A stretch of DNA of 64,000 bases from Lepidodermella squamata (GCA_047495785.1 JBLDXI010000029.1:558001-622000); one strand, 5' to 3'. Shown: positions 1 to 64,000, counted from the stretch's first letter. Program-made: numbers and translations. The notes: generated by a model from the sequence alone, not told the origin.

Positions 1-489
1 TGCCTGAAAAAACGATGATGTGATACTTGTTTGCCTCGGATAATCTGCAAAATTCGTAGAACGAGAAAGTATTACAGCTTTTAGTAACAATTTTTCACGC
101 TTACTATTTACATTGCAAGGAATGAGCAAAAATTTTGCCCATTTTTTTATCACTCAATACTGCGCTAATATATGACTTTTTTACTGGATCTCGAGAAGAA
201 CAACATGAACAGCCTTCTACAATCATTTTTCAATTAATATATCTATCAGCTACCGTGTGTTTTGTGCATATTATCTCTTTTGTTTTTCTCTCCTCACTTT
301 GCCATTATTATTATGAAAATATTCATCGATACGAAAATGCTGGAAGCTATAAGCCTCACTAGTGTTTTTGAACAAAAAATGCAGCGAATTTTCGAGCGAG
401 AAACAACGACGAATAAAATCAATCTTCAATGATGAAAAATTGCGTGATTTTTTCTAGAATATTGTTTTTGTCTTTTGGTTCGGGAATTA

Positions 490-1892
490 ATGGCGTTACC
501 AGCTGGGTCGACGGTGGAAAAAGCGTTGCGGTTGTTGCGTGGACTGCCGCGCGTTGCCATGAATAATATCGCTGAGTTGCCGAATACGCCGCGGAAGCCG
601 AGACGCGGCCGCGGCCAGCACCACGGCTATGAGTATGGCTTCGAGCCGAAACACTGTCCGCGGCACCGCAATGAAATGCACCCGTTAGGCTTCGAAGGCG
701 GCTCCATTCCGTACTACATGCGCATGCCCAAGCAGCCGTACTACGCTGGACATCAGTAATTTTTTAGTTTTTTATTGTTCTAATACAGCGATCTCAATGC
801 AAACAATGAGAATGCGGCAAAATGCCATTTTAATGTATTTACGAAGAATTTAAGGCTCCGGCGCAAGATTTGACCATTTTTCAGTTCTCGTTTTCATTGG
901 AATTTCTGTTTTTCATTATCTCTTAGCGGCCAGTTTGCAATCATACTTGGGTCTGTAGAGACGATATCGAATACAATTATCGATGTTAAAAATCAGTGAT
1001 TTTTCCGATACCAAAAGTCTATGAAACGCGCATTTGGGATTCTACCAATTTGAGTGGACTAGTTTTAGCTGTGATTGAAATCTTAGGATCACATGTTTTA
1101 AATCTCGGTTTTCGGATTTTATTCATTAAATTCCGCGCCCAACAGTGGGTCTAAATTTATCTTGGAGTTCTATATCTTGGAATTGTTTCATGTTTTATCC
1201 ACTCATAGTGCAAAACAGCAATATCCGCCATTCACGCTGATGCAACTGCAACGAGCGTTGGATCTCGGCCGATTGGATCCGGCACAGCCGATTGACCTCA
1301 CAGCAATCTGCAACGCATTGGCGCTCCGTTTCGACATTCACGAGGAACGCCATGGTGGGATTATGCTCTCAGATGAGGTAAGTAAACAGGAAATAACTAG
1401 ATTCACTTGCATAAATACACGAATTTTCAGGGAGCCGACATTTTCGCCGCTAAGATCAACATCGAGGTGCAACGGGCGTCTGAATTGGCGATTGCGGCTA
1501 TTGAGCGCAATGGCGGGACCGTGACCACGCGGTATTTCGACCCGCTGGCGCTTGAAGCCGTCGTTGATCCCGCTGCGTTCTTCAAACGCGGCTCGCCGAT
1601 TCCCCGATGTGCACTTCCGCCAGCCAGCGAAATTCCGTACTACGCATCGGCGCGCAATCGCGGCTACCTGGCGAATCCTGCCGAAGTGGCTGAGGAACGG
1701 AAGATTCTGGCGCAGAAGTATGGCTACACGCTGCCGGATCTGGACCGAGATCCGGATGCGGCTATGCTGAAGCTGAAAAAAGACCCGCGGCAGATATTCT
1801 GGGGTCTGGAACCCGGTTGGGTGGTGAATCTTCGCGACCGGGCTGTTTACAAGCCGACGAATCCGGAACTGCTCAAATTCTACGCTGCTTGA
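490..1892 (+). CDS. MRPL15: Mitochondrial ribosomal protein uL15m, 3 exons (490-755, 1209-1377, 1431-1892)
   Basis: uL15 motifs GFEGGSIPYYMRMPK, LQRALDLGRLDPAQPIDLT, NIEVQRASELAIAAIERNGG and KDPRQIFWGLEPGWVVNL. GT/AG junctions join the three ORF pieces in phase. AATAAA at 1942-1947. Confidence 0.95.
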
Positions 1893-2776
1893 TTACTTTA
1901 GTCTAGTCGAAACTGCTAGCGTTGTGCTTCAAGGTGCCATAAATAAAAAGCCTTAACAGTTTTTACTTTATTGCCAAATTGGCTTTTAAACTATTTGCAA
2001 CGCATTTTTCCACCGACAGACTACTTGTCTTCATCACTGACTGTTTCGTGTTTCCATACGAAGTGGTAATTGGTAGGAGTCAATGTCAGGAGAATTCCGG
2101 TTTGCTGGAAGAGGAGACGCAAAATGCAGGTCATGCCTCAATGCGGTTGATTTCACTAATTGATTCATTGACTGAAAATTGACTCCGTCGACGGCATCAA
2201 AACCCTTAAGCCTGGCCAAATTGCTTTGTCGTGTCGTAGCTATTAGATTTATAGCTCACATCGCTTTTTATCCTACTGTGTAAAAAGAAGTTGAGGGCAT
2301 AAATAAAGTACGAGACAAACATATTCGACTGTTTTTCCACTGCAAAGTCTCAGTGAAAGTGGATCAAAGTGGAGAATTGATTCGATAGATAGCGAATATA
2401 TTTCTGTTGAAGTGTTCCAAGAATTGTTTTGGCTTGCAGTTCTTTTTTTACTGATTAAACCTTTCCAACTGGGTTATCGCGGCCGTATGGGATGCCACGC
2501 TTTCTGGTCATCATATCAGCCTATGTTGATCGGACGATAGAACAATAGATGATTGAACAAAGCAAGTTTCTTGGTGGAAGAATATAACGTGTAACACTAG
2601 CTTAACGCACATTCACTTGAATAGGCACCGATTACCGTTGTCATGGCGCATCCACATTGCTGGATTGGTCATTGCGCAATTCAAGCTTTTGCGAGCTGCA
2701 GTGTTGCGCGTTACATGCACGTATAACCTACTCTTGCATTAAACTGTTTAGTTTGGTTCAGCACACTTTGCAAGAA

Positions 2777-4198
2777 ATGTTAACAGCTTTAAGCCTTAAG
2801 CCTTTACTATTTTCAACATTTTTTGCTCATCTGCTCTTCGATTCTATTAACGATCGGGCAGGGGGAGCAGGGAATCTCGTAGCCCCACCCATTGACGAAG
2901 GTGAACAATGCCTGGACAGTCTACAAACGAATAACTGCTCCACAGCCAGATTCTGTCCTATAGCTCATGAAGTATCACCATTTGATTTACCTCGTTCCGG
3001 CATAGACCTTCGCAAGGCAGCACATGACGATGACCAAAATGCCATCACGGAACATATCAGATCTATTTACTTCGATAGAGTGCGGCGAAAATTGTTAACA
3101 AATTGCCGGGATCCAGACTACTGCAGACCTAAATTCATAGCATATTCCTGTGACAATGAAAAATTGGCGAAGACAACAGGCTTCAAGTCTTGCTGCGGCT
3201 TTGGGGACCGTCTGCGCGGAGTAGTTGCCACTTTCTATATGGCTCTGCTTACCGATACCATTTTCACGCTTGACTGGGTGCACCCGTTACCTCTACATCA
3301 GTTCTTCGCCGTTAACAATCAATTATATGGATTAGGAAGCCGTTCATCGCCGAGTTGCCTGCTTCAAGAAGGCAACGCGACCTTTTGGAATTTTGTACAG
3401 GATGAAGGTGCAGCAGAGTCTATTATTGCTGATGACACTAACTTACTAATAAATGAACTTTCATCGCCAAGTTCATCGCCTGGGGTCGCTATGACACTCA
3501 ACTCTTTAAAACCGATCGATAGCCTCTTTCAAAGAAAGAATATATTCGGAGCTATGATCGAAGCCTATGATTTATCTCATCTTACAAAAACGCAGTTGGT
3601 ATCCGCAGGACTCAGGATTGCTTTTGGTAGGCCTCAACCTCGTCTAACGTGGCTTGTTAACCAGCTATGGCGTGCAACAGTTGGTAAGGATCTGAAATCA
3701 GTCGGTCAAACTATCGGCCTTCACCTTCGTTACAACAATGCCGGTTGGTCTGAGAGAAAAAGAGTGCTAAAAAGTCAAACAATCTGCTTTGTTAACGAGG
3801 TAAAACGCCTGGTTTCACAGAAAAACCTAACAAATGCTGCTGTATTTATTGCTGGCGATAACATCGGAAACATCAAGATTGCCATGAAACTGCTGAAAAG
3901 GGATGGGATTAGCTCATATCGAGCTCCCGATTTCAGATCTAAGCACCTAGCTTTTGTTGGAACCACTGGTGAAAATGGACGATCTGACGAAAGAAAATGG
4001 CTTGAAGCAGCAGCAACTTTCAGGGACTGGTTAATGCTGACGAGAATGAACTATCTTGTAATCAGCCGATCATCATTTGCGGAGACGGCGGCTTTATTTT
4101 CACGTAAGCCAGCACGCAGGTTCAACCATCGATTTAACAATTCGTGTCATTTTGAGGACTACAGTTATAATATTTCATTTAATATGGAGGATGCGTAA
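2777..4198 (+). CDS. Intronless type II membrane glycosyltransferase of the GT-B fucosyltransferase superfamily (FUT8/NodZ/GT37/POFUT-like fold)
   Basis: First ATG at 2777 followed by a hydrophobic anchor. Motifs GFGDRLRGVVATFYMALLT, IGLHLR, VFIAGD and LVISRSSFAETAA match the GDP-fucose-binding motifs of this superfamily. Confidence 0.7.
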   Translation: MLTALSLKPLLFSTFFAHLLFDSINDRAGGAGNLVAPPIDEGEQCLDSLQTNNCSTARFCPIAHEVSPFDLPRSGIDLRKAAHDDDQNAITEHIRSIYFDRVRRKLLTNCRDPDYCRPKFIAYSCDNEKLAKTTGFKSCCGFGDRLRGVVATFYMALLTDTIFTLDWVHPLPLHQFFAVNNQLYGLGSRSSPSCLLQEGNATFWNFVQDEGAAESIIADDTNLLINELSSPSSSPGVAMTLNSLKPIDSLFQRKNIFGAMIEAYDLSHLTKTQLVSAGLRIAFGRPQPRLTWLVNQLWRATVGKDLKSVGQTIGLHLRYNNAGWSERKRVLKSQTICFVNEVKRLVSQKNLTNAAVFIAGDNIGNIKIAMKLLKRDGISSYRAPDFRSKHLAFVGTTGENGRSDERKWLEAAATFRDWLMLTRMNYLVISRSSFAETAALFSRKPARRFNHRFNNSCHFEDYSYNISFNMEDA

Positions 4199-4519
4199 TT
4201 GTTGATTTACATGAAAGTACAAATGAAACTGAAATTTCCTCATTCAGTGACATATGTATATAAGTGAAAAATCGCCCGCTTTTTTACTTGGATGTTATTT
4301 TGAAGTTTGACAAAGGGCATCAACCGCAAGTTAACGATTTGGAATGACGCACAGACGATTAACCGAATAAAAAAACCGCATGTACGAGCTTCGATATCAT
4401 TATCAGTTTTATTATTATTTCACTTGACACGAAGTCACAACGGTGTCGACGGATTATGGTTATAATCTGTAAAAGGTTCAATCACCTCGTTAGTTAGCCC
4501 GACTTATCAGGCGATCGGA

Positions 4520-6084
4520 TCATTGCATCGCCTCTGTTTCGCGCGACACTACATTCGACCTTCTTCGCGGAGAAACATCACAGTTTTCCTTGTGCTTCCA
4601 ATTGACCTTGGACCTACATATCTGCCGGTGGACAAAGGCGCGGTGCTCCGTGGCAAACTTACTCTTGCAACCATCACACTGAAAACCCCCAATGATTGCG
4701 TGTGCTTTGAGCCAATGGCGTTCCAATTTCTCAGCTGAGGAGAATCGTGTTGTGCATTGCGAACATGGAAATCCAAGATGCTGCGCGTGAAATCCCTTCA
4801 CATGGGCTTTCAGCGATGCATCATTTACGTAAGATTTCAGGCAACTTGCACATTGAAAGCGTGGTCGTTCAGGATCGCAATTCGGATTCTTATTTAAGTG
4901 AAGGGTATGAGCCGCCCTTGTGTTCAATAGCGATTTCCCGCAAAATTTACATTCTTGTCGAGAAATCTCGAAATGCTTTGAGCGGAGATGACCAAATCGC
5001 TTCATTCGAGTACTGCCTTTCCAATCACAATACTGGCACTGAAAAAGCTTATGCTCGACAGACATGTCATGTTTCATACGCTTGTGAAGCTGAAGTGTTG
5101 CCTCACTGGAATAACTTCTGCCACAAATGGAACAGCTCAAACACAAATCAGGGTGATAATTTCTGACATGTGCTTGTAGTCCTCCTTTGCGTCGGAACAG
5201 ATTCGCGCAAGTCGAGCAGCTGAAGGTGGCATTTAAATGGTGATATCCGGCCTTGTGTCTTGCGAGAAGATCCAATGACAAGAATCTGCGCGGGCATGCG
5301 TCACAGGGGTGCTCAAATATAACCCGGTGGCGTTTGCGGATATGCGCCTGCAAATTCTTCTCTTTCAGGAAACTTCTGTTGCACGACGAACATTTGTATT
5401 GCCTACAAGGCGCCAAATGGCTATGCACTGAATCCAAATGACGTTCAAGGCCCTGTTGAGACATGCACTTCCATTGGCACACATCACACTCATATATCAT
5501 TCCCTCAGGATGACATACGGAGAGATGATAACCCAAGCCATTTTTGCTTGCGTATCGCTTGTCACAAAATCCACAATTGATCTTAGCAGAATCTGGCGAA
5601 TGTTTCACACGAATGTGTAGGTCAAGCCCAGGATATGAGCCGAATTTTCTCTCACAATACCTACATGCGAATGCTCGAGCAATGAGATGTACTTTTTCAC
5701 GATGCTTCGTTAGACCAGGCATTTTAGAAAAGCTCGAAGGGCAATCTTCACAACTGTAGAGCTTCGGCATCGACGTTGAAGCGGCTGCTAATTTTAGCGA
5801 TGAGCCTGACTGCATGACTTTCATGTATTTCTGTGTTATCGCGATTCGATGATTACCCTACTGATGAGTGAAGTTCCCAATCAAAAACATAACTAATGTC
5901 AGAAACATCTACAAATTTCACATTAAAATAGATCAGGGAAAAGGGCCGTTTTACCATTAACACAATGCGCTATGATACGATCGAAATCTCTATTGAGAAG
6001 ACAAACGGAACAGACCAAGTAATCATGCCTCATTTTCAGGCTATTTCTTAACCGGCGCGACAGGCGTGCGGAGACAGTGCACAT
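4520..6084 (-). CDS. C2H2 zinc-finger protein with about 13 fingers; main exon 4520-5809, probable upstream exons 5862-5908 and 5955-6084
   Basis: 13 tandem Cx2C-x12-Hx3-5H/C units in ORF 4520-5824. The upstream exons join in phase through 46- and 52-nt introns, but the 5' end is uncertain. Confidence 0.85.
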
Positions 6085-6531
6085 ATCTCCAAGCACTTTT
6101 ATGTCAATCTGCGGAATTCGCTGACGGATTGTAAACTAAGAAACTATGGCGGCTTCCCAAATACGGACTAATAAACTACGATACCTATTTGAAATCTGAA
6201 CAGAAAATATTTTTTGGAAATTGTCAAGTGTCTGAGATTTGATTGATTTGATTGATTAGTTTGCTTTATTTTCATCAGGTCGATCAGGATCCCAGTTCGG
6301 ACTCCTGTCCAAGTGACATGTGAAAAACAAGTGACTTAATTTGCAAATATATACACTCAAAAAACTCGATTTTTCAACAAACGCTTTACTGTTAAAACAC
6401 TTAGTTGTCTTCAAGTTATAACCAAATTTGAGAATCAGTCATTCAAGATCAGCAGGTTAGAATTGTGGTCAAAAGTAACATTTTAATAAGCAATCATTTG
6501 GCTACGAAAGTTCAGCAGTTGGCCATGAATG

Positions 6532-9500
6532 TTAAAAAGCAAACGATTCATCAGCATCGCCACGCGACAGAGAAATGCGGCTTTCGCTCTCGTCTACCGT
6601 AGTATCGCCGCCTCGATTTGCGGTCACGAAGCCAGTTTGGTCATCTTCATCCTCACCTTCTTCATCTTCCTCATTTTCAGTATCAGCCTCGTGTTCTTCT
6701 TCTTCCACCGGCTCGCTTTGCCCAGTTTCATCAACTACGCCATTGGCACCTTCAGTTGACACTGTCGAAGCGGTTTGGTCATTCTCATACTCTTCAGTCG
6801 ACTCATTGTCATCATCATCATCCAGCTCAATCACCGAATTTGGCACGATTTTCGTCGATTGGTTTCGGGAGTTGTCATTTTCGAGCGAACGCTCATGCGA
6901 ATTCCGCTTTATGCCATGCTTCTCCCTGATCCCGTTGCTGTTCGAAGCAGCCGAGTTGAGACTGCCGCTATCAATATTTCTCGAATTACGAATAGCGAGG
7001 GGTGAAATCGCAAAAACAGGCGCGAAACTCTTCTGCGGCGGACGTAGCGCGCCTGGGTTGAACGGAGTCGATGAGACAACAGGCAAAACGCCCAAAGCCG
7101 GCGTTCCAGAGCTGTTCGAGCTCGAATTCACGCTCAAGAAGTTGTTAGAACCCCTGTCAAATCGCTGCCGATTTCCAGCCTGCACCTCGTCGTCTTCCCC
7201 GTCAATGACGATAACGTTAGGAGATTTGCGATCCGGGACAATTTCCTGCACATCATCATCATCATCGTCATCTTCGATAACGATGCGACCTTTGCCTTTT
7301 TTCGGCCGAGCTTGGATGATGGATTCGTTGTTTGTGTTATTAGACGAGATCGGTCGGGCGAGAGATTCACGCTGAGCAGTCGAATTACGAGCTGACACGT
7401 CCATCTGCTGAGCTTCTTCTTCATCTTCTTCAAATATACCAGAAATCGTCAAAGCTAAGATTAAAAAGGCGAAAATACTAACCAGCCGGCTCTTCCTCCG
7501 ATTCGAGCTCGATGACTTCGTGAACAGGCTGGTCGTCACTCATTGGCTGCGAAGCTGTTCGAGATGTCGCGCCACTCCGACCATCATCAGCCTGATCCGC
7601 CTGGTGATCAGCTTCCTGAACCTCATCGCCATCACCATTTCCATCCTCCTCTTCCTGATCGTCCTCATCGTCAAAGTAACGATTCCGTTGTGCAGCGGCT
7701 AGATTACCGCGATTCGGTTGAATGAGGCTCTGGTCCAATGACGCAGTTTCAGTTGCATCGCCCGCGTCCTCGTCTTCATCGCTTTCCAGCACGATGACTT
7801 CGTTCTTATTCGAAGCTGCGTTCAACTCGGCATCGCTGAAACTTCGATGCAGCGTTTGCGTGAAGCTTTTCTCCTTCTGGCCACGGCCAAGCAGCTTCGG
7901 TGGTGTGAATTCAGTTTGACCAGCTTTCACCAAACCTAAAAAATGAAAAAACTAGATAAACCTTGAAGTTTAGGAAAAGTCGCATACCTTTTTTCTGCAA
8001 GTATAACGGCAATTCAGAGGGCAACTGCATCATATACTCGTACTTCGACGGCGGCACTGGCGGCGGCGGCTGAGAGGGTTTTGCGATAGACGGCAGTTGA
8101 GACGCGCCAAAACCACGCGGATACAGCCCGGCAGCCGGATCGACCTGCTTCTCCGCCATCGGTTGTCGATTTCGGGCTGGCAAGTCCACAACCGACCCAG
8201 GGTTACGGCTCTCCTCCTCAATCGCTCGTTTCGCCCTTTCGACCAACGCTTTGGTGTTTTCATCTTTCTCCAACACCTCATCTTCCGGCTTCGTGAACAG
8301 CAGGTCATGGTCAGAAATTCCGACAACGCCGCTGATGCCATTGATGAAATCGATATGCTGATCCAGATCTTCGTCACTGACACGTTGAAGCGCGTGCATT
8401 CGCTCAAGTTGAGCCTGGGTATCGGACGATTTCGTATCGCTGAGTTTGAACAACTCACGCAGGTCTTGGTGCGTGAAATACCGCATCGGATCGTCGGAGT
8501 TATTCGACGACAGGGAGCCCATGCTAGAATGCGCGACTTGTTTGAAAATCGACACTTTGAACACCTGGCGTCTGTAGATTTTCTCCTCTACCGTTCCAGC
8601 GGTGATCAGCCGGTAGACGACGACATTTCGCTTCTGGCCAACACGATAGACACGATCGACAGCTTGCGAGTCAACCGCAGGGTTCCATGCTAATAAATTT
8701 GAAGTTGAAATGTAAATCAGGCTTGGAATTTTGAGGACACTTTAACAATGAAATAAGCCCGCAAAATACTTTTGCAGAGTTTACATTTGCTCTTGCACCA
8801 CTGAGATCCACCGAAGCTGTAACAGTTCAGCAAAGGTGGATTAGATCGAGTGCAACCTTAACCAGTGCGTACGAGGAGCCGAGTTAAATGCTAGGGCCCT
8901 AAAGCGACGGTTCCACATTCATAGAGTAAAGGTGGACTGGGCGCAAAATGCCAAGTCGAATTTGGTAACAAAATCTGTGCCACGCGCGATGATTTCAAAG
9001 TTCTCTGTTCATCCTTACTGATACTATTGTGACATTGGTCGCAATGTCACATCTTCAAAGGGTCACTTGAACGACCTACCTGCCTCAAAGGTGGCTATCC
9101 ATTTCAAGCATAGTGGATCAAAAAACTGTGAAGAATTTTATCGATTCCAGTGAGGTCACTGTGTTGTAATGTGACGTTGACTGTGCATAGTATTTAGTCT
9201 TCTTCAGACAAAGCACAAAGCAACTCTTGAGCTCTTTCCTAGTTGATCCTAGTTGATCAACTTGGAAAGAGCTCAAGAGTTGCTGGAAAATGAAACTCTG
9301 GCTAAGTTGAACACCGATGTGATGCATCCTGAGGACAATCCTCTGTTTGGAAAACGGCGTGAAACATTAGACCATGGCGATGTCGGCAATACGCGTAAGC
9401 TGCAGCGGCGCCAAGATAAAATCGTCTACGATGTTTATGACCCAATCTCCGTGGCTAAAGTGGTTCGAGAATCGCCCAATGAATTCATTTTTTATCGGCC

Positions 9501-12500
9501 TGCTTCCGGTGACAGCCCATTCCAGATTCTCTTTCTCAGCAAGTAGCAGCGATCGCTCGTCGAAAAAGACTCCATACAAGACATTCTATTCATGGATAGG
9601 ACGTACAGCAACGTGACCCACTTGGGCTATAGGTTTTATACAGTCATGGCAAAGGCGGTTCTTGTCGCTTTTCTACAAAAAGACGACAGTGACAATATCA
9701 CCGATTGCTTAGGGGCTTTTAAACTGCGTTTCTGGATTATAGGCAATTTACTTTTTCACCTTTCCCGATTATGGCGAGAATCCCCTGAGGCTGAGGCTGA
9801 GCCGGGAATCTGATCGGCCGGGAATAGGGTTGGTTGACCTGAATACGGAGGAGATGCTCGAATTAGCTAATCAGCTAATCGATAGCTTGCATGAACCACC
9901 GAGCCCACAGCCTATTATCGGAGTCCAAATTGAGAATTTTCCCGAACCAGAACCCATTCAGGGGGTCTTGGGAGAATCAGGTCAGGAAATTATTGACGAA
10001 TCGTTTTCAACCGCGTCATCTAGCGTAATTCCTTCAAAGCTTGTATCAGAGGGCACATCTTCCGAAAAAACAGTGCCGGTTAATTCGGCGCCTAGTACGT
10101 CAAAAAATGTGTTCCCATTCGAGCGCAAGCGCGATGATGGTAGGCCCTTGCGTCAAATCGAGCCTTCATCAAAGGCCAAAATGAATCTCGCACAGGCCGG
10201 GCTCTTGAGCAAAGTAATTAATTTGTTCAAGTAGCGAAAACAAAATTACCAAAATTCCCAAATTTAGCGCTCTATGCAAGATGCGATTACAACATTCGAG
10301 TCTGTTGTTATAAAAAGAGCAAGAATTGTATATAAAAAAATGTTAGTTGACTCGGAAATATTCGAATTTTTTCTCTCACATCGTTAATCTTCGAATGAAT
10401 CATCTCGAAATTTTTGTCCCTTCATTTACCTTAAACTTTTTCCTCATTAAAATCTCTGACTTTCTAACCCCAAGCGCGTGAGCCAACGGTTGCTGAGTTG
10501 CTGAGTCGCTGTAAAAATATTAGGCGAATCGATAGTCGATTGTCAAAATTTATGAAATTAAAATATTATTAATTTCAACGCTGTCAATTGTAAATATTTG
10601 GGTGAAATGATTGAATTTTCTCAATTTATTCAAAAAATCTTTCGAATAGTATATGGTTGTATGAAAGACACTATTGTGTGTGTATTGTAAACATCACACG
10701 GCGATGTTTAGAAGATGCAGGCTTAGATGCAGGCTGGCGCGTTAGGGATCTCACCTATGCATGGAATCTGTCTCGGGCGATAACCATCGTCAAAGAGGAA
10801 TAAACTGACCAACAACAATGATTTCTTTCGCTTTACCAGGATGTTTCTGTTCTATCTACGGTTTTTAGAAACTATTAGCACATTTCATTATTTAGTAGCA
10901 GTTCGCGCCTTTTCCCCGTTTGAATCCCCGTTTACCAGCTCATGCTCTTGTGATGAAACGAACATCCGAGCCATAGAGAACGGAGTGATCTGTGATCCGA
11001 GCTCTCAGTTCAGCTTTACAAGGCGTGTGCGCGCAGCTTGGATCCGGCTGCCCACAAGTATTGTCAATTGTCAATAATTCTCATACCGCGTGTCTGCGAT
11101 ATCTTAAATCTAAACCGGATGAACTATTAGATTTTACGACCTCTGAAGTGAGGCGCCGAGAATTAACCTATTGCTAACTGTTGTGAAACAAAATGTATAA
11201 TAAAATCAGAATCAGAATCAGCAGGTTTCACCCATTCTATTGGCGATTTCATTTTTACTCATATTGTTAAAGGCAATTTGGAAGAATATAAGCCAGGAGC
11301 TATCCGCGTGAAAGGCTATTCATGCCACTGGAAAGCCCGCCCGTTTAGCCAATACGGCCCCTCGTATACAGTTCATTATGATTTCGAATTTCATTTTAAA
11401 TCTCAAATCTTACCCGGATCGACAATAATGACTCGATCTGCTGCCGTCAGAGTCAGCCCAACACCGCCAACTTGCGTCGTTAACAGCAGAACTTTGTACC
11501 GATCTGACGTCTGGAATTTGTCGATAATCTTCTGCCGCTCTTCCAATTTATGCACCTGGCCATCGAGCCGTAAAAATTTGATATTCAGCCGACTTTTCAA
11601 AATCTGCGCAACCACGTTCAGCATTTTCAAACTCATTGAAAACACCAAAACTTTGTGGCCTTCTTCGACTAAACGCGGCAAAATCGCGAAGAGGAACGAA
11701 GTTTTGATTGATTGGTCGATACAAATTGCCAAATCATCGAGTTCAACGCCATCGGGACCCATCACAGACGGAGCTCGACCATTCTGGTCGGCGTGATTCT
11801 CGCCCAAATGTTGATCCCAGGCGATGCCTAAGACCTCACACGCATTTTCTGACAGCAATCTAGGGTGATCGCAAATTTTCTTCAAAACGATGAGCTGCGT
11901 CAGGGGCGATGTCTTATTAGACGGGTCGAGTAGATATTTGACTTCATCAGTGGTTAGGAAACGCCGATAAATGTCTTCCTGCTCCTTTGATAGCGTCAGC
12001 CAAACGACGAGATCGTTTTTCCGCGGTAGCGTTGGCATCATGGCTTTGGGCGGGCCCGCATTCCCGTGATTTGACGCGGATTCCCCGTCGCTAGCCCCGC
12101 TTATTCCGCTCTCAGGGCGTGGCACGGCACTAGCTGGCCGGATCCCGACTTCGTCTTTGGTTCGGCGAAGTAGGTAAGGCTCGATGATTTGGCGTAGAGA
12201 TTCGGCGAATTCGTTGCCTAGACGCCTCGCGTGGGCTGATGCGCATTTTTTGCGACCATCTTCGATTGCGTTGCCGTAGTTCGAGTTGAATGTGCGCATT
12301 GAGCCGAGGAGTTGGCCAAAATGCGTAAAGTCGAATAGAGCCCACAATTCAGGCAGCTTGTTTTGCAGTGGCGTGCCAGTCAGGATTATGCTAAAATATA
12401 AGAATAAAATTAGTAAATCCCTGAACGCCGGGGACTAGAAAGCAAAGATCATGCACGGTCAACTTCGTATTCCAAAAAGCGGGAGTATAAATTGAAGTAA

Positions 12501-14372
12501 TTTCGGTTTAATCTCTAATCAGCAGCTTTAAGGTAGCAGTGGCGTTAGAACTACGCTCGAAATTTCATTTTTGAATGTCAAATCAAGTTTTTTACGATAA
12601 AGGGAATGATCACTTTCTGGGTTTGGTACAACTTTTGGCCCAATTCAATCTGATTATGGCCGATCACCCGAGCAGAGTTTTGAAAGCCAATTAGGCGGCT
12701 CACTGCCTTGGGAAAGATATTCAAAACGAGTTGATAGAAATTCTCGCTGATGCTATCGTCGAGATGGTTATGGAACGTGTGAATGAAGAGAAGCATCGCC
12801 GCCTATCCATTGAGCTGATTAAGCCGAAGTCTGGGAAGGTTTGGCGAGACCACAAAAGCCAGGCTAAAGCTAGATATTCCCCTGTTCCCCCCGGTAATCT
12901 CAGGCCAAGCCCTATGAAAGGTTTTAGCAAAGTTTTCCCTGTCCACTTCAGAACGAGGAGGGACGGCCCTTTTCTTGGCCGAACTGAAGACTTCTGCACA
13001 TCTCAAATCTAGGGTAACACGGAAGTCCCCATGACACGGGCGCCCGATACACCAAAGCTTTCGAAATATCTACGCAAAAAGAACTAAAAGATGGCGCGAA
13101 GACCGCCTGCTGACCTTGATGGAGCAGCGCATTATTGCTAAATATGCCGCTCGCGAAGTGCGCGAAGAAAGGTTTCTTTCGTGTCTCGAGCAATTGGTTC
13201 GCAAGTCGAGCAGCGAAATACTGAGTACCTACTGAGCTACTGAGCTACTTAGCTACTTAGCTACTGAGTACCGTTCACCAAGCGAGGAACTTGATACCAC
13301 CTTCCAAGAAAGCACTTTTGGTGTTCGTTATGCAACAACGACGACACGCCAGCGATATTTAGATACTTGCAGTGGCATACTCGTTTGCTTACTGGTGGCG
13401 AAGGCAGCGGTGCGGCGGGGACCGCTCTTGCCTACAGGCTCGAAGCAGAAGGTCCCATTACATACTCGGGGGCTTCCCGGGACAGGGTGAATCAATTGAC
13501 TGACTTCCTGATTGAACGAGGGGTGCTTCCATGCAGGACTTTGCAGATACATTTACGAAAAGCGAAAATGATCTTACACGTCTGAAGGACGCTTCCGCAA
13601 ACCTCGAACGTCGGAGGGCAGTGGTGTTGGCAAACTTAAACATGAGCTATACATGAACCATTCGACCACTACTACTACTGAAGCGCAAATTAACACAATA
13701 AAAACACAAAATTACCGGAATTTGGTAGGAACGGCATGAGCGCCCTGAGATCGTTTAATCGATTTATTCTTCAACTGATGCCCTTCATCGGCAACCACGT
13801 AGTCCCACGTGAATTCGTCACCGTAACCGTCACGCCCCAGGCGTTCGCCCTCGCGGCCTACGAGGTCGTAAGTCGTCACGAGAACGCCGCCGCGGTCTTG
13901 AATCCGCTCGAGCGCCTTCTCACGCGCCCGCTTTTCGCCGTGGAATGTCGCGACATTCGTGCGAGGGCTGAAAGTTTTAAACGACTCAATCCACACGTTG
14001 ATAACCGACATGGGCGCGATGATCAGCGCACACCGGATCAGTTTACACTCGAGCATGCCGCTGAGAAATGAGATCATTTGCACGGTTTTACCTAAACCCA
14101 TGTCATCACCTAAAATTATTAAAAATTATTTTATATTTTTCGACTCCGATTTTTTCCAGGATCCAACACAAACCAAGAATTCCGCCCTTTCCGCGTTCGT
14201 ATAAACTGAACAGCCATCGGACGCCTTCTTTCTGGTAATCATACAGCTTGTTGAAGAGATCTTCGGGAATCGCCAAATTTTTGCCGCGTTTACCCTGCGC
14301 GATTTCAACGAGTTTAACGCTTTTACTCAGCGAAAGCTTCGCAAAGCCATTTAAATAATCTTCATCTGCCAT
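6532..14372 (-). CDS. ERCC6L: ERCC6-like/PICH SNF2 DNA translocase, 6 exons (14372-14174, 14109-13716, 12390-11414, 8689-7988, 7935-7483, about 7427-6532)
   Basis: [12 protein letters not shown]...[85 protein letters not shown], and PICH-type [11 protein letters not shown] and DHDLLF. All junctions are in phase. The last acceptor is ambiguous (exon start 7427 or 7454). Confidence 0.9.
9253..9813 (+). mobile_element. Degenerate Mutator-like (MULE) transposase fragment in ERCC6L intron 3
   Basis: ORFs 9253-9546 and 9592-9813 share a frame broken by one [21 protein letters not shown]...[22 protein letters not shown]...VAFL...ITDCLGAFK matches the MULE first-Asp D-x-T-Y region. No TIRs found. 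Confidence 0.7.
10710..11221 (+). mobile_element. 3' remnant of a CR1/L2-type LINE with a microsatellite tail
   Basis: [11 protein letters not shown] and [20 protein letters not shown] resemble the CR1/L2 ORF2 C-terminus (FF..RV...WN.LP..VV). AATAAA at 11199-11204 is followed by an (AATCAG)3 tail to 11221. Confidence 0.6.
12731..13680 (+). mobile_element. Possible decayed non-LTR retrotransposon fragment in ERCC6L intron 2
   Basis: Broken coding-like ORFs. [21 protein letters not shown] loosely resembles the APE endonuclease T(Y/F)..IDYI motif, and the stretch ends in (ACT)n. Weak similarity only. Confidence 0.3.
13219..13272. repeat. Short 8-nt tandem repeat CTACT(G/T)AG, about 6 copies
   Basis: tactgagtacctactgagctactgagctacttagctacttagctactgagtacc read directly from the sequence. 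Confidence 0.85.
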
Positions 14373-15037
14373 TCGACTCGTGTAACAAAAAGCTATAAAA
14401 AATAAATTACCTCGTGATTTCAAACATTTTACTCACTTTAATTTTTTATCGAAGACAAGACTGAAAAATGACTTCATATCGATGTTATTTCACCGTTTTT
14501 ACAGCACGTCAATAAACAATAATTAATGATATTAAATTATATTAAGCGTGATGATTCTTCGTTTCTGTGTTATTGCGCGAGATAAAGCACATCAAAATTG
14601 AGTAGTCGTAGTAGTAGTAGCAAATTTCAAGAAGAACAAGATCTGTGGCTGTGATGGCAAAATTGCTCGTATAAAGCTTTCAGCAAACTCAAAATAAGCG
14701 AACTCAAAAAAGGAAGAGGGAGAGAAAACAAAAGAGATTGGCGCCTCACGTCAATTTCAACGGTAAAAACAAAATTTAGACGCGAAAGTTTTTCAAATCT
14801 AGAAAATCCCAAAATATGAGCAATTACTCAACGAAATTCCCCCCTTAAGAATTTGTCATTTCTCAAAATTTCCTCCTAATTCGGGATTTTATCGCAGCTT
14901 TCAGCGTCAATTTTGTTTGCATTCACACACAAATTGCTATATCATGATTTTTTCGAATAAATTAGCTAGAACAATAAGTGCATCAAAAATTGAGTAGGCA
15001 GGCAACATTTCGGAGACATGATGACACAAGCACCTAA

Positions 15038-18000
15038 TCAGACACTGTAATTGGCAGCGCTAGGCGCCGGCGAAGTGCTAGGCACGTGTTGCAGGCAGGC
15101 CGCGTTCGCAATCAACGCGTTGAGCTGTTCGCGAATCTGCGCGTACAACCGCTCGAGTTCACGCTGGTAGTCCTTCTGGTCCTCGGTGATCAGCGTTCGA
15201 TTGCGGTGAACGGCCTCGCCGCATCGGCGCAGGAATTGCTTGAAGGCGATGCGCAGTTTGTGGTGGAAATGCGTCGGCACGACTAGACCGTGTTGGCAAG
15301 GCATCAAAAACACGTTGGCCACCTCGACTGGGCCCTGATTCACCGCAGGTGAGATACAACCCTGCAAAAATAATTACGAAAATTATACTCAAAATAGCCA
15401 TAAAATTAAGATTTAATCCTTTCAAATTTCAAGATTTCAAGATTTCAAGGTTGAAAATTGAAATTTTTTGACCCGGCCCACTTAATATCGTTATTTATTG
15501 GATTATCGATTCAAAAGCAAGTGCGTTGACCGGCACTTGAAATTTATTTTCTTGACATTTATAGAATTTTGTTCTCACCTGTAAAATCATCTGCAGCATC
15601 TTGGCGTCGATGGGAATTTGGTTGAGAGCGGCGACTAATTGCGCCGTTTTGCGCTGCACATCTTCGATGGCCACTTCAATCGGGGACAGCACGATTTCTT
15701 GCTTCGCGATGACCGTCACGCGCGTCTTCAGGTACGGCAGCGCGTTCGCCACCGTCAGAATCGTTCGCCGCTTGTACTGCTCGTGCAGCGCGCCGTGCGC
15801 CCGGCCACTCACCGTGAACGGCGTTGTGAAGCTAAATCGCCCTTAAAATCATACATATCAATTATTTCAACCTGCAATGATTCGATTGGCAAAAAGAATA
15901 TAATCTCGGTTATTCTCGCTATCAAGTGAAATCGACAATACAAAAAATAATCCTTGAGTATAGCGCCAAATTTAAAATAAGATTATACTACCTTTCCTCA
16001 AAATGTTAGCTATCATGAAAAAATTTAAGAATTTCTACCGAAATTAGGAGACATTACTAATGGAATTATAACCAGGCATTGAATAGAAAAAATACCACTA
16101 AGAGCAAAAATATTCAAACGAATTTATACTAATTGATTATATAAAAAACTAAAAAATAAAAATGATGAGAAAAACGTGAAATTAATTCAAATTTATATTC
16201 CATTTTCAACAAATTTTAAAATCTCGAAAATTTTAAAAAATGCTATTTTTCACTTGATAACGGTCAATTATGATTATAATTAGCGAATAAAACGTACTCA
16301 TTCCATAATTGCGTTCGAATTCGGTCACGCGCATCATTTGATCGAAAGCGTCAAAATACGGCTCGACATAAGTGACCTGAATGTAGGCCTGGCGAAAATT
16401 GTACACGTAAATTTAATTGATCAGCAAAAATCGATATTTGTTACCTTGCTCGAGTCGAGTTTGCTCCTATTGACTGTGTTCGAGTCTTTGATAATCTCAA
16501 CAAAGCCGCGCCCGAAACGCGCCTCGTGAAGCGCCTGCGCATAAAACACATAGACAAACACAGGTAAATAAATACGTTATATTAATTTGTCATCTATTAC
16601 ACGCTCATTTAGCCCGTCGCCGAAAAACACACGTGTTTATTGTACGTGCCCGCTGGCCGTCGAGCGCGTCCCGAGTCGCAAAAGTCTATTGACTATTGAC
16701 TCGTGGGCGCAAGCAAGTAAAACACTCATCCACGTTGCTATTTTTGCCTTTATATGGCTATTATCTTGCATCCAAAAGCTATGCACCGCGCCTCTTCTCC
16801 ATTTCTGTTGAATTTTGTTGCACCAGCCAACAAAACAAAGGAGAGAGACAGCGGTCGGCCGCTTTAATAGAAATTCAATACCAACGCAGCGCATATTAAT
16901 GAATTTTTAAAAGAAACCCTATTTTCGTTGATATAGCTTCACCCCAGGGTACAACAGGCCATACCCGTCAGTCTAATACAATATATTAGAGGCACAAAAT
17001 CTAATTACAACCGAGATTTTCGCTCTATGAATATCGATAGATTTACTTTATCTATATAATTGTTGTAAAAATTACGAAAATCACGGAATATTTTCAGCAT
17101 CCAACTATTCGTTATGAATTCGTGACCGTGTCCGAATGTCGCCGTTGTGAAAAATGATGACACTTTTCGTCATCGCGCTAGCCGCTTCGAACCTACCGAC
17201 TTGCAGTCAATCGTCGCGATTTTTCGAGCCCAAAACCGGCGTGTTATTGCGAGCTAAAGCGGCGCAGCAGACGCAACAACGCGAGCCGTTCCCCGTCAGT
17301 GGCGACGAAACGACGTCGGCAAATGTCGGCGATCAAATCAAGCGAATTCAACGCTATGTTGAGGCGTTAGTGAAAGAGCTGTCTGGCCTAGAGGCGAAAC
17401 ACGTGGCTGTACAGAGGCGGCAGGCGAATACTACGCGGTCTTTAGATCAAATCGTTATGACTATCGACAAGCTCAACAAACAATTATCGGCTATAAAGGT
17501 GCAAACCGGCGAAAATTCAGAAACCAAACGGTAAGCAAGTAGTTCGCATATCCAATTGAAAATAGCAAAATAAGAATTTTCCAGGGTTTAGATAAATTCT
17601 GTAAAAAAAATTATTTATTTCTCGATTTTGATATTTTCGATTGTTTGAATAATAAAATAAAAATTTAATTCAGAAAATAGGGCAAATATTTGAATTCTTA
17701 TTGCCATTTTAGACTACGGCGTGATTTGAAGAGCCTTCGGAATAAGACTCACGAACGCATTCAGCACCTGAAAACTAAGCTGTGGGCCCTAGTCAACGAG
17801 CTGACCTCATTCGTCAACGAAAGCAATTACAACACTACCAAAATATTCAAGTAATACTTGATCTGAATATCGCTGACTTTTCCTAGAGTCAATTTTCTCG
17901 AATTTAGGCTGACTTTCAAGCGGATAAATGAGAACAAACGCGCGATAGCCAATTTGAAAAATTACACGCGCATGTTTGTGAAAGATATCGTCAAGAAAAA

Positions 18001-21000
18001 GCTCAACAAATTCAAGGAGAAGCTTGACAAATTTATCGCTAAAAAGGTGCAAGAGCAAGTTAAAAATCAAACAGCGACGGTGTCAAAACGGCTTATGAAT
18101 CGAGCAGCAGGTAAGCAATAGAGATAATCAATTGACAGTTCTTTCGATAATTCTTTCTTAATTTTAGACGGGTGTTGGGAGACGAGTTGTTACTATTTTA
18201 GAGAAATTTGGTCAACTTGGCCGGAAGCGAAAAGCTTCTGTCAACGGATTAGCGGCGATTTGGCTTCATTTGAAACAAAAGAAGAAGAGTTGCAAGTCAT
18301 GCAATTAACACCAGAATGTAAGTTTATTATCATTTCCTCGGAAAACACATTTCATTTAAAAAAAAAATTAATTTCCACAAAATGCTAAAAAATAACTGAA
18401 AATTCATATTGTTTGGTTTCGAAATTTTTAGGGGCAAAAGTCAATGAGACTTTTACGCACTCATTTTGGTTGGATGGATCGAGCCCTGACACGGAGAGGT
18501 GGCATTGGGCTAAAAGCGGCCACCCATTCAACCACACGAATTGGCTCGAGGGCCAGCCTAACCTGCAACGGCCAGGCACGCCGCAAAGCGAGATGGAACT
18601 ATGCCTGAAAACGTGTTTTTCAACGACGGGCGACAACGGCTGGTGCAACGGCAACTGTTTCGAGCGCAACGCTTACATTTGCGAAGTTTAAAGCAATAGA
18701 AAAATCATAGAAAAAATCCCGAATTCTCATACTCATTTTATTCGTTCGTCGACAACCTCCTTTTTATTCGTAGAATTTCACGTTTGAAAAATATGGAAAA
18801 TTTAAAGATAATTTGTCCTGTTGTCCCATTGTACGAAAATATGACTTCATTATGATATTGCAATGAAACTAGCGCAAGATGTTTTTTCTAGAAATTTACG
18901 AAATAAAAATCAAATGATTGAAAGTTTACCTGAAGTCGTTGTGCGATTTCCGCTAGTTTTGTGATGGCCGGTTCGCGGTAGATGAACTCTTCTTGGTCCA
19001 GTTCGCCGAATAAACTGCCGTAGAAACCGACTCGGAAATACGTGGCAAACAAACGGCGTCCCTCCTAATAGGAAAAATAGACCAAGAATAAAACTTTTGA
19101 AATGAGGATTATACATATCCTGTAACTGGTGAATAACTGGCGAATTTTGAGGTTTTGAATGGAAATTTCAGATTGGAATTTGACATTTTTCGAACGGCTG
19201 TTCGATCAGAATCTATCGAGAAATGTTCCAACGTTCTCGATTAAAAAATTGACACACTAATTTATCACATGGCTATAAGTCAACTTCGATTTTGTTCATC
19301 ACCGCGTTTCATTTGACAATGTCAAAAATAGAGATGCAAAACTGAACTTCGAACTTCTTTCCATCGAGAACTCAATTTTTATCTATTTTTCAGAAAACGA
19401 GCTATGCCGTTGTCGGCCCAGACTCCTAGATTTCAAAGCGGCCTTTGATTGCATTTGGCATGACAGCCTGCGATTTATACCATTTCTACAAATCGTATTG
19501 TGAATAGGACACGCGGAGGACGTTCCTCGTGAAGAAACTTCCGACTAAAAACGAAAAAATTGACGAAATTTACAATGCGAGTCTGGGTAAAGTTGAAGAA
19601 TCAGGTGATGTTTTTCAACCGGAAATCAGTACATCTCATCCTCGAGTCGCAAATACCTATGACACCATTCGTAGGTAAATCGCGATACACATCGAGGAAA
19701 ATCCTACCCAATTTCAGCACTGCCAAGCTCTATGTGATGCTGTTGATATCGTAAGCTTTTTATGCCCGGTAATCGTCAAAAACTATTAATAACGCTTGAT
19801 AATAGCTGCGGACGAAGCTTTGCTGTCGATTCATCGTCGTGTTAGGTCCGTCGCTGAATTGCCGAATTACCTGAAGCGGAAAGGCGCATTCGGAGGCGAT
19901 GAATCGCTGTTGGCTCTATCTAGATTGAAACCTGGCGTGAAGATTGTTGTTTTCACCAAAACCTCGGAGACTCCCATAGCTCTGGGTGCTGGAAATAAGC
20001 TCCACTACCTGGCAATGTACGCTTCCGGCCATTTCAATTACCTCACTTGGATCAAACCGAAGCCGAATTTCGGTTACAGATGAATTTATAGCTGAGAAAT
20101 CCGACGAGTTGGGCCGAAAAATGGATTTGCTTTCCCTGATTTCGCAGCAAGAGTCTGGCTCGAAGGTTGGAGTCGATAAACACGGGCATTTGTCGAAAGA
20201 GCCGTGGCATTTTCAACTTCGCCCGGGCGATTCTCGGCTCAAATTTCATAAAACATGCGAGGTCGTTGACCGAATCAAATTTTAATTATGATAAAGGATG
20301 CCTCTTCTCAACCTTCGGTGAATGAACCTACGAATCGGGTGAGATTTCAGGAACATAACATCGGTCAGTGCAGGCGAAGAGCTGCCACGTTCTCTGACTT
20401 GGAAACGACCTTGAAAAAGCGCTCCGTCCCAGGAGCAACCATAGCCTTGAACTTGCCGTTGAAAGGAAAAAGCTTGGAGGAATAGTAACAACCTGGCCAA
20501 GAAATAGTGGGAATTGGACGTCAATGGCTCGAAGTTTCTTCGGCAAGTGTTCGACGCCATCCTCGATATCGATTCGCGCCGTATCCTTCGACTGTACAAA
20601 AAGTTCAACCCGATGAACATTCGCAAGATTCTGTCGAACAATAATTCATTGAAAATGAGCGTTGCTCGAGCGGCCGAAGTTCTCAGCGAATCTACGGCTC
20701 AACCTGTGGCATAGAATTCGAACCCGGTCACCCGCTCTACCAACACGCGCAAGCCATGGTGATCAGCAAAATTAACTAGTGGTTTGACGTTTTGAACGTA
20801 AATTCTTGATACGGCTTCCTCGGCAAGCGAAACAACAACCTCGCCCCGTTTTGAAGCGTCAACGACCCGCGATTGGCCTGGCTTCGCGATTTCTGCACCT
20901 GGCTTCGTGACCTCCAGGGTGCTCAGAAGAACCCTGAAACAAGCTCTCAACGCAAACTTTCGACGGCATTCTAACCTCAACCGAATACGTATTGACTGCT

Positions 21001-24000
21001 CGCTTCAACAGCGACCCTCTCGAGCAGCTTTTCAGCTAAGTTTGATGTGGCTTAGGCGGAGCTCGTCGCCCTACTATGGCTCGCCTTCTTCAACGGATTG
21101 TTGTCTGCGCTACGTTGGATCAAATTTCGGCATTTCGAAAGGCGCGAATGTGCAACGACACAAAATCAAGAGCCTCAAAATCCATCTCTATTACTCCAAG
21201 GGAAAAAGTGAAAGAGGCGAGAGCAAAGTGAAAAATAAAACTGATGTCTGATATGGATTAATTACACTTGATAATTTAAATTTCGATTTCCCATTCCAAC
21301 TTCCCACAGAAAGAGGGTTCACAGTCCTAAAACTTCCCACTTTTACAGTCTGTATTACTGTTCACAGCCTGGTGGCACAGTCTTTGTCTGACACAGAAGA
21401 CACAGAATTTAAGCCGCTTCGCAAGTCTGAATCGAAGTGGATTTACACCGATCGGAGTCTATTTCGGAGGTTTACAGTACTGTACTGGTAAATTTTTTCT
21501 TTTACACATCTTAGCTTTCTTCAACTATAAATGTAATTCCACGAATCGATCCAAAGGTGGAAAACCTTTAGAGACTCTACGAGTCACATAAAAAACGTAA
21601 CTAAAATTGAAAAGTGGACTCACAAGCTTGACGATTTGATTGCAGCAATCTGACATTCGCGTGTGGATATGCGCCAGCTTTTTGTAGTCCCGATAATGCT
21701 CGTAGACGCGGCTCAAAATCGCGTACAACTCGTAGGCAATCTCAAAATTGCTACCCATAATCAACGTATTGACAGCGTGCTCCATCAACCCGCATAAGCC
21801 GGACTCGGAGAAATACTTCGCCGTACAAACACCGTCCTCTTGCGGCGAGACCAAATCGTCAGAAATCGCCGACTCATCCTCGACCACATTTTGCGCGATT
21901 TTTTCGAAAGCAGCCGCCCCGCGTGGCAGATGAAGCCGGTCTTCGATGAGGTTGAGATACTCTGAAACTAAAGCAGCCGCATGGATTAGACACTGAGCGG
22001 CCTCGGATTGATTGCCGAGACTGCTGTGCTTCGCCGCCATATTTTGCAGCCAAATCAGCCGTAAATCCGGCGAGTTTCGATAGCCCTTCGCTATTCGATA
22101 CATTAAATCGAGAACTGTCTCAAAATCATCCCCAGCCGCTGTCAATTTCAGGGTGTCGCATAACACCGAGTGTAAATTAACCACCAAATTGTGAACCTGC
22201 TCCGGAAACGAAACACCCGCCATTTCTTCGTCAGAATCTGCATAGGCCAGCAGGGTTCGAAGTGACACGCTCAAATGATCGAGATTCGCCGCGGCCGATG
22301 ACACCTGGCCAGCCAAGGCACTCAACCCGGTTGTTAGCTGCATTTTCACCCTGGGCAACCCGCAATTCCTTAAAAACGCGACTCGCATCAACTGGTAGAC
22401 AGTCGCAGTCGCGTGAAGTCGGACTGATTTCATCTGCGAGCCGCATAGCCGTAAAATCCGCAGACACATATCACCCGTTTGTTCGGTTTCTTGCTCGAAA
22501 AACAGTTCCGGAAATTTGACGACCAGCGACCGAATTATGCATAGCAACCGGCACGTAGCCGGGGTTGATTGGTTTAGACTTATCGCATGGCTGGCTACGT
22601 GGAGAATCGACGGCAGAACGCCGCGTAGAATCGCGTTTGAATCAACGACTTGAATAATGATTTCCAACGTGTCGCAGGCAACCATCGCGACTTCAGTCGA
22701 CAAATGCGTGTCGATCGTGTAGGAATTGACGGATCTCAACGAGGGCGATAACACATTTGCTTTGCCGCCGGTGCTTTTTCGCTTGCTGTCTAGTGGTAGG
22801 GTTGAGGCGTCGAATGACATGGTCTTCCTGCGTAATGGCGACCAGTGTTTGACCAAGGAGCCGAGGGAAGACTGTGTCATGGCAGTGGGCACGCTCAGCC
22901 AACTTGTTTCGTCGCTCGGATTGCCTTGGTGGGTCAGCGAAACGTCCTGTTCGCCGACATCGTCGCTGAATAGCTTGTGTTCGAAGGTGTTTAGACACAG
23001 CTTGAGCAAGGCCAGTATGTGGTTGATGCGGACTGGGCCCTGTTCGCCGAAATATTTAGCGAGATCAATTTCAAAGCTGTTGCGTAGTAGCCAAATTGTT
23101 GAAAACAGCAGTTGCCGTGTTGCTTCAGGCGAGAACTTCATTTCCTAAAATAAAACAAAGCATTATAATGATCGTAATTCATTGTTAGAAACTTTCAAAT
23201 AGTTCTAAAAAATTCGAGACCTCTATTATTATAGATTGCAGAATAGACAATTCCCAACGTTTTCTCAAGGCGCTGTTCATGCCCTCTCGACTATTTCTTT
23301 CAAAAATGTATCGTTTCTATTCGGATTCGACGGCGTTCAAATTTACAATTATACCAGTAGCAGATTCTGGGTTGTAGTCCTTGCTGTTACGGTTACGTTT
23401 ACCATCTGTATCTGGTGTCACCGCACTGATCACAAATCCGTCGCCTGCCGTCACGCAAAAGCTTGCGATTACTGTGGTCGCCTGAATCACTTGCTGCCGG
23501 CCTGCATAGACCTGCGCCGAGACATCGAGCGGACATTACCGTTCGTGATGGATTCGACACCTCCTTTTTAAACTAAAAAGTCCGACGCGCCGACCGCCGC
23601 CGAGGGCTAGGAAGAGCAAGCCGAAGAATCGAAACAAGGTCAAAACGACCCAATCGATACCTCAAACAAATTTAAAGCTTTGAACTCGCACGGTGATGAC
23701 AAAGAGCCGAAAATCGCTAACCAGCCTAAGCAGCGGCGAGTTCGGAAACCTAAAGAGCGCAAGAACTCGGACTCGTATTCAGAAGACGAAGACCGGGACG
23801 AGTCAACTTTGAGTGCTTACCACAATTGCTCAATTCACAAATTTTTCAACCCAAAAATAACAAATTGAAAAAAAAAGAATTTATTTCGCAATCTAAACGA
23901 TCTTGATTATTAAGATCGAACTGCCGAGTTTATGTATAGGACAATATGTGAAACCAAAGAAAATTAGAAGAGTTGAGGAGCGCCATAGCGCAGGCCCCGC

Positions 24001-27000
24001 GGACGCCCTCTCCATACGGCTGGGAGCCAAATCGTCTCGCCAAATGGCGCCTGAAGAGTTTCAAGCTCAGCTGCAAGCAAGCCTCGAAAATTTTCTAATT
24101 GCAAAACCGGCTTGGCTGAATGGACCAATTTCAGGCCTCATTGAGCTACTCCTACAAGCTACAGGCTGCCCTATCAGTAATCTCAAGCGATGTCAGCAAT
24201 ACTTAAAAGGTTCGAATCCAGGGCTTATATTTCAAAATCAGTCATACTCCCAAAGCTACTATCGATTTTCAAAATACCGATCAAGATTTACGATAAAAAA
24301 GCACATCTGAGTGAATGAATCAATCTGGCTCAAAATTCAATGACTGATTTTTTTCACGGCGCGTCACCCAAGCAGCAGCTCGAGCAACGCTCAAGACCAT
24401 CGTTGCGAAAAAATCATTCAAATGCACGGCCAGTCGATTTCTTGTTTGCATGCGCCGTCGCTACATATTACACTACCTAGATATTTAAACACCGTTACTG
24501 TTTCTTATTGTTCACCATTCTCGTCATTTTAAATTATAAATTACAGCATTTTTGGAAAGATCATCTTCATCATTCGTATGGCGCTGATTGGATGAAGGAG
24601 CTTAAAATATCTCAGGCTAACCGATAAGATCAAATTAAGAATATAGCTTTCAGACCAGTAAATCTTTCAGCGCAAATAAAAGTTTATTTAATTTGAAAAG
24701 CTGCGCTATTTCTTCAACTTGTGGTCACTACTAGTATTTAAAAATTTAAATTTTTGTTTACAAACCTTCAATTTAGCATCGACTTCTTCCGACATGCCAG
24801 CGCGGCCGTCGTTCTCCTGCGGAAATTTCACCGCCGAGTTCTGCGTCCTGGCCAAAAACAGCGCCGGCCCCATCGCATCGGCGATAACCGACACCAGCGG
24901 GAAGTACAAATTCGCAATCCGCGCGCGGCACTCGCGATCCATCGAATACCGCCCGTCGCCATCGTGCGAGCTGAACAGCGTCCTTAGCAACATCGCCGCC
25001 TTCATCTGCAACCGCCCATCGCCGACATCAAGCGTGAGAGCCAAATCGCTATAGATCAGCCCAATCAAAAAGTGATACCGGCGATAGTCGTAGCTAAGCG
25101 CAGGCGGGCCACTCATCGTCAAATTGCCTAAATTAGCCGAGCAAAGCGACGAATCAGTCGAAGGCGATGGACTCGGGGCAGTAACTACGACGGCATTAGT
25201 CGGCAAATTCAACTGAATGAAGTGCTCGTGACTCGCCCAAATTCGGAAAGCGTCCATCCGCAGGCCCATCAACGTCGCGCCGTCCTGATTCGACAGCTCA
25301 GCCGATTGAAGTCGGGTCGTCAGAGTTTGGACATAGGCTCGAATCAACTGAAAAACGAAGCCGCGGTCTAAAATCGAGAAGAGGTCTTGCAGGAAGAACG
25401 CGAGATAGACATTGAGCCGTCGAATGATTTCCGCCTCTTGACCGACCTGGTGGATAATGTCCTGAATCAGGCCATTCACCAGAGTCGTCAAATCCTCGAG
25501 AAAATCGGGTGAACATCTCATTTTTCTCGGTAAATCAAGCCGCTGTTCCGAGGCTAGACATTCAACTAGGTCTTTTAGGATGATTTCGAATAGCAACCAT
25601 GCGCCCTGTAGGGTGTAAGGCCGGGTCGTTTTGTCGCAAACCATCCATAAATACACCAGTTCTTGATGTACATTTCGCCGGTTATTCGACCCCGAAGCTT
25701 GGAACTGGTTTCTCGAGGAAATTGACGAAACTTCACGGTCGGCTAGGTCACTTTCAGAGCTCGGGTTCGACGAGTTCAAATACGACTGGCGGCGCATTGT
25801 CGGTTGGGTCGCCGGGCCTTTCGAGCCGCTGCCGTAGCTCGAAATCGGGAAGTAATGAACCAGTTGCAAAATCGTTTTATTCCGATCTAAATTGTCGTTC
25901 AGATTCGGAAGTGAGTTCGAGAGATTCGCAGCTAGTTCGCAGAGTGTCCTCAGACATGTCGGGCCTATATTGAGAATCTGGCCGCGATGTAGCGGTGGAT
26001 TGGTGATGAGTTTCAACAGTCGAGTGAATACGACTGGCATGAACTGAACAAGGCGGAGAGGGTCGGCTTTTGCGAGATTCAGCACGCATTGAACGAGCTG
26101 GTTGTCGGTAACGGCCGGTTGAGATGACCCGGTCGTGACCAGGAACGACAAAATCGCATCGTCCTGAAAAGCAAAAAGAAACGTTAAAATATGTTACACG
26201 GCCTCGGAATTGCGTGGACACTTGGAAAGTCGACGAAATACTTTCCCGTGGTTGGAATTTGAAATGATGTTGCACTTGTTCTTTTCCAACTGAGCTTAGC
26301 GAAAATCGCAGTCAGATTAGATCGCGTGCTTGACCGAGAATTACGGTAATTTCCAAGAGCAGTTCAACAGATTAATCAATTTTCGACTCAGTTGGATTCA
26401 AAAATTTCGAAAATTCATTCTTGAGAACATTAATTAAAAACCGATTTCCAAAACCTAAAACTTATTGAAAACATAAAAATTTCTTTTATTTTATTTTCAC
26501 CTTCCCATATTTGGTTTAGGATTCAATTTTTCAATCCTTCAAGGATAATAGCAAAGAGGGAATATTACTTCAATTTTTCCAATTTAATAAAATATTTCCC
26601 AAGAATCCATTGAGAAAAATGATCAACCAGTGAGAACTAAACCGAAGGAACTTTTATGGATTTCATTTTTTTCGTTATTTTTGGATCAGTTTCCGATTTT
26701 TCACATCAAATTTGCTAATTTGACGGATTTTTCAAAGACGGAAATTACCGTAAACTTTGCTCACTCAGTTCTAAAGCGAGTTTTTGAAACTAACCTGAGG
26801 ATAGATAGTCGAGACCGGTTTCAGCGAAATCGAAAACAGCGGCTTTTTGTTATCGACCCATCGCATTTGATGCAACAACGGCGCCGTATTTGCCCCGCCA
26901 CCCGTTACCGACCCAGGCAACGTACCCGACTGGCCGAATTGCGGCGAAACCAGAGACGACAGAGGTACCAGGCTGTAGCCAGCCGGCGGGTGGTCGATAC

Positions 27001-29579
27001 ATATTGGCAAATGGAAGTCGCCATCCGTCAACCGCCCGTCGTGGTACAACGGCAGCCAGGCGTAACCAATCGGCGTTTCAAGCGATTGCGACGAAGCATT
27101 CGCAACTGAATTCGACCCTAATGACGTGATTGATTTCTTGTTCTGCTTACAACTGACATGCGAAAACGTGAATAGCAAATGGTGTTGCTCAGTCAACGGG
27201 GCTGGTAGCGCCATTTTAATTTCATCGTAGAAGGACGGTGTTTTCGAGTGGTACGAGACTGAACATAACGCCTCGGCGACCAATTCTGAACTCGACGATT
27301 TGCCGAAAATTAGTGGCAGACTGCAAGATACGTCCGTTCCTGTGCTTTCATTAGCTAACAACTCCACCTTAACCGAAATATTTCGACCATTTCGACTGCT
27401 CAAATTGAGCAGACGAGGGTAGACATACAACAGATTTCGGTATAAAGAATGAGGATGGTAGACGGGTTTCGGCGAAAATTCGAGTAGCTCCTTGATTGGA
27501 ACAGCGTAATCGTCTGAAAACGGGTGCAGTCGATATAGCTCGGGTGTAACGCAGTTCGGAACCTCCGGCGGGCAGGAGCTCAGTTCGAGGTGGAAATTGC
27601 ATGGGAAGGTCTTCAACTTTAACTTGCCCCCGCCCATCGAACCCCGCTGACGCTGCTCGTTGATAGCCCGGTACATATCTTCGTCACTGAGTCGTTCTTC
27701 CTCCTGCCGGTAGAAACTATTAAGGCGGATTGAGACTGTTTCAAAAACAGCCAAATCGATAGATTGGTCTTCCGTGTTTGAATTCGAGGTGTTTATTGAG
27801 CTCATAGATCGGTGGTCGGATGGCAGGCCTTGCATGGGCAGGGCGACGGGCTCTGAGCCGCTGCGGTTGTGGATGGCCCGCATCAGGTTGATCGCCGCCC
27901 AGCCGAGTGGCATGCGGTAGCGGCCGAGGCGTTCGCAGTTCACGTTCACGCCGGGTCGGATGCGTTCGCGAGTTTTGTCGACGTCTTCTCGCGAGTAGAT
28001 ATCAGCGCAATCGGCTACACTCGAGGCTTGAAGCACTTTTTCGAGCTGAAAAAAGAAAGTAAGTTTACTCAAGTAAGCTGATGAAAATGAGCAGTTTAAA
28101 ACAGTTCAAGACATAAAGGTGACCGCGAGTATGCCAACTCAGGCTTTCTGTTTAATGTTGGAAAATACTCCGTGGATACAGAGATGGGGCTTTCTTCGTC
28201 TAGCAACTGTTACATCTAGGGAATTTATGGATCCGCGTGGTTATGGCAGAGCTATCTTCGTCTACGATTGAACAATTCATTCGCAGGGAATTGACCTTTA
28301 TTTACTACTGCAAGCAGAAAGTCATTTCAACGGTAAGAAAATCGGCAGCAGGTTTTACTCGTATTTTTTTTTAATAATAACTCAAAATACCATGACTAAA
28401 AATGAAATACTACAAACACTTACTCTTACGACGATATATAAATCCGCAGTTGGGTATGAGATGCCGAAAATGCAGGCCCTCGCCAGGCTCGACAGATCTT
28501 GCGTAGTCGACAAAAACCGCGACAACATCGACTTTTGTTCGGGCGTATTTAGGTCGAAATAGAAATTCTCGGAGACTTTCTTCCGCTCGCGAACATCATA
28601 CAGAGCTAGCGTTGCGAACAACGGTTCAACGTCCAAATCGCTTTTCAACGCGATACATCTCGCCAGAACTCGATGGCCCGTATATTCCATGGGCGGTTCG
28701 AAAAACGGTCTTCTCTCAAAAATATGACGCTGAAAAAAATATAAGGAAAAATTAGATTTCAAGAAAATTTTCAACTTCTTTCAATTTAGAATTTTTCAGT
28801 CAAATCAATCAATTTTTCCGATTTTGAAAAATAACAAAGTTTGTACCGATGCAGGGTCGGGATAGAGCGAGAAAATACTGTTTTGCCTTGCAAATAACAC
28901 ATTAGAAGCGGCTAAATCGTCTTTAAAATCCTCGGCATTGTGAAGATTAGTGCGGAATACAGACGGTAGAACGCTGTCAGGCTGGTGCGTATACAAATCG
29001 CGAATCGATGTCGGTTCGATATCACACGCTTTCGTCTCCGGCTTGTCGGCTTCAAATTCGACCGGACCGCCAACTTGCTCCGACGACGCATAGCCAGGAA
29101 ATTTGTAACCGTTGTCAATATAACTGAAATTAGAAGAATTTTTAAAGAATTCTTCCATTTTAACGAAATTAGAAAAGAAAATGATAAACAATAATTTTTT
29201 CCATCCCAGAAAAATCATTATTTGAGAGATTTGTTTCACAAAAATTCGCTACTCCATCATATTCCCAGAAAATTTGTAAATTTAAACCATAAAATTGCTC
29301 TTACTTTCGTTTGAAAATCACAAAATCTGATAGGTAGGTTTTGACGCAGTCGCGAATGTGAGAAACTTCCATGGCCAAGGCGTTCGGCATGACCGGTTGC
29401 AGTGTCCGGCATGGTCGGGCGATTTTCACGACGCTGACATCATCGGGTGGGAATTGCAGCAAGCGGCGCTGCGGGTCGGCCTGAAATTCGGGCGCGTGCT
29501 CGTACACGAAATCTTCGTAATCGACCGGATCGGCGACGTCGACGACTGACGGCTGAAACGGACTAGCACCATGGGACAT
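15038..29579 (-). CDS. DOCK7: Dedicator of cytokinesis, DOCK-C (DOCK6/7/8; Zir-like) GEF, 11 exons, about 1976 aa (29579-29305, 29123-28847, 28729-28424, 28045-26795, 26163-24766, 23144-21624, 19064-18930, 16534-16445, 16388-16298, 15841-15579, 15361-15038)
   Basis: [30 protein letters not shown]1 YRNLLYVYP and [15 protein letters not shown]2 [58 protein letters not shown]. Exon lengths sum to 5931 nt, a multiple of 3. The symbol stands for the DOCK6/7/8 co-ortholog. Confidence 0.93.
17154..18691 (+). CDS. Secreted coiled-coil plus C-type lectin domain protein nested antisense in DOCK intron 7 (exons 17154-17530, 17713-17850, 17908-18110, 18168-18317, 18432-18691)
   Basis: Signal peptide [12 protein letters not shown], a heptad-rich neck, then CTLD SCYYF...TWPEAKSFC...[10 protein letters not shown]...FWLDG...NWLEGQPN...C...[16 protein letters not shown]. 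All five exons are in phase. Confidence 0.85.
19400..19545 (+). mobile_element. Small LINE reverse-transcriptase fragment
   Basis: [16 protein letters not shown] (from 19423) matches the non-LTR RT motif D..KAFD.(V/I)WH..L. A frameshifted RRTFLVK follows. Confidence 0.55.
19690..21250 (+). mobile_element. Degenerate DNA transposon remnant: OTU-like protease segment followed by a P-element/THAP9-type transposase segment
   Basis: [21 protein letters not shown]...[12 protein letters not shown] is OTU-like (19796-20083). [16 protein letters not shown]...WFDVLN (about 20650-20800) matches the P-element KM.V..A.Q.FS..VA / WFD..N region. Many stops and frameshifts; boundaries approximate. Confidence 0.6.
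23380..24310 (+). mobile_element. Retrotransposon gag/ORF1 remnant with two CCHC zinc knuckles in DOCK intron 5
   Basis: [14 protein letters not shown]-x5[14 protein letters not shown] (23407-23505) is Cx2Cx4Hx4C twice, followed by broken basic and acidic ORFs. Confidence 0.6.
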
Positions 29580-30193
29580 AAGGGAGATACGTTGAGCGAA
29601 TAATGGTATAAATTAACCAAAAAATGGGGTCTAAAATTTTGTAGAAAATGAAGTTTAAAAAGTCAACACAACTCGTTATCTCGCTCGAAAAATTACAGAA
29701 AAATCACAATTAGAAACGAGGCTGAATTCAATTTAATATAATTTATCTATTTTTCGTAAAGATTTAGCCTCGGATCAAACGATTTTTTCAAATTTTAACA
29801 GCGAGTTTTCGACATTTCCCTCGTTTTGATAGAACATCGTAATTTTATTTAATTTTTTTCCTCACGTATTGAGCCAGGGTAAAACAATAAGTCTGTCACA
29901 ACATACGCCTGTAATCGATAATAATAATAATAATAATACGTCTACTATTATTATTATAATTATCCATTAATTACATAATAATATTTTATCTGTTAAGCTT
30001 ACGACGTTTCAAGTTATCATATCATGAAGTATAAAGAAATGAAGTGTGAAACAACTTGAAGTAAATTTTTTTGAAGTAATAATAGCGGGATCAATCGAGT
30101 GTTAATCCATCCGTATAGTTGTTGTTTTTCATGAAGCTACAGACACAAGCAAGAGACATGGCCATCCAACACGCAAACATTTTACACATTTAA

Positions 30194-30787
30194 TCAAGCG
30201 TACATAGTTATTTCCACGCTCGGCTTGATGTTTTTAGGGATAAATAACAAATCACGGAAATACGCGCCCAACTCGTCGATGTTCAAATCGTCGATTTCAG
30301 CGGCGGCGTTCGAAGCAACAGGTGGTTGTTGCGCATCGGCTTGGTTTGAAGAGGACGGGGAAGATGGAGATGAGGGAGATAACGAGGAGGAGGGTTCAGA
30401 TTTCGCCATTTTCAACGCCTGCAAAGCACAAGGCAGCATGCGATCGGCCGGATTTTGAACTGAACCGCAGGCTGAACTCGATTTTTCAGGCGGTAGGAGT
30501 AGCGAGGCTGTTTTCGGCGGGTCGGATAACCGCCCCACTGCCCGGATAGCACCCTGTTTTCGGCTCGAAGACTTCTTTAGACTGGTCGTCTGAAATGAGT
30601 ACGAATGGCGACGAGTTCGCGCCGAATGACAACTGTGAGGCTTTGAATTGACTTTGATTGCGCTCATTTTACTGCAAATCCCATCGAGGTCAACCGGCGT
30701 AACCGCGGGTTGACTGGTTTTTGTGACGGCTGCCACAACTTCGGTAGCATCTGGCACAGAGGAAGAACTTGCCGATGGAAGTTCCAT
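30194..30787 (-). CDS. OSER1: Oxidative stress-responsive serine-rich protein 1
   Basis: Ser-rich ORF ending DDLNIDELGAYFRDLLFIPKNIKPSVEITMYA, matching the OSER1 C-terminal signature DDVTIDDLSGY.E..LYIPKKMS.MAEMMYT. Confidence 0.8.
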   Translation of the reverse strand: MELPSASSSSVPDATEVVAAVTKTSQPAVTPVDLDGICSKMSAIKVNSKPHSCHSARTRRHSYSFQTTSLKKSSSRKQGAIRAVGRLSDPPKTASLLLPPEKSSSACGSVQNPADRMLPCALQALKMAKSEPSSSLSPSSPSSPSSSNQADAQQPPVASNAAAEIDDLNIDELGAYFRDLLFIPKNIKPSVEITMYA

Positions 30788-31018
30788 CGCAGTTTAACGA
30801 GAAAAACCCAAACAAATAAATGCACACCTAAAATAATCAGATAAAATTCATTAAAATTTCATTGCAATTATAAGAAATCGTGATGAGCAAATAAAACCAC
30901 ACTGAGCAGGTTAATACGAGAAATTGCCCATGTCAAAGATTCCAGGCAAATTCCGAAGATGCAACGTAGAGATTAAACGCGGATAATCTGTTCATTATTC
31001 GACTATTTGTAGGTTTGA

Positions 31019-34000
31019 TCAATCACATGAGCAGCTAAAAATGTAATCAGACTGCAACATTATCATCGTTTTTAACGACTGATTTTGAATTGAAATCGCT
31101 TTAATACAGCCCGTAGAAGCGGCACTGATCGGGAAACGTAGCGTCGAGTTTCTAGCCGATCGAGTTGATCCAATAACGACTGAATCGACGTTTATCTGCG
31201 TTTTGCGCTGATGCTGGCTACCCCGTGTTTCCGTTTCAGCATGAAAAACTGCAGTTTTGTTTTGAACCGATAGACCGAAACTGGCATTTCGCTGCCAGAA
31301 TCGCACAACAATCCAAGCTTTCGACGGCAACGGCTCCGCAGTCGCTAGAGCGAAAGGTCCTGACCCAAAGTCAATGGTACAATAAAGCTTTCCAGAGCTC
31401 AGATAAAATGAAACAAAATCCGAGAAGCGAGATGAATAGAGGGTCAACAAGACGCCGGTTTGATTGTCGGTCACTTGACGGAATGAAAATTCTAAGGCGG
31501 GCGAATTCGCAATTCCTCGAATGGACGTTGTAGATAGCCGATAGATCGCAAACGACTTCTCATCGAGAAATATTTCATTAAACGAAGCTAAAACACAAAA
31601 AGGACAAGGTTAATCCATGAAATAGAACCACATGCATTGAGCAAAGAGATTGAAAAAAATTCAGATCTGTTTTTGGCTGTAAATTCGAGACCCGTTGACT
31701 AAAATAGATCGAGCATGCTTAGCCAGCTGGGAGGCCAAAGCTGCTTTGTCCAAGTTCAAATCTTTGAAAAATGGAAATAGTTCCTCGATCGGCCAGTTTG
31801 GTTTCTCACGAAAAAGCATTTCTAGCCTTCGTTCAAATTGCTCGGGCAGTAAAAATCGATCTATAAACCAAATCATTGCTGAGGAGTCGACGTTTTTTGA
31901 TGAAGTTTTTGCATTCGTTGCATTCTCAACCACGGCAACGCCTTCCAGATCAGACAACTTAGGGGTGAGGCCATGAGGGGCGGCTTGGTGCCACGATTCC
32001 AAAAACTCGGAGAGGCGAAATTTGGTTCCAGAACGAAGAATCATTTCTCCTATCAGTCGGCAAAGCTTACTGCCATCCCAAGCAACCGTTGCGGGAATGT
32101 TTTCGTAATCATCGCCGAGCCAAACAGGATTCGTTGGGGAAAAGAAAAGCAGTACATGTAGCAACACTGACCTAGGATACAAAGAAGCCAGCTGGTCGCA
32201 AACTTCGCCGGTTGGAATTTTATCCCAGGTCCAGGAGTTTTCCAAGCAAAGTTGAACGATATGTAACACGATTTCCGAGCAGAAGTCAAAGTCTAAGATT
32301 CGGACTTTCCCGCGCAAAATAAATGCACCAAATTCTGCGAGGCAAGAAGTAACTTCCTGATGGCTAGCTTGAACAGATTTGACAATTTCATTTAACGAAT
32401 ACAAAATCTTGCCATCAATCATGCGTTTTTCTTCAATTTCGCCTTTGTACAGCGAGTCTCCAAGTAACTTGTAGACTTGGCTCAATTTCGGAGTACAAGC
32501 AGCCAGTTCGAAATAGTTGTGAGTCAAATACTTAACATCGGCAGTTGAGATCAGAAAATCATCTGAAGTAGGGTTACCCTCGGCGTTCGTAGCGGGTATT
32601 GTGAGACTTGAGGAAATGAAAAGCAGGGTATTTGACGTTTCGGCCTCTTTAACTTCGTAGGATGCATTTTCGCTACAAAGAACGGCTATTTCTTCAGGCC
32701 CGCCCTTCAAATGGAGATCATTCCCAGATTCTAGTTTGCTGAGAACAGCAGCGTCCACTTCGATAAACTTGACACCGCAGGTCTCAGAAATGTCGCTACC
32801 AAAGGACAGCTTATAGGCGACAGAATGAAAGTCTTCCACTGGAAGTTTGGCATCTGCCAAAACCGAACACACGGTGTTCATAGATGCTTAAAGTCTAGCG
32901 GAAAAGGATTAGAGCTAAGAAAAACAGCCTTAACAAAGCGGGTGGCGCTATTCCGTCAATTAGTCTCGGACGCAAAAGTACACGCCAAGAACCCTATGGT
33001 TGAAAATACCTCAAGAAAAGCCTGGAGGTTAACAAAAACAACGACGAAGGGTGGTTGTGATTGAAAATCAACTGTCAGTTTCAGTAGGTTGAGCTATGCA
33101 AAATTTCGCAGCTAGGTTTCGATCACAGCCACCAAACACCATGAGATGAAGAAAATCCGTGAGGTCTCGGAAGAACTTCGAACGTTTTTGTGATTTATTT
33201 GATTTTTTTCTGCCTTATTTTATTCCCTGGAATCACGTTGTCACCCTTTATTTTGATGTTTTGCTCAATTTGTAAACAATTGTGCAACAATAGTAATCAG
33301 ACTAGAATATTTGATTAAAATTCACTATTGCCTTCCTATTTCTCAAAATAGCAAGGTCAATTGGCCTCCCAACGCCGCGTCTTTTTTCGTCAACGCTGGA
33401 GTCCGGGCATTTGACGAGATGGGTTGCCAAACTAAGAACTCTTTCAATTTTGGGCGGCGCCCAAATGACACTTGTTGATTTTGCACCATCTAAACTGCAG
33501 TTCTTTGCAATAATTTGTCCCATACAACCATATTGGCTCCTTAGTTTTCTTCCGCCTTAATGATCTCATCTCGATCTTACAGCTTGATACGTTTATGTAA
33601 TGATCAAGTGATAGCCGATATTCTAAGTGATATTCTAAGCTTGTATTTTTTGTATTGTATTGTATTTTTGTTACATTAGATGCCGAGAGCTTATTTATGT
33701 CTGTTAATATCAACATTCGTACTTCATGAAGCTGAATTAGCGAATACTAATGTAAAGTGTGGGCCGAATAGTGAGTGCAGCTGTGACTGGATAACCGGCA
33801 TGGTCGACTGCCATGGTGCGGGCTTAACTGCTTCTAGTTTGGATATGATACCGAATAATGCCTCTCAGCTAGTCCTGGACGATAATACATTCCCGACTTT
33901 TAACATATCTCAATTCTCGCGATTCGCAAATTTAACAAGGCTCTACATCCGTCACAGTCATGTGGAAGAAATAGTCGAACCTACCAATGGGGATTTCATT

Positions 34001-37000
34001 CCCAATTTGGATACGCTTGATTTAAGCCACAATGTCATCAAAGAAATCAAGGCTAAGAAGTTCATAACCAATGCGCTCAGATACCTGCTTCTTGCGGACA
34101 ACATGATTTCAAAGATATCACCTGACGCATTAGCTGCCTTGGCTACGTCTGTAACTCAGCTTGACCTTTCTGATAACAAATTGGAGTCATTTCCTCGAAT
34201 CGACGGGCAATTCCAATCTAATTTAGCAAGCTTAAATTTATCGGGAAACGCGTTAGCTATCTATTTGGATAACATTACACTGGCTGAAAACTTCTTCCAC
34301 CGGTTGCGTCAAGTTCGCATTTTGGATTTATCCAGAAACAAGATTAAAGAGCTTCATCACTATTTATTAGCCGACATGACTGTCCTAACGTCGTTGTATC
34401 TTCACCATAACGATATCGAGGATCTCGATCAGATTAGCTTGAGAAGTGACGAACACAAAATGGTAACCTTCAATCATTGGGGTCAAGATTCTCCGATTTT
34501 TTGGTTCCCGCATGGATTGTTCGCTCTCAACTACATTGATCTATCTTACAACAAAATATCCAAGTTGGATATTAAGATTTTCAGCATTGATAATTTGCCT
34601 GGTAAGAGAATTTTATATTTTCATATTACCCACATCATTATTTTGGCTTTAGTGCTCAAAACGATTGACTTGGCCTTCAATAATTTCACATGCGATGCAG
34701 AGACCTACATGTTTTTCGAGGCCTACGTAAATGTTCAAACGAAAAGCGCACATTGCCACAAAAATAAGAGCGAAACCTGCATTTCCTTCCCGTCGAACTC
34801 CTTCCCTAAGGACTTCATAATTCGTAATATTCATAGCCGTGATGTAACTGCAGGCTATACCTGTAAATATCCTGAAAATCTACGCGGCGTTCACGTCCTT
34901 GATTTTGAATGTTCTGGTCAGTGCCGGCATGACTACATCAAACTTCTACCGCAATATCAAAATTGGAAACAAGATCAGGAAATCATGCACACAGAAATAC
35001 CCATGAGCACTGGTTTTTCGGTTTCAATTACCCTAGCCGTGTTAACAGTTGTGTGCCTTTCTACGCTGGTTGTTTGCTATAAGCTTGATCTGTGGCGCCG
35101 TATCACTGGTCAAATGCGATATGTTCAAGTTAGACGGAACTTGTTGCAACTTGAGGGTGGTGATGATGCAGTGATATAATGCTTCACATCTGTCATACTT
35201 TTTCCACTTGCTTTCCGAATCTTCCGATCCTTATAAAGGACAAAACAAAAACACAAAATTTTGATGACCTCTTCAAAGTTTACAGTCTCGGTGATTGAGC
35301 TGTTAACTGACAACAGCCTTGTGTTGTGTTGCGTCTTAAAAATGAAAGTCTAAACACGCTGTAGTTGTGTTTTGTATAGAATGATGATTGATGGGCGCCG
35401 CTCATCTAATGAGTCAAGCTGAAGAGGCGTTGCTATAACAATACGTATATTGTGCCATTTCATGGATTAAGCGAGACAATAATGCGGTTATTTTGCACTT
35501 CTTTTGTTTACACAAAATGAGAAGCTCATTTGCGTTTATATCTCTTGGAGACAACACAATCTCGCGTCTTTATTGCAGCTAATTAAACTCTAATTACTTT
35601 TGTTTTGTTTCAGCTATACCTTACTCACGTTTCCGCATATTATGCTATATATTTGATTATTATTTTATCTACATAAATTTTATATCTTTACACGCTGTAA
35701 ATTATTGCTACAAAAGCTACATCTATGTCATTTATCTGTTTTCATGATGCGATTAGAAGGTAAAAAAAGCTCAGAGACAAGTAAATTCATTGGAGTCTAC
35801 ATTTTTGTACTTTTTTTAGACTTTTCATCAAAAGAAATGAATAATTAACGTCGTAGGCATCGCTTCTAATCGATTGCCGCGCAGTGTGCCTTCATATTGC
35901 TGTGCAATTACGTCCAAGCTTTGTCAACTAACTCGATGGAAATGCGGCTGAGCCACAGCTCAACGCGAACGTGCTGCTTACTGCTGTTTATTTACCTCGT
36001 TTCCGCGCAAACAGATGAACAGACCGAGTCTACGACGTCGAAAACATCCGGTGGCGACGCTCCTTCCTCGCCAAAGCCGAGAAGCTCGAAATTCAACTGC
36101 ACAGAAAAGAACGAAGCGATATACGCGGAAGACCGGGATGACACGCCTTATCTAGTTGTCGATTGTTCCGGTCTTGGTATCGGCGACTCGCAGATCGAAA
36201 ACGTGTTGAAACGCGTGAATACGAAAGTAATCGCGCTAAGATTGAGCAAGAACTACATCGAGAATCTAAATCTAGCCTTGTTCACGAAATTCAGACTTCT
36301 CGAAGTTCTCGACGTTTCACACAATTTGATAACCAAAATTGTCGGTTCGCAAAGTGATTTTCCGCCTAATCTCGCTGTATTAGATTACACTGATAACAAA
36401 TTGGACTTTTTCAATGCGAAAATGGTTCCGGCGAAGATTCGCAAGCTATACGTATCGAAAAATTGGCTCGAGTCAATCGCGAATGACACTTTTGATGAGG
36501 ATTCCGGCGCTCACCTTGAAGTTCTCGACCTTTCTAGCAATCGTCTGAAACACATCGTTGATGTTGACAATGGCGTGTTGCAAACGCCCAAGTTGCGAAT
36601 GTTGAACCTATCTGGCAACTCCCTTAGCACCTTTTTCGAGAATGAACGCAGAAATATGGTGGTTCTCTCGAAACTCGAAAACCTCGAGGTATTAGACTTG
36701 TCCCACAACGATTTAAACCGCATTTTCGCCGGCGATTTGCAATTTCTCAGCAAGCTGAAGTATCTGAACTTGAGTTGGAACGATTTCCCAGACATTGACG
36801 CGTTTTCCTTCAATTCGTTGATGTTGAAGAAGAACGGCCATCCGTACATGTGGCAACATTGGGCATATCGTTGGTGGTTGCTACCCGGGCAGGGTTTGCG
36901 GAGTCTACGAAATCTCGACATGAGTAATAACCACATTCGATCGATTGATCTCAACATTTTACATGAGTTGGCCAAACTCGAATCAGTTGATCTCTCTGAT

Positions 37001-40000
37001 AATTGGTTCAACTGTGATGGTGAGCTGTACTTCGTGACAACAATCATGAAACAGCACTTGTTCGTCAATTCGACATTCCTACATTTGAACGAGCCTCATC
37101 GCTATACGTGCCACACACCACTGGACTTGGGCGGTTCGCATATATACGAATTCAACTGTACCGCCTATTGCCTACAGTTGTACAACGATGTGAAACAACG
37201 ATGGGACATGCAACGCGGCTTCGTCCCGGCCCCTGATCCCGATGAAGATCTTACAGGACCTGGTAGGTAGAATTTTCAATTCTTAATCTAATTACATTTT
37301 CTAAATTTAATTTGTGAAATACGAGAACTGTTTGGAAGACGAAACAAAACAAAACCGTGAACAAAACACGGAAGCCGAGTAAAATGACGTTTGGATAGGA
37401 GTTTTAAATTTCTTCCTATCTGAGCCTAAAAAGCTTAACAGCCTATCTAACGTGATTCCAATAACCATAGATTAATCTAAGCATTTCCAGTGTCGCTAGC
37501 TCAACTGATCTCAATTGATTGCAGCCGTTTTTTTTGCTGTTTTGACTATAAAAATATATCTTTATAAAGTTACGGAGATTTTGCCTGTGAAAGTCTTCGG
37601 GTTCTAATGCATTATAAGACTTATTTTCTCAGAATTACCTATTGTTTGCTTTGTTTCCCAGGCATCGCCATGATCATTGGTGCGACGATTTTCCTACTAT
37701 TCAGCCTTCTCGTATTCCTATGGGCGCTTCGGAACGGCCTTATTCACCGCTGTTGCCACGTGTGTCTAACTAAACTGTCGACTAACCCGCCGGAGCGGTA
37801 TCGCAACCCGCGGCGGTCTGGCAATCCCAACAGCATGACAGCCAGATTTGCACAGTTGGACCAACTTGAAGCTGAAACCGAAGTGGCCTAATATCAACGA
37901 AATCTCACGACTCAATACTTAATCTCTGTGATCTCGCTCTCCACTTACTCTCGAGGCGAAAACTAGAAGTAACGAAGAAAGCTAAAGCTTAAGCAACACG
38001 AGCATTTCCGTAATTTTTGTATATTATTCTGATTGTGTTCTCCATTCCCGATCTCTTATTTCTGCAATACTGATCGATAAAGCGCCAATTTTATAAGGCA
38101 ACATCACGCTTGGTTTTGATTTTGATGGTGACCCTTCTGTTAATTGTTTCACTAAACGAGTGAAATTGAACGAATCTATACATACTTACACTTTTTTACG
38201 ATATGAAACTGCTATTACCGTTCATGTATTCGTCAAATCAATAGATTGTTGAGCCTTTCACGCCTGTTTTTTTCAAACTTATAGTCTTGAGATAATGCTG
38301 CGGTTTCAACGCCCTCTCATTACTCGTGAATAACGGGGCTTTATTGAATATATTTGCCTAGTTTTATATCATTAGAAGATATATTTATGATTAATCGATG
38401 ATTAAAAAGTAAAATTTTGAGTTGAAAAATGTGTTTACCTGAGTATTCAAAAGGACAAATACAGGTACGAGCTGGATGTGCAGATTTTGCTGGAAGCATC
38501 TCGCAGACTGAGCCATCAGAACATGGGATAGAATCGCATTCTGTAAGTTGACAGTGGCGACCGCTATAGCCATGTAGACACGAGCAAGAGGAATTGCTTT
38601 TATCATTTCCACTCTCAATGTTGGTGCTGCATTGGCCTGTTTTGAAGCAGGACCAATCTGTGAAACACAATAAAATAAGAGTGATCGAATTAAAGTTTCG
38701 ATCGCTTACTAAAGCAAGATGAAGCTACTTCCGAGTGCGGGATCGAACACGGATAAACATTCCTCATTTCGATCGCATCATTCACAATGTCGAATTCCCT
38801 ACTACCCATTGTCAGCGATAGAACGCAGAGATCAGAATTTGAACCATCGTTAACGTTGTAATTTCCTGTATGCAGCAAGGTATAATAATTATCGCCATGG
38901 AGCTAAAGCTTACCTATAAATATCGTCCATGTCCCTGGCCTGATCAAAATACTCGCGTGTTGAAGGCGGTAGCAAGCGTGATTTTTAAGAAAATCTGTAA
39001 TTATACACAAGCGAGATCCATTCTGCCAGACTGATATCATTTTTACGATGACGCTCTCTTCGCTCGAGCTTAAGTGTTTCTCGTTCAGATGTTCGTCTAT
39101 CATCACTGTGTTGTTCAGGAGATCTAAACCTGAATAGCTGCTTGCGTACAAGATCAAAGAGCCATTTTGAATCCTGGAGATTCGCAAAATGGAACTTCCT
39201 GATACGGCGGTGAGCAGAGTTGCTGATTTCGACTTGGGCAGGTAGTAAAAAGTTAGCCTCAGCTGTGAAAACTCTTGGGAGGTGACGTTATGAAAAAATA
39301 TTAATCGCCCATTACTAGGAACTCGGAGGGCTTCGGTACTAATTGGCACCTCGCAAGAACTTCCCGTAAAGTTAGCTAAGCAAAGGCAATACGGGATGCT
39401 TCCAGGCGTTTCTTCCTCCGATACACAGGTTCCGCCGTTTTCGCAAGATATGCCGTGCGCAACGCATGGATCTGTTTTGTCGCAATGATCGCCGACCCAA
39501 GACGGCAAGCATTTGCACTTAACACCTCCGTCATCCAAGGGTGAACACATCCCCATAACACATGGATTCTTATCCATGCATGAGTTTTTACTGGAAACTG
39601 TCGTAGTTGCGTCCTCGTCAGGATATTCGCAGAACGCACCTTTAAAGCCGGGTCGACAGATGCATTTTGCAGCGTTAAATCCGGATATCTCCTGGCAATC
39701 GCCGCCATTACGACATGGATTAGGAATGCAGGTTTCGCCCTTGACTTTCTCACAGAAAGCGCCAAATCTGTCGTCAGGGCATATGCAGTAAACACCGAAT
39801 TCGTCACCGTAACATTTGCCGCCGTCATGACATGGGTTAGGCGAACAGCTCAAAATTCGACTTTCACATCGTTCTCCAGTATATGGGGCCTCGCATAGGC
39901 AGCTCCGTTTATACGATGATCTTGACACCGAGTTCTCCTCCGCCGTTAGTACGCAAAGGCCTTTATTTTCGCAGAAAAACTCATTTGTGATCGGGCATTT

Positions 40001-41121
40001 GCAGTAAGCCCTAAATTCAGATCGATGCGTGATACACTTGCTGCCGTTTGGGCAAGATAGTTGATGACACAGCGGATCTACAACGCTTAGATTGCTTGAG
40101 ATCGGCTGATCACAGAACAAACCTGGACGGAATTGGGACACCATGTTTATTCAGAATCGGATAAAAAGATCAACTCACCTGAGTAGCCCGCATCACAAAC
40201 GCATTGAAAGGAATCGTCATGCTCGAAACACGTTCCTCTCAGGCATGGGTTTGTTACACAAAATGTGGCATTTTCGTTTGGAGAATCGAATAGAGGTGCT
40301 AACGGTTTTGGGAGTTTTTCTGTGGTTTGGTGAAACGCCTCGCACAATGCCCCGTAGAATGAGGGCATGCAGGAGCAGGTAAATCCTGCAACCGGGTTAT
40401 CATAAGTAACCGGAGCCGCAATCGCCTCCCTAAACCATGGAATTTTGTCTAAACAAGTTGCACCATTCAGGCATCTTTGTATCTGAGAGCAGGCATACTC
40501 CTTTTCACAGTCTCTACCTGCGGGCAAAAATAAATCTGGGAAACAGAACTTGCACTTCAAAGGCTTACCGTAATAATGCTGATCACAGTCGCAAGCATAT
40601 GTTGTTGTAGAAATAACGGAGCAGGTACCGCGATCATTGCAAGTAACATTGCGGCATGGCGAAGTAAGCTGACAATTCGCTCCGAAAAATCCATCAGGGC
40701 AATGGCACACGTATTTATCAAGAAGTGAAAAGCATGCTCCACCATTTTTGCAAGATGTGTTATTGAAACAGTTATCTATCCGCTCGCAGTATTTCCCAGT
40801 AAAGCCAGGATTACAGTGACAGATAAAATCCTGCTCAGAATCATGGGTTGGCTGACAATTGCCGTTGGTTCCACAAGGCTTCAAACTGCAGACATCGAGA
40901 ATCTCACATCGCTTGCCAGAGTATCCATTTGGACATTCACAGCCAGTTTCCAAGCCTTTTTCTTCGGAGCAACGGCCTCCATTGAAACAATCACAGGGTG
41001 TAGCATCAGTACATGAGGATCCTGAAATCTGAAACAGACTAACATTCACATTAGGTCATAATAAATTAGCAGAACAAACCAAAATCAATGCGATGATAGC
41101 CTTTAGAGTACAACTTTTCAT
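31019..41121 (-). CDS. Secreted protein with about 14 EGF repeats and two laminin-G-like domains (EYS-like architecture); exons 41121-41080, 41028-40569, 40517-40179, 40122-38914, 38865-38710, 38657-38439 and probable last exon 31587-31019
   Basis: Signal peptide MKSCTLKAIIALILISGS and EGF Cys patterns. The distal exon is LamG-like (LEFSFR..GVLL..DFVSFYLSSGKL..DFGSG..GCIKAI). No TM segment. The phase-1 donor at 38438 matches the phase-1 acceptor at 31588, but this last link is inferred. Confidence 0.7.
31661..32881 (-). CDS. DSCC1: Sister chromatid cohesion protein DCC1 (CTF18-RFC subunit), intronless
   Basis: LKGGPEEIAVLCSENASYEVKEAETSNTLL, VQASHQEV, EFLESWHQAAPHG, LPEQFERRLEMLFREKPNWPIEELFPF and LAKHARS match the Dcc1 family. 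Confidence 0.92.
   Translation of the reverse strand: MNTVCSVLADAKLPVEDFHSVAYKLSFGSDISETCGVKFIEVDAAVLSKLESGNDLHLKGGPEEIAVLCSENASYEVKEAETSNTLLFISSSLTIPATNAEGNPTSDDFLISTADVKYLTHNYFELAACTPKLSQVYKLLGDSLYKGEIEEKRMIDGKILYSLNEIVKSVQASHQEVTSCLAEFGAFILRGKVRILDFDFCSEIVLHIVQLCLENSWTWDKIPTGEVCDQLASLYPRSVLLHVLLFFSPTNPVWLGDDYENIPATVAWDGSKLCRLIGEMILRSGTKFRLSEFLESWHQAAPHGLTPKLSDLEGVAVVENATNAKTSSKNVDSSAMIWFIDRFLLPEQFERRLEMLFREKPNWPIEELFPFFKDLNLDKAALASQLAKHARSILVNGSRIYSQKQI
33680..35179 (+). CDS. Type I transmembrane LRR protein (signal peptide, LRRNT, LRRs, LRRCT, TM, short tail without TIR); probable 51-nt intron at 34602-34652
   Basis: CSCDWITGMVDC LRRNT, LxxLDLSxNxI repeats, NNFTCD...C LRRCT and TM ITLAVLTVVCLSTLVVCY. 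An in-frame GTAAG...TTTAG segment interrupts one LRR. Confidence 0.88.
   Translation: MPRAYLCLLISTFVLHEAELANTNVKCGPNSECSCDWITGMVDCHGAGLTASSLDMIPNNASQLVLDDNTFPTFNISQFSRFANLTRLYIRHSHVEEIVEPTNGDFIPNLDTLDLSHNVIKEIKAKKFITNALRYLLLADNMISKISPDALAALATSVTQLDLSDNKLESFPRIDGQFQSNLASLNLSGNALAIYLDNITLAENFFHRLRQVRILDLSRNKIKELHHYLLADMTVLTSLYLHHNDIEDLDQISLRSDEHKMVTFNHWGQDSPIFWFPHGLFALNYIDLSYNKISKLDIKIFSIDNLPGKRILYFHITHIIILALVLKTIDLAFNNFTCDAETYMFFEAYVNVQTKSAHCHKNKSETCISFPSNSFPKDFIIRNIHSRDVTAGYTCKYPENLRGVHVLDFECSGQCRHDYIKLLPQYQNWKQDQEIMHTEIPMSTGFSVSITLAVLTVVCLSTLVVCYKLDLWRRITGQMRYVQVRRNLLQLEGGDDAVI
35936..37891 (+). CDS. Second type I transmembrane LRR protein, tandem paralog (exons 35936-37262, 37662-37891)
   Basis: Signal peptide, VDCSGLG, LRRs and NWFNCD...YTCHTP LRRCT. 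A phase-1 splice joins the TM exon IIGATIFLLFSLLVFLWAL. Shares SLNLSGNxL and a Trp-rich insert with the upstream gene. Confidence 0.88.
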
Positions 41122-41647
41122 TTTAATACAGCTAGCAACGACCTCCCAACGTGTTTCTACAGCGGTCCTGGTTCAAGCAATGCCGGATTTTGAATTTCGC
41201 GCGGTTGCTAACAACGTTGTTATGCAAAAATTAATTTATTAATTTTAATTTATCATGCTATTATTAACATATAAATATAAGTTGGTAATTTATTTGTGAC
41301 AGCGATTTTTTAACCACGTGATTTGCCGTCACGTGCTCAGCTTTTACAGCTTTTACGTTCGGGACATATCAAGTTACGGCCGTGGAGCGGAGCGGTGTGG
41401 TGATGCAGTGTTATCTGTTATCTGGTTTCGGGTTTCAGACGCGCCGGGTTCATTGCTAACCGTCTCTTATCGCAACGGCAAATATTACGATGCTTGGTGA
41501 ATTATCTGCCGCATTCGTTTTCGCTGTTATCGTTAACTTTTCATTGTAGTTTCAATGACGGCTGTCTAATACTACTGATAGCACTTGAACTTGTTTTTAT
41601 TTTGCTAAATCTAAATACGATTGCTCTGATTTAGTTAGATTCGTAAA
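41122..41647. promoter_or_regulatory. Putative bidirectional promoter between the EGF/LamG gene and IMP3
   Basis: Head-to-head ATGs about 530 nt apart. Contains an E2F-like TTTCGCGC near 41195, CACGTG E-boxes near 41315 and 41330, and RFX-like half sites. Confidence 0.45.
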
Positions 41648-42193
41648 ATGAGGCACTTGCGTTTTCACGAGAAGAAGCTGTTGAAAAAAGTCAACTTTCT
41701 TAACTGGGAAGTTGATAACAATCTGCATGTGGTCAAGATTTTGCGCCGATTTCATGTGAAAAATCGTGAAGATTATACTGCTTACAACAAATTGGCCCAT
41801 CAGATCCGAGAACTAGCGCGAAAGATCCGAGATTTGGATGCTGAAAATCCGTATAAAAAAGAAGCTGTTGCTGATCTGCTGAAGAAGCTTTATGACATGG
41901 GATTAATTCCTACCATGCGAACTTTGGAGCTAGCTGACAAAGTCTCAGCATCCTCATTTTGCCGAAGACGACTCGCCTCACTGGTGTTTGCTAGCCACAT
42001 GGCTGAAAATATGACAAGTGCCGTGAAATTCGTCGAACATGGTCATGTACGCGTCGGACCTCAACTGGTTACCGATCCTGCCTTTCTTGTTACTCGTCAC
42101 ATGCAAGACTTTGTGACCTGGTCTGATACATCTGCTATCCGGAAACATGTGCTCAAATACAATGAAGAACTTGATGATGCTGAGTTTGTTTAA
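41648..42193 (+). CDS. IMP3: U3 snoRNP protein IMP3, intronless
   Basis: MRHLRFHEKKLLKKVNFLNW, SASSFCRRRL and VEHGHVRVGPQLVTDPAFLVTR.MQDFVTW. Confidence 0.97.
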   Translation: MRHLRFHEKKLLKKVNFLNWEVDNNLHVVKILRRFHVKNREDYTAYNKLAHQIRELARKIRDLDAENPYKKEAVADLLKKLYDMGLIPTMRTLELADKVSASSFCRRRLASLVFASHMAENMTSAVKFVEHGHVRVGPQLVTDPAFLVTRHMQDFVTWSDTSAIRKHVLKYNEELDDAEFV

Positions 42194-42274
42194 GATTTTA
42201 TTTGCGGAAACTTGACGTAGCAAAGAATTAATACTTGATGGTATTGCTTGTTCTTCTTAGTGTTTTATACTAAA

Positions 42275-42835
42275 ATGTCTAAAGGAGGGCGTGGTACCGA
42301 GGTGCTAGTTAAGAATCTGGAGGACCAGATGGAGCGGTTGTTGCAGCAATTGTCAGATCTCGAGGAATTTAGAGCGTCCATGACACCAGCAGAGTTTGAG
42401 GAGATGAAGCAGGATACTCATGACCAAATTACAGAGTTTCAAGAGTCTCTCGATGACTTCAAAGACGGCGATGTTTCACTAATGGACAACGTATCACGCA
42501 TGAAAATGGCACTACAAGCAGCAGTTAGCAGTGCATTCAAAACCCCCGAGGTTATCCGGTTATTCGCAAAAAATCAACCGTCTCTTCTTCGTGAACGTTT
42601 GGAAGATATTAGACGTGAGTCGAAACTAGGCCAATGGTCTAAGGAGGCGACGATCGATAAAATGGGCGAAGTTCTCATGGCGCTAAAAGATTTGGGCGAA
42701 AAGCTGACGTCAGAAGAAGACGCTATCCTGAGCAGTTACCGCCTCGGTTTCGGTGGTTTCCAGAAAACCGATGGTAAAAACGCTGTTGGCGAGTCAGTTC
42801 TCGGCGAAATCAAATCAAGCTTGAAGCAAAAATGA
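42275..42835 (+). CDS. LZIC: Leucine zipper and ICAT-domain protein LZIC, intronless
   Basis: NLEDQMERLLQQLSDLEE, MALQAAVSSAFKTPEVIRLFAK.QP..LRERL and EVLMALKDLGEKLT.EE are diagnostic. ATG at 42275. Confidence 0.93.
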   Translation: MSKGGRGTEVLVKNLEDQMERLLQQLSDLEEFRASMTPAEFEEMKQDTHDQITEFQESLDDFKDGDVSLMDNVSRMKMALQAAVSSAFKTPEVIRLFAKNQPSLLRERLEDIRRESKLGQWSKEATIDKMGEVLMALKDLGEKLTSEEDAILSSYRLGFGGFQKTDGKNAVGESVLGEIKSSLKQK

Positions 42836-42975
42836 AGAAAACTGTCGTTTATTTTGTCATTTGGTGTTTTTTGTAGGAGCATGACTATCAAATAGTGGCG
42901 ATATTTTGATTAAATTTATTTACCCTTGTGATATTTGATCTTTCCTTTTAGGCTTGTTATCTAACAGAGGTGGCA

Positions 42976-45900
42976 ATGGCACCTATTGATAAGAAAATCA
43001 GCAAAGATCCTCCTGATATCGAGGTAGTCTCAAGGGAGTTTCGCAAATGATCAATTATGATTGCTCTGTTGTTACAGGCTATTCTCGCTTTAAATCCGCG
43101 TATTCCAACCCATGCAAATTTGAAGCCAACCGCTGTTACGAAGACTGAGAAAAAGCATTGGAAGCGGAATTTGGATATTGAAACTACGTGTTCAGTATGC
43201 AACTTCATCAGATTGTGAAAATTACACTAAATTGTTTTCTTTTTCGTAGCATGGGTGTTCACCTCTGAAGAAAAACTTTGACGATATCAAGCCAACAACT
43301 TTGAGCGAACGAGGCGCTTTACGGGAAGCATCCCGCTGTTTGAAATGCGCCGATGCTCCGTGCCAAAAAGGCTGCCCAACTCAACTTGATATTAAAGCTT
43401 TCATTTCTTGCATTTCTAACAAGGTAATTTGTCATTTCTTTACTAAACCTTGCTGGAATTAAATGATTTTTTCCAGAATTATTATGGAGCTGCTAAGTTG
43501 ATTTTTTCGGACAACCCACTTGGGTTAACTTGCGGCATGGTTTGCCCTACAAGTGAGCTGTGCGTCGGCAACTGTAATTTAGCCGCTACTGAAGAAGGCG
43601 CCATTAACATCGGTGGTCTGCAGCAATTTGCCACTGAAATTTTCAAGCAAATGGCGATCCCGCAAATCCGAGATCCTAATCTAACGCCGCTTGACCAACT
43701 GCCCGAGTTCTACAAGTCGCCTATTGCATTAATAGGCTGCGGCCCGGCTAGTATTAGCTGTGCTACGTTTCTCGCGCGTCTCGGCTATACTAATTTGACG
43801 ATTTTCGAGAAAAACGACTACGCTGGTGGGTTGAGTTCGTCTGAAATTCCGCAGTACCGTCTGCCATTTGATGTCGTCAATTACGAAGTTTCGCTGATGA
43901 AAGACTTGGGCGTCAAGGTAAATTTCAGAATTTAGAGCATTCTGAACTGAAGCTTTTAGAATTCCAATTTTTTTAATTTTTCGCCAAGAATTTTGCGTTC
44001 TAACTTATTCATTTTTGACTATTTTTCAGATTGTTCCAAACCAACCGTTCAAGAAAGGCTCTAAAACCGTTGAATCCCTGAGAAGCGAGGGCTTCAAGGT
44101 TGTTTTCATCGGCATTGGGCTGCCGGATGCCAAGAAAGACCCGATATTTGCGAACCTGAACCCGCAAATGGGCTTCTACACGTCGAAAGACTTCCTGCCT
44201 CAGGTGTCTAAAGCGAGCAAACCCGGCGTTTGCGCCTGCAAATCCGCCGCAGCCTCCGCTGAGCTGCCAACCCTGCACGGTAATGTTATTGTCCTGGGCG
44301 CGGGCGATACTGCCTTTGACTGCGCGACTTCGTCACTGCGATGCGGTGCCCGACGTGTTTTCGTCGTTTTCCGCCGCGGTTTCACGAATATCCGCGCTGT
44401 TCCGGAAGAAATGGAACTCGCCAAGGAGGAACGTTGCGAATTCATGCCGTTTTTAGCCCCGAAACAGGTCATCGTGAGGAACAATCGAATTGCCGCGATT
44501 GAATTTGTTAAAATGGAGGAAACTGAGGATGGACGGTTCGTTGAAGATCCGGACCAAATCGTGCGGCTGAAGGCTGATTTCGTCATCTCCGCCTTTGGCT
44601 CGGGTCTGTCTGATCCGGACGTGTTGGCGGCGTTTGGGCCTAATGTGAAAATCAACAAATGGGGCCTGCCTGAAGTTGACCCGATGACAATGCGGTCGAC
44701 TGACCCTGATGTGTTCATTGGGGGCGATTTGGGCGGCCTGTGCCAGACGACCGTCGAGGCGGTTAACGATGGCAAAAATGCAGCTTGGAATATCCACGCT
44801 CATTTATTGCAGGCCAACAAGGTAAATTCAGAGTATTTCTTTAAATACACTTGATCCAAGTAAAACCTAACAATACCTATTTGGCTATTCGCGGCTTATA
44901 GTTCGAGAGCTTTAAGTTCAATTATTTCAAAATTGAAGAATTATAAAACTAATTACTCGAAAATTCTTGGATGTCTTCTATTTAATTCATGCATTTTGCG
45001 TTGTTAGGCGGAAGAAAAATATAAAAGAATATTGCAATCTTTTAAAATTCAAAATTCACAACATAATTATTTCCGGAAATTGTTAAAATTTCGCTTGTTA
45101 ACTTTTTAAATAAATACATCCACATTAAATTTTTTCACCATACTGAAAAACTGAATTCGATGCTTGATTTTAAATAACTATTTTTCTCTAAGTCTGAAAT
45201 TTCTAACTTGAAAATTTCAACATTTGTTTGTAAAACAGTGAATACGAAAGTATTGAAGCTTCGCTGAACGCCAGTTTTTGGTTTCATTCATAGTTGCATT
45301 TTTTTTTAATTTTTTTTTTAGTGATTTGCCCACCCCTTGCCCACCTGATAAATTCTCTAGTTAAAATTGTTATTGCTCCTTTTGCCTAAATAATTATAAT
45401 TTATAATTATAATTATGATTCGCAGGTTGCTGTGCCTGAGAAGCCGCAACTGCCGCTGTTCTGCACGCCCGTCGATCTAGTCGACCTGTCGGTCGAAGTG
45501 TGCGGCATCAAGTTCGAGAACCCGTTCGGCCTCGCCAGCGCCACGCCGACGACCAGCGCGCCGATGATCCGCCGCGCCTTCGAGGCCGGCTGGGGCTTCT
45601 CACTGACGAAGACGTTCTCGCTGGACAAAGACCTCGTCACCAACGTGTCGCCCCGCATCGTCCGCGGCACCACCTCGGGCCACATTTTCGGCCCCGGGCA
45701 AGGCGCCTTCCTCAACATTGAACTGATCAGTGAGAAAACCGCCGAGTACTGGTGCCGGTCGATCACCGAATTGAAGGAAGACTTCCCGACCAAGCGCATC
45801 ATCGCCTCGATTATGTGTTCGTTCAACGAGGCTGACTGGACGGAACTGGCGAAAATGGCCGAGAAAAGCGGGGCCGATGCGTTGGAGCTCAATCTGAGCT

Positions 45901-47813
45901 GCCCGCACGGCATGGGCGAGCGCGGTATGGGCCTCGCCTGTGGCCAGGACCCGCATCTCGTGCTCAATATCTGCAAATGGGTTCGAGCTGCGGTGAAAAT
46001 TCCGTTTTTCGCGAAACTGACCCCGAACGTCACGAATATCGTCGAAATTGCGAAGGCTGCCCACCAGGGTGGGGCGGATGGCGTGACTGCGACTAACACA
46101 GTCTCCGGCCTGATGGGCCTGACTGCGGATGGGGTCGCCTGGCCTAAAGTTGGCTCGACGCAGCGAACGACTTACGGCGGTGTTTCCGGCAATGCGATTC
46201 GTCCGATTGCGTTGAAGGCCGTGACTGCCATCGCCCGGGCGCTGCCTGGCTACCCGATCCTAGCAACAGGTGGCATCGACTCGGCCGATGCCGGGTTGCA
46301 GTTTTTGTACGGCGGCGCGTCGCTGCTGCAGATTTGCTCGTCGGTGCAGAATCAGGATTTCACGGTTGTTGACGATTACATCAGCGGGTTGAAGTGCCTG
46401 CTGTACTTGAAGTCGTTGGACGACGAGAAGGCCCTCGCCGGCTGGGTGGGCCAGTCGCCGCCCACGCCGCGCCACCAGAAGGGCAAGACCATTGCCATCA
46501 AAGAGCTCATTGGCGCGCATTTGCCGCCGTTTGGCGAGTTCCAGCGCAAACGCGAGGAAATCACCACCAAGGTTGGTTTTTCGAGGAACATTTTATCGAA
46601 ATATTTTGATTATAGTTTTGATTATTAGTTTTGATTATCAGGTTATTTTCAAGAAAAAACGAAAATTCTATTGAAGTTTATCATCCTTCGAAATATTTCG
46701 AAATATTTTCAATATTTCTAAAATTCCATACTCTTCACCATTTCTTTCGTATTATTCTTACTTTAAAATTCGAAGGCTGGGTCTTGAAATTTGGGATGTG
46801 GAACTAATTGGAATAATTTGGTACGGAATTCAATAATTTGGTAATGACATCACATTATCCCTTTCAAAACTTGACAAATCATGTAAAATTTGCTTTTTTG
46901 AGAATTGAAAAACTAAGTAACCAGGATTCTCAAAGATGATGCATTATCCGGATAAGGCGCATAATTTTATCTTTATCCACTTTAGTTTCTGGTTTCTGAT
47001 ATTAACCATAAAATTACTAAAGATTTGAAGAAATAATTTCAAGCTTAGAAAAGTTAAAATTTGGTTCAAGACCCGTTTTCAAGGTTGTCATAATTAGCTG
47101 TGGCGATCTTTGAGGCTTAGCCATCACGAACTTACTAGGTTATAACTTTGAAATAATCTGATATAATATGGGTTCGAATGGAATTTTTCTCATTATTCAC
47201 GAAATAATCACTTCTAAAAATGGGATTATTAAGAATTCAAATTGTTTAAGATCTCTGTCAATTCCTATAATTTTTAGTTTCCCTGTGGTTATGAATTTCA
47301 TTAATTTCTGAAATCCTAATTATCTGTCCCTAGGTGAAATTGGACTCAGCCCTATTGGTTGATGACGACATCGTGGCGAACACTGCCGGCGTTGATAAAC
47401 GCAACAAGCCCGTGCGCCCTGTGCCCCGCATCGAAGACATGGTGGCCAAGGCCGTGCCGCGCATCGGCACCTACAACGACCTGAACAACAAGGAGCAGGT
47501 CGTTGCGCTCATCGACGACGACATGTGCATCAACTGCGGCAAGTGCTACATGACGTGCAACGACTCGGGCTACCAGGCGATCACGTTCGACGCCAACTCG
47601 CATCTGCCCTTCGTCACGAGCGAATGCACGGGCTGCACCCTGTGCCTGTCGGTCTGCCCCATTCCGGACTGCATTGAAATGGTGGAGAGGACCATTCCTT
47701 ACAAGCCGAAGCGCGGCATTGCCCCGAAAAGCGAGCTGAATGGCGAGAGCAACGGGATTACTGAGCGTAGAAGTTCAGTTTTGGAGCTCAATTCCAATGG
47801 AGCTGTTCATTAA
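42976..47813 (+). CDS. DPYD: Dihydropyrimidine dehydrogenase (NADP+), 7 exons (42976-43023, 43078-43194, 43250-43423, 43477-43917, 44030-44821, 45426-46571, 47334-47813)
   Basis: [51 protein letters not shown], catalytic [15 protein letters not shown] and C-terminal 4Fe-4[12 protein letters not shown] / [12 protein letters not shown]. Junctions are in phase. Confidence 0.97.
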
Positions 47814-48371
47814 AAAGTCAATTTTAGCAGAAAAAAGACAGAAATTAGATGCCTTTATTCGATTTATTGTGGCCAATCGAAATTTTAGCTGTATAAATTA
47901 TTCCACGAAACAAATCTTTCCAGTCAATTTTTCCTGCTCATTTTTTGCTGATTTTCGAATCGAACAAGTCATTCCGATATAATTCTGGTGCTTCAATCAA
48001 CGAGTTTTTTCTACCATTTATTTATTTACCAGTTTTGATTACATTTTAACCTGACGATTTGGTGCAAGCCTTATAGTATATTATCGCATGAAAATTTCGT
48101 ATTATTACTGCTGCCTAGTCCAATCCAATTATTTGTAGATTCAATCTGCTGTTATATACCTGACGTTGTATTATCGCGATAATAAATTCAGTTATTACGA
48201 AAAAACCGCGTGTTTTTTTGGTGTGGTTCCGGGTCGTGCTACCGTGATTAAAACCGACCCTGTGCGCCCGGTGCGGGCATATTAGCATATGAAGGCGAAA
48301 ACAAACGCCAACGCACCGGAAGAAGGGAGCTGGCGGGTTGACAAAAAGAATTACATCCTTAAAAACGCACG

Positions 48372-49923
48372 ATGGCCGACTTTTTAATATTTGGCATGAC
48401 CATTGCAGCTTTTGCAGCTGGAATTTTCGCGGTTGACCCAGAGTTACCCAGGGCCCTGGAGTACCCCATGACAAGGTGTCTAGGCCCGGCTCCGACCCGA
48501 TTCTCAAACTGCTCCCACGAAGACGCCTCGTCTCTGGAGATTCACTATTTCTTCAACACAACCAGCTCGTTATGCGAGCCGTATACCGCAGCCAGACTCG
48601 ATAAGTTGATAATTTGCGCCGAGGAGACGGAGAACAATTTCCCGGACAAGGTTACGTGCCAAAGCACTTGCATTCCGATTTCGATGATGCCACCGCTGCC
48701 GCAAGTGGAGCCGCAGCCTTTGTTCGATTCCCCGCCTGGAATGCCGCCGAGGTTCTCGCAAGTTTCTGTTTGTAACACTGCGACTTATGCTGAGGCAAAT
48801 GGGCCTGGTTGCAATGCCATTGTAAGGACCTGAATCTCCCTCAATATTCTGTATTTGTCGCCTGTTTCTGATGTAGCCATTTGGCGGAGAAAGTTTCACC
48901 ATGTTCCAGTACAACGTCGCTAGGGGCGATTGTGAGCCGTTCAGCTTCACAAACTGCCGACCTGTCAGGAACATGTTTCCGACTCGGGAGGTCTGTAAAC
49001 GGGCCTGCAAGATCAACAGGAGAGATTCAGGTTGAACACTATTTTGATCTCAGTCAAACTTAGCGGCACATTTTTTGGATTAGATGTTTTGAATATGAAC
49101 AGCTGCCCGCCATCGCTGGATCCTGTAGAATGCCTTGCGAATCCTTGCGACACTGCCACGTAAGATGTTGACCAACGCATTGTCTTTTGAAGATGCTTTT
49201 TTGATACCTATTGCCGCATGTTAGGTGTGAAGCAGTTCCTAACGCCGAGTGTCGAGGTTTGAGCCTCATTTTTTGCGCTCATTTTGCTTCACAGCAAGTT
49301 TTATTATATAGCTTACTACTGCGGTAGCTGCAAAGCCAAGTTTTACGTCAACAATCAGGAGATCAACTGCGCTGCTTCCGGGAGCTTCTTGCCGATTTCC
49401 AACAGCCGGAGCCTGCGGTTTATGAATGTGTGGCCTTGTCAGGGTGACCAACCATGCCCGCAGGCAATGGAAACAACCCCTGCCCCTTCTCTTTCTCCTT
49501 GCCCTAATCCATGCCAAACAACAACAACGACTACTACGACTACTACAGCTCCATGCACGACCACGACTCCGAGAGCGCCTTGTCCATCAGAGGACCCGAG
49601 TAAGTCGATAAAATGCAGCTTAACGTTGAACCCTTGACTATGTTCATCTCACAGTATTGACTGATCTCAAAAGGTTGCCACCGCCTTACCCAAAGTCTTA
49701 TACCTGTCCAGACGGAGTCAGACTGAAGTTGTGCTCGACCAATCCGTGCAGCAACAATTATTGTCCTATGTATCCGGAAGCAGTTTGTTTTCCGTAAGTT
49801 ATCATAGTCAGTTTTACCCAACAAATTGACCATCATTTTCATCACAGGAACTATTGCGGAGCGTGCCGAGCTGAGTTTTTCATTGACGAGAAGCCAGTCG
49901 ATTGCTATCCAAGGCTCCAGTAA
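48372..49923 (+). CDS. Array gene K1: secreted, 2 divergent Kunitz domains, 2 eight-Cys repeats, Thr-rich linker
   Basis: Signal peptide, YFFNTTSSLCEPY...NNFPDKVTCQSTC, spliced CNTATY...MFQY..GDCEPFSFTNC..NMF, and NPC..CPxxPxAxC..YCGxCxAxF repeats. TAA at 49921-49923. Confidence 0.8.
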
Positions 49924-50025
49924 AAATCAAAGACGCTAATTTTTAATACCTCTGAAAAAATCTCAGTGTTTAGAAAGAAAGTCGCTTCAGATGCATTTCG
50001 ATGTCACTTCATTTTTAGAAATTTA

Positions 50026-51363
50026 ATGACATTCCTATTGGTACTGACCCCATTCTTAATACTTTTTGCTTTGGCGGGTGGATTATCTGATGTTTTTCGG
50101 GAAAAATGTCTGGGCGACTATCCTGTAACCACGAGTTGTGCTAATGAGTGGAACTACATGTACGAATCTTATTATTCGATTCGTTACTTCTTCAACTCAA
50201 CCTCAGGCATTTGCCAAAGCTTTCGCTTCTTCCCTACAGCTGATTCAAACCGTTTCTGCACCCTGGACTCGAAAAACAGCTTCAAGGATGAAATAACTTG
50301 CAAATTGGCGTGTTTGGTCGTAGACCTTGGAGAGGCGGACGAAAGCGTATTACCCCAATCAACGCCGCGAAAAATTTCCTTTCAAACTAGGCCAATGCTG
50401 AACAGGCCGGTAAACTATCGGCCGAATTGTAGGCAGCCAAATATGGCTGACGGAAGGTGCGATACTTTTGTTGTAGTTTACGGCTATGATGTGCGGTCCC
50501 AGCGTTGCCAACCCTTCTTCGGCTGCAAAGGCACATGGTTTTCAAATCGATTCGATTGCCGGGACGCTTGTGAGGACTTCAATGCTTTTACCCAGGCGAC
50601 CCCATCTACAACGCCGCCTGTCCCAGCTCCAGAGCTGATTTTCTCACTAAATCAAGGTAACTAGTGACAGTTTTAAAAAGTCTAAGCTTTTGACTCGGAT
50701 TTCTCAGACTGCAACACTCCAACTTACGGTGAGGTCTATCAATCTCAGCAATGCTTATCTCTAAACGTCAATTATCAAAAAGGAGATGTATGAACCGATT
50801 GTTTCGGATTTGTGGAGTTTCTCTGTTTTTCTCTCCAGGGGCATCAGATGTATCAGTACAATAAAAGATCTGGGCAATGTGAGCCATTCACCTTCACAGG
50901 GTGCAAGTAAGTCTACAGACAAATTTTGCAAATTTTAACGGTTCAGTTTCAGCCCGGTTTGGAACATGTTTTTGACTCTAATTGATTGTCGAACGACTTG
51001 CGAATTTTTATGGCTAGGTATAAATAATTATCTGAAATGCTTCCTTCCCTCATGCCGGTTTTCAGCATCAGAAGGTGATTGTCCAGCTGGCCTCAAGCCT
51101 AGTACCTGCAAGAAAAATCCTTGCGATAACACCAGGTATTCAGATTTCCGAGTTCGCGGTTTTGGTATTCTCTCTTTGTTTTTTCGTGAAGATGCCCAGC
51201 TGTTCCGAATGCGGTCTGCCGCGTAGATAATTGCGGCGGGTGCTTTGCCCGGTTCTATGTTGGCAGCCGGCCGGTACAATGCGAGACTGATATGACGCCC
51301 TTACCAAGGCGCGCAACTACAGCGCCACGAATCCACCCGTCTACTACAACTCGCAGTAGGTGA
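50026..51363 (+). CDS. Array gene K2: secreted, 3 divergent Kunitz domains, 1 eight-Cys repeat
   Basis: MTFLLVLTPFLILFALAGG signal, six exons joined in phase by roughly 50-nt introns, TGA at 51361-51363 and AATAAA at 51367. Confidence 0.8.
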
Positions 51364-51936
51364 CTTAATAAAGTCCGCTATGAATAATATATGTCGCCGT
51401 TATTAAGCCTACCAGCGAATTTTTCTAACGCCAGGACTTTGCTTTGGTTGTTTTCGCGGCAGCAAGTGATGAAGAAAAGCCATTGTTCGGTTGGCCAGCG
51501 GAATTAAACTTTGATCGAGTTGCACGATGGGGTGTTGTCGGCTCAAATTTTTTCCCTCAGCTGGATCAGCTTATTAATATCGTATGCGATACACATGCAC
51601 AGTTTGTTGCACGCAGTGACTGCTGACTGAAAGAGACCACTACTACTACAACGTGTTTTGTCGCGCGCTGCCATCACCAGGGCGATGTTTACAAATGACA
51701 GGCACTTCACGTGTTAAATATGCACGGGTAAACAACTTACGAGCGCTCAATTATGCCGCTGAATGATGATAATGATTCGAGCGCGCGGCTCGCCGAAAAA
51801 TATTGCCTTGCAAAAGTTACAGAATAAAAACTGGCAATTCGGCCACACGCTTGATGAAATATTGATGACGCCTAAACTTGGCCAGGTGCGATAAGCCGCG
51901 CATTTTCCTACTAACACCATACTATACACCGGAAAA

Positions 51937-53834
51937 ATGTGGCTCTACATACCTTTAGCGCTGTTTTGTATCACTTTAAGACAGGCGCGATGTGCCATTT
52001 CGATGCGTGGCTCCTGCTTCGACGCCCCGCCGCGGTTCCTCGGATGTCCATATCGAGCAACTACGTCGAAAACGACTTACGACATCAGATATTTCTACAA
52101 TTCCACAGTTTACGCGTGTCAGATATTTTTCGACATAAGAATAGTCTCGACTTCAGAGAGCTGCATGTCTAGCTCACAGAATAAATTCGACACAGAGCTG
52201 TTATGTCAAAATTCTTGCCCTGCCTTGTTGCTTTCCCAGCTGCCTCCTCTTCCGTTTGTTGAAAGGATGAGGGCAGCGACTACCACTTTCAATCCTTACC
52301 TTCGTCAAATGCCGATTTATGTCGCCCAGAATAATAACGATTGGGCATATGATGGCTACCGAGACCCTCGCTGCTCAAGGTCAGTATCATCCAGCGCAGA
52401 TTTTGCAGGATGTCGATCTTACTTCCCAGTCTACGCCTTTGACGCCGAATTAGAAAAATGCGTCGTTCTTATATACGGTGGTTGTTCTGGGAGCTTACAG
52501 TTTAACGATGGCAGTAACAGATTTGCTAGTTTAGCGGATTGTCAGAAAGCCTGCCAGCGGAAGAAAGATCAGACAATTCCGCCTATTGGGAGCGTGATCA
52601 TTCCCGATCGATTCTCGAATCGAATCGATCAAGCATATGATGCAAGTGAGAGGCCGGTTAGGGCTATGGATCCGCCTCAGCTTAATATTCCATATGCACC
52701 AGCGAAGCCAATAAGGATCGTGCAGCCTCAAAGGCCAAGGCCGCCCCCTGCCGTTACAGTCCCGAAAACAACAACAACGACTACAACAACGACAACAACT
52801 CGCAGACCTGTGGTGATTACGACGAGGAGAGCATTGAGCAACCCCACCACAAGACGCGAGGCACCAAAACAACTAATTTACTCCGCAAATCCCAGTAAGC
52901 AGTATTAGCAAACCGCAAATGTTGAGTTAACCTAAATTTTAGGATGTAATTCGGCGACTTATGCGGAAGTCTACGGTTCTGCGACTTGTAACGATCATCC
53001 CAAAGGCGTCAAATACCAGTACAGTATTATCAAAGGACAGTGTGAGACAATTTACTATACAGGATGCAAGTAAGTCTTGAGACCTTCACTCCCGGTGTAA
53101 TTCAAGGCTTCTGATAGGCAAGTCATTGTCAACTTCTTCCATTCGGACTGGCAATGTCAGAAAAGCTGCGAGGAAGCACAGGCCCTGCCGCCAGGTATAA
53201 GGACAAGGTTGAACATTTCCGTTTTGCTGACCTCGATTTTTCAGTTGACTCAACCTGTCCACCAAATTCTTTTATCGCAAACTGCCCTGGAAATCCTTGT
53301 GATATGACCGGGTAAGAGTCTTTAATCAGGAAAATAATTGATAAATGTCGATGATCGATAGATGCCCCGGATTCCCGACCGCTGTCTGTCGACCTAATTA
53401 CTGCGGAGCCTGCAACGCCAAGTTTTTCTTGGATGGTAAAGAAATTGACTGTTACGCAAGGCTCAGCCCACCCGTATTCATTGAAACGACGACCCAAGTA
53501 CCTATACCTGTGAGAGTCATCACAGCCAACACACCTGTTCCTCAGGATTTAGGTGAGCAATTTAGTTTGAATAACGTATAACTGACGTATGACTCATTTA
53601 GATACAATGATAAACATGATTATCGAGACTTTGCCGCCTCCATATCCGCGATACTGGCATTGCTCTTCTGGAAGTAGCTTACAGCTTTGCCCGAGCAATC
53701 CTTGTCAGTCAAATTATTGTACACGATTTCCGCAAGCCGAATGCAGGCCTAACTACTGCGGGAAATGCACGGCAGATTTCTACGTCATCAACGTTCGTGT
53801 CAGCTGTGAGGAGATTACTTTTCGGGGTAGATAA
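51937..53834 (+). CDS. Array gene K3: secreted, 3 Kunitz domains, Thr/Pro mucin-like tract, 2 eight-Cys repeats
   Basis: Signal MWLYIPLALFCITL, Kunitz CVVLIYGGCSG..NRFASLADCQKAC, a poly-Thr run and CRPNYCG repeats. Confidence 0.8.
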
Positions 53835-54155
53835 CGGATGCCTGTAATTATTGTTATACTAAATTTGTAAATCTTTTCTAATTTGTTGTGAGAGACTTTT
53901 TTCGTTGAAGTAAAGAAACCAAAAGGGTTTAAAAGTGTCGCCTTTTGCATGATTATCACTGATGCGCGAATTGTTTACCTAAAGTTATTCGTGCGCATCT
54001 TATGGTAATAGATGAAACCCTTCATCTAACGGAAAATTAGTCCCTAGGTTATCACGATTCTGACAAAAAATGCCGCCCTAAGAGACCAACGGTGCCAAGG
54101 TCGCGTAGAACGTGTAGGATAACATTTTTGAAGCATTCACATAAAAAGTAAAAAG

Positions 54156-55190
54156 ATGCTAACAGAGTTCATTTCCGCCATTTTAGTGCTAGCTGTTTTC
54201 ACTGGAAGCAGTTACCAGCAACCATCGATTTGCTACGACCCAGTGCCAACCTTTCTCGGCTGTTTAGGAGAAACAATACCTGGCCAATCATTCCGGCCGG
54301 AGTTTGAAGTCCGATTTTACTATTCCCGAAATGCAGGATGCATTTCTTTCCTCTTTTGGAATGGGTGCGTACTCCGGACAGGCAATAACTTCATCAACAA
54401 GGCCCAATGTGAGATGAATTGTGGCACAGGGCCTACGAGACCACCGACATCAACCCAGTCTCCTAATTCTCTGTTTGGGGATCCCGCAAGGAATCTTCCT
54501 TGGAGAATGCTTGCGACTGGGGAAATTCCGTCTCCCAATCCTCGTAATTTAATCCAAGTTTGAATTATTTCGATCGACTTAATGATTACTGCTTAGGTTG
54601 CAACATGCCTGCATACGGCCGACAACCTCTAGCGAACGACTGCCTGGAACCTGTAAGCTTTTTAAGCTATGAAATTTGTTAAATAACCTGTATTAAAAGT
54701 TGAGAATAACTCGATATGAATACGACCAAACTTTCGGAGTGTGCCAACCCGTGATTTACGATGGCTGCAGGTAATTTGAAAGCTCATATTAATCGAATCT
54801 TAGATTTTTGCCCAGGCCCCTCTCCCGAAATATGTTCGAATCAATGGCCGAGTGCAAACGAGCTTGTTCTGAAATGCCCCAAACTAAGCGCCAGAGTAAG
54901 AGTCTTGAATTCATTCTCTAATAGTCATGATTATTTTTGTCTAGAAACCACGACTTCAGCTACTACTACCACTACCACCCAATCAACAACAACGATAATG
55001 GCATCTACCATGTGCCCGCCTGATAAGCCACTTCACTACTGTTTTGTGAATCCATGCGAAGTTGAAGAGTTAGTCACTAATCATTCAAATTTTGGCTGTA
55101 AGTATTAGAAAGTGTTTTTCTAGATGCCCCGGTCCGTGTCAACCAGATTATTGCGGAGGCTGTAATGCTGTTTGTTTAGATTGGAGATGA
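54156..55190 (+). CDS. Array gene K4: secreted, 2 divergent Kunitz domains, Thr tract, 1 shortened Cys repeat
   Basis: Signal MLTEFISAILVLAVFTG, FYYSRNAGCISFLFWNGC..NNFINKAQCEMNC and a spliced CNMPAYG domain. TGA at 55188-55190. Confidence 0.78.
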
Positions 55191-55871
55191 GCATTTAACC
55201 AGAACAACATACATGAAAATGGAAACTATACATCCCTTTGATACGTGAATAAACATAATTCAAGCGTGTAACAAAGAGCACTTAATAGCAGGACATTGAT
55301 TTCCTGTTTACACAAGAAAAATCTGTTTATTTGCTACAAGTCAGGTACAACAAACAGATCTTCGTACTAATTTTAGCCCGAGCTCTATTTTCGATGTTGG
55401 TTTTTTTCATAATTTCATTGGTAATTGATGCGCGCACGCAAAATTTATGCTAATTTCTTTGCCAACACTGCCGCCGTCTCAAATGAGTGGGGCCCACGTA
55501 AATATTTAACATTAAAAAAACGGGTAATCTTTTAAAGAGCGTCAATTGTCGTTAAGCCACTTAGCAAGTATGTTTTCTGTGTATGATATATGGCTTTACG
55601 CTTACATTCTTTGTGCCAACAACTCAGAGCTGCGCAGCAAACAAGCCTTTCGCATTCAGCGTTTTCAAACAAAAAAATTAGCGCCTGTGATGCGTTGCGC
55701 GGCTGCCGTCTCACTGTTGCAGATAAACGTAATTATCAGTAATTTTCTAGTGCCGCCATCTGTGTGCGCATTTTTCACTCTTCAAAGCGCTGTACATTAA
55801 TGCAAAAGACGCATCGCAGACTTTTTCAGCCAAACTCAACATAATTATAATATGGCTCTCTCATCTAGAAA

Positions 55872-58800
55872 ATGTTGAAAATTACCGTGGTAATAGCTGT
55901 AATTGCTAATCTATCCTATGGAATGCCATCAGCTTTCGATCAAAATATGCTGGAAACCTTAATCGCGAGTTTTCGGGATCCAACCTTTGCCGATAGCCCG
56001 TCGATGCCTCTCAACGACGCCTTAGACCCGCCGTCGAACATTTGTTACGATCCAATACCGGTTACTCAGACTTGCGCTGATGTTCGCACCGAGAGAAGAT
56101 TTTTCTACAATATGACATCAGAGCGATGCGAATACTTCACATGGAATGGCTGCAATGAGACGCGCAACATGTTTAAAAGCCCAATTGAATGCATTTGGAA
56201 TTGTTTGCAACCACCGTCCGATTCTAGCAGTCAAAGTCTGATTCAAACTCCGAGAGGAAGAGAACGGTCTCAGGGAAAGCTGAAATATAGGACAACAACG
56301 GTGAAACCGAAACAAGCTTACCCATCTAGCTTTTTTAAGCAGGAGTACGACGACACGTTTCCATATAATTCTGACCAAGGAACCTCATCAGGGCAGTCTA
56401 AATGCAACCAGGCCATTGATACAGGACCGTGTAGAGCTTTCATTCCATCATACGGCTACGAGGCATCGAGCGGAAGTTGCAAGCTTTTTATTTATGGAGG
56501 CTGTTTAGGGACGGAGAATAGGTTTCAATCGAATGATGAATGCATGGAGGCTTGTGGATCTACAAGAGCACCTAATGACCGCCGATTGCTGCAAAATGAA
56601 CTACCTGGATCTCAATCGAAAGGCCCTTTGATAGTACCTACAGTTCCGGAGGGACAATCAAGTAAGCAAGTTTGTATCTCAAAGAAGTTATGACTAGATA
56701 ATCTGTTTCAAGTTTGCAATTCACCTACATATCCCGAAACCAGCGGCAAAAATTGCGCAGTCGCTGTAAGTTCTTATTTTCATCTAATCTATGAGATGCT
56801 CACACAATTTTTCTAGTTTGCATCTCCGATGTATCAGTACAACAATATTATTGGCCAATGTGAGCGATTCACCTATACAGGATGCGAGTAAGCTTGAACG
56901 TGCATATAGGTCAATTATTGTAAACTAACTTGGACTTCTGACTTAAAGCCCTGTCGCAAACATGTTCAACACAATGGATGAATGCAAGAGTACTTGTGAC
57001 GGAGCTGGATCACCAGCGATGCGACCTGAGAATGACGACCTGATACAACTACCTCCTGAAAACAAAAGATGCCCTTCCGGCCAGCGCAAGGTGATGTGCC
57101 TGGCCAACCCTTGCGATGTTACGAAGTAAATCTTGCAATTACATGAGTGATTTGATAATATTTCATTTTATTCAGATGCGCGGGTTATCCTAACGCGCAG
57201 TGCAGGTAATATTCCCTTGGTTTTGTTCTTGACAGCTTGTATAATTTAAAAAATTATAGACCTGATTATTGCGGAGGTTTGGCTTTTACAACTGATTCAT
57301 CTGGATGGAAAGAAATCCAAATTTTTAGGCTGCACAACAAGATTTTATGTCAATAGTCGTGAAGTTAACTGCTCAGCTTCATCTCAGTCACAGCAGACCC
57401 GTCAAAGTCTCGTCTTGGTCGGTTCGGGAGGGGGTCAGTACCAACAGCCGTTTGCAACAGGGCAGTATCAGTCGATTCCTATTTCAAGCGGTGGTATCCA
57501 AGCAATTCCAATCAGCTCCGGCAGTCTCCAGCCCATCTCAGTTGGATCAGCGCAACTACAGCCTATTTCAATTGGAACAGGACAGTTGCAACCGATACCA
57601 ATATCCTCGGGTCAATTCCAAGGTTCTTTCCCGATTCCTATTAGTTCTGCGCAAGTGCAGCAACAGATTCCGATTGCAATTTCTTCCGGCCAGCCGCAGA
57701 TTATTCCGATTCAGGGAATTCAACAACAGCAACAGGTTCCGATTTATGTTCAAAATCAACAGCCTACTTATATAGGTGGAACGATTGGTCAACAGGTGCC
57801 GATTTATATTTCGGGCGGAAGCCAAGTTCCTGTCGTAACACAGCCAGTCCAGTCACAACCCATTCAAGCCGGTTCAAGTAAGGAAATATTAGCATTTAAA
57901 TAGATGTTGTGACTTTCATACCCCTTCTAAGACTATCCTATCCCTATTGCCAACGTGTTGTATTACGCAACCACAAAATCGCCAATGGCTGTATCTACTG
58001 CTGACCAGTTAGATAGGCCGAGTAATTTGATTTGGAGATCTCTGGAGGATGCGAGTTCGCAAAAGACAATGACGGAGTCTCTGGATTCCGAGGAGATGCC
58101 AAAGAAATGCGGAAAAGACCTGACGACAATCGAGTGCGGTTTCAATCCTTGCGAAGATAAAGTATGTCCCGGATTCCCGATGGCCACATGCCGGGTTGAT
58201 AACTGCGGTGGTTGTTTCGCAAGATTTTACATCGGAGATCGAGTGATACTTTGTACAAAAGCTGAGCATGAACTACCCATCTTTTCCCACCACGACTTGG
58301 AGGGGCATCCACCAGATAGCGAATTCTTCTTACCGGCGCTCATCCCCATGCCCATGAGGGTTATATATCGGCCATCAAATTCTCGGAAACAGTCAAACGA
58401 AGCGATGGCGAAAGGTTCGAATACTCGTAGTTTCTTCAGGAGTTGCCCACCTGGGCTATACTGGGTGGAATGCGAAAGCAATCCGTGTTTGGATGCAACA
58501 TGTCCAGCTGCTCCCAACGCCTCATGTCGGGTTAACAATTGCGGTCTGTGTTCGGCTGATTTCTACGACGATGATAACAACAAAATGGAATGCTTCATAG
58601 AACTCGCGGATGAATAGTTCTACCTCTTCATGCTTCAATTTTTGCTACCTCAACCGAAAATAAAATAGTTTCTTTTCATACTTTACCCATTGTTGTTTCC
58701 TTCGATTTATTTATGCCGTACTTTGACATTGAAGTTTTATTCCAGTTTCATGCCCTGCTGGAGTCCAGCTGGTGAGCTGTGCATCAGTAAGTCCTCAGCT

Positions 58801-60479
58801 TTTTCATCATCATTTCAGCATGAGTCACATAGGATCCTTGTGGCACGAATCCATGCCCGGCTTTCGCGAATAATTATGCTATTGTTTGGTAAGGTTATTG
58901 AGAGTTCTCCAATGTAGCATTTGAATTTTTCCGTGAAGCCTACCATACTACTGCGGAGCCTGTACTGCAGTATTCTACAATTTCACCAGTGGTCAGCAAG
59001 TATCATGTCCCACGGCAAGTAAGCTATTTCGCAACCAGTTTGACATGACGTATTTGAGTGATTGAAAAGCAAACCCCAATCAATTACCACCTTGGCTGAT
59101 CCCACCCGGAGTTATTTTCACTCCAGCGCCAGTAATTACTGCCCCACCAGTAGCCACCCTACCACCCAATATTCCAGCCGGGATCGATCAGCGATGCTTA
59201 CTGCCTCTTGCGTCTGGCAACTGCAGTGGGTTTCTAATCGCGTATGGCTTCGACATAATTCTGCGGCAGTGCATGCAATTCATCTATGTGAGAGTCCTAG
59301 GATAAAGGATGACCTTTGAAATTCTGTCTCTTATTTCAGGGCGGCTGTAATGGAAATGCCAATAACTTCCCATCGCAACAGGCTTGTCAGATAGCCTGTT
59401 CAGGAACGGGCGGTGTGGTTACTCCTGCGCCCGTAGTTACCCAGCCAACACCTGTAATTCTATCTTATAATCCCAGTAAGTCTAGATTCACCAATTTTCG
59501 AATCTCAATAATTTTTACCTTTCCAGTATGTAATACGCCTACGTATGGCGACTCAACTGGAAGGACTTGCACGTTAACGGTAAAATTGATCCCAAAATAA
59601 AATCGAAAACTGATTTTTGGTGTTCAGCTCTCTTGGCCGATGTTTCAGTACAGTACTGCTGTCGGGAGATGCGTTCCTTTCACCTATACCGGTTGCACGT
59701 AAGTTTCAAATATCACATCGGTTCAGCCATCCTAAATACACCGCAACAGAGCGGTCCAGAACATGTTCAACTACTTGAATGACTGTCAAAGGACTTGCGA
59801 GAGCGCATTTTCTACGGCTGCAACATTTCCACCAGCCACTGTTGCGACAACACCGCCTCCAGGAGGTAAAAAATCGGATTTGAATTAGAAGATAATTAAT
59901 GCAGGTATTAAGGAGTCTCGTGCCCAGTTGGCGTGCCCATCGTCTTTTGTTTGGTCAACCCATGTAACACGGCGACGTAAGATTTATTTGTTTAACGACA
60001 ATGGGGTCGATCTATATTTTTTGCAGTTGCCCAGCCTACCCAACTGCAACTTGTAGATCTGACTACTGCGGAGGTTTAGTTGCTGCCATTAATGTTTCTT
60101 AATTCAATTGGAAATGTTTCAACAGGATGCAATGCGCGATTTTACTGGAATAATCTATTGGTTAACTGCACGCAGACCACCCAAGCTACCGTACCACCTG
60201 GTTGGCCTATTTTGGTCGGAGGGCAGTACTTTCCCAGCTTCCAGGTGTCAATCAATGGAGTAACATGTCCTCAAGGTGTTTCGGTCGTTAACTGCATTTA
60301 TGTGAGAAATTTTACAACTTTTCGTCAATAGTTTTTAATTTTTGTGTAATTAGGATCCATGCTCGTATGCGAAGCCATCAGTCGCTCTAGCACAGGGAAC
60401 TTATACTTGCCGAACAAACTATTGCGGCGGATGCAATGCTGAATTTTACAGCATAACCACCGGCCAAAGATTGGCCTAA
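55872..60479 (+). CDS. Array gene K5: secreted, 3 Kunitz domains, a Cys repeat and a Gln/Ile/Pro/Ser/Gly repeat, then either terminal exon A (57932-58617) or multi-exon end B (58746-60479, 2 more Kunitz and 3 Cys repeats)
   Basis: Canonical Kunitz DTGPCRAFIPSYGY..CKLFIYGGCLGTENRF. The phase-1 donor at 57878 is in frame with both the 57932 and 58746 acceptors. Segment B has no ATG or signal peptide of its own. Confidence 0.72.
57436..57870 (+). repeat. Coding repeat of about 10 aa, consensus GQLQPIPISS
   Basis: GQYQSIPISS GGIQAIPISS GSLQPISVGS AQLQPISIGT GQLQPIPISS GQFQ..PIPISS, decaying into QQVPIY units. Confidence 0.85.
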
Positions 60480-61445
60480 AGCAATTTGTGTTGTGATTAC
60501 TGTTCTAGTCTTGTTTCTATGGGTAGCTGTAAGAGATAAAAATCATTAAAAAATATTTTGGCTGGAGTCACGCGACCGGTGCGAGATTTTCACACCTGAG
60601 AAGAGGCTAAGACGCGGGTTTCAACAAGTGATGACAGCTTGAGAGAAGATGCAAATTGAGCAGCGGGCGTATCCAAAATATCCACCCCCTACTTTCCTTG
60701 TTTTGAACCCTCGGCCGTGATTATTGACGCTTCCGCTGGCGTACACCTACTTGGCCACTAGCTACTAATGACGCAGAGCACAGCACGAGTTACTTGACTT
60801 GCACATAGCATTGATCAATGGGCGGTGTTATCGAGGGTGTTTACACAGCCATGTAACGTATTAAGGACTCACGCGCACACATACTAAGTAATAGCCGCAC
60901 ATTTATTCGGAGACGACACACGCATAAAAGAAACGCCTCTGAGCGGCGAGCAAACAGAGGCGCGGCTGATGATGATACGCCTCATTGTATGTAATGTGTC
61001 ACAGCGTGCAAGTTGCGCGCGTGTTTTTTGCGTGAATAATCGCACCCCGCGCGCTCTACTATCGGTATTTGCTCGAGGTGTGTACGAGACGAGAAAAAAA
61101 CCAGGCTCAAGTGCCCGCCGATATCAACCTGATGCCTTCTGGTCCTGGCGATACTACCACTATTTGTATTTGCTCAGGCTCATGAGTCGATTCGCCAGTT
61201 CCACGGCCCCGTTTTTCCACACTCTTCAACTTTGCGTGCATTTTTTTCTTTATACCATAACTATTGATCGCTGGTCAGACTTTATTCACACCTGACGAAG
61301 TTATTACCCAGAGAATGTTCCTTCGATTAAGTGCAGTCTGTGAGAGTTCGATTTCTGGAAAAAAGTGCGGCTTATTATTAGGAATCTTTAAGCCATTTAA
61401 CAAGTCTCATATGCTTGCAATTGCGTTTTTTAGGTATAGATAGAT

Positions 61446-64000
61446 ATGCATTCTACTATACTGGCATTTGTTGTACCTTATTGGATCCTATTGGGTCTAA
61501 CCTCAGCAATCGACGACCGATGTGCTCTAGCGCCAGATTCCGGTCCTTGCCTAGCAATGACCGTTCGTTACTTCTACAACCCTCGAACAGCCTGTTGCGA
61601 GGCGTTTCAATACGGAGGTTGCCTCGGCAACACTAATAATTTTGCGACAAAACAAGCCTGCCTCAGCGCATGTCAACCTGACCAGCCTTTGGATGACAGC
61701 AACAAAACTCCTTCGTCGCAAATCAACCCTAGTAACATTTGCTTGCTGCCTAAAGACCCTGGACAATGTTACGCGCGAATACCAGCATGGTATTTCGACG
61801 CAGATTCGAAAAGCTGTCAGGCTTTTTTTTACTCCGGCTGCTTGGGGAATAAAAACTTGTTCCCGACAAAGGAAGACTGTATGTCGCGATGTGCGGCTTA
61901 CATTTCGCCATGGCTCCAGTTCTCCTCCTCAACAAATCGACCACCGACCTTGCTATCCCAGACCAAGTGCTTTGGAGTACTCTACTCAGATTTAATTTCA
62001 AAGGCGAATGTCCCATCCTGTAAGGCCATGTTACCTCGTTATCAATATAATCAAGCCGCTAGGAGGTGCGAGCGTTTCATTTACGGCGGCTGTCCCCCTG
62101 TTGATAACATGTTCCTTACCATGGAGGACTGCAGCGTCACATGCGCGGGAGTTACCGTGGCTCCAACTTCTCCAACTCCGCCTAACTTCAGATGCGTTCC
62201 TTTACCTGACATGAGTGACTGCAGTGCTAATTTGCCATACGAGGTATATCGATTCAACATTACAAGTCTGCAATGTGAGCGCGGCTGCAGCAGTAGGAAC
62301 AACAGGTTCATGTCTATGGCTGACTGTATCGACGCGTGTCATCCTGTGACTAAACCTCCGAATTACTTACCCCCGATTTGCTTCTTACCGCCGGACTCTG
62401 GTACGTGTTTCGGTAGGGCAGTCAACTATTTCTACAATCCCACAACCCGAGATTGTCAGCCTATGAGGTGATTATTGGGAAGTTTCAAGCTTTATATTTA
62501 AAAATTCAATTTTAGCTACGGAGGATGCGGCGGCAATGCGAATCGATTCGAAACCAAGGAGCTATGGTAAGGATAATGGACTCAAAACTCAAACTTATTG
62601 CTTTACGATTTCCTTTACAGTGATAAAACTTGTAATTCGGCCAGAGTTAGTTGGACTACTCCAGCGACACTGCCAGCTACGACATGGGAGTCCCAAATTG
62701 ACCTGTGTAAACTGAGGGCTGATCCAGGACCCTGTAAAGCCCTATTTCCCATGTACTTCTACGATGCCTTATCAAATAAGTGTCAAATTTTCAATTATGG
62801 AGGCTGTGATGGGAACGGAAACAGGTTTTCAACCCAAGTTGAGGTAAGCTTTGAAAATTATTTTGTATTCTTTCGAGCTTCCCTTTTTTCTAGTGCGAGG
62901 ACAGGTGTTTACCAGGTGGCAGCCAATGGAATCCATTTTTAACAACCACACAGCCCCCACCTTTCACAACTGCAAAAGGGCCAATGTCAACGCTCTGCCC
63001 ACCTGATGCTCCTTTCGCAAAATGCAACTACGATCCTTGTGGGAATGCAACATGCCAAGGTTATCCTGGTGCGAGTTGCGTGCCAAATTTTTGCTACTGC
63101 ACAGCTGATTTCTACCAAAATGGACTGAAAATCAACGCTTGGTGCCGTAATTCCACTACAACAACTCGGGAACCTATGTTGCCGACTAGCCCTTCCCCTC
63201 TATGCTCACCAAAGAATTGTTTGGTCAATCCATGCGATACTAAGAAATGTCAAGGTGAGTTTCTTAAGCAGCCCCGATTCGTAAAAAATATGTTTCTTTA
63301 ATAGGATATCCTTATGCTGAGTGTTATCCTAACTATTGCCGATGCACTCCAGAATTTTTTGTCAACGGTCGGAATATCACCGAATTTTGCTTAATTACTG
63401 CGACGAATCCTCCCCCAGTTCAGGCGGTTTGCCCACCTGGAGTGGAACAGGTCAACTGCATTGAGAACCCTTGCAATTACGCAAAATGCAGTTTGTTCCC
63501 TGATGCTAAATGCGTGCCTAACTTCTGCGGCAAATGCGCCGCTGACTTCTACCTCAACGAGTACAAAATCAGTGAATGCACAGATCTTCGAATTGACTAC
63601 ACAACCCCCTCAGCGCCGTGGTCTAATTGGCCTGGGTCAAGGTGCAACCAACCTGTTGCAGTCGGAAATTGCGATGATAGTATTTCGAAGTTTTTCTACA
63701 ATTCGAGTTCTGGAAATTGCCAATGGTTTTCCTATTCGGGATGCGGCGGGAATGACAACGTTTTCGACACGAAAAAAGAGTGTGAATCTACTTGCAGAGG
63801 CGTGTTTTCAACTATGCCTCCAACTACTGGTAAGATTTCAATTTCACGTATCGAATTGACGGTGAGTTTTTTAAATAGTTCCGATATCCCTGCCTATAAG
63901 TGTTACGTCATGTCCACCTGGGATTTCGCAAGTTACCTGCGCCTATAATCCATGTGAGAATGCAACTTGCCCGGGATATCCAACTGCGACTTGCGTGCCT
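61446..64000 (+). CDS. Array gene K6 (runs off the window): secreted, at least 7 Kunitz domains and at least 4 eight-Cys repeats
   Basis: Signal MHSTILAFVVPYWILLGLTSA, canonical Kunitz GPC..RYFYN..C..FxYGGC.GN.N.F repeats and CVPNFC repeats. Confidence 0.88.

Follow-up and report, generated by a model that had tools for sequence, protein, structure and literature searches.

The stretch of DNA analyzed here (the window) comprises 64,000 nucleotides from the gastrotrich Lepidodermella squamata. A total of six co-oriented genes, encoding 22 Kunitz or Kunitz-derived domains and 16 copies of a module with eight Cys residues (8-Cys module), lie on the + strand between positions 48372 and 64000. Their start codons are located at 48372, 50026, 51937, 54156, 55872, and 61446, and all six are followed by a hydrophobic, signal-peptide-like N-terminus. 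Thr/Pro linkers connect domains of the cluster proteins, and GT..AG introns of 50-56 nt interrupt domains; removal of these introns restores complete 8-Cys modules. An initial annotation of this DNA had described at least six co-oriented genes with signal peptides and Thr/Pro linkers between modules, and both claims are borne out; the tandem family of secreted mosaic proteins that it proposed is real. The features are as follows, in window positions.

48372..49923 (+): gene A; signal peptide; stop codon TAA at 49921
Gene A, Kunitz domains: long-loop copy 48477-48671; second copy about 48780-49008, intron 48822-48876
Gene A, modules: module 1 at 49104-49370, in three exon pieces; Thr-rich linker; module 2 at 49705-49905, intron 49794-49847
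50026..51363 (+): gene B; signal peptide; Thr/Pro tail at the end
Gene B, Kunitz domains: long-loop copy 50107-50313; 50428-50571; 50845-50907 plus next exon
Gene B, module: module 3 at 51080-51282, intron 51136-51191
51937..53834 (+): gene C; signal peptide; poly-Thr linker between second and third Kunitz domains
Gene C, Kunitz domains: long-loop copy about 52015-52218; 52399-52554; 52981-53070 plus next exon
Gene C, modules: module 4 at 53256-53452, intron 53312-53361; module 5 at 53661-53807
54156..55190 (+), end approximate: gene D; signal peptide; Thr-rich linker between Kunitz domain and module
Gene D, Kunitz domains: long-loop copy 54231-54422; two-exon copy 54703-54768 / 54826-54867
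Gene D, module: module 6 at 55013-55169, shortened, terminating in ...CGGCNAVC
55872..60540 (+), end approximate: gene E; signal peptide
Gene E, Kunitz domains: 56043-56204; 56403-56555; 56826-56997 (two exons); 59195-59399 (two exons); 59637-59696 plus next exon
Gene E, modules 7-9: 57070-57372 (four pieces); 58108-58254; 58444-58593
Gene E, modules 10-12: 58751-58981; 59921-60169; 60266-60455 (module 12, without the fourth Cys)
Gene E, low-complexity stretch: 57415-57903, rich in Gln/Pro/Ile/Ser, 160 aa
Gene E, domain order: three Kunitz domains, module 7, low-complexity stretch, modules 8-10, two Kunitz domains, modules 11-12
61446..64000 (+): gene F, first part; signal peptide; continues to about G000:C29:623250
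Gene F, Kunitz domains 1-4: 61521-61673; 61740-61892; 62013-62144; 62205-62339
Gene F, Kunitz domains 5-7: 62379-62561 (two exons); 62706-62843 plus next exon; 63643-63795
Gene F, modules 13-15: 62996-63145; 63212-63390 (intron 63255-63304); 63430-63579
Gene F, module 16: 63911-64000, crossing the window end, with the remainder in adjoining DNA
Gene F, domain order in the window: six Kunitz domains, modules 13-15, the Kunitz domain at 63643-63795, module 16

Gene E is probably one long gene with presumably continuous exons; no internal signal peptide was seen in it. A paralogous locus with a layout like that of the cluster is present on contig C24. Homology searches with cluster sequences were made exon by exon, and a word-based search for homologues of the first exon of gene C returned 1191 candidates, none of which were significant, and no transcript-derived proteins of the species.

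A local Kunitz HMM detected 20 whole or exon-split domains in the cluster, and two further N-terminal long-loop domains, those of genes B and C, were recognized via a motif common to the same domain of genes A, D, and E, which together account for the roughly 22 Kunitz or Kunitz-derived domains first reported. The Pfam model PF00014, whose gathering cut-off is 21 bits, matched the canonical copies of genes B, C, E, and F with scores of 29-207 bits. In genes A and D the first domain reached 17-18 bits and, because this is below that cut-off, it is best called Kunitz-derived. While single-exon copies fit the pattern C-x8-C-x15-C-x7-C-x12-C-x3-C, the N-terminal Kunitz domains of genes A-D keep the six Cys residues with longer loops. 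For the long-loop variant at the start of genes A-E, no relatives were detectable in a word-based search. The residue that follows the second Cys of a Kunitz domain corresponds to the P1 position in BPTI; among the domains read here it is R, K, L, Y, F, S, D, N, or A. Several domains combine K or R at this position with canonical spacing. Many others carry D, N, S, or A, or have remodeled loops, and these may inhibit nothing. Kunitz was the only domain that Pfam recognized, in every cluster ORF scanned.

The 8-Cys module is about 50 aa long. An HMM built from five single-exon copies and run on all six-frame stop-to-stop segments of the window recovered whole or exon-split copies on the + strand alone, all between 49104 and 64000 (whole copies at E 1e-21 to 1e-24); the minus strand and the remaining 48 kb gave no match better than E 0.3. 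The resulting 16 copies match the number given in the initial annotation, whose module consensus also agrees with their alignment. Their conserved core reads CP.G...V.C..[DN]PC....CP..P.A.C..NYCGGC.A.[FW][YF]..G..V.C, with a Cys spacing of 8-4-4-7-4-2-12, and the copies are mutually 31-44% identical. In an alignment of 400 unique copies, the eight Cys residues are 97-100% conserved and the position four residues after Cys7 is aromatic (F in 67%, W in 21%). The most conserved stretch, NYCGGCNA.F, appears to be structural. Reactive-site inhibitors typically have one hypervariable loop, and none was seen in this alignment. The eight Cys residues most likely form four disulfides. Co-loss of Cys residues was of little use for deducing how they pair, since apparent losses were mostly alignment shifts and only a relocation of Cys5 in Solemya modules was real. 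In the predicted structure, the C-terminal half of the module is a small beta-hairpin tied by disulfides.

A known identity for the module was sought in several sources. Pfam scans covered 20 ORFs and 116 proteins matched by the module; no family was found for the window modules at E<=1, and none covered the module at E<=0.01 in proteins with 12-14 tandem copies. Searches of PDB sequences with three profiles and two single proteins (E<=10) gave chance matches only. The ESM Atlas yielded a single unnamed rotifer cluster, with TM scores <0.31; literature searches yielded no description of the module, and no source found gave it a name. The earlier statement that the module does not match the spacing of EGF, TIL, WAP, antistasin, or thyroglobulin domains holds at the level of both Pfam families and PDB sequences. 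Of the follow-up analyses proposed with that statement, the profile search matched no Pfam family and found protein clusters in many phyla, and the fold prediction with Foldseek pointed weakly to the snail inhibitor NvCI.

A module profile built from 12 copies matched 1234 protein clusters (defined at 50% identity) at E<=1e-3 and 428 at E<=1e-10. Animal sources include a nematomorph, a nematode, a rotifer, a tardigrade, molluscs, echinoderms, hemichordates, a tunicate, amphioxus, and cnidarians; outside of animals, the module was found in Amoebozoa (Balamuthia), green algae (Volvox, Klebsormidium, Bryopsis, and Tetradesmus), and the euglenozoan Entosiphon. A few bacterial MAGs also gave matches. 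Loci related to the Myxococcales-MAG protein P0050 are bacterial and carry Kunitz arrays without the module. Judged from these sequence matches, the module is an ancient and very widespread extracellular domain rather than a gastrotrich invention, and it pairs repeatedly with Kunitz domains, in other phyla too. A reading of it as the mark of an undescribed system peculiar to this locus is not supported.

Among 109 matched proteins, most have no Pfam domain. The commonest Pfam partners in this set are Kazal (5), Kunitz (4), antistasin (4), TIL (4), WAP (3), and thyroglobulin-1 (3), with pacifastin in 1; WAP, TIL, and pacifastin are present in larger module-bearing proteins. Because most matches hold the module alone, its association with inhibitor domains derives from about 20 of the 109 proteins. 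Sushi, TSP1, EGF, VWC, MAM, and HYR domains are partners as well, and some of the module-bearing proteins are small and secreted, with two modules. Module-bearing proteins have been auto-named kielin/chordin-like, notch-like, zonadhesin-like, hyalin-like, or balbiani ring protein-like; the first three of these names are accounted for by real EGF, VWC, TIL, and WAP domains that the same proteins carry outside the module.

An alignment of gene F to P0011, a protein of 1248 aa that contains 11 Kunitz domains and 5 modules in the same order, is colinear for each domain (about 43% identity, range 42-49%), and P0011 is, as judged from this alignment, the orthologue of gene F. Like the cluster proteins, P0011 and a papilin-like protein of the sea cucumber Apostichopus japonicus (XP_071834293 / PIK43392) carry, behind a signal peptide, many Kunitz domains with copies of the 8-Cys module set among them; the sea-cucumber protein follows a strict (module-Kunitz)x8 plan. 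Genes A-E differ from both in beginning with the long-loop Kunitz variant. True papilin combines an ADAMTS-like cassette (TSP1 repeats and spacer) with Kunitz, Ig, and PLAC domains. A papilin identity for the cluster was rejected, since its ORFs lack the ADAMTS-like cassette, TSP1, Ig, and PLAC, and Kunitz is the only one of papilin's domains found in them by Pfam. Compound ('mixed') inhibitors, such as WFIKKN and the WAP/Kazal/Kunitz mosaics, are secreted proteins that carry several families of small disulfide-rich inhibitor domains on one chain. The cluster resembles them in that the module occurs, in other species, beside Kazal, WAP, TIL, antistasin, pacifastin, and thyroglobulin-1; it departs from them in that the partner domain here is nameless, lacks a solved structure, and has a putative inhibitory role.

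Taken together, the evidence tips modestly toward a tandem gene family of long standing whose secreted products would be compound protease inhibitors or matrix proteins that employ an ancient disulfide domain. The array of at least six genes, which extends past the window end, would encode secreted mosaic proteins with a common chain plan: a signal peptide, a long-loop Kunitz-derived domain (genes A-E), canonical Kunitz domains, and then at least one 8-Cys module, all strung on Thr/Pro linkers that are mucin-like and putatively glycosylated. Their likely job would be to control extracellular proteolysis as compound inhibitors kept in a secreted or matrix layer. A Lys or Arg after the second Cys would be expected to direct a Kunitz domain against trypsin-like enzymes, and a Leu, Tyr, or Phe against chymotrypsin-like enzymes. 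The module could itself bind proteases as an additional unit, or it could be a rigid neighbor that presents the adjacent Kunitz domain.

It is possible, if somewhat unlikely, that these are instead structural or adhesive matrix proteins, in which Kunitz domains and modules serve as inert disulfide-stabilized blocks or cross-linkers of cuticle scales, eggshell, or duo-gland adhesive, with linkers that set material properties and no inhibition of proteases. The Thr/Pro linkers and the low-complexity stretch of gene E are compatible with such a role, as are the many Kunitz domains that are of the long-loop variant or whose second Cys is followed by D, N, S, or A, and the names hyalin-like, zonadhesin-like, and balbiani ring protein-like borne by related proteins of other animals. 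Gastrotrichs, moreover, possess both scales and adhesive tubes (PMC11660948). However, inhibitor domains are the commonest Pfam company of the module, several Kunitz domains retain K or R along with canonical spacing, and the module is found in small secreted proteins of two modules as well as in single-celled algae and amoebae, organisms that have no cuticle scales, eggshell, or adhesive.

A further alternative concerns the identity of the module itself. NvCI, a picomolar metallocarboxypeptidase inhibitor of the snail Nerita versicolor and the strongest known carboxypeptidase inhibitor, headed the results (4a94_C and 5mrv_C) of each of five fold searches run with two independent module models (Foldseek TM 0.44-0.51; VIA Z 2.9-3.7, rmsd 2.5-2.8 A over 41-43 residues, 21-23% identity). 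Both are small beta-hairpin domains tied by disulfides with nearly equal spacing of Cys and aromatic residues. The NvCI fold is defined by a two-stranded beta-sheet and disulfides 9-23, 15-51, and 27-38; its Cys residues are at 9, 15, 23, 27, 38, and 51, around a buried Trp42 (PMC5511257), giving spacings of 5, 7, 3, 10, and 12 against 4, 7, 4, 2, and 12 for Cys3-Cys8 of the module, and the F or W four residues after module Cys7 corresponds in spacing to Trp42, four after Cys38. The models raise the prospect that the module might be a widespread ancestral form of the NvCI fold and that at least the C-terminal modules might inhibit M14 carboxypeptidases, which would make these proteins dual serine-protease/carboxypeptidase inhibitors; a module is the last domain in genes A, C, and D and in the C24 paralogue. 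This is quite improbable, however. A Z below 4 is within the chance range for small proteins, and the runner-up, a neurexin EGF-like domain, lies close (Z 2.3-2.5). NvCI, which has six Cys residues on a single domain, showed no sequence-profile link to the module and never appeared in HMM or phmmer listings of PDB sequences, even at E<=10; it has no counterparts of module Cys1 and Cys2, and its hairpin is 8 residues longer. Further, NvCI acts via a free two-residue C-terminal tail (PMC6780499), whereas 12 of the 16 window modules are internal and, where a module ends the chain (222 proteins), the tail behind it is missing or mostly polar (D, N, R, RR, DATN) rather than hydrophobic. No relatives of NvCI were mentioned in the NvCI literature found. 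The neurexin match, the disulfide-tied hairpin of the C-terminal half, and the NCBI auto-names kielin/chordin-like, notch-like, and zonadhesin-like could be read as signs of a very divergent member of a named Cys-rich family (EGF-like/laminin-EGF, VWC/FnI-like, or TIL) that current HMMs miss. The module does resemble EGF-like domains in being small, extracellular, and disulfide-rich with a beta-hairpin, but it differs in its eight Cys residues, their spacing, and the lack of any EGF-family Pfam match. The Pfam searches above and the origin of the auto-names in other, genuine domains of the same proteins speak against this reading, and the Cys spacing of the module is not known to fit any of these families; such an identity is very unlikely.

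Secreted proteins with many Kunitz domains are a familiar type, and what this analysis usefully adds is the second, 8-Cys domain. More than 1200 protein clusters contain the module, with sources as distant as gastrotrichs, rotifers, echinoderms, Volvox, and Balamuthia, but it has no Pfam model, name, or solved structure. Proteins that consist of the module alone currently bear the label "hypothetical" or the misnomers kielin/chordin-like, notch-like, or keratin-associated. A definition of the module family would mend many of these annotations. A bolder and fairly unlikely extension is that the module and NvCI form one ancient superfamily, which would make the module an unrecognized eukaryote-wide protease-inhibitor domain, and loci such as this one would strike serine proteases via Kunitz domains and a second class, for example metallocarboxypeptidases, via the module. 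The inhibitor-domain company of the module and its possible kinship with NvCI lead to a concrete and cheaply testable hypothesis.

A total of 16 copies of the eight-cysteine module (about 50 residues, numbered 1-16 along the six tandem genes A-F) were recovered when an HMM built from five single-exon copies was run on six-frame, stop-to-stop segments of the whole window. These copies, complete or exon-split, lie only on the plus strand at 49104-64000, with whole copies scoring E 1e-21 to 1e-24 and no match better than E 0.3 across the other 48 kb of the window or the minus strand. Split modules 2, 3, 4, and 14 become complete eight-cysteine modules, and the second Kunitz domain of gene A is likewise restored, on removal of 50-56 nt GT..AG introns, the host genome being intron-bearing with very short introns; module 16, interrupted by the window end, is completed in the adjoining downstream DNA. 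The modules are only 31-44% identical to one another, indicating that the array of genes A-F is old.

Canonical Kunitz domains were confirmed by Pfam PF00014, and a local Kunitz HMM identified 20 domains, whole or split. The first domain of each of genes A-E is a long-loop Kunitz derivative that keeps six cysteines and an [FY][FY][FY]N.T motif; those of genes B and C, recognized only via the pattern common to these first domains, bring the total of Kunitz or Kunitz-derived domains to 22. Together with six plus-strand ATG codons, each followed by a hydrophobic N-terminus, these counts bear out the initial annotation, which had listed at least six co-oriented genes with signal peptides, about 16 modules, and about 22 Kunitz or Kunitz-derived domains. 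In genes A-D, a Kunitz subtype starting CN[TSM][AP]TY regularly precedes a module. The cluster and its surroundings are laid out as follows.

39158-41172, minus strand: matches to EGF-repeat regions of Notch-like hemichordate proteins (24-30% identity), and thus an EGF-rich gene about 7 kb upstream of the cluster
45432-47813, plus strand: two long exons of a dihydropyrimidine dehydrogenase-like gene (dihydroorotate dehydrogenase-like barrel and 4Fe-4S ferredoxin end), directly upstream of gene A and forming the 5' border of the cluster
48372, 50026, 51937, and 54156, plus strand: ATG codons of genes A-D, small genes encoding a signal peptide, a long-loop Kunitz domain, 1-2 Kunitz domains, then 1-2 modules
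49921, plus strand: TAA stop of gene A, with a spacer of just 102 nt before the ATG of gene B
55872, plus strand: ATG of gene E (five Kunitz domains, six modules, and a 160-residue Gln/Pro/Ile/Ser-rich stretch)
57415-57903, plus strand: the 160-residue open frame of that stretch, almost only Gln, Pro, Ile, Ser, and Gly, with repeats such as PISSGQ and QQVPIY, between modules 7 and 8 and in frame with the flanking exons
60266-60455, plus strand: module 12, lacking the fourth cysteine, the eighth not being seen in its last exon
61446, plus strand: ATG of gene F (six Kunitz domains, then module-module-module-Kunitz-module, then past the window end)
4175-4516 of L013, the DNA directly downstream of the window, plus strand: degenerate module-like pieces
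5370-5537 and 6910-7077 of L013 (G000:C29:627370-629077), minus strand: a pair of nearly identical Kunitz-like domains, each having a long first loop, on the opposite strand to the cluster and just downstream of it

The ends of genes D and E are approximate, and E is probably a single long gene. Its low-complexity stretch has no Pfam match and might serve as an elastic or adhesive linker. Genes A and B share a reading frame, with a splice-acceptor-like ttttag 6 nt upstream of the gene B ATG, and their junction looks like an operon-type junction of the sort that spliced-leader trans-splicing resolves. The cluster runs on for at least 4.5 kb past the window end. Within the 121.2-Mb assembly (151 contigs), a paralogous gene of the same layout with five modules is present on contig C24, and single module copies occur on eight further contigs. 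A 1248-residue orthologue from ENA assemblies (P0011) is colinear with gene F over residues 1-1225, at 42-49% identity per segment, with its 11 Kunitz domains and 5 modules in the same order, which supports the gene F model and shows that the architecture as a whole has been under long-term selection.

Pfam gave no match at E<=1 to the module copies of the window, nor any over the modules of proteins with 12-14 copies, and profiles of 12, 50, and 109 sequences gave only chance matches against all PDB sequences at E<=10. Thus, as far as Pfam goes, the earlier view holds that EGF, TIL, WAP, antistasin, and thyroglobulin do not account for the module. A 12-copy profile scored against 1.84 billion representative proteins returned 1234 module-bearing proteins at E<=1e-3 (428 at E<=1e-10, 61 at E<=1e-30), many with 2 to 14 copies each. 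Named sources include Ecdysozoa and rotifers (Gordionus, Romanomermis, Rotaria, Hypsibius), with many small secreted two-module proteins in Rotaria; molluscs (Solemya, Littorina, Patella, Potamilus, Liolophura); four echinoderm classes (holothuroids, asteroids, ophiuroids, and one crinoid); three hemichordates, Styela, and Branchiostoma; cnidarians (Hydra, Clytia, Paramuricea, Dendronephthya, Montipora); and, outside animals, Balamuthia, Volvox, Klebsormidium, Bryopsis, Tetradesmus, Scenedesmus, and Entosiphon, along with two bacterial MAG proteins. No source of the matched proteins gives the module a domain name, and their labels are generic or borrowed (kielin/chordin-like, notch-like, zonadhesin-like, hyalin-like, keratin-associated). 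Across 400 unique full-length copies, the eight cysteines are 97-100% conserved; the other conserved positions are P3, G5, V9, [DN]14-P15, P22, P25, A27, N32-Y33, G35-G36, A39, [FW]41, [YF]42, G45, and V48. Repeated modules of a Solemya velum protein (P0003, KAL5020019.1) carry Lys for Cys5 and a new Cys two residues past Cys7 (CGGCNC), a relocation that could aid in deducing the disulfide map. The module is an unmodelled, ancient, and widespread eukaryotic domain.

AlphaFold2 models of the module from 12-row and 50-row alignments (mean pLDDT 84 and 87) form a small sheet of three strands in their C-terminal half. The snail carboxypeptidase inhibitor NvCI (Nerita versicolor) ranked first in 5 of 5 fold searches but weakly, with scores that fall where chance is common (Foldseek E 1.3-3, TM 0.44-0.51; VIA Z 2.9-3.7, rmsd 2.5-2.8 A over 41-43 residues, 21-23% identity), followed by an EGF-like domain of neurexin (Z 2.3-2.5). 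NvCI has cysteines 9, 15, 23, 27, 38, and 51, paired 9-23, 15-51, and 27-38, and a buried Trp42 (PMC5511257). Its cysteine spacings are 5, 7, 3, 10, and 12, versus 4, 7, 4, 2, and 12 for Cys3-Cys8 of the module, and the conserved F/W of the module lies four residues past Cys7, as Trp42 does past Cys38. A CP..PDATC stretch of NvCI resembles CP..P.A.C of the module. If Cys4 and Cys8 are both truly missing from module 12, this would fit a Cys4-Cys8 disulfide equivalent to 15-51 of NvCI. NvCI acts via a free two-residue C-terminal tail (PMC6780499), whereas the majority of modules are internal, and terminal modules are followed by a polar tail or by none. These differences, and the absence of NvCI from every HMM and phmmer search with the module, weaken the case for kinship or a shared mechanism; NvCI stays a lead, with remote homology about as likely as not and a common mechanism improbable.

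Among 109 module proteins of <=700 residues, the majority have no Pfam domain; the chief partners in the others are Kazal (5), Kunitz (4), antistasin (4), TIL (4), WAP (3), and thyroglobulin-1 (3), with pacifastin in one. Larger proteins also carry WAP, TIL, pacifastin, EGF, and VWC domains. Sea-cucumber "papilin-like" proteins show strict (module-Kunitz)x8 alternation, and both domains also occur together in a Myxococcales MAG protein and in Hydra and a soft coral. Kunitz arrays seem to occur in bacterial assemblies, since MAG contigs encode proteins with nine (Acidobacteriota; L017:27-1913, plus strand) and four (uncultured bacterium; L016:386-2374, plus strand) tandem Kunitz domains; in Myxococcota MAGs the number is one or two. 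The link between module and inhibitors is guilt by association, albeit consistent across phyla and seven inhibitor families. The residue after the second cysteine is the P1 position in BPTI, and some Kunitz domains of the cluster have retained K or R, or else L, Y, or F, there; these are likely active serine-protease inhibitors, the others probably being binding or structural. The secreted proteins would expose small disulfide-rich domains, arrayed along mucin-like linkers, and the module most likely contributes another protease-binding specificity or else rigidifies and displays the adjacent Kunitz domain. The main rival has the proteins serving only as structural components of cuticle scales, eggshell, or adhesive.

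The locus had been put forward as the best candidate in the window for an undescribed system, an interpretation that is right in part. The module does lack a model, but it is ancient and widespread in eukaryotes and not the mark of a new system in L. squamata, and the locus represents a tandem array of secreted-protein genes of a well-known type. The value of the finding lies in the definition of the module's domain family and in a testable inhibitor hypothesis.
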